Virus record (IMG/VR): IMGVR_UViG_3300028591_000001 | Span: 115,547 to 179,546 of that record | Source of the DNA: a virus | Taxonomy: Duplodnaviria > Heunggongvirae > Uroviricota > Caudoviricetes | DNA length: 64,000 nt | Strand: one strand, 5' to 3' | In this document: positions 1-64,000 of the stretch, piece after piece | How positions within the stretch are numbered: position 1 is the first letter of the stretch | Layout: each line of letters starts with the position of its first letter | Translations under genes and position numbers: made by a program | The notes under the pieces: model-generated | Database searches by the model: none | What the model saw: the letters and a program-made list of their open reading frames with translations, nothing else | Told to the model about the DNA's origin: nothing

Positions 1-3000
1 CTTATCCATTTTCTAATATATCAACTAAAGAGATTTCTTCCAAAAGAAATTCTAAGTCTAATTGAATTCCACATTCTAATTTATCTATTATTCCCAAATA
101 CTCACATATTATTTTTTCTTTAAGTTCATCAATATTGTTAGTAATAGGGAATAATTCCTAAAGCTTTATCCCATAAGAACCTAAATTAATATTTTTTATA
201 GGAAATTCAAATGGTTCCTAAATTGGGTTACAACCACATCTATTCATTTGCAACCACATCCACTAGATTTATATTTTTTGTTGCAATCATTCTATAAATT
301 GTTACATAGTCCATTACATCCTGTAATTCTTTCCAGAAGTCTTTCTGCTTCCTCATATTGGTCAATTTCTATCATATATTTTATGACATTTAATGCGGAC
401 CATAATAAATCTCTTTTATAAATTAATTCTTTATCTATTATAGATTTATTACAATTTATAGATGCAGCCTAATCAAATATCTAATAGCAAACATTAATAT
501 AACATTTTCGTAGTCTGCAAGTTTGAAAATAGTAATCATAAGTAATTTCCAAATTAGAAACATTTGGATTCATTTCCAAAAGAGTAGCAAGATCTACTTC
601 ATTATAAAAATGATAAAATTTTCCATTTTTATAATAATATTCTTGATTTTCGTCTTTTGAAAGTTTTAATGTTACTAAAGTATAAAATCCATCCATTCCT
701 AAACCAAAAGAAGGAGTTTCTTTTTCATTAGTTCTAATAAAGACATTACTTGTTACTCCAGTGGTTTGATTTAATTGTAATACATATATATAGGCATACT
801 CATTATTATAGTCTTCCTATATAATTGTATTACAATTTTTATCATAAGTTATTTTATTATTGCAGTTCATACGTTTTTAACTTCATCATTATAAGGGTTT
901 CCATCATATAACTACATAAACTCAATTTCAGTACGTTTAGAATCATTTTCAGCTTGAGATTCTTTAAATGTTCTGTCTGTCTTATTCTTATAATCATCAA
1001 GCTAGAATTGCATTTGATTCTTTTCTCTTTCTATCTGAAGTTTAGCTTCATTAAGAGATTCAATTTTGCTTTGAGCTTGTTGAAGTTGTTGTTGAGCTTG
1101 TTGTAGATTATTCTACAATTCTTCAACCTACTATGTAAGTTGCTGTATCTAATTATTTTCTTCTTTCTATTTCTTAATAGATTTTTTAACCATCGCTTTC
1201 ATTTCAGTTAAACTTTTAGCAGTCATAATATCCATAAGAATATCAGCAGAAACAATTCCTCCTTTTATAAATTCAGGAACAACTGCTCTTATTTGTTCCA
1301 TTTCCTTCAGTATTTCTGAAGAAGTAATTATATGTATATCGAAATCAGTAACTGTAAAGTATTTAGGAAGAGCAGTAAATATTTTCTATAATTTATTTCC
1401 TAATATTAATGTTCCTGTTAATCCATCTTTGTAAACTATTTTAGCACAATTTAAAGAATCCAATAAGATTTCTCTTGTTATTAAATCCATTTGATAATGC
1501 CATTGCTTGGTTACTATAAATGAATTATTAATTCCAGTTTGAACATTAGTTACTGCATCTCTCTATTGTATTCCATTTAATCTTTCTCTAAATACTCCAG
1601 TAATTGAAGATGTTGTCTATTCTACAGAGTCAATAGCTAATTGAATAGCTTGGACAGCCTATACTTTAATAGTATCATCAAATCCATTAAATATAGTAGT
1701 TAATGGTGCTTGTCCAGTATTTACTTGACCTTCTTGAGAAGTATCAATTAATGCTAATCCTTGTTTTTTATAGGCTTTCCATTTCATTAATCTTTCAGAT
1801 AAATCTTCTCCAAGAATTGCAGGAAGAGTTGGAAGGTTTACAAAATCTCCAACAGAACCGGATTGAGCTATTAAATTATCTCTATAGAAGTGCAAAAGGT
1901 CATAACGATCTTGAAGAACCATACATTTTTGAACCATAGAAAATGGTTCTCCTCCTCTATTATTAAACCATACCCCATTAACACTAAGAGTAGCTTTATT
2001 AGGAGCATCTTTAGTTCTTATTAAATCTTTATCTAATCCTTTTAAAACATATATTTCTGATCCAATTCTTACTGTAGAATATCTCTATTCAATAAAATTT
2101 TTATCAGTTTCTATCCATTCAACTTCATATACAGGAATTAAATCCTTATTATACCAATGTTGTTCTGGATATCCTGGAGTAACTTCTTCCCCAGCTCTTA
2201 TTCCATCTGTTGCAGGAGTTCCATCCTAATTATAACTTCTTATAAAATAAGAACCAGTAGTTTCTAAAGCGTCTGTCCACATTTCTTCAATTTTGGCAAG
2301 ATCGTTTTTAGATAAATCTTTACCATATTTACTAAGAATCTAATTTCTAGTTAAATATGTTCTAACTACAACTCTGTATGATTCATTAATATATGGAGAG
2401 TCATAGTTTAAGTCTGGAAACACATTAAGTGGATTTAAACAATCAATGTGTATATTTTTACCAGAAGAAGAAGGAAGAACTCTATAAAAAGTGAATCCAG
2501 AAACTAATAAATCTATAAATAACTACTTTAATTTAGTTACCAGATCAACATTTCTAGACTAAATGATATATTCAATAACATTCTGTCCAGCTATTTCATA
2601 TTCAGAAATAAAGTTTTCATTAATATCTTCTACTAATTTGTCTAACTATTCTTTTATATTTAGATCCTACATATCTTTGCTTCCAAGTATTCGTAAGAGA
2701 TTATTTTTGAGATTTGTTTGTAGGAGTTTGGTACATTCGGAAGCTATCTAAAGTTGTTTTTCTCTAAATATGTTATTAATAGTCGCAGTATCTTTACAAG
2801 AAACCTTTGGTAAAATTGGAACATCTAAATATTCTCCTACTAATGCATCAATATGTTTCCTGATTAAAGGAATAAACTCAACCGCTGTTGGCTACCCAAT
2901 ACCAAAGTTTTCTTCTAAGTATTTAAACTATTCCTTATCTCGTTTACAATTATAATAATTATAAGCTTTCTTTATAGCTGTTTTTTCCTAAACAAGTTCG

Positions 3001-3010
3001 GCAATAGCTA
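1..3010 (-). other. Late-gene block on the minus strand. Standard-code ORFs (e.g. 481-696, 1659-1937) are fragments of longer reading frames interrupted by in-frame TAG. Products unresolved.
   Basis: Adjacent same-frame ORFs separated only by TAG (rc CTA at 1659-1661 and 481-483). No TAA or TGA between fragments. Confidence 0.4.
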
Positions 3011-3012
3011 AA

Positions 3013-3309
3013 TCAGTTTTGCTAACAAGTTCTTCTTTCTTCATCTTCTGGATAAATTTTAACTCCTCTAAAGAATTTTACTCTATGTAATTGTCTAGAG
3101 ACGAGTTCTTGTTCAACAAATTTTAAAAAATCTTCTGCATTTAAATCTGCAGACATTTGTATTACGGGCTTATCTAAATTATCAAAGTCTAATTCAACTT
3201 TAAAACCTGTCCCGCCCTTCCCTAATTTAGTCACTCTAACATGTCCAGTATATTTACATTTGTATTTACACTCAATCATATTAGTAATGGCTTCTTCCAT
3301 TTCATTCAT
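3013..3309 (-). CDS. Small late protein, about 99 aa, with one recoded TAG
   Basis: ORF 3022-3309 reads through TAG at 3022-3024 to TGA at 3013-3015. ATGA overlap with the upstream gene. Confidence 0.4.
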
Positions 3310-5585
3310 CTATATCTAGGATTACTTGTTATATTCATTCCTGGAATATATCCAGTATTTATTTCTCCTTTAACTTCAAATTTATTTTGAGTAGGAATTA
3401 TTCCGTATCTCTTAACTCCTTTTTCATCAAAATAATAACCAATATCTCTAAGTCCTTGTCCAACAGGCTTATATTCTCTTGGAATAACATCATTTAATTC
3501 TTCATCTCCAACTTCAGCCATTTGACAGGCAGCTACCATATCAAATTTTCCTTTATTTTCGTCAGTATAAAGATTTAACTATTCTAAAAATTCTATAAAC
3601 CAAATATTATGACAGTAATCTTCTACATAGGAAGCAACTAAGTCAGTACCATGTTCAATCATAGCTGTAGTAGCTGTGGTACCATACTAGTTATTATTTC
3701 TTCTTCTTTCATCTCCTCCATAACAAGCTCTAGGACGTCTCATAAAGAAATGTGCGAATTTATTATCGCGAGCATAAGTTAAAACAGATAAACGAGTAGC
3801 TTCTATATTTGCTTTTGCCTGATAATACCATAACATTGCCATTGTTTGCTTGTAAGCATCTCTAATATCATCTGGTCTATCAAGATAATAAGCTACATAA
3901 GTTGGCTCCTTCATTCCATGTACTCTTCTTTTTATCATTGTACAGAATTTAGAAGGATCTCTGGTTTGAACAGAGGTTTCTGCCTAACCAATATCAATAC
4001 CGTCTATTCCAGCAACATATAGATTTTGTATTATGGGACTACCATCTTCCCATAAAGGATGCTCTAATATTCTAACTGGACCATTTGGATTAGGTTTAAA
4101 TCTAACTCCAGTGATATTCTCCCTTTTTCTTTCAGGTCCAGAATAAATAAATTCCATATATCCTCTCTAAATAGGAGGAGCCTATTTTTTAATTCTAATA
4201 GAAATTATTTGTTCAGCTATTTTAAGTTTATTAAATTTATTTACACCTTCAGCTGCAAAAGCTTCTTCTGCTGTAAAACATTGCTCCGCCTTATGCTCAA
4301 GAAGTGTCTGTGGATCAGTAATTTCTGCTCTTCTCTATTCATAATATTCTCTTTGTTTTTTCATCAAGTATTCGCCTCGACTTCCAACAAACTTAGAGTT
4401 ATTCATTGATATATAAGCAGGAATAAAGTAAGCAGTTTCTACCCAATCCCCATCTTCTGTATAATTATGTTTAAAAGGCAGAACCTAGAACATTTTAGGA
4501 TTATAATATACTTTTCTAAGTCCTTCAAGGTTTGGACCCGCGTCACCTCCCGTTCCTACTGCTGCAATAATTCCAATTTTATTACCACCAACAGTAACAA
4601 GTTCTTCAGCTTTTATGAATGATCTCTCTAAGATAGGATTAGAACCAGACTCTTCAAGAAATAAGAAACCTACACGGTCACCACGCATCTTTCTATCTTT
4701 GTCCACAACTATGCCTTCTATTTGAGACATAAAACCTGTTTCAATCTTTTGTCCATTTACTACTTTATAATGAGAAGCTCTTTTCTTAGTAGCAGTATTA
4801 ATTACCTATCTAAGTTTAAGCATTCCTCCCTAGGTATTATCATCAGTAAATGTTATTCCAGCATTTATCTTATCAAGAGTTTTCTTAACATAATTATCAT
4901 CAAATGCTGTGAGCAAACATATACTATTTTTAAAACAATTAAAAAAGTTATCAAATATAGAAGCATGTATTTCAGAAAATCCACAACCACGGTTTTTCAT
5001 TACTGTCATATTCTTCCTTAACTTTCTACATAATTCAAAATAGTGGAAGAATTCGTATTGATAAACAAAGAAACGAGGAAATATAATAGAACGACTATCA
5101 CCTGCAACATCTTGTTCTGTATTAGGTAATTGATAGTAGTTAAGAAAATAATAGTTAAATCCAGTAATAGTATAACCATTAACTGTCATTCCTTCCTTGC
5201 ATCTTCTATATTCTTCATTCCAGAAATCTCTATAAAGTTTAGAACCAGGGTAGTAAGAACAATATTGTTCAGTTTTTAAAAATGTTTCACGAGCTTCAGT
5301 AAACCAAGAAGGATCAAAGTCTAATCCTTCTGTTTCTGTTATTGGTTTATATCCAGTTAATTCATAAGAAAGTCTTTTATCAAAGTAAGGTACTGGATCG
5401 TCTATTTTAACATCCCATTCACCTTCTCGATGTTCTATAGTAGTCTCTGGTTTAATTTCTTCTATTTGCTGTTGAAGTTCTTCTTGTTTCTATTTAACCT
5501 CTTCAACTATAGATTTGACTTCCTCAGGAATTTCTGGTATAGGATTCTTACGTGGACGGCCTCTTTTCTTTTTAACCTCTTCCAT
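3306..5585 (-). CDS. Large late protein, about 760 aa, with at least 8 recoded TAG codons. Possibly the terminase large subunit: C-terminal DxD...E...D pattern, N-terminal KRGRPRK.
   Basis: ORFs 4830-5189, 4485-4730, 3687-3938 and 3306-3539 share one frame and are joined only by TAG. ATG at 5583-5585 (MEEVKKKRGRPRK). Motifs VAGIDGIDIG, SYVEDY and GKFDMVAA suggest an RNase H-like nuclease, but no Walker A was recognised. Confidence 0.4.
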
Positions 5586-5589
5586 TAAT

Positions 5590-7800
5590 CAGGCATAAAT
5601 CCTTCAACAGCTCCACCACGTATTTGACTTTGCTCCATAACTTCTTTCTTAACAAGAGATTCGATTTGTTTAAGAGTTTCAATCTAATCAGCAGCTTCTT
5701 TCATTGAAGCTTGAACATCTTTAACTTTAATAAGGTATTTACCCTATTCATCTTGTTCTTGTAAGTCTACATTATGAAAATAGTCTATAATCTTATCAGT
5801 TACTTCCTAAGCAGCTTGAAGTAATCTAACATATCTATTGGAATCCTATAGTGCTACATACTTTCTACAAGCAGCACGAAATTCTGGATTATTCCATTCT
5901 TCCTCAGTAATATGAGCATCTTTTAGAGCGGCTTCATGTCTTTCCTAATTACTATAATTAGCATAAGGTGATTTCCAATCAATTGCTAAATATATATAAG
6001 TAAATTCTCTATCAGCTCTAATATGGTCTAATCCTGAAGGATCTTCTTTACATTTATTTCTAGAAGGTTCTAGTAATTTTTTAAATTCATCAATTAAAAC
6101 TAAATCAGCAGTTACTAATTGTGCCCTTCCAGTTTTCTAATTATAATCCCATATATTCATATTTACATTAACATTTTATAAATTAATTAATATTTATTAG
6201 TGGTTCTTTTAAATCCAGCAGTTTTAGATGTAGCATCATCAAATTTCTAGAAAATCCCTGTTCCCATATTTGGACGAGTCTAATCTAAACTTTTTACTCG
6301 TAAAGGAGTATATTCTACTCCAGGAAGTCTTCTTCTAATTGTACTAATCATAGATCCCGCACTACCAGGAGTAATGTTTCCTATTGTGCCTAAATAGTGG
6401 TCCGGATTACTTGCAATAACTTTTAATACCATTTCTCTTTCACTGTTAGGAAGCTTATCTAAAACATTATTCATATTTAATCTAGAAGCTTTTGTCATTT
6501 TATAACCATCATATATTTCCTAGTAATTAGGAATATTTGGAACTTGTTCTAATTTTTTTAATCCTGGAGTTCCTCCTCTAGCTGTCCCATTTGCTCGTCT
6601 TGTTGCAGCACTTTTTTGTCCTGCTATCATTCTTGCTTTTGCAATTTCTGCAGTTTTTGCAGCTTTCTATGCTTTCATAGCTTTAACCATTTGTAAAGCT
6701 TCCAAAGCATTTTTAGCTTTTACAGGTCCAGGGGCAGTTCCAGTCTAAGTATAAGGATTATTAGTAGTTCTACTTTTTTCTTCAATAAAATTATAAAGAT
6801 CTGTTAAAGGAAAGTTTGAATAATTTCCTGCTCCTTGAGGAACAGGATTATAATAATATTCTCCATTTATTCCTCTACCATTTATTCCTCCCTTTATAGT
6901 ACCTTCTTGATAAAAGGGATTCCGTTTAAACTACCTCCCTATAAATGTTTCTTAAGTTTAGAACCACATCTAGCTTTTTTAAATTCTGCTACAACTCCTC
7001 CTTGTTCTTTTTTTATCTTAGCTCCACATTTATGTTGAGGAGTTCCTTCACCTTTTCCTTGTCTAGCATCTTGTTGATTCTTTTTAGTTTTATCAATTTC
7101 TGCTTGAGTCATTTTACGATGTTTTCCAAGTTTTGGATCGTATGTTGTATTAGCTTCTGGGTCAACTTTAGCTTTAGCTTCTTCAATTTTTTGTTTAGCT
7201 CTATTTTTAAATCTTTCAACTGCAGAGCCTAATCCAGCTTTTGTTACTTGGCCTCCTTCTTCTTTTTTCTTGCAACCACAACCTACTAAACCACCTTTCT
7301 TATAATAAACCACTTCCTCGTCTTCAGCACATTGATTCTTTAAAGATTTGAAATAATTTAGTTTAGCACCATGAAGAGCTTTCTATTTTTGTTCTGAAGT
7401 CTATTCTTCTTGTTGAGTCTATTTTTTTCCTAGAACTTCATTAGTTTTTCTTTGAATATACTTTTCTCCACCTTGTGTCTAAACAAATTGTGCTAATTCT
7501 TTCTAATCTTTTGGATTTCTTTTATATTTATTCTAGAAATCTTTTACAATAGAAGATACTACTTTTTTCTATTTATCATCCATAGTTAATCAATTAAGAT
7601 TAAATCTTTTGTAGAGAATACTGCTTCCTGTAAAAAGCCATTCTCTGTAAACCATCTCACCTTTACTCCTTTAAGTAAAGGGTTTTTATCTTCATTTCTA
7701 ATTATAGAGCGTTCTACTCTATATACCAACATAATAGGTTTATTTGGTATGTCCTGGCGTAGAGTTACTCTCTACCCAGGAACAAAATAAATCTTTTCAT
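5590..7800 (-). other. Further late genes on the minus strand, TAG-recoded, including ORF 6280-6498 and the Lys-rich ORF 6939-7313. Boundaries unresolved.
   Basis: Continuous minus-strand reading frames broken only by TAG. 6939-7313 is a very basic K-rich protein. Confidence 0.35.
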
Positions 7801-7806
7801 CCATCA

Positions 7807-8397
7807 TTATTTATTTTTAATATTCTTGAATCTTTCAGTAAGATTTTCATTAACAACTGCAAGAACTCTGTTTTCGCATACAAGTTGTAAGTTCTGTTTA
7901 TAGAAAGGAACAGGTACTGCAGAATTTTTAGTAAAGAAAATAGTATCGTTAGGTTGACACCATTTTACTTCTGGACCAACTTCTTGAATAACTCCTACTT
8001 TAATAAATTGTTCTTCTTCTTCAATTTGACCATTATCAGTATTTTTATACTGAGGAGCCATACCTCCCATATCAAGAATAAGACCAGACTTAGAATCACG
8101 AACAATTCTTTGGAAAGGATTATCTTCAAATTGTTTTACAAGAACATAATTGCCGATAGGCATTATTTCTATATTGGCCATATTTTCATTTACTTTCTTA
8201 GCAAACTCCTCTACATTAGTAAATTGTTTATCAATTTTTTCTGTAAATTTGTCTACTTCTTCGTTAAATTTTTTAACATTACGTTGTTCAATAACGTCCT
8301 CTGCTGTAGTTCCATCTAAAGTCATTACTCTACTTGTACTTTCTCCTGCTACATGCATAGCAATTTTTTCATTCTCACTTAAAATTGGATGTTCCAT
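7807..8397 (-). CDS. GroES-like co-chaperonin (Cpn10 or T4 gp31-like) with an N-terminal extension
   Basis: C-terminal half MPIGNYVLVK...SGLIL...GVIQEVGPEV...GDTIFF...LAVVNE matches the GroES signature pattern. Uninterrupted 196-aa ORF. Confidence 0.5.
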   Translation of the reverse strand: MEHPILSENEKIAMHVAGESTSRVMTLDGTTAEDVIEQRNVKKFNEEVDKFTEKIDKQFTNVEEFAKKVNENMANIEIMPIGNYVLVKQFEDNPFQRIVRDSKSGLILDMGGMAPQYKNTDNGQIEEEEQFIKVGVIQEVGPEVKWCQPNDTIFFTKNSAVPVPFYKQNLQLVCENRVLAVVNENLTERFKNIKNK

Positions 8398-8398
8398 A

Positions 8399-8620
8399 TT
8401 ACCATTTATTCATTAAACATTTTTCAGATTCAATGCTTGCTTTACTTTTTAATATACAACCGCATTGATCACATATATGTGAACTCATATACTTTATATT
8501 ATGTTCACAAGTTTTACATATATCTAATCTTCTTTTTTGTTCATCTGAAGTATAACCAGTTAAATTTCTCCAGTTACCTACTATTATATTTCGTAATTTA
8601 AGAAAGAGATTCTTTAACAT
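8399..8620 (-). CDS. Small zinc-ribbon protein (CxxC...CxxC)
   Basis: 73-aa ORF carrying CKTCEH...CDQCGC. Confidence 0.4.
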   Translation of the reverse strand: MLKNLFLKLRNIIVGNWRNLTGYTSDEQKRRLDICKTCEHNIKYMSSHICDQCGCILKSKASIESEKCLMNKW

Positions 8621-8897
8621 CTTTGTAGTATCTTAGATATTCTTTATACTATCTTTCATCTAGATAGTAAATAACTCCATCTATTTCTACTTTTTTTAGC
8701 ATTACCATTTTCCAGCAACACAATGATTATTTAAGTTTCTCATCTTTATGAGAATGTGACAACCACAACCTCTGATAAATCCGGGTTTTGCAAAAGAGGA
8801 AACTTCATTAGTATCTGGATTTAACCAAAGTTTTGGATTACATAATCCCATAGCAGGACTAAAAATAGGACAATTCTTACAAATGTCTCTACGTTCA

Positions 8898-9809
8898 TCA
8901 ATATTCTATTCGTGCATATTTAGCTTTTTGTTTTTCTAATTTGTTTTGTTTAGCATAATGTTTTAACATCTTTTCTACATCCTCTTTTAAATAAGAACAA
9001 TGATATAAAGTATTTTTTCCAGAATGATCATAATGATTTAAAATTAAATCTTTTATAATGAAATCAGAATTTAATTTTTGAAGCATCCACGCATAAGTTG
9101 ATAATTGTAATTGATAGTGATTAAAATTACATTCATCTAAATGTCCTAAAGGATATTTCATTTTATCGGTACAACGATTTGCATTATTGTAAAATCCTTT
9201 TAAATCTATTTTAGCATTAGTTTTATGGTCTATGATATAAATATCATTTCCATTTTTTACTATAAGGTCTATTTGTCCTGCCAAGTGTAAATCAATTTTA
9301 GGATTATCATAATATATAAGGTACTCAGGATATATTCCATAGTCTAAGTTAAGATCAGTATAATCTTTTTTACATTCAAATTTTCCTCCAATACCAAACT
9401 TCTTTAAAGTAATATTAGAACCAGCATTATAAAAAGAATTTTCTAACTGTGCATGAATTTTAGTTCCTCTTTCACAAGCAATTCTATTTGTTTCTGCCCA
9501 TTCATCAAGAATATCTTGTTGAACTTTATTTAGATTTTCTTGAGATATATTATATACCTCTAAAAAATCTTTTGGTATTTTATGGTTTTTCCAAATACCT
9601 CCTTTTTCTTTTTTCCAGTCTTCTGGAGACATTATTCTTTCTAAAGCTTTATAAGCACTTACAAATTCCTTATCAAATTCTTTTCCATACCTTTCTATTA
9701 AAGTAGTTACAGAGATATATTTGATAGTAGGATCATTTAAATTTCCGTAGTAATGGTCAGCTTCTCTAAATCCTACTGAACCATTAATTTTATCATATCC
9801 CATTTTCAT
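8898..9809 (-). CDS. PD-(D/E)XK family nuclease (RecB or Cas4-like fold)
   Basis: 303-aa ORF with GQIDLIV...IYIIDHKT (D...D-x-K) and several Cys residues. No TAG. Confidence 0.55.
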   Translation of the reverse strand: MKMGYDKINGSVGFREADHYYGNLNDPTIKYISVTTLIERYGKEFDKEFVSAYKALERIMSPEDWKKEKGGIWKNHKIPKDFLEVYNISQENLNKVQQDILDEWAETNRIACERGTKIHAQLENSFYNAGSNITLKKFGIGGKFECKKDYTDLNLDYGIYPEYLIYYDNPKIDLHLAGQIDLIVKNGNDIYIIDHKTNAKIDLKGFYNNANRCTDKMKYPLGHLDECNFNHYQLQLSTYAWMLQKLNSDFIIKDLILNHYDHSGKNTLYHCSYLKEDVEKMLKHYAKQNKLEKQKAKYARIEY

Positions 9810-9832
9810 ATAACATATATTTTTTATTTAAT

Positions 9833-10441
9833 TTAAGAATTATCTTTTATATACTATAATATACCTTCTACATGAAGTCTTACAATTGCATGAAATCCTT
9901 CATCACTAAGTAAATAATCTACATCTTTTTTATTATCCTAAAAAAAGTTTTCTGTTAATACTGCAGGACAATTCGTATTTTTTAATACATATAAATGAGC
10001 TTCTTTATCTGGATCTCCATCTGACAAATCAATTCTCATTTTTTTATCCTTTAGATTAAGTTTTGCTGCATTATATAAACAGGTTGCAAGTTTATCAGCT
10101 TTTGTTTTTCCTACTGATGTATAAACTTCCCAACCTGTTGCATCATGCCACTTTCCATCAGAAGCGGCGGCATTTACATGTATTGAAACATATATACAAT
10201 TCTTATATTGTTTCACTAATTCATTAACAATTTTACATCTTAATTGTAATTCTTTAGATTGAGATACTTTTAAATCATCATCTTCTATATCAATAAATAC
10301 TTGGTATCCCATATCTTTAAGAATATCTCTTACAGCCTTACACACTTCTCTAGAATATTTATATTCTTTAAATCTTCCATCAGGAGAACCTTTCCCTAAG
10401 ATGCTTTTCTAATGAGCTGTGCCAAGAAAAATTGTAATCAT
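9833..10441 (-). CDS. N-acetylmuramoyl-L-alanine amidase (Amidase_3) endolysin with 3 recoded TAG codons
   Basis: MITIFLGTAH[TAG]KSILGKGSPDG...SIHVNAA...GWEVYT... ATG at 10439-10441. Reads through TAG at 10409-10411, 9938-9940 and 9854-9856 to TAA at 9833-9835. Confidence 0.75.
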
Positions 10442-11184
10442 TTGCATATTTTATCGTAGTCAAGAAGTAATGCTAATTTTTGAATATGAGGAAGAATATC
10501 TCCAGCATATTTATAATCATAACTTTTAGGTTCTTTATAAAAAAGAATAATTAAACCTATTTGAGAAGCATGTCCTTCGATAGTAAAAAAAGAAACAGAT
10601 TTTGCATTACTAGCTTTTACTAATCTATAAAGTTTTGGGAGAGAGTATCCCATGTCTTCTACATCCTCAAATTTAACAAAACTTTGACTGTGTATTTTAG
10701 ATAATTCATCTGCATAGTATATATAATCTAACTTATTCCACTACTATTGAAGAGTAGGAGTATCTAATGATCTTGGAGCTTCTGTGAGACAAGATAAATA
10801 CAAATATTTATAACCTTGTAAACTTTGAGTATTATTATGATAATTCAAAAGTAATACATCAAAAGCATCCCTATCTACTTCTGCTATCAGCTGGACCTAC
10901 TGATTTATTTCAATAGCAGTTTCCATAGAATATTGTTCAGCCTTTTTATTACTTACAATTTCCTACTCAAACCGTTCTGTCATTATTCTTCCAGTTTCTC
11001 CAGTTATCTGAGAATACAAAACCCATCCAAACAAAAGAACAATAATTAAAGTCTTCGTTTCTGGACGAATTCTATCAAGTACTCTCCACAAATACTTAAT
11101 CCAATTTAAATTCATTTTTTTGTTAATTATAAAATAAAAATATTTGTATTTACTCAAAGTTATTAGTATATTTAGTAATGTCAA
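10438..11184 (-). CDS. Lysis-associated membrane protein (holin or spanin candidate), TAG-recoded
   Basis: N-terminal TM segment LIIVLLFGWVLYSQI. ORFs 10963-11184 and 10438-10653 are in one frame joined by TAGs. Lies immediately upstream of the amidase. Confidence 0.4.
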
Positions 11185-11286
11185 AATAATTAATATTTAA
11201 AAATATAAAAATTGAATTTTTGAATAAGATATTTACTTTTAATTTAACACTTTATATAAAATATGAATAAAAAATAGATTAGAAAG

Positions 11287-12261
11287 ATGTAGACTGCTAG
11301 TGGAGGTCCACTTCAATTAACTCCAGAAGAACAAAAGTATTTAGAATGGAGTAAAATGACTCCAAAATAGCAATAGACTTATAGAATAAATAGAGCTAAA
11401 GCTTATTTTAATGATGGACAATTATGGAATGCAGCAAAATCTTATTTTGGAGGATTTGATCCTAGAAATCCACATTTAATTACTGGAGAGGCTCCTAGTC
11501 CAGGAATGAGAAATCCTAAGTAGATAATACAAGGAGTTTAGAAAGCTAAATCTATAGCTTAGAGAGCTGCTAAAATTTCTGATAAAGTGTTTGATAGACA
11601 ATATTGGAGGGCAATAAGTAGTGGAAATCCTAAGAGAGTTTAGGCTGTAAGAAGTTTACATTTTAGTGCTAAAGCTCCTGAAACAAAAGTTGTTGATATT
11701 AAAGGAAGACCTCAATTGGTAATTCATAAAACACCTAATTATTTTATAAAATTTGATAATAATAGAAGTTATGGAAAAGTAAATTGGTTTGCAACAAAAA
11801 ATGCTTTTGAAGGAGAAGAAGGAGTATTTGCAACTGGTGCTGGACGTAATCCGAGAGAAATGAAATTATATGTTAATATAAAAAATCCCCACATTCCAAC
11901 TTTAGATGAAGGGGTAGAACCTGCATATATAAATGAAGGAGAAGATGGAATTTTAGCAATTGTAGACAATAACTATACTAATTATTTTCCTTCTACGTCA
12001 AAAGCAGGAAAAGGATTTAGAATATCCGGGGGAGTAAATAATCCTTATGCGTTAAAATCCTATAATTCTATAACTTATGATAATAATGGAAATATTATTC
12101 CTATTTCTTAGAGAGATAATTTTTTAATTAATGATATAAGATATAAACAAGGAGGTAAAATGAATATATTAGAATTTTTAAAGAATGGAAGTAGAATCCA
12201 TATTAAAGAAAAGAACAAGGGTAAATATTTTAAATCAATTAATAAATATGTAAATGTATGA
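11287..12261 (+). CDS. Late protein of about 324 aa with 6 recoded TAG codons (the first is codon 2). Ends at TGA.
   Basis: Frame traced by hand from ATG 11287 through TAG at 11290, 11368, 11374, 11521, 11539, 11560, 11641 and 12109 to TGA at 12259. Confidence 0.5.
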
Positions 12262-13010
12262 TGGAAGAAAAATTAACAAAGGAAGAGTTACAAGAATTAG
12301 GAAGTTCTTTTAATTCAAAATTAGGAATGGATATGTTTAAGAAAATAGATGGAGTTGTTTATAAATTATGTACTAAATGTCTTAAATATAAACCAATGAA
12401 TGAAGAATATTTTCCACATAGAAGTAATGTAAAATGTGGATTTGATTCTAGATGTAAGGAATGTTATAAAGAAAAAGAAAAAACTAGAGTTAGAGTCAAA
12501 CCATTTAACGAAGAAGGAGAATTATATTGTTTAAAATGTAAGTAGTATAAACCTTTATCTGAATTTTATCCAAATTCTAGTAATACTAAAAATAGAAATT
12601 ATTATTCTAATTATTGTAAATCTTGTGAATCTGAAAGAAGTAAAATAAAAAGAGAAAATTACCATTCTGATGATCCTATTTTATTTTTTAGAGATTTAGC
12701 AACTGCTTGTAGAGGTAGGGCTTATCGTAGTAATAAATTTAAATGTACAATTACTAAAGAAGATTTGTTAGATTTATATGAAAAACAAAATCATAAATGT
12801 GCATTATCTGGAATTGAAATGACTACAATAAAAGAAAAAGGAAGATTACCAAATAATGCTTCTGTTGATAGAATAAATCCTGGAAAAGATTATTCTATTG
12901 ATAATATAAGATTAGTATGCAATCATATAAATATGATGCGATCAGATTTATCAGATGAAGAACTTTTAAAATATTGTAAAGCTATTGTAGATTATGTTAA
13001 TAGAATTTAA
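12258..13010 (+). CDS. HNH homing endonuclease with one recoded TAG
   Basis: ORFs 12258-12545 and 12765-13010 are in one frame joined by TAG at 12544. Motif ASVDRINPGKDYSIDNIRLVCNHINMM (HNH_3-like) plus Cys-rich zinc fingers. Confidence 0.7.
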
Positions 13011-13011
13011 A

Positions 13012-13845
13012 AAAGGAAATAAAATATATATTAAACCTAAAAATCGCGGCAAATTTACAAAATACTGCCACGGTAAAGTAACAGATGAATGTATATAGAA
13101 AGGAAAAAATAGTTCTAATCCTGCTATTAGAAAGAGGGCTACGTTTGCAGCTAATGCTAGAAAGTGGAAACATGAATCAGGAGGATTATTAAAGTTTGAA
13201 GAAGGAGGTAAAAATGGAGCTCCTTCTACTAAGTTTTTATCTAAATAGTGGTTTAAAAAAGCTGGAAATACTATAAACAATATTGGAAATAATATAGGAG
13301 ATTTCCTAAAAACAGATACGGGAAAAGGTATAATGGATATTGGATAGAATATTCTTAGTGGATACACTAATTATAAAAAAGCTTCTAATTTATTAGATTC
13401 TCAAGTAGAACAAAGTAAAGCTTCCTTAGAATAGGCCTATTAGGATACAATATAGTAGGCTATATAGAATAGGGCTATTCAACAATAGTTGGTAAAGGAA
13501 TAGTGGAAACAAGCTTATTAGAATGGAGAAACTTTAGATAATTATAGTGATATTGTTGCTCAACATATAGGATGGAATTAGTATAGTTCCGCTTTATAGA
13601 ATGCCGAACAATAGAAAAGACAGCAAGAAGCATTAATGGATTAGCAAGCTAAATAGGCTAAAAGTAATGCTCTAGGAAATTTATTTGGAAGTGTTGTATA
13701 GTCAGGACTTGGAGTTTTAGGTAATGTATTAGGAAAAGGGGGAATATCAAGTACTCCTACTACAAGTACCTCTACTACTGCAACGAATAATACTTAGTTC
13801 AGTTCTCCTTTAAATGATTCAACAAAATTTTGGAGTATAAAATAA
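13012..13845 (+). CDS. TAG-rich reading frame (more than 15 TAG) with no in-frame ATG. Its N-terminus (KIYIKPKNRGKFTKY) duplicates the C-terminus of 11287-12261, so it may be the downstream half of a gene split by the HNH insertion.
   Basis: Frame 1 is open from 13012 to TAA at 13843-13845. Similarity IHIKEKNKGKYFKSI vs IYIKPKNRGKFTKYC. Confidence 0.35.
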
Positions 13846-13880
13846 ACCCCGGTAGGAAATTAATCCTATCGGGGTTTTAC
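13844..13880 (+). terminator. Rho-independent terminator
   Basis: AACCCCGGTAGGA aattaa TCCTATCGGGGTT followed by TTTAC. 13-bp stem with a G-U pair. Confidence 0.6.
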
Positions 13881-14044
13881 TTAAGAATATGAAAAAGAAT
13901 TATCTATCAATGTCAATTGATAGTCTATTAAGTTCATCTTTCCAATTGAGGTAGTAACCATTATCTAACATATTATGGTCTATAGATAATTGTTCTATTG
14001 CCTTAATCTCGTCTATATTTGCTTTATATAAATCTCTAAAAATT

Positions 14045-14389
14045 TCAGTTCTCATAATAAAGTGTCATTAAATACTCTTCTGTTATTTCCTTTACTCCAG
14101 TTTTAGTGGTGGGATTCCATATATGATTTTTAAAGAGTTCTCTCATTGTAGGACGAGATTCATTAACTTTAATATAGCATACTCTTCTAATATCATCTAT
14201 GTTAGAACGAACTATTACTTTTGTTACATCTTTCATACAATCTTCTAACTCATTGCTAGAAGATTTTTCTTTTTTAATAGGATTATCTATAATTTCTATA
14301 TCATCTATAGATAATTTCATTCTCTTTAATTTCTTCTCCAAATTTGGAGTAGTAATTATTGTTCCTTTATATTTAAATGTCACTTCCAT
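14045..14389 (-). CDS. Hypothetical protein of about 115 aa
   Basis: ORF 14045-14464 trimmed to the internal Met, because its first 25 codons are the translation of the suppressor tRNA gene. Confidence 0.45.
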   Translation of the reverse strand: MEVTFKYKGTIITTPNLEKKLKRMKLSIDDIEIIDNPIKKEKSSSNELEDCMKDVTKVIVRSNIDDIRRVCYIKVNESRPTMRELFKNHIWNPTTKTGVKEITEEYLMTLYYEN

Positions 14390-14391
14390 AG

Positions 14392-14463
14392 TTGTCCCAC
14401 TAGGATTCGAACCCAGGCTAAAGGATTTAGAGTCCCCTGTACTGACCGTTATACTATAGGACA
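14392..14463 (-). tRNA. Suppressor tRNA with anticodon CUA (reads UAG), probably Gln-derived
   Basis: Cloverleaf: acceptor UGUCCUA/UGGGACA (U1-A72), D GUAU-AACGGUCA-GUAC, anticodon stem GGGGA/UCCUU, loop CUCUAAA (U33, C34-U35-A36, A37), T-arm CUGGG-UUCGAAU-CCUAG, discriminator A. Resembles the phage tRNA-Gln(UUG) at 34623. Confidence 0.8.
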
Positions 14464-14473
14464 ATCTGCTGTT

Positions 14474-14839
14474 TTAAACCAGCAGTTTTTTGAATGCTTT
14501 AATCTTACGATTAGCAATTTCTTTGGTTTTAGCCTTTACTCTTTCAATTACTTTCTTATAGTCTTTAGAGTTATAAAGAGCTTGAATATCATTTAAACCC
14601 TCTCTTTCAGCAAGTTCTTCAAGAACTTCGCTAAACAAAGAATCATCTACTTGTTTTAACCAGTTCTCAAATTCTTTTTTATCTTCATTTTCTAAAAGTT
14701 GTACTTTAATAGTTAAAGTATTTCCTTCTTTCGTAGAATCTATTACAAAATGAGTATCATCGTCTTGATATTCTTGATGTAATTCGTCGAGTCCCATTAG
14801 CTCTGCTACGAGAGCTTTTAATAATTCTTCTTGTTTCAT
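14474..14839 (-). CDS. Hypothetical acidic protein, 121 aa
   Basis: ORF track. Standard code. Confidence 0.5.
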   Translation of the reverse strand: MKQEELLKALVAELMGLDELHQEYQDDDTHFVIDSTKEGNTLTIKVQLLENEDKKEFENWLKQVDDSLFSEVLEELAEREGLNDIQALYNSKDYKKVIERVKAKTKEIANRKIKAFKKLLV

Positions 14840-14892
14840 AACAATACTAATATATCTGCTATTTTATATAGACAAATTTAAAAAATGTTAAA

Positions 14893-15627
14893 TCAAGATT
14901 CTTCTTCTAAAAATTCTTCTAAGCTATTGATATTGAATTTCTTTTTAAGAACTTTTTCTATTAACTTAATATCATTAGTATTATTTTCTACTTTATTCTC
15001 AGTATTTCTTAACCTTTCTTCATGATTTCCTAAAATAAATACAATAGCCTGTTCTATTTTACTCAAATGGAATATTTTTTCTTTTATAGGCAATCCTGTT
15101 TCTGAATCTCTTTGTGATAAAGTATTAATGTTTAATATCTGTTTTGCTTGAAGAGCATTGTCTAATCTAGAAACAGTTGAAGGAGAAATATTTAGTCTTT
15201 TTGATAACTCTATATTATTATAGGTAATAATTCCATCTTGTGTATCTTCTTTTTTAAACATATACTGTTGGGTAGCTAATATGTAGGCTTTCTCTTTAAA
15301 AGAAAGTTTTTTGTTATCTAAAAAATCATATGAAAAAGGTTCAAATTTATCCCATTTCAAAAATCTATATAATTTACCTCTACCTTTAGGAGTTACTTCT
15401 ATATATTTAGCATTTATTAAATTTTGAATACTAGTTCTTACAGTATTTATGGATGCTCCGCTTTCCCTAGAAATAGTATCAAGAGAAGGATAACAGGTTT
15501 TTGTTTCTTTATCCATATGTCTTTTTATTGTAGCATAAATAAGAATATCCCCAGGTTTTAAGTAAATGTTTTGTTCCGTCATATCATTTGGAACCTGCAC
15601 GTGTTGTTTATTTAATTCATTTTCCAT
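14893..15627 (-). CDS. HTH DNA-binding protein (two winged-helix-like segments). Candidate replication initiator or early regulator.
   Basis: 244-aa ORF with YPSLDTISRESGASINTVRTSIQNL and LSKRLNISPSTVSRLDNAL. Lies next to the iteron array. Confidence 0.5.
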   Translation of the reverse strand: MENELNKQHVQVPNDMTEQNIYLKPGDILIYATIKRHMDKETKTCYPSLDTISRESGASINTVRTSIQNLINAKYIEVTPKGRGKLYRFLKWDKFEPFSYDFLDNKKLSFKEKAYILATQQYMFKKEDTQDGIITYNNIELSKRLNISPSTVSRLDNALQAKQILNINTLSQRDSETGLPIKEKIFHLSKIEQAIVFILGNHEERLRNTENKVENNTNDIKLIEKVLKKKFNINSLEEFLEEES

Positions 15628-15657
15628 ATAACTAATATATTATTATTAAAATTTTTT

Positions 15658-15768
15658 CAAATTGATATTATCATTTTAACATTTTTTAAAATTGCAAAAT
15701 TGATAGGATTAATTTCAAAATTGATAATTTCAATGTCAAAATTGATAGAATTAATTTCAAAATTGATA
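15658..15768. repeat. Iteron array: 5 copies of CAAAATTGATA. Four are spaced exactly 21 bp apart (15695, 15716, 15737, 15758).
   Basis: Read directly from the sequence. Copies 2 and 4 extend to near-identical 33-bp units. Confidence 0.65.
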
Positions 15769-15771
15769 GCT

Positions 15772-15812
15772 AACTATACTTAAAACTATACTTAAGATAA
15801 ACTATACTTAAG
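15772..15812. repeat. Three tandem copies of AACTATACTTAA, followed by a GGCCGTGCGGCC near-palindrome
   Basis: Read directly from the sequence. Confidence 0.55.
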
Positions 15813-16042
15813 GCCGTGCGGCCATTATTTTTAGGTTAGAGATATACTCTACTTAAAAAATTTTTTCTAAAATTTTATTTTTTTTTAAATTTTTTTGGAT
15901 TTTTTTAGCATAAAATTTTTTTCTAAAATTTTTTTGGAATTTTTTGTGGGAGAGAGGGTGCTACCAACCGCCAGTCCCCCCACCCTATTTGAGTGAAAAC
16001 TCAAAAAGATACATATTATAAACTTTTAAAAACATTTCAATT

Positions 16043-16579
16043 ATGAGTAAGTATTTTGATAAGAAGGCTTATGCCGCTATGGTCAAGAGTGAGTCTGCAC
16101 GTCGTTCAAGTGAGAGTTTCTTTTCTTCAAAAGAAGGAGATAATTACTTTGGCAATGTTACTGGTTCTCTTAAGGTTGTAGGGGTTGAGCCCGTTGCTGC
16201 CAATGGTAACATCAAGGCATTCAATGTGGTTAAGTTCGACGATGGGCATCAGATGTCTACATCTCGTTTCTTCTCTGCAAAGGGTCTCCGCTGGCCCGTT
16301 GGTGGTAATGTAGCCAAGTTGAACTATCTTTGCTCTGCTCTCGAATCGGGTACAGAGATTGAGGTTCAACCTAAGCAGGTAACATCTACCCCTATGATGC
16401 GTCGTGACGGTACATATGTGGGAGATGGTGGCTCGGTTTTACAGCCTGTCGAGAAAAAGGAAGGTAACAAGGTAGTTGGTACTGAAGCACCTGCAGGAGC
16501 CCTGATGGCTGTTACCTATTATTTTGAGGAGCAGGATTTGCCTGCTGTTCAGATGATTAACTTTATGGAAGAGGAGTAA
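16043..16579 (+). CDS. Hypothetical early protein, 178 aa. Markedly higher GC (~45%) than its surroundings. Acidic C-terminal tail FMEEE.
   Basis: ORF track. It is the first gene after the divergent intergenic region. Confidence 0.55.
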   Translation: MSKYFDKKAYAAMVKSESARRSSESFFSSKEGDNYFGNVTGSLKVVGVEPVAANGNIKAFNVVKFDDGHQMSTSRFFSAKGLRWPVGGNVAKLNYLCSALESGTEIEVQPKQVTSTPMMRRDGTYVGDGGSVLQPVEKKEGNKVVGTEAPAGALMAVTYYFEEQDLPAVQMINFMEEE

Positions 16580-16598
16580 TACTCCTCTTCTTAAATGT

Positions 16599-16781
16599 AT
16601 GTATACATTTATAGGAAGAAGAGAAAAGAACCCTAAACGTTTTAAAACGATTGAAGGGTTCTATCTCACTTTCGAAAAAGAACTTCCACTGTTTGAAGAT
16701 TTTATGTATGTGATTCTTTGTACTCGTAATGAGGAAACAAAGTTATTTACATTTGTGAGGTCTGCTTATTGGTGGGAGTAA
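16599..16781 (+). CDS. Hypothetical protein, 60 aa
   Basis: ORF track. Confidence 0.35.
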   Translation: MYTFIGRREKNPKRFKTIEGFYLTFEKELPLFEDFMYVILCTRNEETKLFTFVRSAYWWE

Positions 16782-16987
16782 AAACAAAACACCAAACAAC
16801 AAACAACAAACAACATTATTTAAACAATAATTAACGTATCTTTTTTGATTTTCACTTAGGTTGAAATTCCTTGGATGTATGTCCTAAAATCCCTAACATA
16901 TCTAGAACCTTCACGTGGGTTAGGGGTGAAAGCACTGTAGTGGTGTGAGTACATATCTAGATAAATAATAAACAAATATTAAACAAT

Positions 16988-17275
16988 ATGAAAAAAATTC
17001 AAGTTACAACAATTGAGAAGATGGCTAATGTTCAGATAATTGAACTAAATGCATCATTCATTGCTAGAGTTGTAAGACTTCAAGCACAATTGGAGCCATT
17101 AGTTAAGAACATCACTCGTACTAAACGTAAGTTCAATGACAAAACTAAAGAGTATGATGATGTCCTGGATGAGAATGGCAACAAAGTCATTGAGTATGAT
17201 CGAGTTGATGGTAAGGTTTTGGCTGAGAATGTAATGCCGTTCATCAATGAATTGTGTGGGGCTTTTGAAGAATAA
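16988..17275 (+). CDS. Hypothetical protein, 95 aa
   Basis: ORF preceded by AACAATATG. A hairpin terminator candidate follows at 17300-17340. Confidence 0.5.
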   Translation: MKKIQVTTIEKMANVQIIELNASFIARVVRLQAQLEPLVKNITRTKRKFNDKTKEYDDVLDENGNKVIEYDRVDGKVLAENVMPFINELCGAFEE

Positions 17276-17697
17276 AAGGTTAGTGAAGCCATAAAGAGAT
17301 CCAAAGTTCGTGAGAATATAGGGTCTCTTTCTCAATTTCAGGGGTTGAGTGTATAAAATTGAAAGTTGTGATAGTTGCGATTGAAAAATTATTGTGATCG
17401 AACATAACTGTTTGGGCACTGTCATCGACGCCAACCCAACTCCACAAATTCAACTCAACTCAATTTCAAAAATGGCTGCTTCATTAAAACTTAGTTTTAA
17501 TCAATTTTTTATACACAAAAAATATTGAATTTTCAAGCATTAAAAAATTTAAAAAAAATATTGGAGTTGGAATACCAATATATTTATAAAAACCCTATAA
17601 AATTCCCGTCATTCTGGAAGACGTAAAAAAGGTTTGCTGATGAGGCCAGAACGAAACGAAAAATATATTCGTACAAACAAACAAAACAATTAGCAAT

Positions 17698-18087
17698 ATG
17701 AAAAAAGAAAAATTAACACGTTTTGACATTGATATGCTTCAAGCATTGATGTCATCAGAAGTAAAACTTCTAAGAGTATTCCCTTATGAATCTCAAGCAA
17801 TTAATTTGATTGCGGATACAGAAGGTTACTCAAAGTGTGAAATCCAAGAAGATAGTCTTCTTTATAAAAGACTTCTTGACATCCGTAAGTATGCAGCTAA
17901 ATTTAACATGGATGACAATAAAATTGTTATTCAAGTTGAAGTTAATGCTGGATATACTCGCGATTATTTATTCCTTGGATTTTGGGATCATCATTATTCT
18001 ATAGGAACTGCTGTTATTCCATGTGCATATGCTCCAAAAGAGTTTCCATGTAATAATGGATGGGTAGGTATGAATGTAAAATTCTAA
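17698..18087 (+). CDS. Hypothetical protein, 129 aa
   Basis: ORF with an AGCAATATG start context. Confidence 0.5.
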   Translation: MKKEKLTRFDIDMLQALMSSEVKLLRVFPYESQAINLIADTEGYSKCEIQEDSLLYKRLLDIRKYAAKFNMDDNKIVIQVEVNAGYTRDYLFLGFWDHHYSIGTAVIPCAYAPKEFPCNNGWVGMNVKF

Positions 18088-18091
18088 GAAT

Positions 18092-18481
18092 ATGAAGTAC
18101 GCAATACAACATAAGATCTCTGGTCAAGTAATAGATTATTGTGAGACCAGAGATCAAGCTCAGTGGTTTCTCAACCAATCAAGTAAGTTCGAATTAGTAG
18201 AAATTGCTAATGCCTCTAAGGTTGAAGTAATCTACACTGAATTAGGAGGACCTAATGGTTATGGACATCAAGAACCTTCATTTACAACTTATGGAGGTCT
18301 TTTACCTTGCGTTAGAAGACTTATTTCATGGATGCAAGAAGAAGCTCGTGTTTGGGGTCCAGATCCTAGAGATATTAGAGACTATTTCAAAAATTGTCGT
18401 CTTTATATAAATGGAGAAGATAAGTTTGACTGGTGGTATAATCAATATCAAAAGTTAGATTTGAAAAGTCTTTATGTATAA
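18092..18481 (+). CDS. Hypothetical protein, 129 aa
   Basis: ORF track. Confidence 0.5.
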   Translation: MKYAIQHKISGQVIDYCETRDQAQWFLNQSSKFELVEIANASKVEVIYTELGGPNGYGHQEPSFTTYGGLLPCVRRLISWMQEEARVWGPDPRDIRDYFKNCRLYINGEDKFDWWYNQYQKLDLKSLYV

Positions 18482-18540
18482 ATAGCAAAGCTCTCATCGC
18501 TATACAAAAAGTGTGGGAGCACAAACAAACAAATAACAAT

Positions 18541-18753
18541 ATGAAACAGAAAGTATTTGAAACAAAGGAAGGAGTAGCATTGTTCTTCGATGAGGAGAAA
18601 TATGACTACTCAAGTGATAACATGCAAGCTGTTGAAGCAGCTCTTAAAGAGGATATGGCCAATTATTTGGTAGATCCTCAAGGAGCAGCAATGGCTCACA
18701 ATCTTATGGCTATTATGGTTTCCATGGATAGATACCATGAGATGGTGAGCTAA
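18541..18753 (+). CDS. Hypothetical protein, 70 aa
   Basis: Start moved to the ATG in the AACAATATG context. Confidence 0.45.
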   Translation: MKQKVFETKEGVALFFDEEKYDYSSDNMQAVEAALKEDMANYLVDPQGAAMAHNLMAIMVSMDRYHEMVS

Positions 18754-18781
18754 TAGCTTGCTAAATAAAAAGTTCAATTAT

Positions 18782-19066
18782 ATGAAACAGATTTATTTGT
18801 TAAATGCATTTTCATTACAGATGGTAGACGTACCCTGCGATGTCCATTTTGAGGAAGTTGACGAACTTCCAGATGGATTGACCTCTGCAATTGGCCATCA
18901 AGATACAGCAAATGTTCTTGGTGTTCCAGTGAACAGAATTAATGTTCATCTTTCGAAAGGAGATACTGCTTATGTAGCTCAGTTACAAGGTGGACGTCTT
19001 CCTGAGGGTTCTACAACATTACCTGAGGGTTTTTCCTTTAAGTATATTAAGGTTGTAATAAACTAA
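18782..19066 (+). CDS. Hypothetical protein, 94 aa
   Basis: Start at the ATG in the AATTATATG context. Confidence 0.45.
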   Translation: MKQIYLLNAFSLQMVDVPCDVHFEEVDELPDGLTSAIGHQDTANVLGVPVNRINVHLSKGDTAYVAQLQGGRLPEGSTTLPEGFSFKYIKVVIN

Positions 19067-19069
19067 GAG

Positions 19070-20380
19070 AAAACTTTCAAAAAAACTCAATATAAAATAT
19101 CCTAATTTGTGCTGACTGAAATATGCCCTTCGCTTATAGGATTTCCAAGATGTTGAGGACGCCAGTTTCTTAGTGTGGCAGGGAGTATCTAACCCTGTGG
19201 ATTGCATTGGATGTAAAAGCTATGATACTAAGTTTTAGGTGTAAAACACAATTAAAAAATGACTGGATAGTTTAACCGGTTTAGCCGTGACTCATTGAAT
19301 GCCAGCATTATTGCTTAATAAGTGTGAGAGCAATTCACAATCTGCAGGTTGTGACGTCGAGGTATATCCGACGATAAATAAGATAATATACTTAATCAAA
19401 GATTACCACACATCGAAGAGGATAATAAAATAGCCCGAACTATACGGATTAACTAACGTGGAAAGAAGAGCTTATCTTCTTTAAATATATAGTAAAATAG
19501 GTGACTTATCAGTTCAATAAGAAACTGTTCGCTTACCCAAAGTGTTAAAGTCAGATTATGTACAGAAAATGGGCGGAGTAAATTCCCGTATAATCAATGT
19601 TCACAATATATGCCAGTATATTGTGTTCCGTATCGTTGTATGCTGGCACATACAATTGACGTAAGTAGACTTAACTACATAACAGTCGCAATGTTAAGCT
19701 CGATACCTAATGCGTGAAGGTATAATATTTAATGACCTATTTACATCCTTGGCAAAAGGCTCTGTCGCAAAAATATTAGGCATATAACCCTCAAATATGC
19801 GTGAGAGGATTAATTTTAAATTTAACAATATGATTATTTTCAATTTTAAGTTTAATTGAGGCGTAGCCGAACTTCATTCGTTACCAACTGAATGGTAAAG
19901 TTCATATGGCTAGAAAGAGGCAGTTGGAAGTTGCACACATGGCGGACACGAAAAGTAGGATGAAAGACTAGTAAGTGTTGATGTCTGATTCCAAAATTAC
20001 TCGAAGATGATAGAGTATAAGTAGTATCATCCATTCCTACGTGACATCTTGGAATTCGTAGTGAGGGAAACAAAGAGTATAAAAGAAATCTTTAACAAGA
20101 CAAAGTTGGCAGCTTGGAATAGACAGCAAATTTTAATTTAACAATCTGAAACTAACAATTTGAAACCGTCGAAATTTCACTGATGATTACCGAGGATTAA
20201 TGCTCGGATTCTACATGGTTGTTTTAGGATAACAACGTAGTAGGGCTTAAGCGACGTAAAAAAAGAGCCGAAATTGTTAAGTTTGTTTGGTCTCCATTCA
20301 TAATTGGATGGATGGAGACATTTTTTAAACTAAACAATATGAAATAATTAAAACTTTTAACAATGAAAAAAATTAATATA
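19070..20380 (+). ncRNA. Candidate large structured non-coding RNA of about 1.3 kb (GC-richer, no ORFs, many local hairpins). Ends at a terminator.
   Basis: No ORF of 60 aa or more in the standard or TAG-recoded code, other than short spurious ones. GC visibly above the genome average. Many helices, e.g. GATGATA...TATCATC and CTACG...CGTAG. Terminator at 20289-20328. Confidence 0.35.
20289..20328 (+). terminator. Rho-independent terminator
   Basis: GGTCTCCAT tcataattggatgg ATGGAGAC followed by ATTTTTT. Confidence 0.55.
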
Positions 20381-20565
20381 TGGCAAGTACTACTTGTCAT
20401 TTGTATATTATTTTGGGTTTGGGTAATAAGTTTTTTCGCATGAATGACTGGTTAAAAACAAAAAAGGGTTTGCAATACCTTCTACTAAAGTTCCCAAATG
20501 ATTTGGTAGTAAATGCAATTAAAGAGTTCCGGACAAATACAAGTTGTCCAAGTTATAAATTTTAA
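20380..20565 (+). CDS. Hypothetical protein, 61 aa
   Basis: ORF track. Confidence 0.35.
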   Translation: MASTTCHLYIILGLGNKFFRMNDWLKTKKGLQYLLLKFPNDLVVNAIKEFRTNTSCPSYKF

Positions 20566-20580
20566 AACAAACAAAACAGT

Positions 20581-21036
20581 ATGAAATCTTTTAAAAGAAT
20601 TAACACAGAAGAAGTATCAGCAAGATACAATTCCGTAAGAGAGAAGAATAAAGGTAGAAAATTCTCTAATGAGGAGGTAATTAATCTTCTTAAAGAAGCT
20701 GGTTTAAGTGGTAGTATGGCAGCAAAAATTGCTGCTAATAATACTCTGCTTCAGCAATTCAAAAGAGAGGGTTGTGGACGTGGAAAACATATTGGATATA
20801 TATTCCCATATAATCCTATCCATAAGGCTTGGTTCGAGAATTGGATATATCCTCCGCACTCAGAGAAATCTAAAATTTCTTCTGTAGAGAAAGATAAGGA
20901 TTTTGAGTCTGAATGTGCTGCTTATCTTAAGCAACAAGGATATAAACTCAAGAAGTGTATAGGATTTGATGAGGATTCCTTTAAAAAAGATTATCCTCAG
21001 CTTTGGAGTAAATATTTAATCTACGAAGAAATATGA
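20581..21036 (+). CDS. Hypothetical protein, 151 aa
   Basis: ORF with an AAACAGTATG start context. Confidence 0.5.
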   Translation: MKSFKRINTEEVSARYNSVREKNKGRKFSNEEVINLLKEAGLSGSMAAKIAANNTLLQQFKREGCGRGKHIGYIFPYNPIHKAWFENWIYPPHSEKSKISSVEKDKDFESECAAYLKQQGYKLKKCIGFDEDSFKKDYPQLWSKYLIYEEI

Positions 21037-21343
21037 GTCCAAAGGAAGCAATCCAAATAGCCAGGAAGTATAATCTTGAAGCTGAAGTTCGTCAAGAACT
21101 AGCTTCAGGATTAACTCCTGAAGAAGCATTAGAAGAATGGGATATTCTTTAAGACGAAATATCTACTCGGTAACCAATCCGAGCTCTAGGGCGTCTCTTT
21201 TAAATCCTTAGAGAGACTAATAAGAAAATAAGGGTTTAAAAATCTCTAACTAGAATTAGCTACTCTAGTCAATAGAGGGTTCAGGTTTTCGGCACGTTGC
21301 TTTTACTGAACATTTTTATTAATAGCTACAAACAATTAACAAT

Positions 21344-21655
21344 ATGAAAGAATATACAATTAATATAAAAAGTAATAACTCTGCCGTAATAGCAAAAGAT
21401 TATTGGAATCCTGATAAATCTCTTAAAGCTATGGAAGAGAGGCCTTATTTATTCGAAGTAGGTATGAAAGTTGTAGATCCTTGGGGAAATGTTGTTACAA
21501 TTTCTCAGATAAACAAATGCCCATCTGTAAATAATAGAGCTCCTCAATGGACTCTCAATGTAGAAGAAAATAGAAATACTTATGTCTATTATGAAATAGC
21601 GGGTATTTTTGTTAAAGAACTTTCAGTTGATGAAGTAGAAAAATTATTAAAATAA
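21344..21655 (+). CDS. Hypothetical protein, 103 aa
   Basis: ORF with an AACAATATG start context. Confidence 0.5.
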   Translation: MKEYTINIKSNNSAVIAKDYWNPDKSLKAMEERPYLFEVGMKVVDPWGNVVTISQINKCPSVNNRAPQWTLNVEENRNTYVYYEIAGIFVKELSVDEVEKLLK

Positions 21656-21872
21656 AAGTTAGCACCGCAAGCCCGTAAAAAGTACACGGCGTCCCGATGT
21701 GCATCCTATGACCTCCTAAAATACTAGTTTGGAGACCGGATGAAATCCAGATATAAGTATGCGTGCACAAATGAAACTGGAGAACTAACTTTTTTGGAAA
21801 TAACTATTATGTATCATTAAGTTGGCAAGTAGTTGAGGTGAATTTCCTTTCAATCTTTTTAACCTCGTTTTA

Positions 21873-21944
21873 TGAAGGATAGCTCAATTAGCAGAGCCCC
21901 GATTCCAACTCGGAAGATGGTGGTGACTATTCCACCTCCTTCAT
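21873..21944 (+). tRNA. tRNA-Trp(CCA)-like with an atypical D-loop (no GG) and an 8-nt T-loop
   Basis: Acceptor TGAAGGA/TCCTTCA, D GCTC/GAGC, anticodon stem CCCGA/TCGGA with loop TTCCAAC, T GGTGG-TGACTATT-CCACC. Confidence 0.4.
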
Positions 21945-21949
21945 TTTAG

Positions 21950-22470
21950 TCAGGTAGCTCAGATAATATAAGAGCGTTCCCAGGATGGTGAAAGGTCGTT
22001 GGTGTAAATCCAACTCTGGCTACTTTAGGGAATAGTTTAAATGTTAGAACACTGATAGCCTAAGGAAGTACTTAGCAAGTAGGATTAGCTGATCCAACTT
22101 TTTTAGGAGAATACTATCAATAGAATGCAGGTACAAACTGCTTCCCTATTAATACCTTCCATCCTAGGTGAAGTGATGGTGACACATAGAGTGACGACCT
22201 ATGTAATATCCTAATGTCAACTTTTAGTTAGTACTGGCTAAAGGAATAGTCGATTTAGTGCTCTGGGTTTTCGACTATAAGTGAGTAACTAAGAGAAAAA
22301 CCAATTTCTTCTAGATGGAATTGGAGGGGTAAATGTTACGAGCAAAGGACGCTTTATTACCCCAATTTGGATAAGTAGCTCTAATTGGTTCCGACGATAT
22401 ATCGTTCCTTACTTCCGTCGGTTAGAGCCCTGGATTTTACTAGGAGGTTAGAGGTTCGATTCCACTCCTA
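21950..22470 (+). other. Cluster of tRNA-like or structured RNA elements (T-arm and D-arm-like hairpins, nested inverted repeats) that I cannot fold into canonical cloverleaves
   Basis: Contains GCTC-loop-GAGC D-like arms, GTTGG-TGTAAAT-CCAAC, GGGGTAA...TTACCCC, GCTCTAA...TTAGAGC nested hairpins and AGAGG-TTCGATT-CCACT. Confidence 0.3.
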
Positions 22471-22556
22471 TTTACATAAATTCTATAATTGGATATTAAA
22501 AATGTAGTAGAATTTTTAACTAAAGATTATAGGTGTTCTAGGTAGCTCCTAGAATA

Positions 22557-22649
22557 AGCAGGTTGGTGTAATGGTCAACGTTAGTTGGTAGCTACTAATA
22601 CAACATATTCCTAAAAGGAATGATAAAGGTTCGAATCCTTTGCCTGCTG
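22557..22649 (+). tRNA. tRNA-like (93 nt) with good acceptor and T-arm, an extra ~20 nt, and no identifiable anticodon
   Basis: Acceptor AGCAGGT/GCCTGCT, T AAAGG-TTCGAAT-CCTTT. Interior carries TGGTAGCTACT. Confidence 0.35.
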
Positions 22650-22713
22650 CAAATTTAATTTTGATTTTTCATAAATTAAAATAAATTAAAAAATAAAAAT
22701 AATTTTTAATGTT

Positions 22714-24264
22714 ATGAAAATAATTCCAAAATTACAAACAGCATGGCAGCCATTATAGGTTGATAATACTAGAGTACAAAAACCTATGGTTATGTAGCCT
22801 ATAAAAAGAACTTTAAAACCTGGAGAAATGTTGTTAAATTTAGGAGGACAACAAACAGTAGTGACTCCAAAACAAACATATATTCAATAGGATAATCGTT
22901 CAGATAAATAGAGAAAATCAGATTAGAAATATGCTTAGCAGAAAAGAAAATAGATTGAATTAGATAAAGCATAGAAAAGAACTGGAGAAGTTGCTAGTGC
23001 TTTTTTAGAAAGAACAATGCCTTCTTATTGGGCTTAGTAGTTAACTAATGAATCTCTTAATCCAATATAGTAGTTTTTAATTGATGGATTTAGTCCAGGA
23101 AAAGTTATTAAAGGGGGATTAACTACTGCTGCTATATTAACAGCTCCAATTAGAGGACTTTCAAAAACAAAATTTGGAACTCATATTGTAGAAGAAGGAG
23201 GAAAAAAATTAATAGCAGAAAGGGTTCATCCTGAATGGTTTAGTGGAATATCTCCAGAATTATAGAAAGAAGCTGAAACATTTTTAAAAGAAGGATTAAC
23301 TAAAAGACCAATATTATATGAAGAAGTTAAAAATAATCCAGAATTAATGTAGTTTGTTAAAGATATTGCAGAAGGTAAAAATTAGGAAATTTTAGCAAGA
23401 TTTAATGAAACAAAAGTTGCTCCGAATTTAGGTTCTCTTATAGCACTAAAACAAACTGGATTACCTCAAACTAAACACGTAGTAATAGGTCAAAAAGGAC
23501 ATTCTCCAATTATAGGAGATTGGCATAATACAAAAAATATGGGTAATTATAATTATTTTGCTGGAGGAGAAAATGCTAAATGGGCAGCTGCTTAGTATGC
23601 TGATGTTGGCACCTTTGAACAAGCACATAATTTATTGATTAGTAGAGGTTTTACTCCTGGTTCTAAGTAGTATGAAACAGCTATGGAAGAATTTTCTAAA
23701 ATAATGGATATGCAAAAAGCTAAAGGAGTAAAAAGATTTGCTTATAAAGAGGGTGCTAAAGATAGAAGTGGAGGAGCTAAAAACTTTAGTTGGGAACATT
23801 TGATTACTAAAGGTCCCACAAAAAAGAAAATAGAATGGACTCCAGAAGAAAGAGATAACTATCTAGATGCATTAAAAAATTGGACAAATTTCTGGGGAAA
23901 AGATATAGAAAGTGGAGGTTCTAGACAAGTGATTGCTAGAGCTGATAGTCCTTTAGGATTTGCTACAATAGAAGCTAATGGAAGAAATTATAAGGAATTA
24001 GGAGGTTCTTATATAGAAATGCCTGGAATTTCTAGGCCAAATAAAATTGATGTTAATACTGATGCAAATAAATTAGGAAAGTAGTTAGAAAAATTAAAAA
24101 TTCCATTATTTAGAGTATCAGAAGTTGATGATCCAATAAGAATTAATACTCACGGTTCCTACGGATTACCAAGTACTAACACATGGTTTTTTCAACATAA
24201 AAAAGGAGGAAAATTAAATGAAAATAACAGAAGAAATGCGTTGGGTATGTTTAAAAGGATATGA
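22714..24264 (+). CDS. Late-type protein of about 516 aa with at least 15 recoded TAG codons. Function unknown.
   Basis: ATG 22714, frame traced through many TAG, including the one at 24082-24084, to TGA 24262-24264. ORF 23683-24084 is an internal fragment. Confidence 0.5.
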
Positions 24265-24359
24265 AATAATTACATACCCAATTATTCTTTTTTATCTTTC
24301 CTGGTTCACTTCTTATTTTATTAAATTTGATTTCATAAAATATATTTGGTTAAAACTAC

Positions 24360-24929
24360 ATGGATATGAAGAATGGACAGATAATTGTGAAGAACAAGAA
24401 GTGTAAAGTTGAGAATATTCTTAAAGAATATCCAAATGCTGAAATTTTTGATGTGACCAGTAAAGGAGAATATAAAACTTTATCTCCTTTCTATCCACAT
24501 AATTCTATTCCTGTTCCATTTTCTGGTTCAGTAACTTCTCAATCTGTTGAAGGAATTTGGCAAGGTCTTAAAGTATTTGAACGTGAAGGAATAGACTTTT
24601 CTTGTTTTAATAATAAAACAATGAAAAATCTTAAAAGAACTGTTAAAACTCACGGTAGATGTCTTGGACATCAAAAAGGTTTAGGTTCTAAAGAACTTCT
24701 CGGATATATTGATGCGAGAAAAAATATTTATATTCCTTCTTATATGTGGATGCTCGAAAACAAATGTCAAAAAGAAATTGCATACTTTAAAAGTCTACTC
24801 AAAGAAGGAAAAATAATAGTTTTTCTGGACTATGATACAAATGAGAATGTAGAGGATGCTTTAAAACCTTTATCTCATGCATCTTTAATTAAAAAATATT
24901 TATTAAATGAAATACGAACAACAAATTGA
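24360..24929 (+). CDS. Hypothetical protein, 189 aa
   Basis: ORF track. Confidence 0.5.
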   Translation: MDMKNGQIIVKNKKCKVENILKEYPNAEIFDVTSKGEYKTLSPFYPHNSIPVPFSGSVTSQSVEGIWQGLKVFEREGIDFSCFNNKTMKNLKRTVKTHGRCLGHQKGLGSKELLGYIDARKNIYIPSYMWMLENKCQKEIAYFKSLLKEGKIIVFLDYDTNENVEDALKPLSHASLIKKYLLNEIRTTN

Positions 24930-25073
24930 TAGATTCCTCTTTGGACAAATGAGTTCTGAAGAGGAATCTTTATTTTTGCAGGAATGTAAAACAAATAAAG
25001 AACTTAGAGAAGAAGCACAAATGACTGCTCTTCTAGTAAAAGCATTAAAAACATCTAAACAAAATTAACAAAT

Positions 25074-25499
25074 ATGAAATGTCCCACATGTAACCAAGAA
25101 ATTGGAAAGTTTGTCTCAGATGAACGTTCCATAAAAGAAAAAGGAGAATGTTTTGAGTGTGCTCTTTGGCGTAAAAGATTACCTTTAGTAAAGAATTCTA
25201 ATGTAGCTATTATTGATGGCACATTCTATACTATTGGTGATGAAGACTCTAAAGATCCATTTAGAGGATTTGGTGGTGATAAATTTGTCATCAAGTTTAA
25301 AGATGGCAGAGAAGTTACTACAACTAATCTCTGGTGTGGTGGTCATATCTCTGAACATTGGAGACCTCAATTTCCTGATAATGCCAATTTTGATTGGAAA
25401 TGGAAGAAGATTGGCGAATGTAATTATCTTATTCCAAAAGAAATTGAAGAAATTCCTGATTCTTTAATTGCTCAAGCTGAAACTAATATTGGAATGTAA
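25074..25499 (+). CDS. Zinc-ribbon protein, 141 aa
   Basis: CPTCNQ...CFEC. AACAAATATG start context. Confidence 0.5.
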   Translation: MKCPTCNQEIGKFVSDERSIKEKGECFECALWRKRLPLVKNSNVAIIDGTFYTIGDEDSKDPFRGFGGDKFVIKFKDGREVTTTNLWCGGHISEHWRPQFPDNANFDWKWKKIGECNYLIPKEIEEIPDSLIAQAETNIGM

Positions 25500-25893
25500 T
25501 ATGAAAGTAAAAGTATTTCAACTTCAACAAAAGAAATTTGATTCTGAAGGAAATATTATTCCAAGAGACAAACGTAAAAATAAAATTGTTTGTATTGGTA
25601 CAGTAATAGTTCCAAAGAATAAAAAGAATTTCGTTGAAGACGTAATCTGGGATTTATTTAATTGGGCTTGTTGGTGGCCTTATCAAAAGGTTAACATCTA
25701 TTTAAAAGGGCTTAGAAGAGGATTTAGAAAACAAGGTTATCGTTGTTTTCCTAATTCTAATGCTCAAGGATATTGTAATTCAGATATTTTCTTCAAATTA
25801 GAAAATAAATGGATGATAGCAAAATCATTTGGATGGGATAAAGCTGACTCTTATGAGGAAGCTGTAAACATAGTTATTAAACAACAATTTTAA
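25500..25893 (+). CDS. Hypothetical protein, 130 aa
   Basis: Start at the ATG immediately after the stop of the previous gene. Confidence 0.45.
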
Positions 25894-25898
25894 TTAAA

Positions 25899-26081
25899 AT
25901 GAAAGCAACAGAAAAGAAATTTGTATGTGACCTAATTTCATTGGTCGCAAATGCTGTAGCTACTGGAACTATTTCAGAAGCCGAAGACTATCTTGTAGAT
26001 CGTTATCAAGGTGAGGATAATGATTTAATTGAACACTCACTAAATGTATTAACAAATATTAAAAACAAACAAGCAATATGA
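25899..26081 (+). CDS. Hypothetical protein, 60 aa
   Basis: ORF track. Confidence 0.35.
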   Translation: MKATEKKFVCDLISLVANAVATGTISEAEDYLVDRYQGEDNDLIEHSLNVLTNIKNKQAI

Positions 26082-26354
26082 ATGATGTTATTCTAGAATG
26101 GACAATCATTCCTTCTAATAAATGATTATGAAATTTAGAGTATTAATTAATAAAGGTATGAGTACTATTACTCAGTCTTTTAGAGTATATTCCGAAGCAC
26201 TTCAATTCCAACGAGAAAATGGAGGAATCATTTATCTAAAAGTTAGAAGTTATGGAGGAAGAAATTAAACAATACTTGAATAAATCAATTGTAGACATCT
26301 CACGAAAGTGTGGTGTCTACATTGAAGATGTTGTAAAAACAATTAAAAAATTAT

Positions 26355-26786
26355 ATGGAAATGAGAATTAATTTTACAAAAGACCACATGGCTCGTCTGG
26401 TAGACCTTGCAGACGCAGCATTGTTTGATAAAACAGTAGTGGTTACAAAACTAGGTCAGCAACTCAATATTTATGAGTTACTTCATATGACGTCAATTAA
26501 TCAACTTAATGAGATTAAAACAAGTCTTACTAAGAAGATTGAGAAAGTTGAAGCATCCGATGAATGGATTGCTCCAGATAATGATAAACTTCAGTCAATA
26601 AAAGATGCCAAGGAATTGGTAAATCTTATTATTGGTTGGAAGCGTTATAATCTGGAGTTGGATGAGAACGCTCGTAAGAAGGAAGAGCTTTCTAAGAAGC
26701 TTTCTGAACTGAAGGAATCTACAAAGACTCCAGAAGATCGAATTAAGGAACTTGAAGCTCAACTTAAAGAGTTAGAAGAATTCTAA
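26355..26786 (+). CDS. Coiled-coil protein, 143 aa
   Basis: ORF track. EELKxL heptads. Confidence 0.5.
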   Translation: MEMRINFTKDHMARLVDLADAALFDKTVVVTKLGQQLNIYELLHMTSINQLNEIKTSLTKKIEKVEASDEWIAPDNDKLQSIKDAKELVNLIIGWKRYNLELDENARKKEELSKKLSELKESTKTPEDRIKELEAQLKELEEF

Positions 26787-26789
26787 TAA

Positions 26790-27583
26790 TAGTAGTACAA
26801 GGATTGAAAGTGTCCAGGTTTAAAGATTTCCTTATTGCTGATGATCAAGTGGTTGCCATGGTAATAGTGGTTCTAGGTGATGGCAAGTCCTAGACTAGCA
26901 ACAGCGACTGGCTCAGATAAACAATTGAAGGATTAAGTGTAATAACGCGCTACTATTATTTAAATCAGATTAGTTTTAATAAAATTTTAAAGAACAGATA
27001 TTCTGTGCGAGTATCGGGTTAGTGCAACCTCACACAGAAGAAAAATAATGGTTATTACCGTGACTATCTCCGCCAAATTGTAGGTAGAAGTACATGAGCA
27101 ACGAAAGCCTTGTCACCTACTCGGGAAAACGTGAAAGAATAGTTCTGTTCTTTAAATAATATAAGACTGAAGCTTGATATCGGGATAGCAATTAAAACCC
27201 GCTTTTCCTCTCTTGGAAGTAATGTTGGATAGATATAGCCCAATATTGTTATGAAGTAGAGATAAAACGGCTCGAAGCCACTCTTTTAAAAATAAAGGTA
27301 AACCAAAGAGCATACTCCAGATACGACAACAATACTCTAAGGAATTCCTTTTAAAAATAGGATTTACAGGTCAAAGAGAAGACGGATAATTGTGTAAATA
27401 ATAGAGGTTTAATGGCTCTACAAAACAAAACAGGGTTAAATAGCAAGTAGCACCGTAAATGCGAAATGGTTAGAGAGTAATCTCGGTAAGCCTTAAATAT
27501 GGTAAGGTACCCTTGAGTGAAGAACACGATCCTATTTGTTTTATGGCACAGAAGTTAGTTACTTACAAATTTAACAATTAATT
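26790..27583 (+). ncRNA. Candidate structured non-coding region (~0.8 kb, GC-richer, hairpin-rich) upstream of the Ro-like gene. Ends with the GTTACTTACAAAT module 15 nt before ATG 27584.
   Basis: No ORFs. Helices such as TTGCCAT...ATGGCAA and CTGTG...CACAG. Contains GTGACTATCTCC, related to other tRNA-like pieces. Confidence 0.3.
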
Positions 27584-29419
27584 ATGATTACAGTAGAATT
27601 AAACAAGAAAAATGAGAATCCATTTTATGGATGTAGTAACTGTTTGAAACTTATTGAACAAGCAGCAGGTAATGTGACTAATTCTATGCTCGATGCAGCA
27701 TGGAAAGAAGTTGCACAAGACCTAGAAAAGAAAAAGATGTTCTTCTCTATATTATTCTCTATTGGAGATATTACAGGAAGACAGCATAATATCTTTGGTA
27801 AGAAGAAGATAGATTCTGGTGGTAATGCCAACAGAGATTCTTTTAATACAATCTTCCATTGGTTGTGGAATAATAACAAGAATCAATTCATTAAGTTCAT
27901 GAATGCACAGTTGTTCAATGAATATACTTGTTTTGATTTCTTGTTCCAGAATCGTGTGAAGACCAAAGGTTCAAAAGTACTGAATGTATTCTCTGCTTAC
28001 AATGATCCTGAGTACAAGAAGGCTCTTCTTAACTATGTGTATTCTGTTATCAATGGCACTAATCCATTTAACAAAATGCTTGTGGCTAAGTTCTTGACTA
28101 TTCCTCGTACATCTAAGAGACAAGGTCATAAGAAAATGCTTCCTGAAACTCTTAAGATTATGAGAGAAAAGAAAGCTTTCTTGGAGGAATTGTCTAAGAT
28201 GATGGGTTGGGAGATTGAATATTTCAAAGGCTATCGTGAGTGGAGAAAGCAGTATAATGGTGAATTGGAATCTGTTCTGTTCTCTACTGGAAAGATTAAC
28301 GAATTTACTAAGGATGAATTCATTAGTTGGTTCGATAAACTTCCAGCACAGGCTCGTTTCAGAGTGAAGAATCGTATTCTTTATTCTAAAAAGAATGAAG
28401 ATATGAATGATGGTAATCGTGTTGTTGATTTATCCGATTCTGGATATAAATGGGCTAAGTTTCAACCTTGGTTGAAAGAATGGGAACAGTTCAAGGAGAA
28501 TAAGCAGCAAGAACAGAGAATTCTTGAAGAGAAAGTTCGTCAAGGACAAGCTACCGATGAAGATAAGATTAAACTTCAGAAAGTAAAGAAGGAAGCTAAA
28601 GTTACAACTGGTGCTACTAACTTTAATGAATTGTATCAATCGATTCTTAATGGTAATGTAGACAAGTTGAAACTTGAATCATTCATTCAGAATAAAGTTA
28701 ATTTACCATATAATAGTTTGGTAATTATTGACGATTCTGGAAGTATGGGTGGAGCTCCTTTCAACTTTGCAAAGTTTATTGCTTCGGTATGTCTTGTTAA
28801 GAATCCAGATGATGATGCTCGTAATCTGATTGGATTCTTCAATAGTCGTTCTCACTGGCACAGTTTCATTGATCAAACTTCTTCTCGTAAGAATAGTCTT
28901 CTTAGAACTCAAATTGCTCAAACTAATACTAAACCATTAGTTGATCCAAAATTGAGTTTCTATGATAACTACCAGAGAATTAGTAAATTCTGTGATGCTA
29001 CTTATCAAGGAGGTGGAACTCGATTGAATTCAATTCCACAAGGATTGGAATATATCATCCATGAGAATCCAGACATGCTTGATACTCTTAAGGAATATCC
29101 TATTTGGACAATTTGTTCAGATGGAGATCTAAATTCCTGTTGGAACGCTAAGTCAAGTATGTTAGAGTTCCAGAATGATTGTCGTCGTATTCTTGGGTTT
29201 GTTCCTTTTGTCGTAATGATTGAAATATATCGTTATGGACAACCTTCAATTAATCATTTTGAAGGAATTGAGAATATGATATATATTCCATCAAATCCTG
29301 CTCAGATTGAACAATTCTTAACCAACTTTAAGGATATGGATATCTTTGATGTTTATACTCCACTGTTGAGTCTGTATCGTTCAAATCGTTATCAATTAGT
29401 ACGTGAAAATACTCTTTGA
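27584..29419 (+). CDS. 611-aa protein with a C-terminal von Willebrand factor A domain (MIDAS DDSGSMGG, GGGT, SDG). Candidate Ro60/TROVE-like RNA-binding protein.
   Basis: vWA motifs seen directly. A ~360-aa N-terminal non-ATPase region is followed by the vWA domain, which is the Ro60/Rsr layout. Surrounded by tRNA-like RNAs. Confidence 0.6.
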   Translation: MITVELNKKNENPFYGCSNCLKLIEQAAGNVTNSMLDAAWKEVAQDLEKKKMFFSILFSIGDITGRQHNIFGKKKIDSGGNANRDSFNTIFHWLWNNNKNQFIKFMNAQLFNEYTCFDFLFQNRVKTKGSKVLNVFSAYNDPEYKKALLNYVYSVINGTNPFNKMLVAKFLTIPRTSKRQGHKKMLPETLKIMREKKAFLEELSKMMGWEIEYFKGYREWRKQYNGELESVLFSTGKINEFTKDEFISWFDKLPAQARFRVKNRILYSKKNEDMNDGNRVVDLSDSGYKWAKFQPWLKEWEQFKENKQQEQRILEEKVRQGQATDEDKIKLQKVKKEAKVTTGATNFNELYQSILNGNVDKLKLESFIQNKVNLPYNSLVIIDDSGSMGGAPFNFAKFIASVCLVKNPDDDARNLIGFFNSRSHWHSFIDQTSSRKNSLLRTQIAQTNTKPLVDPKLSFYDNYQRISKFCDATYQGGGTRLNSIPQGLEYIIHENPDMLDTLKEYPIWTICSDGDLNSCWNAKSSMLEFQNDCRRILGFVPFVVMIEIYRYGQPSINHFEGIENMIYIPSNPAQIEQFLTNFKDMDIFDVYTPLLSLYRSNRYQLVRENTL

Positions 29420-29443
29420 GTATTTTTGCATATATTCCAAGTT

Positions 29444-29482
29444 TGCTAGAGGAGAGATTTAATTCTCTCTTCTAGTTTTAGA
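29444..29482 (+). terminator. Rho-independent terminator
   Basis: GCTAGAGGAGAGA tttaatt TCTCTCTTCTAG followed by TTTTAG. Confidence 0.5.
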
Positions 29483-29534
29483 AGAAAAAGAATAAATCAT
29501 AATAGAAATGAATTAAAGATACTTACAATCTCAA

Positions 29535-29607
29535 ATTACATTAGCTCATTTGGTAGAGCACTAGATTGATAATCCAGGAGTAGCGAGTTCGATTCTCGTA
29601 TGTAGAC
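29535..29607 (+). tRNA. tRNA-Ile(GAU)
   Basis: D GCTC-ATTTGGTA-GAGC, anticodon stem CTAGA/TCCAG with loop TTGATAA, T GCGAG-TTCGATT-CTCGT, acceptor ATTACAT/ATGTAGA (A1-A72 mismatch). Flanked by AAAGATACTT...AAGTATCTTT. Confidence 0.65.
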
Positions 29608-29625
29608 CAGAAAGTATCTTTATTT

Positions 29626-29764
29626 GGGGAACTTGAGTAATGGTAAGCTCAAATTATATACGGGTAACCTAGGACAATCTTTTGATTTAGGGTTACCTAC
29701 AATATCATCATCTATAATTTTTCTAGGATTTCTAGAGATGTAAGTTCAAATCTTACGTTCCCCG
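29626..29764 (+). ncRNA. tRNA-like RNA (139 nt) with acceptor, D-arm, class-II variable hairpin and T-arm, but no anticodon loop. The anticodon region is replaced by the hairpin GGGTAACC...GGGTTACC-TACAAT.
   Basis: Acceptor GGGGAAC/GTTCCCC perfect with discriminator G. D GAGT-AATGGTAA-GCTC. T GTAAG-TTCAAAT-CTTAC. 8-bp helix AAATTATA/TATAATTT encloses the module hairpin. Confidence 0.5.
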
Positions 29765-29995
29765 CTAATCCAAACTATAACAATATTATTGACGTTCTTG
29801 ACATATGAATTGAAAGCAAACGTAGGTGCTTTAATTGCATTGGTAAACGTTAGGATAAATCAAGACCTAATACTAAGGAAGAAATTGTTATTTCTGTACA
29901 GAGTTTGGATTAAATTGCCAGGGTAACTCAATAAATTGATTTTAGTAATTTTATTAGTTACTTACAATACTATAGTTTTCAAAAAGGTTAGAGTA

Positions 29996-30045
29996 TTTGA
30001 TTGAAATTCAAAGAGTTGTTGGTTCGATTTCAACTCCGCCCACCA
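29996..30045 (+). pseudogene. tRNA-Phe(GAA)-like 3-prime portion (anticodon arm, T-arm, acceptor 3-prime strand, encoded CCA). No matching 5-prime acceptor or D-arm was found.
   Basis: TTTGA-TTGAAAT-TCAAA, T GTTGG-TTCGATT-TCAAC, TCCGCCC A CCA. Preceded by a closed module hairpin ending TACAAT at 29964-29969. Confidence 0.35.
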
Positions 30046-30127
30046 AATAAGTCGTGAGACTTTATGTCATTGTAATAAATGACCATACGCAGAAGTTTTA
30101 AATGACAGTCCGAAAAGACGGACACTT

Positions 30128-30263
30128 GAGGGGTTCGTCTAGTGGTTTAGGACACAGAAAAATATAAAATTTTACTAGTATCAGGCTGATACTTACTATA
30201 TCACAATTAAATTGAATATAGCAATCCAAGCCTGGAACAGAGGTTCGATTCCTTTACCCCTCA
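30128..30263 (+). ncRNA. tRNA-like RNA (136 nt) with perfect acceptor, D-arm and T-arm, and an 85-nt insert containing the module hairpin GTATCAG-G-CTGATACT-TACTAT in place of the anticodon arm
   Basis: Acceptor GAGGGGT/ACCCCTC, D GTCT-AGTGGTTTA-GGAC, T AGAGG-TTCGATT-CCTTT. Confidence 0.45.
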
Positions 30264-30266
30264 CTA

Positions 30267-30465
30267 CTTGCCAACAAACGGTTATTTAATAAGTAATTAT
30301 AAATAAGACTGGAGAGTGAGGCGTAAGATCCCAGTATAAAACGCTCTTAAAATAAACTTTAGGATGATGCGAATAATAGTAACATCTAGTAAACCTAAGA
30401 CATCGTAACTTCAAAATTTGTTTATAATGAAAGTTTTAGCAAAGGTTCGATTCCTTTGGTTGGCA
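30267..30465 (+). other. Possible tRNA-like element with a ~130-nt insert (acceptor 6 of 7 pairs plus a canonical T-arm)
   Basis: GCCAACA ... AAAGG-TTCGATT-CCTTT GGTTGGC A. Confidence 0.25.
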
Positions 30466-30496
30466 CATTATAGAATATTAAATAAATTTAAACAAT

Positions 30497-31003
30497 ATGG
30501 AACAAATTATTTATGGAATTACAATTATTCTCTATGCAGTATTTATAATCCGATTTATCCTTAGTTGGGTAGGCGGAGATTTTGATTTAGATATGGATGC
30601 TGATGGAGATGTTGATTTAGGTGATGTTGTGTCATTTAAAGGTGCTACTCATTTTTTAATGGGATTTTTTAGTTGGTTATCAGCTAAATTACTTACTGCT
30701 CATACTATAGAATGGTATGATTATATTATAGCATTTGCATTAGGAGTAGTATTCTTTATAGTATTAGTGTATATTTATAAACTAATGATGAAATTAGAAT
30801 GTAAACCAATCATATTAACAGGAAAACAGTTAATAGGAAAATCTGCTAAAGTTTATTTACATGTTGATTATAATAAATATATTATCACAGTAAATAATGG
30901 AATAGGTACAACAGAAGTTCCAGCTCACTCCTCTAGTAAACATAATATTGGTGATATGGTTACCATTCTTGATTACAAAGACTCTTATTACATAATCAAA
31001 TAA
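30497..31003 (+). CDS. NfeD-like membrane protein (YqiJ-type) with a C-terminal OB-fold
   Basis: N-terminal TM helices, acidic DFDLDMDADGDVDLGD, C-terminal beta-rich segment KVYLHVDYNKYIITVNNGIGTTEV...IGDMVTILD. Immediately upstream of the flotillin gene. Confidence 0.6.
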   Translation: MEQIIYGITIILYAVFIIRFILSWVGGDFDLDMDADGDVDLGDVVSFKGATHFLMGFFSWLSAKLLTAHTIEWYDYIIAFALGVVFFIVLVYIYKLMMKLECKPIILTGKQLIGKSAKVYLHVDYNKYIITVNNGIGTTEVPAHSSSKHNIGDMVTILDYKDSYYIIK

Positions 31004-31016
31004 TTAAACAAACATT

Positions 31017-32996
31017 ATGACATTAACAACATTAATTATTGTAGGAGTAATTGTCCTCCTAGTAATTTTGACAATTATTGGACTCTTGTCACGTTATCGT
31101 AAATGTCCAAGTGACCAACTTTTGGTAGTTTATGGTAAAGTTAGTGGTAAATCAGCTGCTAAAATTTATCCTGGTGGTGGTGTGTTTGTATGGCCCGTTA
31201 TTCAGGATTATAAGGTAATGTCTTTAAGACCTTTCCAAATTAACTCAGAAGTTGTAGGTCCAGACAGTGGTATGATCAGAACTCATGTTACTGTAGCTTT
31301 AACTACTGCTATTTCTCAAGATCCGACAATTCAGCAGAATGCTGCAGCTCGTTTCTTAAGTGCTAATTCTAATGAGATTGTTTCTCAGATTAAGACCATT
31401 CTTGAGGGTGAAGTAAGATTGATTATTGCTTCAATGTCAATTGAAGAAATTAATTCTGACCGAGATGCTTTCAAGACTAAGGTTAAGGATAGTTTAGGTA
31501 ATGAGTTAAACAAGGTTGGTTATGATATAACTAACATTAACATTCAAGAAATTACTGATGAAGCAGATTATATTAAGAATCTTGGAAAGAAGAAGGAAAC
31601 AGAGGCTAGAGCAAATGCAGAGGCTGATATTGCTGACAAGGAGAAAGACGGAGCAATTAGAAAGGCCAACATCAAGAAGGAACAAGAAATCCAAGTAGCA
31701 ACTGCTGATAAGGAAAGAGAAACTACTGTTTCTCAGACCAAACAGGAGCAGGCTGTTAAAGTAGCAGAGATTGAGAAGGAACAGGAGACTCAGATTGCTG
31801 AAACTCAGAAAGCTAAAGAGGTTCAACTGTCTGAAATTGAGAAAGACAAGCAAACCGGTATTGCTAATCAGAAAGCTCTCCAAGTAGCTGCTGTAGCAAG
31901 TGCTGATGCAGATGCAGAATCAAAGAAGGCAGAAGCAGAAGCAAGAAAGGTAGCAGCTGTAGCAGCTCAAAAAGCAAAAGCTGAATCAGAGAAAGCTAAG
32001 TCTGAATCAGAACAGAGAAAGGCCGTAGCAACTGCTGAAGCTGATGCTGAAGCTACTGAGAATGAGAAAGAAGCATTGATGCAAACTCGTATTGCTGAAG
32101 CTAATCAGAAGAAAGAAGCTGATATTGCTAAGGCAACTCAGGAGAAGGAAGCTAAGAAGGCAGAGTATGAGTCTGCTAAACAGATTCGCAAAGCTAAGGC
32201 TGATCAGGATGCAGGTGTAGCAGAACAGAATGCAAAGATTCTTGTAGCTCAAGCACGTGCAAAAGCAGGTCAAGCAGAAGCTGATGCTGATAAAACTGTA
32301 CAGGTTGCTAAGATTGAAGCAGATATGAAGGCTGCTAAGACTAAACAAGAACGTCAGTTGGAGGTTAACGAAGCTGAAGCTAAGGCAGTTGAAGCTAAGT
32401 TAAATGCTGAGCAGGTTGTTCCTGCAGAGCAGGCTAAGAAGAAGACCATTATCGAAGCAGAAGCTATTAAGGAACAAGCTGTCCTTGAAGCAGAAGCCGA
32501 GAAGCAACGTATTCTTAAAAAGGCTGAAGCAGACGCAGAGAAAGTTCGTTTGAACATGAATGCTGAAGCTGAAGGTATTAAGAATAAGAAACTTGCTGAA
32601 GCAGAGGGTCAGAAGGCTCTCTTGTTTGCAGAAGCAGAAGCTCTCCAGAAGAGAGAAATGGCTCCAGCACTTGCTCTACAGAAGATGGTTGAATCATTCG
32701 GTGGTAATCCAGATCTTCTTGTTCAGTACAAAATGGTTGACCAGTATAAGTCAATCGCTGAGGCTCAAGAGAAGATGCTCGAGCATATTCAGCTTGGTAA
32801 TGTCACTATTTATGGTGATAAGAACACTGGTGCTGACTTCGCTAAGAGCTTTATCAAGAACTTTACTCCTGCCCTTGACATTGTTAATGACGGATTCAAG
32901 GATAAGTTTAAAGAAGTATTTGGTCTAAAGAAGGCTGAGGAACTTCCTGATAATTCTGAGACTCCAGAGAATAAGGAATTTGATGAAGTGAAATAA
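31017..32996 (+). CDS. Flotillin or band-7 (SPFH) family protein (YqiK/FloT-like), 659 aa
   Basis: N-terminal TM, PSDQLLVVYGKVSG...GGVFVWPVIQDYKVMSLRPFQI SPFH core, long EA-rich coiled coil, C-terminal domain. Confidence 0.75.
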   Translation: MTLTTLIIVGVIVLLVILTIIGLLSRYRKCPSDQLLVVYGKVSGKSAAKIYPGGGVFVWPVIQDYKVMSLRPFQINSEVVGPDSGMIRTHVTVALTTAISQDPTIQQNAAARFLSANSNEIVSQIKTILEGEVRLIIASMSIEEINSDRDAFKTKVKDSLGNELNKVGYDITNINIQEITDEADYIKNLGKKKETEARANAEADIADKEKDGAIRKANIKKEQEIQVATADKERETTVSQTKQEQAVKVAEIEKEQETQIAETQKAKEVQLSEIEKDKQTGIANQKALQVAAVASADADAESKKAEAEARKVAAVAAQKAKAESEKAKSESEQRKAVATAEADAEATENEKEALMQTRIAEANQKKEADIAKATQEKEAKKAEYESAKQIRKAKADQDAGVAEQNAKILVAQARAKAGQAEADADKTVQVAKIEADMKAAKTKQERQLEVNEAEAKAVEAKLNAEQVVPAEQAKKKTIIEAEAIKEQAVLEAEAEKQRILKKAEADAEKVRLNMNAEAEGIKNKKLAEAEGQKALLFAEAEALQKREMAPALALQKMVESFGGNPDLLVQYKMVDQYKSIAEAQEKMLEHIQLGNVTIYGDKNTGADFAKSFIKNFTPALDIVNDGFKDKFKEVFGLKKAEELPDNSETPENKEFDEVK

Positions 32997-33047
32997 TTTT
33001 CTGAGAAATTGGTGAAGTTTTTCCATCTTTATAATTTTTAAGTTTAT

Positions 33048-33171
33048 AGGTTACTTACAATAACGTATTATACATTGATGGTTCGATTCCATCTTTTGGC
33101 TCCATTTTTTGCCGAAATCGCTCAATGGTAGAGCATCAAATTTGTAATTTGACGTAATTATTTAGTAACCT
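33048..33171 (+). ncRNA. Circularly permuted tRNA-Thr(UGU) unit, enclosed by an 8-bp inverted repeat: 3-prime quarter (T-arm, acceptor 3-prime strand, U, CCA), then TTTTTT, then acceptor 5-prime strand, D-arm and anticodon arm
   Basis: AGGTTACT-TACAAT ... GATGG-TTCGATT-CCATC TTTTGGC T CCA TTTTTT GCCGAAA TC GCTC-AATGGTA-GAGC A TCAAA-TTTGTAA-TTTGA ... AGTAACCT. The acceptor halves pair at 7 of 7 positions with one G-U. Confidence 0.5.
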
Positions 33172-33203
33172 TTTTATTTAAAAAATTAATATTATAATAA
33201 TTT

Positions 33204-33334
33204 AAGATACTTACAAAATATTGAATTGTATTCAATGAATTGCGGGTTCGAATCCCGTCTTACCTTATGGTATGTGGTGGAACGGTAAACACGTTGGATT
33301 AATCATCCGATTTCGATAAAAAACATAAGTATCT
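33204..33334 (+). ncRNA. Module-flanked unit with a Thr-like anticodon arm (ATTGA-ATTGTAT-TCAAT), T-arm and acceptor 3-prime strand, followed by a degenerate acceptor/D-arm-like segment. Possibly a permuted or decayed tRNA.
   Basis: AAGATACTT-ACAAA ... GCGGG-TTCGAAT-CCCGT CTTACCT T ... AAGTATCTT. Confidence 0.3.
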
Positions 33335-33341
33335 TTTAAAT

Positions 33342-33457
33342 GAGGGAATTGGTGTAATGGTAACACACGTAGCTTTTGTATCTTTTGATACATACAATAT
33401 CATTATGCGATGAATTGTGGTTTTCCGTGTTCTAGGTTCGAGTCCTAGGTTCCCTCC
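33342..33457 (+). ncRNA. tRNA-like RNA (116 nt) with acceptor, D-arm and T-arm, and the module hairpin TGTATC-TTTT-GATACA-TACAAT in place of the anticodon arm
   Basis: Acceptor GAGGGAA/TTCCCTC, D GGTG-TAATGGTAA-CACA, T CTAGG-TTCGAGT-CCTAG. Confidence 0.45.
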
Positions 33458-33592
33458 AACAATGATTTTAAAGTTCATAAATTTGTAAAAGTTATTAAGT
33501 AAATTAATTAGTTACTGTGAAGTAGCATGTGTACGGGAGTACAGCGGTACTCCATTTTTTAAATGAAATTTGTTTTTAATTTAATATATATT

Positions 33593-33820
33593 ATGGGAAA
33601 AGGAAAAGGTTCATTAGTTGTTCGTGAAAGAGCAGCTTTAAAAAGATTGGAGGCAGTTTATGAAAAATTTAAAGCTGCTGGTGAAGATAAGAAACCTTGG
33701 GATTCAACCCGAAATGGTTTTCCTGTTCACCACAAAGGTGGAAGTTATAATGAGGAATGTGAAAGAATGAAGAAAGAAATTTCTATTCTAAAAGATAAAA
33801 TTTCTAAAGTTCATATTTAA
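33593..33820 (+). CDS. Hypothetical protein, 75 aa
   Basis: ORF 33563-33820 trimmed to the second ATG. Confidence 0.35.
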   Translation: MGKGKGSLVVRERAALKRLEAVYEKFKAAGEDKKPWDSTRNGFPVHHKGGSYNEECERMKKEISILKDKISKVHI

Positions 33821-33952
33821 CATCTTTTAACTATAACATCTAAAAAATAAAAAATAAGTTTAAAGTCTAAGATACTTACAATTTTTATTTGAATTTTGCC
33901 ATAAATTAAGAACAACATGATAAAAAAAATAAAATTTAAGTATCTTTTTAAT

Positions 33953-34548
33953 GGCTCCATGTCGGAATTGGTATACGAGTCAGACTGGACTAAAGACTAT
34001 AATTTGGTCTTAAATATAGGTTGCTATGGCGAGAAATCCCATAGTAGAATCTCCCTAAAACGGTGGAAGTCCTCAGAAGTGGGAGTAAGTTGTGTGAGAT
34101 ATATACATTCACACCACCTAAACAATAATGGTGGAGGATAATACCGTGCTAAATTGAGATAAGGATGAAGAAGTCCTCCAAATAGCCAAAGTTGGATATG
34201 ATTCTACATTGACCGAATCAATCTCATAAATGTGTAGAGAGTATATAGGAGATACCTAAGTTGAAATTATACCTCATATACGTGTCCATAAGATTGTAAA
34301 AACAGTAAATGGGCAGCCATTTAATCGGAATGAGACTTGCAAGAATTTCAATATTGGTAAAGATGTATTCCAGACCACAACAAACAAAAACTTGCATTAA
34401 CATCTTTGAAGGGTGAAATCAGATAGAAGTTAAAAACTTGCTCAGTTTTAAACGACAAAATGTGTTTGTTTGGCTATGGCAACATAGAGTGGTAAGTAAA
34501 ATCTGATGGGCTGAATAGCCTGTGAGGGTTCAAGTCCCTCTGGAGCTA
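33953..34548 (+). tRNA. tRNA-Leu(UAA), class II, interrupted in the anticodon loop after U33 by a ~510-nt insertion (33987-34496) that is a candidate group I intron
   Basis: Exons: GGCTCCA TG TCG-GAATTGGTATA-CGA G TCAGA CU | UAAAA UCUGA, variable hairpin GGCT-GAAT-AGCC, T GAGGG-TTCAAGT-CCCTC, TGGAGCT, discriminator A. The insertion follows a U and ends in G. Confidence 0.55.
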
Positions 34549-34622
34549 CAATGTCGTGATGACATCATAGTATAAATTTTTGTACACGTTAGTTACTCAC
34601 GTGGGGAAAAGTAGTAGCAAAT

Positions 34623-34696
34623 TGGGGTTCGGTGTGATGGTCGCACAAGAGGTTTTGGCTCTCTTGGAATTGCTGGTTCGAATCCAGTAACCCCAA
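34623..34696 (+). tRNA. tRNA-Gln(UUG)
   Basis: Acceptor TGGGGTT/AACCCCA (U1-A72), D GTGT-GATGGTC-GCAC, anticodon stem AGAGG/TCTCT with loop TTTTGGC, T GCTGG-TTCGAAT-CCAGT. Confidence 0.7.
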
Positions 34697-34700
34697 CTAA

Positions 34701-34828
34701 TAAGTTACTTACAATATTAATAATAATTAATATACTTATAACTCAAAAGTATCAGTGGTTCGAATCCATTATTTTCTATCATTTGGAAAATTAGCATAGT
34801 GGTTTAATGCAATTAATTTAAAGTAACT
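34701..34828 (+). ncRNA. Inverted-repeat-enclosed permuted tRNA-like unit: T-arm and acceptor 3-prime strand, then TCATTT, then acceptor 5-prime strand and D-arm. A 6-bp hairpin with a 9-nt loop (ATACTT-ATAACTCAA-AAGTAT) sits in the anticodon position.
   Basis: AAGTTACTT-ACAAT ... AGTGG-TTCGAAT-CCATT ATTTTCT A TCATTT GGAAAAT TA GCAT-AGTGGTTTA-ATGC A ... AAGTAACTT. Confidence 0.4.
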
Positions 34829-34833
34829 TTTAT

Positions 34834-34922
34834 GGGATCATAGTATATCGGTCAGTACTAGAAATAGGCGATTACCTCTGACTTTTAATCAGATAAGCTG
34901 GGTTCGACTCCCAGTGGTCCCA
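34834..34922 (+). tRNA. tRNA-Lys(UUU)-like, 89 nt, with a 17-nt insertion between the D-arm and the anticodon stem
   Basis: Acceptor GGGATCA/TGGTCCC, D GTAT-ATCGGTCA-GTAC, insert AGAAATAGGCGATTACC, anticodon stem TCTGA/TCAGA with loop CTTTTAA, T CTGGG-TTCGACT-CCCAG. Confidence 0.45.
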
Positions 34923-35219
34923 CAAATAAACCTAACACCGAGAGCAACGATCCTTATATTAAATATCCGGATGAAAACTAGTTGATATATGTGAGTCGGG
35001 TCGGTTAGTTTAGCATAAGTCGAAAGTTTATGTGAAGAGTTTAGGTTTATTTAATATCGCAGTGAGAATTGGTATTCAAGAGGGTCTCATAAGCCTTCCT
35101 CCGAGGATTCGATTTCCTCCGCTGCAAGGACACATAATCAAAACCTCCACGTGGTGTGTCTGGGTAATGCTAATTTGATTAGATAATTTATTTAATTTAA
35201 TTTATTTAGAATTGAATTA

Positions 35220-35870
35220 TGGCTTATATTTATTGTATTACAAATTTAATTAATGGAAAATAGTATGTAGGTAAAACTACATGTTCTATTACAAAAAGAT
35301 TTAAAGAACATTGTAAAGATTGTAAAAAAGAAGAAGAAAAAAGACGTCCTCTTTATAATGCCATGAATAAATATGGCATAGAAAATTTTGTTGTAAAAGA
35401 ACTTATAGAATGTGAAATAGATGAACTTAGTTCTTATGAAATTATATTTATAGAGAAACTTCAAACATATGGAAAAAAAGGATATAATGCAACAAAAGGA
35501 GGTGATGGTTCTATATTATTTGATTATAATGAAATAGTTAATTTATATAAACAAGGAAAATCTATGATAGAAGTAGCTAGTATAACACATTGTTGTACTA
35601 AAACTGTTTCTAAAGTAATTCATTTATATAATTTGCCTATAAATAAAATTATATCAGGTAGTTGTTAGCAACCAAAAATTGTAATACAACTAAATAAAGA
35701 AACAGAAGAAGAATTACAAACTTTTGATTCAGTTGCAGACGCTTCTCATTGGTTAGTTGATAACGGATATGCTAAAACATATAATGGAGGAGTTAGACAA
35801 AAGATTTGTAATTGTTGTAATGGAAAACTAAAATCAGCTTATAAGTTTAAATGGAAATATAAAGAGTAAT
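35220..35870 (+). CDS. GIY-YIG homing endonuclease with 2 recoded TAG codons
   Basis: MAYIYCITNLINGK[TAG]YVGKTT...KEHC...ENFVVKEL. Reads through TAG at 35262 and 35664 to TAA. ORF 35363-35668 is an internal fragment. Confidence 0.65.
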
Positions 35871-35918
35871 ATTTAACTGCAACAATTATTCAACTTAAGC
35901 GCATAATAAGATACTTAC

Positions 35919-35995
35919 AATAATAAAATGATGTTTAGTTCATTTGGTTAGAACGATTTCTTTTCATGAAATAAGTAACAAGTTCGAGTCTTGTA
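35919..35995 (+). tRNA. tRNA-Glu(UUC) with encoded CCA
   Basis: Acceptor TGATGTT/AATATCA, D GTTC-ATTTGGTTA-GAAC, anticodon stem ATTTC/GAAAT with loop TTTTCAT, T ACAAG-TTCGAGT-CTTGT, G CCA. Flanked by AAGATACTT...AAGTATCTT. Confidence 0.75.
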
Positions 35996-36096
35996 ATATC
36001 AGCCAGAAGTATCTTTTTTAATCAACCAATTGAAATAATTGGATATTTACAAATAAATTATAAATTAGGTATAAACTTTTATTTTTATTTCATTAG

Positions 36097-36183
36097 TATC
36101 CAATATGGCGCGTTCGACTAGTGGCTTAGGTCACAAGACTTTCAATCTTGTAGGAAGGTTGCTTCCTCAGGGGTTCGAATCCC
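36097..36183 (+). tRNA. Class-II-shaped tRNA-like (87 nt) with anticodon UUC and an 18-nt variable hairpin. Atypical.
   Basis: Acceptor GGCGCGT/ACGCGTT (two G-U), D GACT-AGTGGCTTA-GGTC, 6-bp anticodon stem ACAAGA/TCTTGT with loop CTTTCAA, variable GGAAG-GTTG-CTTCC, T AGGGG-TTCGAAT-CCCCT. Confidence 0.45.
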
Positions 36184-36380
36184 CTACGCGTTACTGGTCC
36201 AACCTAGAGCGACACGGTTGTAAAAGAATTGTCAAGCAGCTTTGGTATTTAAGCATTAAATACCTCCCAGAAGAACAAACACGCTTTGACGGGAGATGAT
36301 CTAAACGTGTTCCAATAGTATTACTATTGTAGAATCCAGAGATAATGTATTATGACCATATAAAATACATTGAGGAATCT

Positions 36381-36452
36381 GGATTATTTTGGGGTCATCG
36401 TATAAAGGCTATTACTTCAGTTCTGCACACTGAGAATTAGGGTTCAATTCCC
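36381..36452 (+). tRNA. tRNA-Ala(UGC) with a G3-U70 pair
   Basis: Acceptor GGGGTCA/TGGCTCC, D GTAT-AAAGGCTAT-TAC, anticodon stem TCAGT/ACTGA with loop TCTGCAC (C33), T TAGGG-TTCAATT-CCCTA. Confidence 0.6.
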
Positions 36453-36518
36453 TATGGCTCCACTATATAATTTAATTAAATTAAATAATTATGAATATAA
36501 AAGAATTAACACTTAGTA

Positions 36519-36592
36519 TCCTTTTATTGGTCCTGTAATTCAACTGCATAGAATAACTGACTTCTAATCAGTATGTTGGGTGTTGGAGTCAC
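36519..36592 (+). tRNA. tRNA-Arg(UCU)
   Basis: Acceptor GGTCCTG/CAGGATC, D ATTC-AACTGCATA-GAAT, anticodon stem ACTGA/TCAGT with loop CTTCTAA, T GGGTG-TTGGAGT-CACCC (C19 and G56 swapped). Confidence 0.7.
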
Positions 36593-36683
36593 CCCAGGAT
36601 CACTATAATCTATACTAGATAAGATTATGAATATAATTAAGACATTGCATCATTAGTAGTAAATAGGGAGTGATTCTAGTTAA

Positions 36684-36760
36684 GCTTCCATTTGGGGTGT
36701 TGGCTCAGTGGCGACGGCGCCGCACTGTCTATGCGGTATTTCATCATGGGTTCGAGTCCC
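36684..36760 (+). tRNA. tRNA-Asp(GUC)
   Basis: Acceptor GGGGTGT/ACATCCC, anticodon stem CCGCA/TGCGG with loop CTGTCTA, T ATGGG-TTCGAGT-CCCAT, discriminator G. Confidence 0.65.
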
Positions 36761-37004
36761 ATACATCCCGCACCCGTCCAGAGAGCTATAGACGTTAAAT
36801 AAGCTCCTTTTAGCACTTACAGTTTTGAAAGGTAAACTTTAAAAGTAGTTCGCTGATTAACTTACATCAGTAGTTTGTTGATATTTCTTTTCTTAAAAAG
36901 TGAAATATCAGGCATAGTTAATAATATTTAATACTATGTAACAATAGAGGTCTGGTAAACCTCTATTATTTTTACGTGTTATAATCACGAGATACTTATA
37001 AAAT

Positions 37005-37078
37005 TATATTTTATGAATTTTTAGCTCATTTGGATAGAGCAATATCCTGATAAGATGTGTGTAGTCGGTTCGATTCCG
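37005..37078 (+). tRNA. tRNA-Ile(GAU), second copy
   Basis: Acceptor GAATTTT/AAAATTT, D GCTC-ATTTGGATA-GAGC, anticodon stem ATATC/GATGT with loop CTGATAA, T GTCGG-TTCGATT-CCGGC. Flanked by GAGATACT...AGTATCTC. Confidence 0.65.
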
Positions 37079-37099
37079 GCAAAATTTATTTTTAGTATC

Positions 37100-37178
37100 T
37101 CTTAAATATGCATAGGTATGCAAGTGGTTGAAGCACCTAGTATTACAAACTAGTATTCCACACGTAGGTTCGAATCCT
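37100..37178 (+). tRNA. tRNA-Val(UAC)
   Basis: Acceptor GCATAGG/CCTATGT, D TGCA-AGTGGTTGA-AGCA, anticodon stem CTAGT/ACTAG with loop ATTACAA, T GTAGG-TTCGAAT-CCTAC. Confidence 0.55.
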
Positions 37179-37205
37179 ACCCTATGTACAAAAATAATAA
37201 ATAAA

Positions 37206-37853
37206 AATGTATTTATGAGTTATATTTATTGTATTACAAATTTAATTAATAGTAAAAAGTATGTCGGAAAAACTACAACTACTATAGATGAAAGATGGTA
37301 GGAACATTGTAGAGATAGTAAAAGAGAAAGATGTAGCAAAAGACCTTTATATGATGCTTTTAATAAGTATGGTATAGAAAATTTTAAAATAGAAGAACTT
37401 GAATATGTTGAAGATGATTCCAAACTTTCTGAAAGAGAAATATATTGGATAAGAGAACTCCAAACTTATGGTCAAAATGGATATAATGCTACTAAAGGAG
37501 GAGATGGAACAATATTATATGATCATAATGAAATATTAGAATTATATAAATTAGGATATTCTGTTATACAAATTTCAGAAAAAATACAATGTGAACGTAG
37601 TACTATTTCCAAAGTTTTAAAAGTTCATGGAGTCAAATCTAGAGGAAATTCTGATATGATAGATTAGTTTGATTTAGCTGGAAATTACATACAAACTTTT
37701 GATTCTTCTGTAGAAGCAGCACAATGGATTATAAATAATAATCTTACAACTACTAATAAAATAAAAACTATTAGAGGAGCAATTAGATTGTGTTGTCAAA
37801 GAAAAAGAAACTCTGCATATGGTTATAAATGGATTTTAAAAATTATTCCATAA
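37206..37853 (+). CDS. GIY-YIG homing endonuclease, a paralog of 35220-35870, with 2 recoded TAG codons
   Basis: MSYIYCITNLINSKKYVGKTT...RW[TAG]EHCRDSK...YGIENFKIEEL. The first ~30 nt are near-identical to the 35220 copy. Confidence 0.65.
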
Positions 37854-37860
37854 ATTTTAA

Positions 37861-37905
37861 AAGGGGTTTGGTCTGGTTTAGGCTAAACCCCTTTATTTTT
37901 TTTAA
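37861..37905 (+). terminator. Rho-independent terminator
   Basis: AAAGGGGTTT ggtctggtttaggct AAACCCCTTT followed by ATTTTTTTT. Confidence 0.6.
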
Positions 37906-38301
37906 TTAAATTAGTAATAAGTATGAAAAGTATTAAAGAAAAGGCAAAAGAATCTTCATTGGGATATGATGAAGTACAAGCACCTGCTATTGGAAGTGGT
38001 TTTGTACTTGGTGCAAACTATGTGCTTAATCTCCTATCTGAAACTATACATGTATCAAAGGATGCTTATCTTAAAAATAATTTATTTGAACTAATAAAAC
38101 AACTAAAGAAATAAAGCTATGAAGAAAGTTTTAATTGTAACACTTGTATGGTTTATTGTGGCAGCGTTCTTTTACGCAGCTATATGGACTAACGAGAACA
38201 ACACATTGTCTGAATGTTTTCTGTTTACAGGATTTGTTGTTATCGTTCAGATACTACTTACTTTTATATATTATTCTTTAACACAAATAGAAGATTGATG
38301 T

Positions 38302-38544
38302 ATGAAAAAGATTATCCTAATAATAGCACTTACCATCTTGATAGTAGGGTGTGGAAAAGAACAAAGAGTGACACATAAGTATGAGGTGCTTTTATCTACA
38401 AAAGACACAATGTATGTAGATGCTTGGTATTATGAGTCCTCTTCTGCAACATTTACATCAAAGAGAACCGTTATATTCTATGATACTCATTGGATGGATA
38501 TTTTAACAATAAATGACCCAATTTATATAAGAGAAATAAAATGA
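38302..38544 (+). CDS. Lipoprotein, 80 aa
   Basis: Signal peptide with lipobox LIVGCG. Confidence 0.5.
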   Translation: MKKIILIIALTILIVGCGKEQRVTHKYEVLLSTKDTMYVDAWYYESSSATFTSKRTVIFYDTHWMDILTINDPIYIREIK

Positions 38545-38789
38545 AGAAACTAATACTATTAGCACTTACCGCCTTGATGATGGTTGGGTGCGAAAACATA
38601 AAAAATGATGACGGCACATACAGTTTGGCAACATCTCCACATACATATATTATTGATTCTTGCGAATATATTGGCTATATTGGTTATGGTACTGGTGATA
38701 TTATAGCTCATAAAGGCAACTGTCGTTTTTGTAAAGAGCGCAGACAAAAGGAATTGGAAGAGTTGGTAATTAAATTAAAGGAGAAATAG
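38541..38789 (+). CDS. Lipoprotein, 82 aa
   Basis: Signal peptide with lipobox MMVGCE. Confidence 0.5.
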   Translation: MKKLILLALTALMMVGCENIKNDDGTYSLATSPHTYIIDSCEYIGYIGYGTGDIIAHKGNCRFCKERRQKELEELVIKLKEK

Positions 38790-40614
38790 TTATGATGGAA
38801 ATATTAATTATGCTTGGTTTAATTATATTAATAATAGGCTTAATTTGTCTATTCGTGGATAAGAGTGGTTTTGCTTTTCTTTTTGGCGTAATTGGAGCAT
38901 ATATTTTGTCAGGTGGTGTAATGATGCATCAAGAAAGTCACAAACCTACAGCAATGGATGTTTATCAAAATAAAACTACCCTTGAGATAACCTATAAAGA
39001 CGATATACCTGTAGATAGTGTGGTAGTGTTTAAAGATAAAGAGAAATAACTATGAGTATAGACGAATTATCGTTGTTTGATATTTATGACGAATATTTTA
39101 ACTATAAGTATTCTATGCAAATTGACCATTTTAGCGAAGAACTTAACAAGTGAGTAACTATGAGACAAGAAGATAAAGAATTATTATTGAAAGACCTTTG
39201 TACAAGGTTGCCTTATAGGGTTATTATAGAGTATAATAATGATGGCTGTTCGTCAACAAGAGAACTTGGACTTGGCAGTTTACATGATTTTATGTTTGAT
39301 AATGCAGAACTTAAGCCTTATCTTCGTTCAATATTTTCAATGACAGAGGAAGAGTTTACAGAATTAAAAAACTATACTGAGTTAAAATATAGCCAACTTG
39401 AACTGGTAGATTGGGATAATACTCATAGAACAATTGAATTTTATCTTGAGGAAATACCACATTACTGCGTAATTAAAGTATTCGATTGGTTTAATGCCCA
39501 TCATTTTGATTATCGAGGACTAATTGAAAAAGGTCTTGCACTAGAAGCACAAGAAGGAATGTATAAAAACTATTAGTTATGATTACAGAAGATTATGTTA
39601 GTTTTGAAACTGCAAAACTATTGAAAGAAAAGGGATTTAATGAAAGACTACTTACTTTCTATGTTACTGATGAAACTAAAAAGGAAGGTTGTTTCCAAAT
39701 AATGGCTTTCACTGATGATAAAATAGATAATAATCATAGTGACCATTGTTATTTAGCACCAACCCTTCAAATGGCTATGAAGTGGTTAAGAGAAGTACAC
39801 AATTTATGTATTGAACCTTACAGAACAGCTTGTGGTTATCTTTATACAATATCTACTATTCCTTATGGAAGTTGTAAATGTAATCCAAGAGAAGGTGGTG
39901 ATGATGAAGATAGTGGTCAATGGACTACCTATGAAAAAGCTTGTGAAGCAGCAATAAAGTATTGTCTTAAAAACTTAATTTGAATAACTATGGAATGGTT
40001 ACTATTGGAAAATGGACGAACCATAGATACATTTCCATCACATACAAAAGCAAAGAACGCTAAATGGTGGAAAGAAAAAGAAGCAAAACAAGATTGGCTT
40101 GATTTGTCTTATGAGATTAAACCAAAAGAATAAATAACTATGACAACAATTAAATCATATACTGACATAGAACAGTTAAAAAAGTTGGCTGAGATTCTGC
40201 CACTTGAAAATGCGGATATGGAGTATTTAGCAATAAAGGAAAATGGCCTATTAGTAGGAGCTGTTCCGTTTGTGAAAGATGATTCTGAAGTAGAAGATTC
40301 GGCATATAGTCATATCTATGATAGAATAGCCTGTTGGTCTCTTACAGCATTGCTTAATGTTTTACCACGAATAGAAGGTCTTAAACCTGTATTAGATTTG
40401 GAAATGAATTATATTCAATACCCATCTGATATTGACCTTAGTGCTACGGCAGACAATCCTGTTGATGCTTGTGTGGTTATGATTGAGAAATTGCATGAAC
40501 TTAAACTGTTGTGATTATGAGTGCAGGTTGGATAGCATTCCTCATTATTATGAGTTATATACTACTCTTATGCTTTATAGTTTACGAATATAATAAATAT
40601 AAAAATAAACAGCT

Positions 40615-41712
40615 ATGAAAGAACTTAGTATAGAAGAAAAAGCCCAAAGATATGATGAGACTTTAGATAGAACAATACGTTTCTTAACAATTATAGGTGT
40701 GTCTCCAAATGAAGAACCTATTGCAGCTGTAAAACGTATGTCAGAATACATCTTCCCCGAACTCAAAGAGAGTGAGGATGAGGATGAGGATGAGAGGATA
40801 AGAAAAGCTCTTATAAAATTAGTGAAGAAAGCTGGAGAAGGATATGAGAATGTTATAGATGGTGTCAGTATAGAGAACGCTATTTCTTGGCTTGAAAAGC
40901 AAGGAGAGCATAAGCCTGCTGATAAGGTTAAGCCAAAGTTTAAGGTTGGTGATTGGATTATAACAAACAAAAACCATATTTGGTATATTGATGAAACACC
41001 CGAAACAACATCGTATCTGTATAGGCTTATAAACCAATATGGCAAGGCTGAAGTTGCAGAATTTGAGGTTGTTGACGAGAAAGCAAGACTTTGGACTATT
41101 CAAGATGCAAAGGATGGTGATGTGCTTGCAGTAGAAGCGATTGAAGAAAACTATCAGTATCCATTTGTTGCTATTTACAAAGAGCGTGGTTTAGACTTTT
41201 TTAATTCATATTGTTCTATTGGTTTTAATGGTAAATTTCATGAAGCTGACACAGGACATTTAACAAAAAAAATTCATCCAGCAACCAAAGAACAGCGTGA
41301 CCTTTTATTTCAAAAGATGAAAGAGGCTAGGTATGAATGGGATGCTGATAAGAAAGAGTTGAAAAAGATTATAGACGAAAAGCAAATAAAAAAGAATCTT
41401 CAAGATAACAGTTTTCGTAGAATGTTTGAGCAGAATACTGCTTGGAGTGAAAAGGATGAAAGAATGTTCAATTCTGCCCTTTGGCACGTTAAAAACTCCT
41501 GTGGTAATGGTGGTAAGAACAGCGGAGAATTTGAAGTCTATAACTGGCTCTTATCCCTCAAAAACAGATACACTTGGAAACCAAGTAATGAACAAATACA
41601 TTATTTGTCTTGGATTGCAAACGTAAAGTTAGGTGATAGCGTGGTTGAACAAGAGGTTTCAAAACACCTTAATGAATTGCTTAAAGATTTAAAGAAACTT
41701 AGGGAGGAATAG
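40615..41712 (+). CDS. Hypothetical protein, 365 aa, with an acidic EDEDEDE stretch
   Basis: ORF track. Confidence 0.55.
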   Translation: MKELSIEEKAQRYDETLDRTIRFLTIIGVSPNEEPIAAVKRMSEYIFPELKESEDEDEDERIRKALIKLVKKAGEGYENVIDGVSIENAISWLEKQGEHKPADKVKPKFKVGDWIITNKNHIWYIDETPETTSYLYRLINQYGKAEVAEFEVVDEKARLWTIQDAKDGDVLAVEAIEENYQYPFVAIYKERGLDFFNSYCSIGFNGKFHEADTGHLTKKIHPATKEQRDLLFQKMKEARYEWDADKKELKKIIDEKQIKKNLQDNSFRRMFEQNTAWSEKDERMFNSALWHVKNSCGNGGKNSGEFEVYNWLLSLKNRYTWKPSNEQIHYLSWIANVKLGDSVVEQEVSKHLNELLKDLKKLREE

Positions 41713-44700
41713 TTATGAAAGCAAACGAAGAATATGATTAACATAACAATATCAAAGAATAAATTCGGTAAGTTTTCATATGTCCGATTAGAGATTGAAG
41801 GAAGTGTAATGTCTATGACATATGATGATTATAAAAAGCTTATAACATGCGTATTAAATCCTAAATTCACAAACTATCGTGGAGAAATGTACTTAACTGA
41901 TAAAGATTATACAAGTGAATTAGAGAAATTAAGAAAGTAAAATTATGAATTCAATCAAAGTACCAGAAAAGATTTTTTTGGAATGGTATAGAATTGGTGA
42001 TAAAAAAATATCGTGATTGGTGCATTACACCAAAAACAAATGACGAATCAGTTGAATACATTCACATTGATGCCTTTATTGATAAACTTGAATGTTGGAT
42101 GAATGAAAATTTCTATCAGTATGCAGGAGAATTTGCTGAAGGAATTTTAGCCCAATTTGATAAAACAGAAGACGCAATTGAGGACTTTAGAAACTATATG
42201 AAAGGAGAGTAATAATATGGATTATAAAGCAGAAGGAAACATTATATACCCTGATAAACAAATGCTGACATGGGGTCCTTTTTATTATCATTCAAAAGAA
42301 AAAGCAATTGAAAAAACAGAAGAGATTCTAAAAACCATTACAGAATGGTGTAACGAGAAAGAGCCTTCACTAAAAATTGAACCCCAAAAAGTACGGAGAT
42401 TAGCTAAAGGTGAGCAAACCATCTTTTATATACAAGCATGGAAAGATGAGAATACTCTTGAAAATTGTAAAGGGATTATAACTGTTGAAGAAATATATTT
42501 TGAGGATTAAGTTATGGCACATTTAATAGACAAATCCACTGTGGTAGCGGAGATAGAGAGAAGAATAAAAATAAACAAGGAGTGCATGCTTGGTTTAAAA
42601 AACCTTGATTACTACCAAGGAAAAGTGGATGCACTCAATGACACACTTTTTACCCTCGACACCCTTGAAGTAAAAGAGGTGGACTTGGATAAAGAGTATG
42701 AGGAATTTGTAGAAAACGACGCAGTGTATAGAAAACTTGTTAATAGCATAGTTGGTAAGAGTATTGCCAAGCATTTCTTTGAACTTGGACTTAAAGTACA
42801 GAAAAGGTTATGATAATCATAAAAGAAAAGAAATCAGTTCCACATGCAGATATAAGATGTGACAATTGTGGTAGTCTGTTACAGTATGGGAATGCTGACT
42901 TACATGAGGATTATAGTCGCTCAGACGGAATGACTTATGCCTTTCAAGGACATTTAAGACCATATTACTTTAATTGTCCTGTCTGTGGGTGTAAAGTAAT
43001 TGCTAATTGGATAATGCAGAAAGGAGAAGAGATATGAAAGTTAAAATTAAAGATAAAATAATTGATGTACCTGATTATTTTGAAGTTAGAGATAATCTGC
43101 TTTTTAATAATAATACTAAAAAATATGAAGGTGTTGATGGGGATATTGTAATTATTAATCAATATGGTAAATCAAAAAGAGGGCATATTAAAGGATATAC
43201 AGAGTATCAAATAATTCCTACTTATGAGTGGCCTACGATAGTTATATCAGCACTAGGGCTTCATGATGGCTCTTGTAATATTGATTTTATTCATTGCACA
43301 CCCGTATATAAAGTACAGAAAGGAGAAAAAGCATGATTTGGATTACATTATCTTGCCTTATGGTAGCTATTTCAGTAGGAGGATTGTTCTATATAATAGA
43401 ACAAAATAATAAAGCACAGAAATGAGAAGAATTATGAAAAAATGGTTTTATAGAAATGTCGTATTAGTATATGTCCTTGCAATAGCGTCAGTAATAATAG
43501 GAGTACTTTACTTCATACAACAAAAAGTATCAGAAGAAACTTTTAATGCGTTATTCAATGCTATGATTATTGTAATTTTTATGGTAATCGCAAGTACTGT
43601 GTTTGTTGGTATTTGGGGTGAAAATAAATTAGAAGAAATAGAAAAAAGGAGAAAGATATGAAAGACAAAGTACAGAAAGAGCCTGTAAGCGAGGACTTGG
43701 AAGCAGAACTTGACAAGTACATCAAAGACAACTTCACCATCGACAAGGAACAACTTAACAGATTTGGCATTGAAGAAAAGGATTATATGTACTCTATGGA
43801 TAAAAGTGATATGTTTAAAATGATAAGGCATTTCACAAATAACTACAAAGTACCAGCAAGTAATGATTTAGAGGAGGCAGCCAAACTTTGTGTGTCAGAT
43901 TTTTTATGTATTACAAACGAAGAAGATTGGGATGATACTGCTGTTGACGCATTGAACATATTCAAGGCTGGTGCTAAGTGGCAGAAACAACAAGACCAAT
44001 CCACTATTGAACTTGCCGAAGATCATGCTATGCTTGCAGGTATGGAGAAGATGAAAGAGGAGTTAATGGCAAAGGCTATTGATGCTCAGTGTTTTGGATT
44101 CCAAGGTGCTGCGTTGTTTTCTTTTAAATTACCAGCAGATAACTATCTTGTAGGCTCAGAAGTAAAAGTAATTGTAATTAAGGAGGATTAAACTATGAGT
44201 AAGGCAGAGAAATTTATCAGAGAACATACAAAGAATTGTAGCAACGATTGGTATGATGACCTTTCACATGGCTATGAACCTTGGCTTACTCCAGACCAAG
44301 CAAGAAGGGCTGTGGAAATTGCAAGGGAAGAAATCTACGAATGGTTAAATAATAATGTCTTTGAAGATAAATACTTAGACTTAAGAAAAATGGGAATAGA
44401 ATATGCTTTCTATGGATATAAAGTGGATACTTTAATTAACGATTTAAAACAAGCAATAAAGGATGAAACGTAGAATTTATAAAAAAAATTACTCAAAACC
44501 CCTCTTAACAAAAGGTTGATATGGAAATTTTGTAAGCCTATAAATGTTGTTCCTATTGCTGTTATAGGAAAAGATGGTAAAAGAATAAAAACAATATACG
44601 AAAGATTATGAGCAAGGCAGAAGAAGAAGCAAATAAAAGGTATAGAATTACAAGAGGTGATGATACAGAAGAAACCTCTGGTATTGATATGCAAAGAGCA

Positions 44701-46289
44701 TTAGATTTTATTGAAGGCTACCAACAGGCAGAGAAAGACGTTGCAGAGGCGTTTGCAAGAATCATTCGTGGCAATCTTGGTGGAATAGGAAATGGTATTC
44801 AGAATATGTTTGAAAAACTATATGCTGATATAACTGGAGAAAAAATGTACAAAGGATTTATAGATTAGCAATATGAGCAAAGCAGAAGAATTTGCATATA
44901 GTAAATACCCTAAAGACAAGAAAGGGGTATTGTATGACCTTGCAAGAAATAGTATTATCAACGGTTATCAACAAGCAGAAAAAGACTTATTAGAAAATAA
45001 ACATGAAAAAAGTTGGAGGTTAGATGAAAAATTATGGAAAGGTATTAAAGATGTAGAAGAAGCGTCCTATCAATATATGTATGATGCTTCTAATGATTGG
45101 GCTTATGATACTCCAACATGGAAAGATGTTCAAGATGCTTTTAAGGCTGGAAGTGAGTGGAAAGAAGACTTGGAACTTACTTGGAAGGATATGAAACTAA
45201 TTTGGAATATCACTGACGAAATGAATAATATGCCAGAAGAAGAGTTTTATCAAGAAGTATTGAAACGATTTAAAAATTTAAAAAAATAGACTTAACAATA
45301 TGATATTTTTAAAAATATTTATTTTAATTGAAATAGTAGGTTTGATATTATTTATTTATGAAATCAAACATGCTCCTTTATATCCACCTGATTATGATAT
45401 ATAAACGTTATGAATATTGGTCTAATGAGGGTAAAAAATGGACTAAGTGGTTTAAATGGAATTCTAATTTAAAGCCAGAATTTCAAATGGAAGATAGAAG
45501 AATATTTTGTAGATTGAAAAATGAATATAAAGATGAAAAAGATTTATGTACAAATTGTTAATACTTTAAATGGTATTTCACAAACAGGTATGATTGAAGA
45601 ACCTGTAATAAAAGGACAAGAAATTCAAAACACTTTAAAACATTTTGGTATAGTTTATGGAGAGATTACTTGGAACAGTGATTTTATAAATGAAGATGTT
45701 GCTAATCATCCTAGACTACTTACTGGAAGTGTTGATGGAGCTAACAAAGTAATAAATATAATTTCACTATAAATAGTATGGAAGAACTAAGAACTATTAA
45801 AGTAAATTATACTAAGGCTAAAGAATGGTATAATTCAAATAATCCTTCATTAAAAGAAATTGCTTTACAAGCATTTACTAAAGAAGAATTAGAACAAATT
45901 GATTTAAAAGAACTAATTCAACTTCTTTTAAGTTATAATTATAGTCTTACTGATACTCAAAGAATTCAACTTGAGAGTTTAATGAACAGAAAAGATATTA
46001 CTAAAATATCAGCTCCAAAATTATTAAGAATTCTTGCATGCTATTTTAATGGAGGCTTTTGGAAAAAGAAAGAAGGAGAAGAAGGATATTTCTTTTATAA
46101 AAATGAAAACGGTTTTAAAAACATTTATAATCCAAATGTTATAGATAAATATTGGTGTATAGTTTCTCATACTTCTGTATGTTATTCAACATTAGTATAT
46201 TTTAAAAGAGAAGAAGATTGTAGAGAAGCATATAATATTATGAAAAATTTAGGTAAATTAGATGCTTTATATACAGATTTTTAAGGTTG

Positions 46290-46460
46290 TGTCCGACCAA
46301 CCTTCTTATTTGATGCAGGTTTAAATCCTGTCCTTGGGCTTATTCCCGAGGTGCTGCAAATGAATGACAGAATAAGAAAAACGATCGGTGACTATTCGAT
46401 TCCCGTTCACAACAAGTCTTTTAAAACGGGATAGCAGAAGGCACTGTCTTAACAAATGTA
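46290..46460 (+). ncRNA. Candidate small structured RNA (GC-richer) ahead of a terminator. Shares GGTGACTATTCGATTCC with tRNA-like fragments.
   Basis: Hairpins GGTTG...CCAACC and CTGTC...GACAG. No ORF. Confidence 0.3.
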
Positions 46461-46470
46461 CAAGTATTTA

Positions 46471-46497
46471 AACTGGAGACTACCTCCAGTTTATTTT
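46471..46497 (+). terminator. Rho-independent terminator
   Basis: CTGGAG actac CTCCAG followed by TTTATTTTT. Confidence 0.6.
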
Positions 46498-46835
46498 TAA
46501 AACTTAACAATATGAAAACATCTGAATTAATAAATAAATTACAAAAGTCTATAGAACTTTTTGGTGATAATGAAATTGTGTGTGAATTACAAAGTAGTAA
46601 TAAATGGTACTCTGAAAAAGAATGGTCTAAAACTATTTATGGACATTTAGGAATCAGAGGAAATAAAACTTTAATTTTTGTATGAAACTTAGAAAATTAA
46701 AAAAGAAAAATCCAAATAAATTACAAAGAATTTGGATCAAACATTTGATAGAATGGATTAAATTAGAAACAAAGTATAAGTCTATTAAAAAATATTATAT
46801 TCAATCTTGTAAAGAAAAAATAAATTATTAATAAT

Positions 46836-47198
46836 ATGAAACCATTTATATTTGAATTAAAACTACATTGGATAGGATTTTATGGAAACTTATTAGAGTG
46901 GATTCCAAGAATACATATTTTTATATCAGATAATCCATCAATAAAACTTAAATGGATGGGAATAGAATTATCTTTGTGGTGTGGAATATTAGGTAGTATT
47001 GGTAAAGGATTTTATTTGACTCCATCTTTTGTATTTAAATGTCTTGACAAAAAATATAAAGAAAAATATGATTTTCAACTCTCTTGGTTAAACATAAATT
47101 ATAGAAAATTTATAGGAGAAAGAGTTAAATATAAAATTGTATTAGCAGAAGAATTAAAGAAGCCTATTGATTGGAATAAAATATTTGAAAAAAATTAA
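46836..47198 (+). CDS. Hypothetical protein, 120 aa
   Basis: ORF track. Confidence 0.45.
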   Translation: MKPFIFELKLHWIGFYGNLLEWIPRIHIFISDNPSIKLKWMGIELSLWCGILGSIGKGFYLTPSFVFKCLDKKYKEKYDFQLSWLNINYRKFIGERVKYKIVLAEELKKPIDWNKIFEKN

Positions 47199-47415
47199 TT
47201 TTTAAAACATGGAAATAGATTTTAATAAATATAATTGCTTTATAGCAGAATGTTATGAGGCGGAAGATGAATTCTGGAAAGGAATTTATGAAGATATTGA
47301 AGCTGATTATTGGATAAATGAAAATAAAAATAATTTTTGATTTTTTAACAACTATAAATAATATTAACTGTTAATAGTAGATAGTTCAAATTTTTAACGT
47401 TAAAAATCAAAATTT

Positions 47416-48741
47416 ATGAATAAATTAGTTTCAAAAAACCCGGTTTAGAGATTTAAAAAGGGTAGAAAAATTATTAAAGCACAAAAGAGTTGGGGAAAGG
47501 GATTTGGAATTGAAAATTCTGGAAAAATTTTTGGATCTTTGAATACTTTAGGGTATGAAAACCCAAATATAGGTAATAATTTTTCTATTGGAACCTCTGC
47601 AAGATTTTTGGGATATAATCCTCCAGAAACTTAGGGAAATATGCTTTATAATATTCCAAGTAGTTAGGAAGAATCAAAATCATTTACTAATGAAGTTGTG
47701 GATAAATCTGTATCTAATGAAGAACCTATTAATAATAAAATCGAAAAAAAAGGTAAAAAAATATAGAAAAAAGGTATAAATCCAAATAGGTTTGTCTCTA
47801 TTTATGATGATAAAAATAGAACTTGGACAACACATGCTGCAGATAATAAACTTACTAATAGAGACTAGGTAAAAGCTTTTTAGAGAGATGTTCTTAAAAT
47901 GGGAGAAGCTTCTGATGGAATTTGGGGAAAAAATACTGAAGCTGCTTATTAGAAATATTTAACGTCAAAACAAACAGCTCCTACTGTTTCTTATACTCCA
48001 GTAGTTGAAAAAAATGGAGTATTTACTCCTACAGAAAAGACTACTACAGATGTTAATGTAGCAAGAGATTATTTATTAACTCCAAAACAAGAAACTCCTA
48101 CATTTAATCTTGGAACTTATGTTGGAAGTGATCCTACAAGAACATATAATGCAGGAAATATTAGAGCTAATAGAGGAAATTTATATTCTAATGTAGACGA
48201 ATATTGGAATTATTTAAGTAATAATAAAAATTCTGATGATTTTTAGTTATTCCAAAATATTATGGGAACATAGGATGGAAATCTAAATAGAGAAGCATTT
48301 AATGCTACAATGGCTAATTATGGTATTTCTGGAAATCTTGGAAGAAGAGATTCTGGAAGACTTGCAAATTTATTAAATGATTTAAGAGCTATTGGAACAA
48401 AAGGCTCTGATGCTAGAAATGCTTTTCTAAACTCATATAAATAGAGTTTTGATAATGTACAGACTGGAGTAGGAAATACTATATATAATCGTTCAGCCAC
48501 AAGAGACTGGTTAAGAAATAATGCTGGAGGTTCAGCATATGCTTTTACTGGTGATTAGAGAAAAGCTGTAAGAAATATATTAAATGGTTAGGGAACAGAT
48601 CAAGATAAAGAATTAATTAAAGGAAACTCTGTTTTAGCAAAAGCATTAACAGGTTATTTTAAAACAGGAGGAAATATATTGCCATCTAGAAATATTATTG
48701 AAAGATTTAAACAAAGAAATTTTAGAATAGTGGCTCAGTAA
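47416..48741 (+). CDS. Late virion-type protein (~441 aa, at least 18 recoded TAG) with a peptidoglycan-binding (PG_binding_1-like) motif
   Basis: ATG 47416, many in-frame TAG, TAA at 48739. V-K-A-F-[TAG]-R-D-V-L and A-A-Y-[TAG]-K-Y-L place TAG at the conserved Gln positions of the LQxxL and FQ motifs, around DGIWGKNT. Confidence 0.55.
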
Positions 48742-48767
48742 CCACATTAAAAACTGAAAAAATTCAA

Positions 48768-50204
48768 AAATGTGCTAAAGGATACAATATTAAATATAAT
48801 GATTTGTATAATAATACATTTTTTAATAATAATATTACTTTAAATAATAAAAAATATTATAGATATTAGCCTCCTGTTAATTCTTTTTTAATTGAAGATA
48901 TTAAACCTTATTCTGAAAAAAAATATTATAAATATTCTCCTAATAAAAATATTATATTTGATGATCAAAAAATAAAAAAATATGAAATAGAACATCCAAA
49001 TATTAATAATTTTTATGAAAAACCAAATAGTTTATATATTCAAAAAATTCCAGAAAAAACTAAATCTATAGAAGAACTTAATGCTCCTAATTTTATAGAA
49101 AGCAAAGTACAAGATATTAAAGATGTTATTAGGGAATCTGGTGATGTTGGAGATTTTATTCAAACTGCTTGGAATGGTATAGCTAAACATTTTGTTAATG
49201 ATAAACAAGTTAAAACTAAAAAACGTCAACTTAAAGTAAATACACATTCTAAAGAGCAAATTTCTCAGTCTCCTAAAGAAGTCTTAGACGAAGCTTTTGC
49301 TAAAGAAACTAGAAATGGGACTGATACTCTTACTTGGGATAAAGTACCTGTAGATAGAACTGGAAATAAATATTATATTCAAGAATCATATCCTATTACA
49401 GATGATATGAGATTTGGTTCTAGAAATAGACTTGAATATAGAGATTTGGATTCTAATAATGCACCTCTTACTACATATCGTCCGATTCATAAATATGAAG
49501 ACTATGTAAAAGGAATAACCTATGCTGGTAAAAATTATAAAGCCATAGATAGAGATAGTGAAGGTCACCAAAATCATTTTATGGGTTACGATAAAGACGG
49601 AAAATTTAAGATAGGTCCTCTATCTAAATTTGGTCCTGGAGACACTATGACACAAGTTTTTTATTCTGATATTATCGGAGTTCCTAGAGATGCTAACGGA
49701 AACATTCAATATGTTGAAGATAGAAATAATCCAGGTCGTTTTCAACCTGTCGTTGATATTTATGGCGAGTCTACTTATGATGAAAACGGAAATCTCAAAA
49801 GAGGTAAAAAAGGAAGAGGTGTTCTTACTACAATGAGCAAAAAGAGAAGTCTTAATGGAAGTTATGGTAATGTTTCTGGCGGTCGTGTTCTTCTACAAGT
49901 AGGAAATGAAACTAGAATTGTAGCTGGAAGTATTGAGCATGTAATTCAAGAACTTGAACTTATGCAAAAAAATCATAAAGGACAACCTGTTAGATATTAT
50001 CAACTTGATAACGGTTCTTACAATAGAGGTCTTAGAACACGTAATGGAAAAAATATTTCTGCTTTAGATTTGAGAGATTATGATAGACAAAACACTACTA
50101 GTGCTGGAGGTGGACATTTTATGTATATATTAAATAATAAAAAAGGAGGAATACTTCCATCAATAAACCCAACCACAAGATTTAAAAATAGAAAATTTTA
50201 TTAA
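48768..50204 (+). CDS. Late protein (at least 478 aa including ORF 49407-50204) with one in-frame TAG at 48867 and no in-frame ATG at its 5-prime end. Start unresolved.
   Basis: Frame 0 is open from 48741 to TAA at 50202. Confidence 0.4.
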
Positions 50205-50515
50205 CAAATATTAACTTTTGAATTTTTGAATTCATTAGTAAATTTATTCCATAATCCTTTTCGGGTAAGGTTAAGCAGAACCTGCGAGTTGGATATGTAA
50301 TGAATCAAAGCATATTCAGAAGCACCTACTTGCTTGAATGTAGGCAAACCTTTATTATAAATACAAACTCGCGTAATGCAGCTGCAAAGTTTGTTCCATA
50401 TATGGTATAGGACTCTTAAAAATACTTTGAGGATTTCTAGATACAAGAATAAGTTGAGAAGAGGAAATTTATAATAAAAATCTGCAAAGCTAGGTAGAGG
50501 AAGTCCTAGCAAATT

Positions 50516-50592
50516 AGTGCTGTATAGACTCTCCCTGATAAGGAGTTGAAATCTTAGTTGGTCACACGTAGGTTCAAATCCTACCAGCACTA
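50516..50592 (+). tRNA. Non-canonical tRNA-like RNA with no recognisable D-arm: 7-bp acceptor, then TA, then a 4-nt stem strand, an anticodon-like hairpin (loop CTGATAA), a GTTGGTCACAC segment and a T-arm
   Basis: AGTGCTG ... GTAGG-TTCAAAT-CCTAC CAGCACT A. Paralogous to 50599-50675. Confidence 0.35.
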
Positions 50593-50598
50593 CTAATA

Positions 50599-50675
50599 CC
50601 AGGAATATCCGCTCTGTCTTATACACAGTAGAAACGGTAATTGGTCACATGTAGGTTCAACCCCTACTTCCTGGA
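50599..50675 (+). tRNA. Non-canonical tRNA-like paralog of 50516-50592, with hairpin loop CTTATAC
   Basis: CCAGGAA TA TCCG CTCTGT-CTTATAC-ACAGTAG AAACGGTAATTGGTCACAT GTAGG-TTCAACC-CCTAC TTCCTGG A. Confidence 0.35.
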
Positions 50676-50851
50676 CTAAAAATAAATAATTCTGGTCAAT
50701 GAGTGAAAGTTGTCGAGACGAGTTATTTAAGTATGTACGTTTAGTACCTCTATATTAAATTACCCATGAAGTACCTTGGTACATAGTCGGACGAGTAGAC
50801 TAAATAAGGTATAAGAAAGTTATACACGATGGAAGGAATTATTTATTTTAT

Positions 50852-50936
50852 CACCAGTTGGTCGAGTGCTCGATGGCAGGGGACTGCAAATCCTCTAGGA
50901 GAAATCCTCACGTTGGTTGGAATCCAACACTGGTGT
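50852..50936 (+). tRNA. tRNA-Cys(GCA)-like with a long variable hairpin and a 6-bp anticodon stem (allo or Sec-like shape)
   Basis: Acceptor CACCAGT/ACTGGTG, D GTCG-AGTGCT-CGAT, anticodon stem AGGGGA/TCCTCT with loop CTGCAAA, T GTTGG-TTGGAAT-CCAAC (G56 with C19). Confidence 0.45.
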
Positions 50937-51056
50937 CTACAATAATCCTAAACACTTAGCAATTGTGTAGAGAATACACTAAAAAGAGTGCTCAACTATG
51001 GCATCTATAGACCATCAAATTGCTCGTGGGATACGTTGAGAGGATTATTAAAATAA

Positions 51057-51177
51057 GAATCAATGGCGAAAAGGGTAAAGCAGGAGGAAAAATCTGTAGA
51101 ATATAACTTCTTATTGGGTAGCTACTTTAAGATTATAAGTTATATTTAGTATAGGGTTCGATTCCCTATTTGATTCT
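51057..51177 (+). ncRNA. tRNA-like RNA (121 nt) with acceptor and T-arm, and a large nested-hairpin insert (ATATAACTT...AAGTTATAT around GTAGCTAC)
   Basis: GAATCAA ... ATAGGG-TTCGATT-CCCTAT TTGATTC T. Confidence 0.3.
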
Positions 51178-51181
51178 TTAT

Positions 51182-51270
51182 AGGGGAGTAACCGGTAATG
51201 GGTTTCCGACCAGATTTGGGATCTGGAAACGTGATGAGCGTGTATGCGAGTTCGAGTCTCGTTTCCCCTA
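51182..51270 (+). tRNA. tRNA-Pro(UGG)-like with a long variable hairpin, 89 nt
   Basis: Acceptor AGGGGAG/TTCCCCT, anticodon stem CCAGA/TCTGG with loop TTTGGGA, variable ACGTG-ATGAG-CGTGT, T GCGAG-TTCGAGT-CTCGT. Confidence 0.45.
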
Positions 51271-51309
51271 CTATTTAGTAGATAGTTCTTTTAACTTAAT
51301 TAATGTAAA

Positions 51310-51957
51310 ATGAAAAAGAGTTTTATTTTAGCTTTTTTAATGGGTTTAGTAATGTCTTTTATGTCCTGCACAGGATGTAATTCTAGTAAAGAAGACATTA
51401 AATTGCAAGATTCAGTAGTAGCTACTGCTGTATTAGATGTAGAACATTCAATTGCCTTAGACAGACAAGCTATGTATGTAAACTATAAAGATGATTATCG
51501 TTGGTTTGAAACAGAAATTCTTCTTCCAGAATTTATGGACTCAGACAGTGCAACAAGTAATCCAGAAATGATTGTAAATGTTTTACAAAGCATTGTTGAA
51601 AAAGGTAATGGTGCTGATGTATGGGTACATAAATTTCAACATTTTAAAGATGGAACAGTTACACATGACTCTATTCAAGGTTTCTGGATTGAAAATTATG
51701 CACTAAATGATGAAGTAATTAAGCTTAAGTATACAGAAGCTTGGGATAGAATGATGGCAACTAATTTCCCTAAACCTCATTCAAGACATGTTACTTTAAG
51801 AAATCCTATTGGACCTGTTGCAGTTAATACACAATGGATTTTTGGTAATATCAATGAACAAATTTGGGTTGATGCTGTGACAGGTGATACTAAAAATTCT
51901 AATCCAGCTTTTCCAAAGGAAAAGGGGTTCAAAATGCCTTTAGGAGAGTGGCCCTAA
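51310..51957 (+). CDS. Putative lipoprotein, 215 aa
   Basis: Signal peptide MKKSFILAFLMGLVMSFMSC, then a hydrophilic domain. Terminator at 52022-52046. Confidence 0.55.
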   Translation: MKKSFILAFLMGLVMSFMSCTGCNSSKEDIKLQDSVVATAVLDVEHSIALDRQAMYVNYKDDYRWFETEILLPEFMDSDSATSNPEMIVNVLQSIVEKGNGADVWVHKFQHFKDGTVTHDSIQGFWIENYALNDEVIKLKYTEAWDRMMATNFPKPHSRHVTLRNPIGPVAVNTQWIFGNINEQIWVDAVTGDTKNSNPAFPKEKGFKMPLGEWP

Positions 51958-52021
51958 GAAAAATTAATTTGGTAGAACCTTGAATACATTGTTACTCATA
52001 GTCTGTTAAAATTAAAGTTAT

Positions 52022-52046
52022 GGAGCTACGAGTTAGCTCCTTTTAT
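52022..52046 (+). terminator. Rho-independent terminator
   Basis: GGAGCTA cgagt TAGCTCC followed by TTTTATT. Confidence 0.6.
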
Positions 52047-52118
52047 TCCTCCTTAGTATAAAGGTTATTACACTCGATTTGTAATCCTGAAATGGCGGTT
52101 CGATTCCACCAGGAGGAT
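52047..52118 (+). tRNA. tRNA-Thr(UGU)-like, 72 nt, with a weak anticodon stem (3 of 5 pairs)
   Basis: Acceptor TCCTCCT/AGGAGGA, D GTAT-AAAGGTTA-TTAC, loop TTTGTAA, T GGCGG-TTCGATT-CCACC. Confidence 0.45.
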
Positions 52119-52508
52119 CTACTTGGCTATATAGTAGTTGCAAATGCTATATAGACGTAAGGCTTAGTACTTTGTCTACTAAGGGTAATCGTAGGTACAC
52201 AGTCCTGTACGACAGGAGATTGTCCGAAGTTCAGTAAAAACTGTGCAAACTTGAGGTAGGTTGAAATACGAACTGTCGTGAAAACTGAAAAAGGGTTTAC
52301 AGTAGGTATAAGAATAAGAATCAGAAACCCTGAGGCTGAGGAGCTGGAAACCTCTTTAAATATTAGCTTTAACAAGCCGACAGTCCATTTGGTAATTCCA
52401 TAGGAGCGCTGTTAATCTTATTCTATGATTACTAATCAACAGGTGAAGAGGCTGTAGATTAATGAGTATTTTAGCAAGGTTTAGCACTGTACCTTAAACA
52501 GTGCTATT
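52119..52508 (+). ncRNA. Candidate structured non-coding RNA (~390 nt, GC-richer, hairpin-rich) between tRNA genes
   Basis: No ORF. Hairpins GTACA...TGTAC and GACA...TGTC. Confidence 0.3.
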
Positions 52509-52602
52509 GGGAAGGTAACGGCTTTAGTCTGTAAAACTAAACTGCATTAACAAATTGTCGTAGTGGACTCGCAGTAAATAGGTTCGAATCCTATTCTTCC
52601 CA
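52509..52602 (+). tRNA. tRNA-Tyr(GUA)-like, non-canonical: the anticodon hairpin follows acceptor-TA-ACGGC directly, and a 38-nt stem-loop with a D-like GTCG-TAGTGGAC lies before the T-arm
   Basis: GGGAAGG TA ACGG C TTTAGT-CTGTAAA-ACTAAA ... ATAGG-TTCGAAT-CCTAT TCTTCCC A. Confidence 0.35.
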
Positions 52603-52682
52603 CTAATTAAAATATATGATATATGTTATTTGATAAATGTAATGGAAGTAAGCAATAGGGTAATATAGGACATGCCGCCGCT

Positions 52683-53345
52683 TTGTTCTATTATTCGTCT
52701 TTAGGATGGAATGTTTCAAATCCTATTACTGATTGTACTGATTATGATTTTTTAGCGGAAGATAATGGAAAAATATATAAGATACAAGTTAAAACTACTA
52801 AATTTTTAACAGATTCTGGAAATTATCAAGTTCATTTAACAACTAATGGAGGAAATCAAAAAGAATATTGGAGAAAAGAATTAAATAAAGAAGAATTAGA
52901 TTATTTATTTATACTAACAGAACAAGGTATTTGTTACTCTATTCCAATAAATGAAGTAGAAACATCTAATACAATTACATTATATGATAAGTATGATAAA
53001 TATAAAGTTTTCATTTTGTCTCCAATAACAGAAGAAAATATTCATTGTAATCATAAAGAAATTCCTCTTCCAAATAGAAGTACTAAAGAACATCAATACT
53101 TTTGTGAATGTGGAAACCCTGTTTCTAGAAAAGGAGGTCTTTGTAGAAGTTGTTCTCAAAAAAGAAGAAACAATAGAAAAGTAGAACGTCCCTCTAAAGA
53201 AGAATTACTTCAATTGGTTAAAGAAAATGGAATGACTAAAACCGGAAAAATGTTTGAAGTATCTGATAAATCTATTAGTAAATGGTTAATTGATTATGGA
53301 TTACCAGGAACTATAGGAGGATTAAAAGAACAAAATTTAATATAA
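52683..53345 (+). CDS. Putative PD-(D/E)XK-like nuclease with a C-terminal zinc ribbon and HTH. Possible homing endonuclease.
   Basis: DYDFLAEDNGKIYKIQVKT, CECGNPVSRKGGLCRSC, C-terminal HTH-like LVKENGMTKTGKMFEVSDKSISKWL. Confidence 0.4.
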   Translation: MFYYSSLGWNVSNPITDCTDYDFLAEDNGKIYKIQVKTTKFLTDSGNYQVHLTTNGGNQKEYWRKELNKEELDYLFILTEQGICYSIPINEVETSNTITLYDKYDKYKVFILSPITEENIHCNHKEIPLPNRSTKEHQYFCECGNPVSRKGGLCRSCSQKRRNNRKVERPSKEELLQLVKENGMTKTGKMFEVSDKSISKWLIDYGLPGTIGGLKEQNLI

Positions 53346-53538
53346 TCCAAACCTGTCTGATGACGAGACATTAATACCGTCATATCAGTTCTCACTTGGA
53401 TTCAAGAAGTGATAGGTTGCGCAACCGAATGTAATGAGCTTTTTATAGGTAAGGAAACCGCCATCACTAAGTTTTGGAAACTATAATGTAAAACTAAGGT
53501 AAAGGGTAAGTAGAGTTATGGATTACTCTGCGTAAACT

Positions 53539-53621
53539 GGAGGCTGAGAGCACTGGTGATTAGTGTGCTGCATTATAATTAATATTAATGTGGAAGACGG
53601 GTTCGATTCCCGTAGCCCCCA
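53539..53621 (+). tRNA. tRNA-like RNA with an acceptor (6 of 7 pairs), a 5-bp D-like arm and a canonical T-arm. The anticodon region is an AT-rich hairpin with a 10-nt loop.
   Basis: GGAGGCT ... AGCAC-TGGTGATTAGT-GTGCT ... CATTA-TAATTAATAT-TAATG ... ACGGG-TTCGATT-CCCGT AGCCCCC A. Confidence 0.3.
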
Positions 53622-53626
53622 CACAT

Positions 53627-53701
53627 TGGGCAATAGCGCAGGTGGTCAGTTCGCGCTTGACTGAAAATCAAGAGATTCTAGTTCGACTCTAGATTGTCCA
53701 A
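53627..53701 (+). tRNA. tRNA-Phe(GAA)
   Basis: Acceptor TGGGCAA/TTGTCCA, D GCGC-AGGTGGTCAGT-TCGC, anticodon stem CTTGA/TCAAG with loop CTGAAAA, T TCTAG-TTCGACT-CTAGA. Confidence 0.7.
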
Positions 53702-53706
53702 CTTAT

Positions 53707-53778
53707 GCAGACTTAGTTCAGAGGTAGAACGTTGCTCTCCAAAAGCAAATGTCGGGGGTTCAAATCCTTCAGTCTGTG
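53707..53778 (+). tRNA. tRNA-Trp(CCA)
   Basis: Acceptor GCAGACT/AGTCTGT, D GTTC-AGAGGTA-GAAC, anticodon stem TTGCT/AGCAA with loop CTCCAAA, T GGGGG-TTCAAAT-CCTTC, discriminator G. Confidence 0.75.
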
Positions 53779-53785
53779 CAAATTT

Positions 53786-53859
53786 GCTCCATTAGCTCAG
53801 TTGTATAGAGCATTTCGCTACGAACGAAAGGGTCAGGGGTTAGAATCCCTTATGGAGTA
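53786..53859 (+). tRNA. tRNA-Arg(ACG) with encoded CCA
   Basis: Acceptor GCTCCAT/ATGGAGT, D GCTC-AGTTGTATA-GAGC, anticodon stem TTTCG/CGAAA with loop CTACGAA, T AGGGG-TTAGAAT-CCCTT (U19 with A56), A CCA. Confidence 0.75.
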
Positions 53860-53993
53860 CCAAGTCAACACGTTTTTTACACAATTTTTAACGTTAAAAC
53901 AAAATTGTTGAAAAACTACTATTCTATGATATAGGACAGGAAGTTGTTGATACCTGTGAAAAAAGGAAATCCTATTAAGAATAGTAGAAAAAT

Positions 53994-54080
53994 AGTGGTA
54001 TGTCTGAGCGGTCGAAAGAGGAAGTCTTGAAAACTTTTGAACGATAACACGTTCCGTGGGTTCGAATCCTACTGCCACTA
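53994..54080 (+). tRNA. tRNA-Ser(UGA), class II
   Basis: Acceptor AGTGGTA/TGCCACT, D TCT-GAGCGGTCGAA-AGA, anticodon stem GAAGT/ACTTT with loop CTTGAAA, variable GAACG-ATAACA-CGTTC, T GTGGG-TTCGAAT-CCTAC. Confidence 0.7.
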
Positions 54081-54385
54081 CTATGAGTACGTTTGAATAT
54101 AAAAATGACCAATGGGTCTGTAAAAAATGTGGTAGTACTAATGTTTCTATTAAAACTGGAATGATGGTTGATAGAGCATGGTGTAATAATTGTAATAATG
54201 AAGATTATTTATGACATTAAGAGATTTAGTAAAAGAAAATGAAAAAGTATTAGATTGTGATATATTTGTAGACTGTTTAGAAGGAGACAAATTTTTAGTA
54301 TCTAATATAGAATTTAATGGTAATTCATTAACTTTGAAACTCCATAAAGGAGATAGAAGGTGGATTAAAATTAGTGAACATTATT

Positions 54386-54473
54386 AGAGGATTGCGTGAG
54401 TGGTTTAAACGACTAACCTGCTAAGTCAGCATACATCAAAAGTGTATCATTGGTTCAAATCCAATATCCTCTG
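54386..54473 (+). tRNA. Class II tRNA-like (88 nt) with a 4-bp anticodon stem and a 9-nt loop (AACCTGCTA). Identity unclear.
   Basis: Acceptor AGAGGAT/ATCCTCT with discriminator G, D CGT-GAGTGGTTTAA-ACG, variable ATACA-TCAAAAG-TGTAT, T ATTGG-TTCAAAT-CCAAT. Confidence 0.4.
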
Positions 54474-54587
54474 CTAAAATTTATGTATTATGAATCCAAA
54501 AATCTATGAACATGATGAAGAAATAAGTCCAACAATAAAATATTGTCAACCTTGTTTGAGTATTAATTTACAAAAATTTGTTAAAAA

Positions 54588-56616
54588 ATGGAAAAATATT
54601 TTGGACAACAATGCCAAGATGATACTCTGAATCAAAAATTCAGAGAGCTTCATTATAAATTGGTTAATGAAATTATTTCTTTTTGTAAAGAAAATAATAT
54701 CGTTATTGATGAATTTCATTTAAATGCTGATGATGTTGAAGGCTCTATTCCGTTTGGAGAATGGAAATCTTGTACTGATTCTTGTTTATCTTTTGAGAAA
54801 TTTACTGAAAGATATAAGAATGTTGTTTCTTTTAAAGAAAAAGTTAGTAATGCTGAATGGCAGAAGATTAAATTTGAACAAGAACCATTTTTAGTTTCAA
54901 TGTAATGGAAAAAGTTATTGGTGTTTATAGGATAATTTATCCTAAATATGGAGTATCTCAAGTAAAGAATCTCATTTCTTACGAAGATTATGAGAATATT
55001 TACAAGAAATGGAATGAGAGAAAACAGGAACTTGAAACTGAAATCTCTGGATTAAATAAGAAAAAGCATCAAGATAAAATTAAAGAACTTAATCAAGAAA
55101 TTAAAAACATTAAGAATAAATTACTTAATTTCTTTGGTGCCGAGTTCTTTACAGATGCTTCTCCTATTTGGTTATCTCAAAAATGTGGAGGTAATATGTT
55201 ATTATCTGATTATCAAGGTGGAGTAATTGAAGTTAAATTAGAGGAACTATGAATATTTTTAAATTAGAAAGAATTTTAAATCATCAACAACATTTATATT
55301 TTAATGCTGATTGGAGTGATTATTATGAGGAATCTTATAAATGTGCTACTTCTAAAGTGAATGAATTAGAAAGAGAATTATCTCTTTCCAAAGAAAAATT
55401 TAAAAATCTTTGGGATATTCCAATTCAAGTAGAATTAGGAGAGAAATTTCCATTTGCTGGATTTGTTGGAATTGATGGTACTACATATAAGTGTGAACCA
55501 TGTGAACATGAGAAATTAGTACGAGATATGGTTTATAATATTCCAGAACATTTTAAAAGATATTTAAATGTTCCTGCTACTTTTTATGATAGAAAACCTC
55601 AAGGTATGTTACAGGAAGAGTATTTCCTAATGAAATATCTTGGTTTTGTAAAAATCTCTTCTTTTGAAAAGGCTCCTACTAAAAGGATTCTTTTTCGATA
55701 TGAGAATTTAACTTGGAAACAATCTGATGTAATTTATCCATTATGAAAATAATTAAACAAATAGATGAAACTCACTTCGAAGTTGAAGTAGAACCATATG
55801 ATAAGGATAATGAAATTAAGGTTTTTGTAGCTCATGATTATTTATCCATAGGTGCTCCTAATGATTTTCTTACTTCTCTAGATATTAAAGGAGAATACAA
55901 TAGTGGACCAATGAATGGACTCTGTAATTATAGTACTATTCAAATTCCTATTAGGGCTGCACAAAAAATATTAGAACTTATTAAAGACAATAAGTATATG
56001 AAACCAGAACACCTTATTCATTATAACGGAAAACCTAATTATCTTTGGAATAACCATCCTATAATGTTTAAGGATGAAGAAGGAAAATGGAAGGTTGCAG
56101 TTAGGAATGATGAGGAAGAAGAATATTCTATTCTTTCACTTTCTATTTATAACAAATTAACAAAAGAATTAAAATGAAAGTAACAAATGATTTATTTTAA
56201 AAGATTTTTATTTGGTATAATAACTTTTTGTTCTATGCTATTTGGAGTTGTAGGAACAATATTTCTCTTTATAACTACTCCAATATGGGGATTCATATAT
56301 TATATAATTACTGGTGATGATCCAGTAAATTGTGATTTCGAATTTTTTTGTTGGGATAAAGCAATGAAATTTAGTGATTGGTGTGAATCAAAATTAATTA
56401 AAAATGACAAGAGGTGAATTATTAGATTTCCTTACACAACAAGCTAAGGAATTTAGAAAAGATAAAACTAGTATCAGTAGAAATTATCATTTAACTGGTA
56501 TTAAAGAACAACCAGAACAACATTTAATTGATGGAGTTCTTGTAGCATTTATTAATCATATTGGAATGTCACAGTGCATCGACTATGCATTAGATGTTGA
56601 TGATTTAAATGAATAA
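54588..56616 (+). other. Six small standard-code genes (54588-54905, 54905-55252, 55249-55746, 55743-56177, 56187-56417, 56404-56616) of unknown function
   Basis: ORF track. Overlapping stops and starts. Confidence 0.5.
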
Positions 56617-56719
56617 CTCCTAGTCTATAGTGGGAGTATAAACAACTATGGATAGCTTTTAAGAGAGATTGAGTTTCAGATTAAGTAAACTCACCTTGGG
56701 ATTGACGAATCCCAGATAT

Positions 56720-56803
56720 AGGACTATGCTGGAACTGATAGACAGAACAGATTTAGGATCTGTCGTTGAAACATACGTGTGGGTTTGAGTCCCACTAGTC
56801 CTA
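56720..56803 (+). tRNA. tRNA-Leu(UAG), class II
   Basis: Acceptor AGGACTA/TAGTCCT, D CTG-GAACTGATAGA-CAG, anticodon stem ACAGA/TCTGT with loop TTTAGGA, T GTGGG-TTTGAGT-CCCAC, discriminator A. Confidence 0.7.
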
Positions 56804-56990
56804 CAAATACAGCACGTATTTTAACTAAGGAGTTTTGACTCGTATAAGGAACCCTTAGAAAGACATTCTTCAATGACTATAGAATGGGAACTTGCCGTTA
56901 CCTATTAAAAAAGGAAATCCTATATAGAAGAATGAATTGCAGCATTGGTGTTAATGGTAGCATATAACTTTAACTTACTTTATAAAATAA

Positions 56991-57068
56991 GCGGTATTGG
57001 TGTAGCTGAAGGCGCATATCGGACTTCCACTCCGAAGGCATGCACGGGTTTGATTCCCGTATACCGCT
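56991..57068 (+). tRNA. tRNA-Gly(UCC)
   Basis: Acceptor GCGGTAT/ATACCGC, anticodon stem TCGGA/TCCGA with loop CTTCCAC, T ACGGG-TTTGATT-CCCGT. Confidence 0.6.
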
Positions 57069-57173
57069 CTATTTAATTATTAAAAATTGTTAAATTTATA
57101 AGTTTGAGTTTGATTTTTCGAACTTGAAGATATATTTATAGTACGAAGATTAAAACCCCTTCGTCTAAAAAAT

Positions 57174-57746
57174 ATGTCAAAATGGGAATCTGAAAAAGAA
57201 GAACTTGAAAGACTTATAAATATAGAAAAAGTCAGTTATGAAGAAATAGGTAGAAGATATGGTTGTTCTGGGAGTAATATTAAGAAAGTTGCTAGACAAT
57301 TAGGAATAGAACTCCCTCAACGTAGAAAGATAAATCCATCTGAACATTTTAACAAACAACAACATTATTGTTTAAATTGTGGAAAAGAAATTAAAACTGG
57401 TAATAAATTTTGTAATGTAAGTTGTCAATGGGAGTTTAAATATAAACACTTTATACAAAAGTGGTTAAATGGAGAAGAATCTGGAATTGTTGGGAAAGAT
57501 GATATATCAGATTATATAAGAAAATATTTATTTGAAATTCATAATAATTCTTGTGAAAAATGTGGATGGAATGAAGTAAATAAATTTACTGGAAAAGTTC
57601 CATTACAAATTCATCATATAGACGGAGATTGTACGAATAATAACATAAAAAATCTTCAATTATTATGTCCAAATTGCCATTCATTAACTGAAAATTTTGG
57701 TGCAAGAAATAAAAATTGTACAAGAATAGATAAAAGAGTAAGATAA
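57174..57746 (+). CDS. HNH homing endonuclease with an N-terminal HTH
   Basis: LQIHHIDGDCTNNNIKNLQLLCPNCH, plus SYEEIGRRYGCSGSNIKKVARQLGI. Confidence 0.75.
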   Translation: MSKWESEKEELERLINIEKVSYEEIGRRYGCSGSNIKKVARQLGIELPQRRKINPSEHFNKQQHYCLNCGKEIKTGNKFCNVSCQWEFKYKHFIQKWLNGEESGIVGKDDISDYIRKYLFEIHNNSCEKCGWNEVNKFTGKVPLQIHHIDGDCTNNNIKNLQLLCPNCHSLTENFGARNKNCTRIDKRVR

Positions 57747-57785
57747 GGTCAAGGAGACGGTCCGAGTCCGTTATGCTGCTCTTTT

Positions 57786-57860
57786 GAGGATATAGCACAG
57801 TGGTTAGTGCATTAGTTTGCCATACTAAGGACGACAGTTCAATTCTGTTTATCCTCTCCA
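57786..57860 (+). tRNA. tRNA-Gly(GCC) with encoded CCA
   Basis: Acceptor GAGGATA/TATCCTC, D GCAC-AGTGGTTA-GTGC, anticodon stem TTAGT/ACTAA with loop TTGCCAT, T GACAG-TTCAATT-CTGTT, T CCA. Confidence 0.75.
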
Positions 57861-57919
57861 GGGGAGATGGTGAAATTGGTTAATAGATAAAAATTATATG
57901 ATTAAATGTTAATGAATTA

Positions 57920-58355
57920 TGGCTGAAAGAGAAATTAGACATTGTGAAAAACATGGAGATACAGAGTTTGCTTTGTATTCAGATGGAAATAGAAAACGTT
58001 GGAAATGTTTAAAATGTTAGACAGAAGCAACATAGAAAAGAAGAGATAAGGTAAAAGTTCTTGCAGTAGCATACAAGGGAGGTAAATGTCAATGTTGTGA
58101 ATATAATACCTTTATAGGGGCTTTAGAATTTCATCATACGGATCCAAATGAAAAAGATTTTGGAATTTCGGCTAAAGGATATACTAGAGCTTGGAGTAAA
58201 ATAACTCCAGAATTAGATAAATGTGTTTTAGTATGTTCTAATTGTCATAGAGAGATTCATGCTGGAATAAGGCCCTGTCCTGAGATAAAAGAGGGAGATA
58301 ATGATGCAGTAAAAATTGCAGAACAGAAATTTGAGGAAAATTATAATAAATAAGA
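57920..58355 (+). CDS. HNH endonuclease with 2 recoded TAG codons
   Basis: MAEREIRHCEKHG...KC[TAG]TEAT[TAG]KRRDK...EFHHTDPNEKDFGIS...LVCSNCHREIH. Ends at TAA 58353. Confidence 0.6.
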
Positions 58356-58358
58356 TAA

Positions 58359-58429
58359 TGGGGTATAGCTGGAAGGTCAAGCAAAAGTCTGTTAAACTTT
58401 AGATGTGGGTTCAATTCCCACTACCCCAG
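58359..58429 (+). tRNA. tRNA-Asn(GUU)
   Basis: Acceptor TGGGGTA/TACCCCA, anticodon stem AAAGT/ACTTT with loop CTGTTAA, T GTGGG-TTCAATT-CCCAC, discriminator G. Confidence 0.7.
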
Positions 58430-58442
58430 CAATATTTAACAT

Positions 58443-58516
58443 GGTGTTAGTAGCTCAGTTGATAGAGCAGAGGGTTGTGGTTCCTCTAGTCGCAGGTTTG
58501 AGTCCTGTCTAACACA
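58443..58516 (+). tRNA. tRNA-His(GUG) with encoded G-1
   Basis: g GTGTTAG/CTAACAC, D GCTC-AGTTGATA-GAGC, anticodon stem GAGGG/TCCTC with loop TTGTGGT, T GCAGG-TTTGAGT-CCTGT. Confidence 0.7.
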
Positions 58517-58809
58517 CTAATAACTAAAAACTACAGATTTAAATACCTTTAATGTTATCAAAATTACTGGACTTGATATATATCATTGATTTAAATCAAA
58601 AAGTATGCGAACACATTTGATAATTTTAAATTAAAGATATATTTAAATTGTACCAGAGATAATTATTTATAAACTTTAAATTTGTAGAAATTATGGCTAA
58701 AAGAGTATTAAATGTGTTTAAAAAATTAGGTAGAATCTATGTAAATAGTATGGTAGAATATTATAAACCTATAATAGATTCTAAGATTAATCCAGTAATT
58801 TAATGGATT

Positions 58810-58883
58810 GCGTTCATAGCTCAGTTGGTAGATGTACGAAACTTTTAATTTCGGGGTCCTGGGTCCAAGTCCCAGTGGACGCA
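58810..58883 (+). tRNA. tRNA-Lys(UUU) with a weak D-stem
   Basis: Acceptor GCGTTCA/TGGACGC, anticodon stem CGAAA/TTTCG with loop CTTTTAA, T CTGGG-TCCAAGT-CCCAG, discriminator A. Confidence 0.6.
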
Positions 58884-59244
58884 CCTTTAATTTTAAAAAT
58901 TAATTAATTATGAAACGTAAATTAAAAATATTAGCAATATGGGTAGCAAGTATGGCTGCTTCAATTTATTCATTTCATTTAATAAAAAATGGATACTTAA
59001 TTTAAGATAAAATTTTAGGTTGAAAAACCTAGTAGATAAATATTAAAACTAATTTATTTATAGTATGATTATAATTATTGTTATTATATTATTTGCTTTA
59101 TGGTTTTTCTGGCCTAGAATAGATTACTATAAAGATTATAGAGACCATAAACATTTTGTTATGTGGTATAATTGGTTTAAAGAAAGAAAATTTGTTCATT
59201 ATGAATGGGTGACTAAATAAGTCACCTTTTTTTATTTATATACT

Positions 59245-59727
59245 ATGATTAAAAAAGACTGGATTTATATAACTTGGAAAAAATATTTATATATAAATAT
59301 TAGTAATCCAAAAAAGACAATGAATAAACTTAAAGGAGTATTTAAGCCACTTAAACTTTATTTTAGATTTACCGTAGATGAATGGGCTCCTTATCCAGTA
59401 TTATGGGTTTCTAAACCTTCTTATATTCAAATTATGTTTGAAGATGTTGGTTGGAAAGATAAATATGATACTCCTAGATTTGAACATCATCCATATATAT
59501 GGATTCATGTCTATAAATGGAATTTTGTGTGGTATTGGGATCTTTCTTTATACGAACAATCTTATATAGATGAATATTGGGAACAAGCTCTTTGGTATTT
59601 ATATTATTATAAAACTATAAGTCAAGGAATTAGAAACGAACCTGATATAAAATTTGCTAAAGAAAGTTGGCCTTGGCAGGATATGAATGGAAATAGTACT
59701 TGGACAGATAAATTTTTGATAAAATGA
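59245..59727 (+). CDS. Hypothetical Trp-rich protein, 160 aa
   Basis: ORF track. Confidence 0.5.
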   Translation: MIKKDWIYITWKKYLYINISNPKKTMNKLKGVFKPLKLYFRFTVDEWAPYPVLWVSKPSYIQIMFEDVGWKDKYDTPRFEHHPYIWIHVYKWNFVWYWDLSLYEQSYIDEYWEQALWYLYYYKTISQGIRNEPDIKFAKESWPWQDMNGNSTWTDKFLIK

Positions 59728-60152
59728 GGACTTTTCATATTTATACAGATGCTTCTTGTAAAAATACTAAATTAATGGATCCTATAAATGGAGTAAAAAG
59801 AACTACTAAAGTTGGTGTTATTGTTGTAGACTCTCATATAATAGATATTTATTATAATAGAGTAGAAAAATATTTTCATTCTTATTATGCAGAACGTGAT
59901 GCAATAAAGGAATCTATATATTATATAAGAAGTAAATATAATGCTATTAATATTATTATACATACTGATGATAGATTCCAAATAGGCAAATTTAAAAATA
60001 AGAAAGGATATAAAAATATTAAATTTATATATGTAAAAGGTCATTGTCCAAATAGAAATGGACTTAAATATAAGTTTAATTGTTTGGCAGACTGGATAAG
60101 TAGGAATGAAATTAATACTTGGAAAAATTATTATTATAGACATTTATTATGA
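59724..60152 (+). CDS. RNase H-like protein (DEDD-type: IYTDAS, AERDA, IHTDD, KGH...N..ADW)
   Basis: Motif pattern of the RNase HI fold. Confidence 0.45.
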   Translation: MRTFHIYTDASCKNTKLMDPINGVKRTTKVGVIVVDSHIIDIYYNRVEKYFHSYYAERDAIKESIYYIRSKYNAINIIIHTDDRFQIGKFKNKKGYKNIKFIYVKGHCPNRNGLKYKFNCLADWISRNEINTWKNYYYRHLL

Positions 60153-60300
60153 AATACATTAAAGTCGAATGGCCAGAAATCCAGGATTATATGTTAAATC
60201 CTAGGTATAGAGAAGAAGTAAGTTATGATCCAAATAGAAATTGTTGGTTTGTTCCAGAGGATTTTGGAGAATATAAAAGTAATTTAATTTAAAAAAAATT

Positions 60301-60687
60301 ATGTGTTTAATATCTAAATGGAGATTTGCTAAAAAAACTTCTCATGATATTGTCTGTTATAAAGTATTAGATAAATGGGAAGATGTATATTATACTCCCT
60401 ATATGGGTACTATAGTTGATATTAACAGAATATTAAAAGCTCAAGGTTCTAGTTTTTCTTTTTTTGAACCAAAAGAAAAAGGAGCAGGATATATACATAC
60501 TTTTGTAACTTTAGATTGTGCTAAAAAATATATATTTGAAATGGGATGTAAAAATCCTGTAATATTTAAATGTATTATTCCCAAAGGAACTAAATATCAT
60601 ATATCTAAAGATTGTATTGAGTTTTGTTCTAAAAAAATTGATTTTAAATCACAAGTGCCTTCTTATGAAATATACAATTTACACTGA
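60301..60687 (+). CDS. Hypothetical protein, 128 aa
   Basis: ORF track. Confidence 0.45.
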   Translation: MCLISKWRFAKKTSHDIVCYKVLDKWEDVYYTPYMGTIVDINRILKAQGSSFSFFEPKEKGAGYIHTFVTLDCAKKYIFEMGCKNPVIFKCIIPKGTKYHISKDCIEFCSKKIDFKSQVPSYEIYNLH

Positions 60688-61096
60688 TGGTTCATGTAGA
60701 GCTAATGGAAATGGGGGATTAGGAGTAGTTTGGTTAAAAGATGGAAAGAAAGTTCTAGAATTTTCTAAAGCTTTTAAAGAAACTACTAATAATCAAATGG
60801 AATTATTTGCTATTTATATTGGATTAAAAGCTATTACTAAGCCAATAGATTCTTTAGAAATAGTTTCTGATTCAGAATATGCTTTAGGATGTATATTTAA
60901 TGAAAAATGGAACCCTAAAAAGAATGTTAAATTAATTGCTAAAATTAAAAAACAATTAGAAATTACTCAAATTCTTGTTAAAAATCCAATTACATATCGT
61001 CATGTTTATGGACATCAAAAAGAAGGTGATATAGATATGATTTGGAATAATAAAGCAGATTCTCTTGCTCAATCTGAAAGTAGTATGATATTATGA
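60665..61096 (+). CDS. rnhA: Ribonuclease H (RNase HI)
   Basis: MKYTIYTDGSC...ELFAIYIGLK...IVSDSEYAL...VYGHQ...NNKADSLA, the D-E-D-D signature. Start at the internal ATG 60665. Confidence 0.65.
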   Translation: MKYTIYTDGSCRANGNGGLGVVWLKDGKKVLEFSKAFKETTNNQMELFAIYIGLKAITKPIDSLEIVSDSEYALGCIFNEKWNPKKNVKLIAKIKKQLEITQILVKNPITYRHVYGHQKEGDIDMIWNNKADSLAQSESSMIL

Positions 61097-63859
61097 AATT
61101 GTCAGAATTAATTAAAATTTTAAAAGAAAAACAGAGTAAATTTGGAGATTGTGATGTATCTGGATTTTACGGAGAAGAAATTAAAGACATTTGTTCTGTT
61201 GGATATGATAGTCTTTTAACTGGAAAAAATTCTACTAGAATTGAAATCATTTTAGAGCATAATTATACTGGAAAATGAATAAAGAACAACTTAAAAAAGG
61301 AGACATTATTGAATGTTGTGGAATAACAGCTTATGTAGTAGATCCAAATTTTAATGATAATTATATAAAAGTAAATCTTGGAAATACTTGTAAAGCTAGA
61401 GTATTAATTAATAAGGATTGGTTATCAATTTGGAATTTTACTAATCCTATTAAAGATAACCGTATTGTATCTAATAAAACATTTGCTATTCGATTTAGAA
61501 ATTTTATTAAAGATACTCGAGTATGTGACCCTGCTTCTGATGAAGAAAAAGAATATCTTTTAAATGTAGCTAATGAGTTGCTTAAATATCAAATTCAGAC
61601 TGCTACAGAGGAAAAAGAAATTAATTATTTAAAAAAACTTAATTTATATGGATGAATCTAATAAAATTTTTGAGGAATTAAAGAGGATTGATAAAAGAAT
61701 TGATAAATTATCAGATCCTAATAATCTTGGAACAGTTCTTTGGGGAGAGGTTGGTTACTATATAAAAGAAGCAATTACTGCTATTAAAAAAGATAAACGA
61801 ATTTATGGTTGGTAATTATGACAAAAAATGATTATATAAATATTTTTAATAATATGATTCGAGGAACTCCTGTTTCTTGGCAAAATGAAATAATTCCAAT
61901 GATTTGTGAATATTTAACAGAAATTAAGTTGGAAAATTATGATAAATTAATAAATTTAATTGTACAAAATCCTCAAATGTGCAATCAATATTTGTTAGAT
62001 TGTGTATCATATTATTGTAGAAAACACTGTATATTAAGTATTATATTTAATAATAAAACAATTTTGTATTATGAATGATGAAAAAGTGATTGGAAATCCA
62101 ATCGAAACTAAGAGAGAAGGTAATAAAATTACTAAGATTTGTAAAGAAGATTATTACAAGATGATTAATCGAATTGGTGAAGCCGAAAATCGTAGTGCTG
62201 AAAAGTGGAACGAAATTTGGGATTCTATGGGAGATGATAATACTTGTGTTATTATTGGAACTGGTACTTCTCAACCCTGTATGACTGATGCTTTTGATGA
62301 AGAAATTGGCAATAATATTGCCTTTATGAAAGCTAAGTTAAATGCTAATATGAAAAAAAGAAATATTCTTCGTAAACTTTGGAACGCTGTTTTTATTACT
62401 GTTGATGCTATTGAAGATGAATGGCAAAAAATTGATAATATGATAGCATTTGATCTTAATGGATTACGTAAATACAATACTGAATATCTTAATCATTTAG
62501 ACGAATTTGGTTATGAAATACAAGAAGAAATTACAGAACTTGGAAGCGAGGATTAAAGCTTGGGAAGCTCGTGGAGGGCAAAACAAAGAAAGTGGGCATT
62601 TACATAAGAGACCCGGAAGTAAAAATAAATGACTAGGAACCAATTATTTACTAGTTTAAATAAGTTATGTAACGAAATGGACTTCCAATATGATACTGGT
62701 AGTGGGGGATGTTGTTTTGTTACAGCTTGTTTAGCGGAAAATCTAGAAAGAAATAATATTCCATTTTCAGTAATAGTATTACATTTTCCTGGTCATTATT
62801 TTATTAAAGTATCTGATAGATATATAAACAGATGTGATTATACTATTAGAGAAGAGAATAAAGAAATTTTTAACTATACTTCTAAATATTTATTTGATAT
62901 ATATTATAGTGAGGATTGGAATAGCTGCTATAGTAAAAGATGGAATTTAATTGTTTCTACTAGAATTAGAGCTTTATTTAGGAAATATGAAAATAGTAGA
63001 ACCTGATTTTATCATGGAACCTTCTGGTCCTGATAGTGAATTTTACGACTTAACTTTTATGAAAAGAGTTAAGAAACGAGATACAGGAAAATTTGAGATA
63101 GAACCAGGAAATACTTTATATGCATTAACTCTTTCTCATTGTCTTAATAAAATAGCTCATAAGAGAACTGCTAAAAAATGGGAAGAGGATAATGTTACTT
63201 TAAAGGAATTTATGAAAGAGTTTCAAATCAACTATAGAGAAATAGTAAAATTATGTAGAGAAACTCTTCCTGAAAAATTTGATACTGGAGAATGAATAAA
63301 TGGACGTTATTAGGAACATTAGTAGCAATTATTTTATTTATAGTTTTCTATATAAAAATAGCAGATTTTACTCCAATAGATAAAGATGATTTGCTACTAA
63401 AGAAAATTAATAAACTTGAATTAAAGATAGATTCTATAAATAATACTAAAGATAGTATTAGAACTATTATTGATTCAACTCACGTTAAAATCATTTTAAA
63501 TGAAAAACATTATCAAGAAAGGATTAATACTATTATTACTCAACCTTTGTCTGTCGATTCCCAGTTCATCTCAAACTACATCGGCAGATACATTGAAAGC
63601 CATAAGTCTTATTTTCAATGAACATGAGAAATTGAGTAATGAAAATCCTTTATTAAAAAAACAAATTTTATCATTAGAGAAGTTAAATCAACTTTATGTA
63701 AAATCTGATTCTATTCAGAAAATAGAATTAAATATTTATAAAGATAAAGTTACTTCTGATGATATTAAAATTCAACAACTTAAATCTTCTCAGAAGAAAT
63801 TAATAATAGGGTCTTCTGTAGGAGGTATTTTATTATTTATTTTAGGTTTAATTTTATGA
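61093..63859 (+). other. Run of about 10 small standard-code genes (61093-61278, 61275-61655, 61650-61815, 61818-62078, 62071-62556, 62629-63006, 62987-63295, 63292-63621, 63603-63859) of unknown function. A partial gene starts at 63857.
   Basis: ORF track. Overlapping stops and starts. Confidence 0.45.
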
Positions 63860-64000
63860 CATATAATATTTATTACGGAACTATTGGTAAGACATTAGGT
63901 GTTAGGTATCGTTTTACAAGAAATTGTAATCGTGGAGAACAAGAAGCAATTAAAATTGCTAAAAATGCTGTTACTTCATTTTATTATAAAAATGAAGGAA

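Follow-up and report, generated by a model that had tools for sequence, protein, structure and literature searches.

It is highly probable that the gene at 47416..48741 (+ strand) of the window, by which we mean the whole 64,000-nucleotide stretch of virus DNA analysed here, belongs to a distant crAss-like phage that applies genetic code 15 to a subset of its genes, that a tRNA(CUA) reads TAG in these genes as glutamine, and that the product of the gene is a modular, peptidoglycan-binding-like protein. In the mechanism we propose, the tRNA, encoded by the phage itself, would insert glutamine at in-frame TAG codons, and the subset of genes using code 15 would comprise those for the large terminase subunit (TerL) and the portal protein, the adjoining structural genes and the isolated gene at 47416..48741. 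Since their in-frame TAG codons would be read by the suppressor, TAG-rich genes should be fully translatable only once the suppressor is active. The tRNA(CUA) would accordingly carry glutamine, and the gene at 47416..48741 is probably expressed late.

The recoded gene and the phage that carries it

The frame at 47416..48741 starts with ATG, ends with TAA and runs for 441 codons in DNA of ~27% GC with neither TAA nor TGA before its end; a frame of this length is not due to chance, and the ORF is real. It holds 12 in-frame TAG codons (aa 11, 73, 84, 117, 151, 156, 179, 277, 286, 343, 381 and 392) against 8 CAA or CAG codons, and the strings on which the original prediction was built are indeed present in the translation, as NRD-TAG-VKAF-TAG-RDVLKMGEASDGIWGKNTEAAY-TAG-KYL. 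The product is a modular late-type protein, and the block of + strand genes around it is otherwise free of TAG. We propose that the protein would carry an SKNPVQRFK motif at its N terminus, followed in order by a variable linker, two helices that are the divergent remnant of a PG_binding_1-type domain, a conserved all-alpha domain, a small helical module and a C-terminal copy of the SKNPVQRFK-type motif. On the + strand, TAG codon 11 (47446..47448) lies within the N-terminal motif MNKLVSKNPV-TAG-RFK; the divergent, truncated PG_binding_1-like helix-loop-helix occupies aa 149-182 (47860..47961); the highly conserved central all-alpha domain (…NIRANRG…GNLGRRDSGRLANLLNDL…; 48142..48450) contains TAG277, TAG286 and TAG343; the C-terminal helical module (…YNRSATRDWLRNN…TGD-TAG-RKAVRNILNG-TAG-GTDQDK…; 48478..48630) contains TAG381 and TAG392; and the C-terminal motif GGNILPSRNIIERFKQRNFRIVAQ (48664..48738) is similar to the N-terminal one and marks module boundaries in longer homologs.

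Our structural model is an AF2 prediction for a homolog, P0001, that is 84% identical to the window protein (pLDDT 70). In this model the central all-alpha domain, which has columns that are invariant among relatives, reaches pLDDT 80-92 and the C-terminal helical module 92-95; the region of aa 149-182 is predicted to form two helices (pLDDT ~58-73) followed by a short beta hairpin. The central domain gave no significant fold match, and fold searches of the product were uninformative. With glutamine at TAG, the TAG-spanning peptides predicted for the product would include NTEAAYQK, DQVK/AFQR and those flanking SFDNVQTGVGNTIYNR. No lysis cassette was found near the gene, the neighbours of which have no Pfam matches except for a PD-(D/E)XK endonuclease.

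Judged by its crAss-type TerL and portal sequences, the window derives from a distant crAss-like (Crassvirales-related) phage. TerL (3306..5585, - strand; phrog_6681, E=2e-68) has 10 in-frame TAGs and the portal protein (867..3044, - strand; phrog_6547, E=4e-50) has 22. In tblastn searches, which matched almost exclusively Crassvirales and Flavobacterium FpV-type phages, the window TerL was 22-29% identical to that of classified Crassvirales and of the FpV-type phages; it is 48% identical to an unannotated human-gut contig, and at the nucleotide level nothing in the phage collection matches the window. With the stops restricted to TAA and TGA, the window shows long ORFs rich in TAG at 244..13845, 22714..24264 and 47416..48741, while most other + strand genes of the window have no internal TAG. 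TerL, portal and the gene at 47416..48741 all end in TAA or TGA.

The candidate suppressor is a tRNA gene with anticodon CUA at 14391..14463 (- strand), one of 28 tRNA genes in the 64 kb, which ARAGORN labels 'Pyl' from its anticodon alone. It has U1-A72 and G2-C71, as does the tRNA-Gln(UUG) of the window, and aligns best with the CTA tRNA of cr60, one of those annotated as tRNA-Gln in RefSeq Suoliviridae; its overall similarity to the window's 26 other tRNAs does not single out glutamine. Several of the RefSeq Suoliviridae records that we fetched are TAG-recoded, and in these a CTA tRNA, which the annotation calls tRNA-Gln, lies just upstream of TerL.

In these respects the window resembles the known code-15 crAss-like phages (PMC7886860; bioRxiv 10.1101/2021.08.26.457843; PMC9523058), in which TAG likewise occurs in frame in late genes, those for TerL and portal among them, and the remaining genes keep the standard code. 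These phages, too, encode a tRNA(CUA) of their own, show TAG opposite the glutamines of homologs and have an AT-rich genome with many tRNAs. The window differs from them in that its TerL is only 22-29% identical to that of classified Crassvirales and in that the gene studied here is isolated in a TAG-free block, outside the structural block. With the Zeta crAss-like phages (PMC12386605; Yutin 2021) it shares a large number of tRNAs (~28 per 64 kb in the window), relatives with contigs of 136-184 kb, a CTA suppressor tRNA (accompanied in the window's relatives by a TCA one) and TAG stops with a second stop close behind. Unlike some Zeta phages, however, which have a CTA tRNA but no sense TAG, the window phage plainly uses TAG as a sense codon.

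Relatives of the gene and the meaning of TAG

A protein search with the product of 47416..48741 returned 96 database homologs. Every homolog that was checked at the DNA level proved to be TAG-recoded, in that translating its contig under code 11 does not give the database protein, and local translation of the contigs finds TAG at the 'Q' positions; there were no standard-code homologs among those checked. Since all of the relatives are themselves recoded, 'Q' in the database proteins reflects the code-15 assumption of the gene caller and is not independent evidence, and for this reason we made our comparisons at the codon level, at 19 distinct loci. The gene was unmatched by megablast and tblastn against 50,697 phage records, and scans for relatives found only 2 loci in IMG/VR and only 9 in metagenomes. 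The native product, with TAG as Q or X, matched nothing relevant in Pfam or PHROGs and had no PDB-sequence match by phmmer; the single phmmer match of the window segment to PDB sequences, a TetR protein, was judged to be chance, and the homolog segment matched designed Kelch repeats best, which we regard as spurious, with the PG-binding domains of SleB and an L,D-transpeptidase lower down. With this gene the recoded late-gene repertoire gains a new member that had no annotation.

The original prediction held that TAG codons at conserved positions of a peptidoglycan-binding motif reveal the amino acid that they encode. That TAG encodes glutamine across the window is well supported by codon-level comparison, and mostly by evidence other than the motif that was cited. 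The tabulation of TAGs against aligned columns in all recoded genes, which had been suggested as an extension, bears out glutamine as the maximum-likelihood reading. For this we aligned all ORFs of the window with the ORFs of the fetched loci, masking TAG as X, and counted codon pairs. Where the paired sequences were 60% identical or more, the codon opposite TAG, when not itself TAG, encoded Gln in 16 of 36 cases, followed by Glu (4) and Lys (2), although these pair counts are pseudo-replicated; Gln had the maximum likelihood in each of the three identity bands (high, middle and low). In a site-weighted likelihood over 67 TAG sites of the window, the lead of Gln was 17.8 bits over Glu and 26 bits over Lys, and Gln came first in 926 of 1000 bootstraps (93%). 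The lead was still 14.6 bits without the gene at 47416..48741; taken alone, with 11 informative TAG sites, this gene put Gln only 0.6 bits over Thr and so barely discriminates the identity of TAG. We note that one column yields only ~2.6-7 bits, and that with 12 TAGs in 441 codons the chance that a given conserved-glutamine codon is TAG is ~3%, which is modest evidence by itself. Our analysis, like Codetta/FACIL and the terminase alignments of Borges et al., reads the meaning of a codon from aligned conserved columns, as the original prediction also did; it differs from that argument in that one short motif yields few bits, whereas many sites, 67 here, are needed to decide.

Individual sites illustrate the exchange. 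At aa 277/280 there is a reciprocal swap, with DDF-TAG-LF-CAA-NIM in the window and DDF-CAA-LF-TAG-NIM in L004 and L005. Locus L001 has CAA at the positions of both TAG381 and TAG392, and L023 has CAA at the position of TAG392 and TAG at that of TAG381. In distant alignments of TerL and portal, which are noisy at ~21-29% identity, glutamine dominates the columns of TerL aa 534 and portal aa 126 and 711; at TerL aa 669 and portal aa 320, 39 and 99, what the homologs have opposite the window TAG is Glu, Asp, Leu or Asn throughout.

Could TAG specify an amino acid other than glutamine, most plausibly glutamate or lysine, or pyrrolysine as the ARAGORN output of tRNA-Pyl would have it? The uniform non-Gln columns opposite TerL and portal TAGs (all Glu and conserved in the case of TerL aa 669 and portal aa 320) make glutamate a real, if weaker, alternative, and Glu is second in the likelihood test; column 35 of PF01471 slightly favours Lys over Gln. 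Against this stand the margins of 17.8 and 26 bits and the share of bootstraps given above, as well as the preference of PF01471 column 9 for Gln and the fact that in close relatives TAG swaps mainly with CAA, two mutations away (the same 16 of 36), and seldom with the one-step codons GAG, AAG, TTG, TGG and TAT. The 'Pyl' label follows nothing except the anticodon, and glutamine was found by mass spectrometry in related phages (PMC9523058). We regard a non-glutamine reading as very improbable. Scarcely credible is the proposal that the TAGs are true stops and the 'gene' a pseudogene in decay or several short ORFs in a row, even if several TAG-free + strand genes of the window do end in TAG, with TAA or TGA 1-2 codons further on. 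It is at odds with the length of a frame that avoids TAA and TGA in such AT-rich DNA, with the retention of that frame, TAGs at orthologous positions included, in more than 20 related contigs down to ~30% identity, with the alternation of TAG and CAA, with protein-level conservation that runs continuously across the TAG codons in the family alignment, and with the suppressor tRNA in the window.

Register of the module on PF01471

The conserved glutamines of a peptidoglycan-binding motif were originally thought to coincide with two TAGs, VKAF-TAG-RDVL falling on 'LQxxL' and AAY-TAG-KYL on 'xxFQ' of PG_binding_1 (PF01471; profile length 57, gathering cut-off 23 bits). The direct Pfam check gave no support, as the native protein, at full length or as a 61-aa segment and with TAG as Q or X, is unmatched at E<=10. 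Because helix 1 was misaligned by MAFFT when TAG was written as X, we turned to anchored registers and HMM probing. A segment of the homolog L019/P0021 with X at TAG scores 29.2 bits (residues 12-43 on profile positions 2-33, ungapped), and 12 of 90 family members match PF01471 at E<=0.01, the only recurrent Pfam family among them. For reference we used a query that we take to be the phiKZ gp144 N-terminal domain; its residues 9-65 align to profile positions 1-57 with 66.7 bits, and its two glutamines fall at positions 9 and 38.

Point substitutions identify the same two positions as the Gln-preferring columns of the profile. At position 9 of the L019 segment, Gln was the best of 13 residues tried (Q 29.5, K 26.9, E 26.2, R 25.8, W 25.6, N 24.9, H 24.0, S and T 23.8, A 23.6, M 23.1, Y 22.7 and L 22.1 bits), and at position 38 replacement of N by Q gained 5.3 bits. 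At position 35, K (32.3 bits) and Q (32.0) were about equal and were followed by E (30.7) and D (29.5), which marks this column as variable and polar.

Chimeras of L019 and the window protein extend the register to the latter. When the helix 1 and loop of L019 were joined to helix 2 of the window, the score rose to 32.8 bits from 29.5, with DGIWGKNTEAA ungapped on profile positions 23-33; the DG-x-aromatic-G-x-x-T motif is thus present, DGIWGKNT occupying positions 23-30. Substituting Gln for Leu182 in this chimera lifted the score to 36.6 bits, from 32.3, and let the match run on to profile position 46; this gain of 4.3 bits places Leu182 at position 38 and TAG179 at position 35. In the converse chimera, helix 1 of the window with the loop of L019, residues 11-42 aligned to profile positions 2-33, which assigns V152 to position 5 and TAG156 to position 9. 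At the latter, Q scored 16.9 bits, K 14.1, E 13.5 and W 12.9, and X, A, L, Y and S fell below reporting. Once the loop is restored, helix 1 of the window lies ungapped on positions 2-16, and a construct of helices 1 and 2 of the window, altered only in that loop, reaches 19.7 bits; the same helices joined by their own loop, 3 aa shorter, gave no reported PF01471 match. The matches end at profile position 33-37, a third helix is not recognisable, and the full three-helix domain is absent.

Accordingly placed, TAG156 (47881..47883, + strand) stands at profile position 9, the conserved helix-1 glutamine of 'LQxxL', as had been claimed, and the chimera register and the codons of the family agree on this. 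Among 10 codon-resolved family members, position 9 is TAG in 6, CAA in 2, CAG in 1 and AAT in 1, and this column makes the evidence from TAG156 solid. TAG179 (47950..47952, + strand) had been placed three residues out of register: it is at position 35, not at the conserved 'FQ' glutamine, and in the same 10 members the codons here are TAG (5), GAT (2), GAA (2) and GCT (1). The 'FQ' glutamine column, position 38, holds Leu182 (TTA, 47959..47961, + strand) and is Leu in 5 of the 10, Asn in 3 and Lys in 2, never Gln or TAG. The third codon of the stretch, TAG151 (47866..47868, + strand), falls in ungapped register on position 4, a variable column that is Asp in L019 and Glu in phiKZ gp144. In the protein as we picture it, TAG156 would supply the conserved helix-1 glutamine, TAG151 and TAG179 would fill variable polar columns, and the canonical second glutamine would have been lost, with Leu182 in its place. 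The original prediction was therefore correct in substance and half right in detail, and its two motif positions alone support TAG = Gln weakly.

These results suggest that the helix-loop-helix module at 47860..47961 is PG_binding_1-like but divergent and truncated, 3 aa being missing from its loop. It is recognised only in homologs, and its homology is traced by transitivity through family members and through artificial chimeras. It may bind peptidoglycan. Like established PG_binding_1 domains, such as those of SleB and of the phiKZ endolysin gp144 (N-terminal domain), it has, if TAG is read as Gln, V(5)…Q(9)…hydrophobic(12)…G(16) in helix 1 and DG-aromatic-G-x-x-T at profile positions 23-30, with helix 2 following in ungapped register. 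Unlike them, it falls below the Pfam threshold in the window protein, FQ (37-38) is Y-L (Tyr181-Leu182), and there is neither a third helix nor a recognisable lytic catalytic domain attached. The concern that the domain might not be PG_binding_1 at all is thus partly justified, in that the native protein lies below any Pfam threshold, the loop is short and the match extends over only about the first two of the three helices.

Taken further, this concern would make the V..xQ..L…DGxWGxxT stretch a chance likeness or an unrelated helix-loop-helix, and the positions of the TAGs would then say nothing about the glutamine columns of PF01471. The failure of the native protein to match Pfam even at E<=10, coverage of only ~33-37 of the 57 profile positions, the loop shorter by 3 residues and the missing 'FQ' glutamine and third helix are all as this would predict. 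We nevertheless think it unlikely, as L019 exceeds the Pfam gathering score (29.2 against 23 bits), PF01471 recurs in 12 of the 90 members at E<=0.01 and no other family does, helix 2 of the window improves the score of L019 when swapped into it (32.8 against 29.5), and helix 1 of the window aligns without gaps to profile positions 2-16 when the loop is restored.

Published recoding and codon 11

Recoding of TAG to glutamine in crAss-like phages is already published and validated by mass spectrometry, and is not novel here. For Beta, Delta and Zeta crAss-like phages with suppressor tRNAs, Yutin et al. (2021) reported recoding of TAG to Gln and of TGA to Trp that mostly affects late genes (PMC7886860), and in two crAss-like phages Peters et al. 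(2022) used LC-MS/MS to demonstrate glutamine at TAG positions (PMC9523058). Borges et al. derived TAG = Gln from terminase alignments in which stops were written as X, and found lysis-related genes to be especially biased to recoded stops (bioRxiv 10.1101/2021.08.26.457843); we note that the logic of their terminase inference is the same as that of the original motif argument. In Zeta crAss-like phages, backup stops follow TAG and suppressor tRNAs occur as CTA/TCA pairs (PMC12386605). Our finding leaves knowledge of the identity of the recoded codon unchanged, as this was settled by mass spectrometry in related phages; what it adds to the known amber-recoded crAss-like phages is a further lineage, together with a gene family that is uncharacterised. 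For annotation, the window needs code 15 for some genes and code 11 for others, and 'Q' in database homologs of such genes should be read as a gene-caller assumption and not as data.

Incidental to the question of codon identity, the feature of the gene family that we find most interesting is an invariant TAG at codon 11. Codon 11 is TAG in 12 of 12 distinct, divergent family members, in which the flanking codons vary synonymously. Across the family the ratio of TAG to CAR is 242:251, and other glutamine sites switch freely between TAG and CAA. One speculative thought, which we judge to have a minority chance of being right, is that TAG is kept deliberately at codon 11 as a 5'-proximal translational gate; this would set the time at which the product, which would be a modular late or ejected protein directed at peptidoglycan, is made. 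As long as the suppressor tRNA had not yet built up, ribosomes would abort translation once 10 codons had been read, and the modules of the protein that is then made would be bounded by the repeated motif S-K/R-N-P-x-x-R-F-K.

The TAG at codon 11

In all 12 distinct family members that we compared at the codon level, codon 11 of the recoded gene at 47416..48741 (47446..47448, + strand), the glutamine position in the N-terminal motif NP[VI]-Q-RFK, is TAG. This set comprises the window gene and its homologs at loci L001, L004, L005, L007, L011, L013, L018, L019, L021, L022 and L023 of related contigs. The codons flanking codon 11 vary synonymously among family members, and across the whole family TAG and CAA/CAG occur in a ratio of 242:251. 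The codon-11 TAG may serve as a 5'-proximal translational gate. Of the 14 recoded genes of the window, 10 have TAG as their first Gln-class codon (7.1 expected, p=0.08), and the first TAG of these genes lies earlier than under label shuffling (p=0.03).

Terminal motifs and the downstream ORF

The codon-11 TAG lies within a longer motif, S-[KR]-N-P-[IV]-x-R-F-K-x-G-[RK]-K, at the start of the protein (47431..47457). A resembling motif, GGxLPSRNxxxRFK, is found at the end of the same protein (48685..48711) and again at the end of the next ORF (50160..50186). Longer database homologs (P0002, P0007, P0029 and P0038) carry internal copies of the motif between modules, a placement that suggests a candidate module boundary, processing site or packaging signal. 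The downstream ORF (48711..50204, + strand) contains two in-frame TAGs, both of which fall within a span of 496 codons that is 78% identical to L001. No in-frame ATG was found before 49407 in this ORF. Two explanations fit: translation begins at a codon other than ATG, or the upstream part is conserved only as DNA.

TAG as a probable stop codon, and tRNA genes

Six window genes that are otherwise free of TAG, five on the + strand (38541..38795, 39160..39582, 40615..41718, 44195..44482 and 44873..45295) and one on the - strand (3013..3309), carry a TAG 1-2 codons ahead of their closing TAA or TGA. This spacing indicates that in these genes TAG is probably a real stop with the second stop as an immediate backup, a pattern known in Zeta crAss-like phages (PMC12386605), and overlapping gene junctions of the ATGA type may explain part of it. 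TGA is a stop in the window, and tRNA calls over its 64 kb include none with anticodon TCA; such a tRNA (an opal suppressor, for which ARAGORN prints 'SeC') lies near the copy of the 47416..48741 gene in the close relatives L001 (13095..13167), L002 (8344..8416) and L005 (3575..3648). Five window tRNA calls on the + strand (22557..22650, 34834..34923, 36107..36194, 50852..50937 and 51182..51271) are unusually long at 86-94 nt, one with no anticodon assigned, and may represent intron-containing or aberrant tRNA genes.

A candidate effector and CAG-rich genes

The TAG-rich ORF at 11263..12261 (+ strand, nine TAGs) matches ART-PolyVal, the ADP-ribosyltransferase of polyvalent proteins, below threshold, at 18.3 bits (cut-off 31.2; E=0.004), and ends in a KQGG-type tail shared with several other TAG-rich ORFs. 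Together these similarities hint that such ORFs encode virion-delivered effector proteins.

Two large TAG-free genes on the + strand, 27584..29419 (13 CAG) and 31017..32996 (27 CAG), encode Gln as CAG far more commonly than the rest of the window, and local GC is raised around both; recent acquisition from a host is possible. The predicted product of 31017..32996, which matches a 'lipoprotein' PHROG, appears band-7/flotillin-like in sequence.

What the first reader, a model, noticed from the sequence alone, without database searches (positions are those of the whole stretch)
50516..52602. Paralogous tRNA-like genes without a normal D-arm, and other off-model tRNAs
50516-50592 and 50599-50675 share the layout acceptor, TA, 4-nt strand, anticodon-like hairpin, AAA, complementary strand, TTGGTCACAy, T-arm. 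They show covarying stem changes (TAGA/TCTtA against TCCG/CGGtA). 52509-52602 (Tyr-like) is similar. Several other elements depart from the model: a Cys-like gene with a 6-bp anticodon stem and long variable arm (50852), a Pro-like gene with a long variable arm (51182), a class-II gene with anticodon UUC (36097), a Lys-like gene with a 17-nt insert (34834), and 9-nt anticodon loops (34701 unit, 54386). Altered anticodon loops in phage tRNAs have been linked to evasion of host anticodon nucleases.
Basis: seen in the sequence. Interest (0 to 1): 0.55.

Follow-up and report, generated by a model that had tools for sequence, protein, structure and literature searches.

The report
Phage tRNAs with a transposed D-arm
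Two adjacent genes (plus a tyrosine-type relative) encode isoleucine tRNAs whose D-arm is cut and re-threaded around the anticodon arm, and the same odd design is conserved in hundreds of phages yet is missed by gene finders and absent from the literature I could search.

Summary
50516-50592 (anticodon GAU) and 50599-50675 (UAU) are 77-nt RNAs with a 7-bp acceptor stem, a T-arm and a 7-nt anticodon loop, but no D hairpin. Instead, a short helix (AGA/UCU in one, CCG/CGG in the other) encloses the anticodon arm. It is followed by an unpaired strand, U-A-R-UUGGUYA-CA-Y, that reads like a D-loop.

The design is not peculiar to this window:
- A 20-base pattern found more than 120 viral contigs, giving 87 distinct sequences.
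- About 80 cultured Streptomyces phages and an isolated crAss-like Bacteroides phage carry it, almost always unannotated.
- The only hit in an isolate bacterial genome lies in a prophage.

The enclosing helix is paired in 100% of sequences, and every change is compensated. An R..Y pair covaries like the 15:48 Levitt pair. The GG and the T-loop bases that normally dock on it are invariant. ARAGORN finds 0 of 87 as they stand and 85 of 87 after one segment is moved back.

Arg and Tyr tRNAs share the topology. The Arg versions carry A where ArgRS expects A20. In some arrays these are the only Ile tRNAs.

Best reading: working tRNAs with a permuted core. Why the core is rearranged is untested; evasion of host tRNA nucleases is a guess.

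The parts
50516..50592 (+). tRNA-Ile(GAU) with transposed D-arm (whole gene; no CCA encoded)
   Evidence: Model R1 91.6 bits, E 1.1e-22. Rfam tRNA 35.4 bits with the D-arm deleted. ARAGORN does not find it.
50516..50522 (+). acceptor 5' strand, pairs with 50585-50591; discriminator A at 50592
   Evidence: 7 of 7 pairs in the sequence. Acceptor pairs covary in the family, 94.7% paired.
50526..50528 (+). 5' strand (AGA) of the helix that encloses the anticodon arm; by position equivalent to D-stem 23-25. Preceded by U8 A9 (50523-50524) and U (50525), followed by C (50529, position-26-like).
   Evidence: Alignment columns 11-13 pair with 37-39 in 87 of 87 sequences, and all changes are double-sided.
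50530..50546 (+). anticodon arm; loop CUGAUAA, anticodon GAU at 50537-50539
   Evidence: stem covariation.
50547..50551 (+). linker U-GAAA (W-GAAA in the family)
   Evidence: GAAA was fixed by my search pattern, so its invariance is not independent evidence.
50552..50554 (+). 3' strand (UCU) of the enclosing helix; by position equivalent to D-stem 10-12
50555..50567 (+). unpaired D-loop-like strand U-A-G-UUGGUCA-CA-C (proposed positions 13, A14, R15, 16-17, G18 G19, U20, 20a, A21, then C-A-Y48)
   Evidence: GG, C and A are invariant in 87 of 87 although they were not in the search pattern. R and Y covary: AU 49, GC 26, GU 1, other 11.
50568..50584 (+). T-arm (GUAGG UUCAAAU CCUAC)
50599..50675 (+). 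tRNA-Ile(UAU) with transposed D-arm. Helix CCG 50609-50611 / CGG 50635-50637; anticodon 50620-50622; D-loop-like strand 50638-50650; T-arm 50651-50667; acceptor 50599-50605 / 50668-50674.
   Evidence: Model R1 93.8 bits, E 2.6e-23. The MFE fold of the single sequence already gives this structure. It is the only UAU-anticodon tRNA found in the window.
52509..52602 (+). tRNA-Tyr(GUA)-type gene of related topology. ACGG 52518-52521 pairs with UCGU 52558-52561 around the anticodon arm (anticodon 52531-52533). A-GUGG follows. The moved segment sits inside a CUGC/GCAG stem at 52542-52545 / 52571-52574.
   Evidence: Rfam 34.3 bits with the D-arm deleted and a 34-nt insert. Homologues L149/L243 and L379 have covarying acceptor, anticodon and T stems.

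Best explanation
These are working elongator tRNAs with a rearranged core: Ile-GAU, Ile-UAU and a Tyr-GUA relative.

**Order of parts.** In a normal tRNA the order is [1-9][D-stem 5' strand + D-loop, 10-21][D-stem 3' strand, 26, anticodon arm, 22-45][46-76]. Here it is [1-9][22-45]-AAA-[10-21][46-76]. After U8-A9 the chain runs straight down one strand of the D-stem into the anticodon stem. It comes back up the anticodon stem and, after a GAAA linker, forms the other D-stem strand. Only then does it lay out the D-loop sequence (A14, R15, G18 G19, A21) as a single strand leading through C-A-Y48 into the T-arm.

**Proposed fold.**
- The helix stack is the same length as in a normal tRNA: 4 layers, then position 26, then 5 base pairs.
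- The bases that hold the elbow together are all present: U8-A14, R15-Y48, and G18 G19 against the T-loop.
- I therefore propose that the molecule folds into the usual L shape, is processed and given CCA by host enzymes, and is charged by the host IleRS (ArgRS or TyrRS for the sister families). It would then decode AUU/AUC and AUA for an AT-rich phage.

**Shown versus inferred.** The secondary structure, the conservation, the covariation and the restriction to phages are shown. The L-shaped fold, charging and use on the ribosome are inferred. The reason for the rearrangement is a guess: escape from host enzymes that recognise or cut the normal D-arm or variable region.
For: 1. **Structure.** RNAalifold predicts exactly this structure on its own.
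   - Enclosing helix: 100% paired in 87 distinct sequences, with 3-4 pair types per pair.
   - Covariation score: 0.775, against 0.196 when shuffled and at most 0.163 when slid.
   - The 17 highest-ranked covarying column pairs are the four helices plus the R42:Y54 pair.
2. **D-loop signature.** G47, G48, C52 and A53 and the T-loop U, U, C, A are invariant or nearly so, although none was in the search pattern.
3. **One move restores a cloverleaf.** ARAGORN finds 0 of 87 as they stand. After shifting columns 37-51 to follow U8-A9 and dropping AAA, it finds 85 of 87 as tRNA-Ile or tRNA-Met.
4. **Isotype logic.**
   - All 87 have NAU anticodons (GAU 37, UAU 32, CAU 18) and discriminator A.
   - Sister Arg genes cover ACG, UCG, CCG, GCG, UCU and CCU.
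   - The base after GG is A in all 8 Arg genes found without that base in the query. A20 is a known ArgRS determinant (established knowledge). It is U in 87 of 87 Ile genes.
5. **They fill gaps in tRNA arrays.**
   - In the crAss-like arrays L030, L064 and L089 (20-24 tRNAs) ARAGORN finds no Ile tRNA; the two odd genes sit inside the array.
   - In Kehishuvirus tikkala, within the 6-kb stretch of the tRNA array examined, the GAU gene is the non-canonical one and lies unannotated between tRNA-Trp and tRNA-Met.
6. **Demand.** AUA makes up 158 of 521 Ile codons in the window's ORFs, and 50599 is the only UAU tRNA.
7. **No dedicated partner.** The commonest neighbouring ORF is an HNH endonuclease (40 of 143 loci). 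No aaRS or modification enzyme recurs. This fits use of host enzymes.
Against: - There is no expression, processing, charging or structure-probing data for any member.
- The 3D claim rests on sequence logic alone. Whether A9 can join the top of the D-stem, and A21 the variable strand, without strain was not modelled.
- U8, A9, GAAA and the U-A after the helix were fixed by my search pattern, so their invariance is not independent evidence.
- The ARAGORN re-permutation test also passes with the two stem strands swapped. It therefore does not prove which strand corresponds to 10-13.
- This window also has two canonical tRNA-Ile(GAU) genes, at 29535 and 37014, so the GAU copy is redundant here.
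- The first anticodon-stem pair is U.U in the Ile family.
- The Tyr-type helix is supported by only three distinct sequences and one G.U to U.G swap.
- The anti-defence motive has no direct support.
Confidence: 0.68

Rival explanations
1. They are tRNA-shaped decoys rather than decoders. They would be made in quantity to soak up or mislead a host tRNA-directed nuclease, modification enzyme or toxin, without being charged or entering the ribosome.
For: - Phage tRNAs have been proposed to act as a decoy or supplement against tRNA-cutting defences (PMC13096335).
- Many arrays carry a canonical Ile(GAU) gene right beside the odd one (L013, L046, L126, L134, L135), as does this window. So decoding does not always need the odd gene.
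Against: - A decoy does not need a full set of anticodons: GAU, UAU and CAU, plus six Arg anticodons.
- It does not need synthetase determinants (A73 in 87 of 87 Ile genes, A20 in the Arg genes), nor an intact acceptor/T-arm for EF-Tu.
- In several arrays these are the only Ile tRNAs.
Confidence: 0.12
2. The rearrangement serves the DNA, not the RNA. Reordering the gene destroys the recognition site of homing endonucleases that target canonical tRNA genes in phage arrays. The RNA merely remains good enough to work.
For: - HNH endonuclease ORFs are the commonest neighbours, in 40 of 143 loci.
- Two lie in this array, at 52683-53345 and 57174-57746.
- SegB-type endonucleases are reported to cut within tRNA-containing sequences (PMC13096335).
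Against: - The family keeps one precise architecture across very distant phages, with strong purifying selection on RNA pairing and on tertiary bases. That points to selection on the RNA.
- No endonuclease target site was examined.
Confidence: 0.07
3. They are decayed tRNA pseudogenes or gene fragments, left over from recombination in a fast-changing tRNA array.
For: - The window does contain T-arm-only fragments and partial tRNA hits: 33200-33266, near 34750, and 53555-53621.
- General tRNA finders reject these genes or score them poorly.
Against: - There are 87 distinct sequences in more than 120 viral contigs.
- All helices are maintained by compensatory changes.
- The length is constant at 76-79 nt, and the loop bases are invariant.
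Confidence: 0.02

Closest known systems
Canonical bacterial and phage tRNA-Ile (cloverleaf, Rfam RF00005)
   Same: 7-bp acceptor stem, discriminator A73, 5-bp T-stem with a UUCRA T-loop, and a 7-nt anticodon loop with U33 and A37. Total length is about 77 nt. A D-loop-type sequence (A, R, YY, GG, U, Y, A) and an R..Y pair that behaves like 15:48 are both present.
   Different: There is no D hairpin. The two D-stem strands lie on either side of the anticodon arm, and the D-loop sequence is an open strand in the place of the variable loop. Segments 10-21 and 22-45 are in swapped order.
D-arm-lacking mitochondrial tRNAs (mammalian mt tRNA-Ser(AGY), nematode mt tRNAs; review PMC7609411)
   Same: On paper both are a three-way junction: acceptor, anticodon arm and T-arm, with a short connector where the D-arm should be.
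   Different: Per the review, nematode D-arm-less tRNAs gain flexibility from a short T-arm and a connector in place of the D-arm. It reports loss of the G18/G19 and T-Psi-C motifs for other unusual mt-tRNAs and for tRNA-Pyl. The phage family keeps GG and the T-loop and adds a helix that restores the full stack length. It is viral, not organellar.
Class II tRNAs (long variable arm: Leu, Ser, bacterial Tyr)
   Same: Extra nucleotides lie between the anticodon arm and the T-arm. The Tyr-type gene at 52509 keeps a CUGC/GCAG stem there.
   Different: In the Ile and Arg families the extra strand does not fold on itself. It pairs with the strand upstream of the anticodon arm.
Permuted and split tRNA genes (Cyanidioschyzon merolae, Nanoarchaeum); recalled from memory, not tested here
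   Same: The order of tRNA segments in the gene differs from the textbook order.
   Different: As I recall, those genes are processed back into a normal cloverleaf. Here the gene starts and ends with the two acceptor strands, so the rearrangement should persist in the mature RNA.
Phage T5 tRNA-Tyr that resists retron-Eco7/Septu (PMC13096335, citing Azam et al. 2024)
   Same: A phage tRNA whose difference from the host tRNA lies outside the anticodon loop, in the variable region.
   Different: T5 tRNA-Tyr is still a cloverleaf. No nuclease is known to target the D-arm or variable region of tRNA-Ile, and no resistance was tested for the present family.

Membership tests
tRNA (canonical cloverleaf, RF00005) | 7-bp acceptor stem closed by the two ends, with an unpaired discriminator | tested here: met
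   7 of 7 pairs in both genes. 94.7% of cells are paired across 87 relatives, and all 7 pairs show double-sided changes.
tRNA (canonical cloverleaf, RF00005) | T-arm: 5-bp stem and 7-nt loop U-U-C-R-A-N-N | tested here: met
   96.1% paired. U60, U61, C62 and A64 are invariant or nearly so.
tRNA (canonical cloverleaf, RF00005) | Anticodon arm: 5-bp stem and 7-nt loop with U33 and a purine at 37 | tested here: met
   Loops are CUGAUAA and CUUAUAC. There are four Watson-Crick pairs, and a U.U at the 27-43 position.
tRNA (canonical cloverleaf, RF00005) | D-arm hairpin between positions 9 and 26 | tested here: not met
   The Rfam alignment replaces 15 model positions with 4 nt. ARAGORN detects 0 of 87. 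Five nucleotides separate A9 from the anticodon stem.
tRNA (canonical cloverleaf, RF00005) | Variable region of 4-5 nt, or a self-contained hairpin | tested here: not met
   There are 21-22 nt between the anticodon stem and the T-stem. Three of them pair with the strand 5' of the anticodon arm.
tRNA (canonical cloverleaf, RF00005) | Score at or above Rfam's gathering threshold (29 bits) | tested here: inconclusive
   50516 scores 35.4 bits and 52509 scores 34.3 bits. 50599 is not reported even at E up to 10.
tRNA (functional definition) | Aminoacylated and used on the ribosome | not testable with these tools
   Only indirect evidence: anticodon sets, A73 and A20, and arrays in which these are the only Ile genes.
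D-arm-lacking mitochondrial tRNAs | D-arm replaced by a short connector, with loss of the conserved D-loop/T-loop contacts | tested here: not met
   GG and the T-loop are invariant, and the R..Y pair covaries. The elements are in phage genomes.
Class II (long variable arm) tRNAs | The variable region forms its own stem-loop, and a normal D-arm is present | tested here: not met
   There is no internal pairing of the extra strand in the consensus fold of the Ile family, and the D-arm is absent. The Tyr-type gene has a CUGC/GCAG stem but also lacks the D hairpin.
allo-tRNA (8/4 or 9/3 acceptor/T-stem) | 12-bp acceptor branch split 8/4 or 9/3 | tested here: not met
   The split is 7/5.

The most novel reading that the evidence does not exclude
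A previously undescribed architectural class of natural tRNA, restricted to phages.

**The architecture.** The 5' half of the D-arm (positions 10-21) has been moved into the variable region. The RNA would be a topological isomer of the cloverleaf that still folds into the L shape.

**Its extent.**
- It exists for Ile (GAU, UAU, CAU), for Arg (six anticodons) and for Tyr.
- It occurs in phages of Bacteroidota and Actinomycetota, and probably of Bacillota.
- It is the sole source of phage Ile tRNA in some crAss-like arrays.
- It has escaped annotation because tRNA finders assume the cloverleaf order.

**Possible reason.** It may have spread because the altered backbone path defeats host enzymes that attack the D-arm or variable side of tRNAs.
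Probability: 0.5. Interest if true: 0.88.

Novelty: new variant of a known kind. Interest (0 to 1): 0.8.

Why it matters
**For tRNA biology.** Outside mitochondria, the order of the four arms is treated as fixed. A family that keeps the tertiary contacts but threads the chain differently would show that the L shape, not the cloverleaf order, is what selection holds. It would also be a natural test of what RNase P, the CCA-adding enzyme, synthetases, EF-Tu and the ribosome really need.

**For annotation.** Hundreds of phage genomes appear to be missing tRNA-Ile and tRNA-Arg genes, or have them mislabelled. One example is 'tRNA-Phe(gaa)' in Streptomyces phage Mildred21, whose anticodon loop reads UCG. 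Such gaps distort estimates of phage tRNA sets and codon supply.

**For phage defence.** If the design protects against tRNA-cutting systems, it is a new route of escape. It would also be a possible scaffold for orthogonal tRNAs.

**Testability.** Cultured hosts and phages that carry these genes already exist, so experiments are possible now.

Tried and rejected
**Minus-strand ORF.** The 141-aa ORF at 50201-50626, which overlaps the first gene, has no PHROG match. The RNA is conserved in unrelated contexts, so I treat the ORF as spurious.

**Other Rfam families.** Nothing but weak chance hits at E up to 10.

**blastn of the Tyr-type gene against GenBank phages.** No match.

**Two loose viral scans for the CAUUAACAA motif.** Only L149, L184 and L228 were useful. 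A stricter pattern found three loci.

**A dedicated protein partner.** Clustering the ORFs within 4 kb of 143 loci gave only HNH endonucleases and lineage-specific proteins.

**A cellular origin.** One scan of 185,579 species genomes gave 22 hits. All but one are contigs of metagenome-assembled genomes, several of them long; one (JBAZIW010000001.1) has the same length, 362,763 bases, as a viral contig already found in the viral scan. The one isolate hit, Pedobacter nyackensis, lies beside a portal-protein gene.

**Literature.** Seven full-text searches, plus text searches within three papers: a 2020 review of non-canonical tRNAs and two recent phage-defence papers. I found no description of this topology. 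The library lacks most subscription journals, so absence is not proof.

**My loose structural scanner.** It produced many false positives on ordinary tRNAs. I used only the hits I could parse by hand.

**The strand-swapped ARAGORN control.** It did not discriminate between the two strand assignments.
Full report
**What is in the window.** The window is phage DNA with 30.7% G+C. It encodes an exonuclease, a replication initiator and HNH endonucleases and is packed with tRNA genes: ARAGORN finds 28 and Rfam 23. The two elements of the finding lie 6 nt apart on the + strand, within a tRNA-rich stretch. Both are 77 nt and read as follows:
- 7-nt acceptor strand, then U-A;
- 4 nt (UAGA in the first, UCCG in the second), then C;
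- an anticodon hairpin of 5+7+5 nt, with loops CUGAUAA and CUUAUAC, so anticodons GAU and UAU;
- U or A, then GAAA;
- a strand complementary to the 4 nt (UCU-UA, CGG-UA);
- R-UUGGUCACA-Y-G;
- a normal T-arm, the acceptor 3' strand and a discriminator A.

ARAGORN finds neither element. The Rfam tRNA model reaches 35.4 bits for the first, but only by deleting the D-arm and inserting 18 nt in the variable region. It does not report the second at all.

**It is a large family, not a local oddity.**
- A blastn search of GenBank phages with the region matched the two 77-nt elements themselves. The hits were in Streptomyces phages, in crAss-like phage cr130_1 and in 'bajarodcaudo virus 1', nearly always with no annotation under the match.
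- Every usable hit also had a complementary acceptor pair and a T-arm, although neither was in the pattern. That gave 87 distinct sequences of 76-79 nt, all with discriminator A and all with NAU anticodons: GAU 37, UAU 32, CAU 18.
- Further blastn searches found about 80 Streptomyces phages, Microbacterium phage A3Wally and the isolated crAss-like phage Kehishuvirus 'tikkala' of Bacteroides cellulosilyticus.
- The same pattern hit only 22 contigs among 185,579 species genomes. All but one are contigs of metagenome-assembled genomes, and one of those has the same length as a viral contig found earlier. The single isolate genome, Pedobacter nyackensis, has the element beside a portal-protein gene, so it lies in a prophage.

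**The structure is well supported.**
- On the 87-sequence alignment, RNAalifold predicts four helices on its own: acceptor, T-stem, anticodon stem, and a 3-bp helix (columns 11-13 with 37-39) that encloses the anticodon arm.
- That helix is paired in 87 of 87 sequences, with 3-4 pair types per position and no single-sided change.
- Over the whole structure 96.6% of cells pair, against 67.3% when shuffled.
- The covariation score is 0.775, against 0.196 when shuffled and at most 0.163 when the partners are slid.
- In an unbiased mutual-information ranking of all column pairs, the top 17 are exactly the helix pairs plus one pair of formally unpaired positions. These are R at column 42 and Y at column 54, which occur as A..U 49 times and G..C 26 times.

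**The open strand is a displaced D-loop.** After the enclosing helix the sequence is U-A-R-(Y)U-G-G-U-Y-A-C-A-Y, which carries the signature of D-loop positions 13-21:
- A14, R15, G18, G19 and A21 are all represented.
- R15 covaries with a pyrimidine just before the T-stem, as the 15:48 Levitt pair does in ordinary tRNAs.
- The GG, and the T-loop bases it normally contacts, are invariant although they were not part of the search pattern.

Read this way, the strand before the anticodon arm corresponds to D-stem 22-25 and runs through a position-26-like C into the anticodon stem. The strand after GAAA corresponds to 10-13 and runs into 14-21. The gene order is thus [1-9][22-45]-AAA-[10-21][46-76]. 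The stack of 4 layers, one nucleotide and 5 base pairs has the same length as the D-stem/26/anticodon-stem stack of a normal tRNA.

As a check, I moved columns 37-51 back to follow U8-A9 and deleted AAA. ARAGORN then recognised 85 of 87 sequences as tRNA, against 0 of 87 before. That test also passes with the two stem strands swapped, so it shows that one move restores a cloverleaf but not which strand is which. The three-dimensional fold is inferred, not shown.

**Evidence that they work as tRNAs.**
- The covariance model built from the family scores the two window genes 91.6 and 93.8 bits. In other loci it found weaker relatives with the same topology but other anticodons.
- A dedicated scan gave 39 distinct Arg-type genes with ACG, UCG, CCG or GCG anticodons, and their helices covary: score 0.758 against 0.238. 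UCU and CCU versions also exist.
- In all eight Arg genes found without fixing that base, the nucleotide after GG is A. This is the position of A20, a known ArgRS determinant. It is U in 87 of 87 Ile genes.
- Streptomyces phage Mildred21 annotates one such gene as tRNA-Phe(gaa), but its loop CUUCGAA puts UCG in the anticodon position.
- In the crAss-like arrays L030, L064 and L089 (20-24 tRNAs) ARAGORN finds no Ile tRNA, and the GAU and UAU rearranged genes sit inside the array.
- In Kehishuvirus tikkala the rearranged gene is the GAU decoder within the 6-kb stretch examined.
- In this window AUA makes up 30% of Ile codons, and 50599 is the only UAU tRNA.
- No synthetase or modification enzyme recurs nearby. 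The commonest neighbour is an HNH endonuclease.

**The Tyr-type gene.** 52509-52602 has anticodon GUA. Its ACGG and UCGU flank the anticodon arm, followed by A-GUGG. Here the displaced segment lies inside a CUGC/GCAG stem at the variable-arm position. Two further distinct homologues (L149/L243 and L379) keep the motif, while their acceptor, anticodon and T stems covary. The enclosing helix changes only from G.U to U.G. A second Tyr subfamily (L184, L228) has a 5-bp enclosing helix with two compensated changes, CCCCA/UGGGG against CCCUG/CAGGG. Support here is thinner than for Ile and Arg.

**Why the design exists.** This is not settled. Phage tRNAs can escape tRNA-cutting defences through differences outside the anticodon loop: T5 tRNA-Tyr resists retron-Eco7 through its variable loop, and Septu cuts that loop (PMC13096335). 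A rearranged D-arm and variable side could do the same, and many arrays keep a canonical and a rearranged Ile gene side by side. No nuclease with that specificity for tRNA-Ile or tRNA-Arg is known to me, and nothing here tests the idea. The rivals are a decoy role, protection of the DNA from homing endonucleases, and neutral drift within a tolerant fold. Pseudogene decay is excluded by the covariation.

**Comparison with what is known.** These genes meet the acceptor, T-arm and anticodon-arm criteria of a tRNA. They fail the D-hairpin and variable-region criteria.
- They are not like mitochondrial D-arm-less tRNAs, which do not retain the canonical D-loop/T-loop elbow contact (PMC7609411).
- They are not class II tRNAs, whose extra arm folds on itself.
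- They are not allo-tRNAs, whose acceptor/T-stem split is 8/4 or 9/3.
- They are not permuted genes that are processed back to a cloverleaf.

Seven full-text searches and the 2020 review of non-canonical tRNAs gave no description of this topology. Rfam 15 has no family for it. The literature library is incomplete, so prior description cannot be excluded.

**Verdict.**
- I rate it a new variant of a known kind, with high interest, because it is widespread and strongly supported by comparative evidence.
- It is testable in cultured phage-host pairs.

Noticed in passing
window 52120-52508: A 389-nt stretch lies between tRNA-Thr and the Tyr-type gene; its only listed ORF is an 82-aa minus-strand one with no PHROG match. 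It folds better than all 100 shuffles (z = -2.74). No Rfam family matches it, and only 55 nt resemble Vibrio phage 11895-B1. It may be a structured RNA.
   Followed up: partly
window 33343-33456: A tRNA hit of 36.2 bits carries a 47-nt insert in the anticodon loop. ARAGORN does not call it.
   Followed up: no
window 34834-34923: A Lys(UUU)-type gene has a 17-nt insert between the D-arm and the anticodon stem. ARAGORN reads it as Ala(ggc), and Rfam scores it just below threshold (27.1 bits).
   Followed up: partly
window 35127-35193: A weak HDV-like ribozyme match (25.3 bits, gathering score 44) starts at the last bases of tRNA-Met (35057-35128). As I recall, HDV-like ribozymes next to phage tRNAs have been reported.
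   Followed up: no
window 14391-14463 (-): A tRNA with anticodon CUA, which would act as an amber suppressor. It suggests TAG is read as sense in part of this phage. Similar genes occur in L003 and L061.
   Followed up: no
window 50852-50937, 51182-51271, 36107-36194; also L005, L008, L036, L061, L085, L124: Cys, Pro and Glu tRNAs carry a long extra arm, although these isotypes normally have a short variable loop. Other phage arrays show the same for Asn, His, Ile, Glu, Met, Thr, Lys and Arg (ARAGORN lengths 81-96 nt), often right beside a normal-length copy.
   Followed up: partly
window 52545-52553; L013:872-950(-), L085:1730-1807(-), L184: The motif CAUUAACAA follows the anticodon arm in the Tyr-type gene, and also in variant Ile genes of other phages, where it takes the place of W-GAAA. 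Its role is unknown.
   Followed up: partly
L380:1494-1569 (Streptomyces phage Mildred21, MF155946.1 91367-91442): This gene is annotated tRNA-Phe(gaa). Its loop CUUCGAA puts UCG in the anticodon position, and it has the rearranged topology, so it is probably tRNA-Arg.
   Followed up: yes
window 52683-53345, 57174-57746: HNH endonuclease ORFs lie inside the tRNA array. An HNH-type ORF is the commonest neighbour of the rearranged Ile genes elsewhere (40 of 143 loci).
   Followed up: partly
window 33200-33266, 34750-34775, 51095-51176, 53540-53621, 22557-22650: Partial or odd tRNA-like pieces: T-arm-only fragments, weak model hits, and an ARAGORN 'tRNA-???' with a 2-nt anticodon. The array seems to hold several more off-model or decayed elements.
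   Followed up: no
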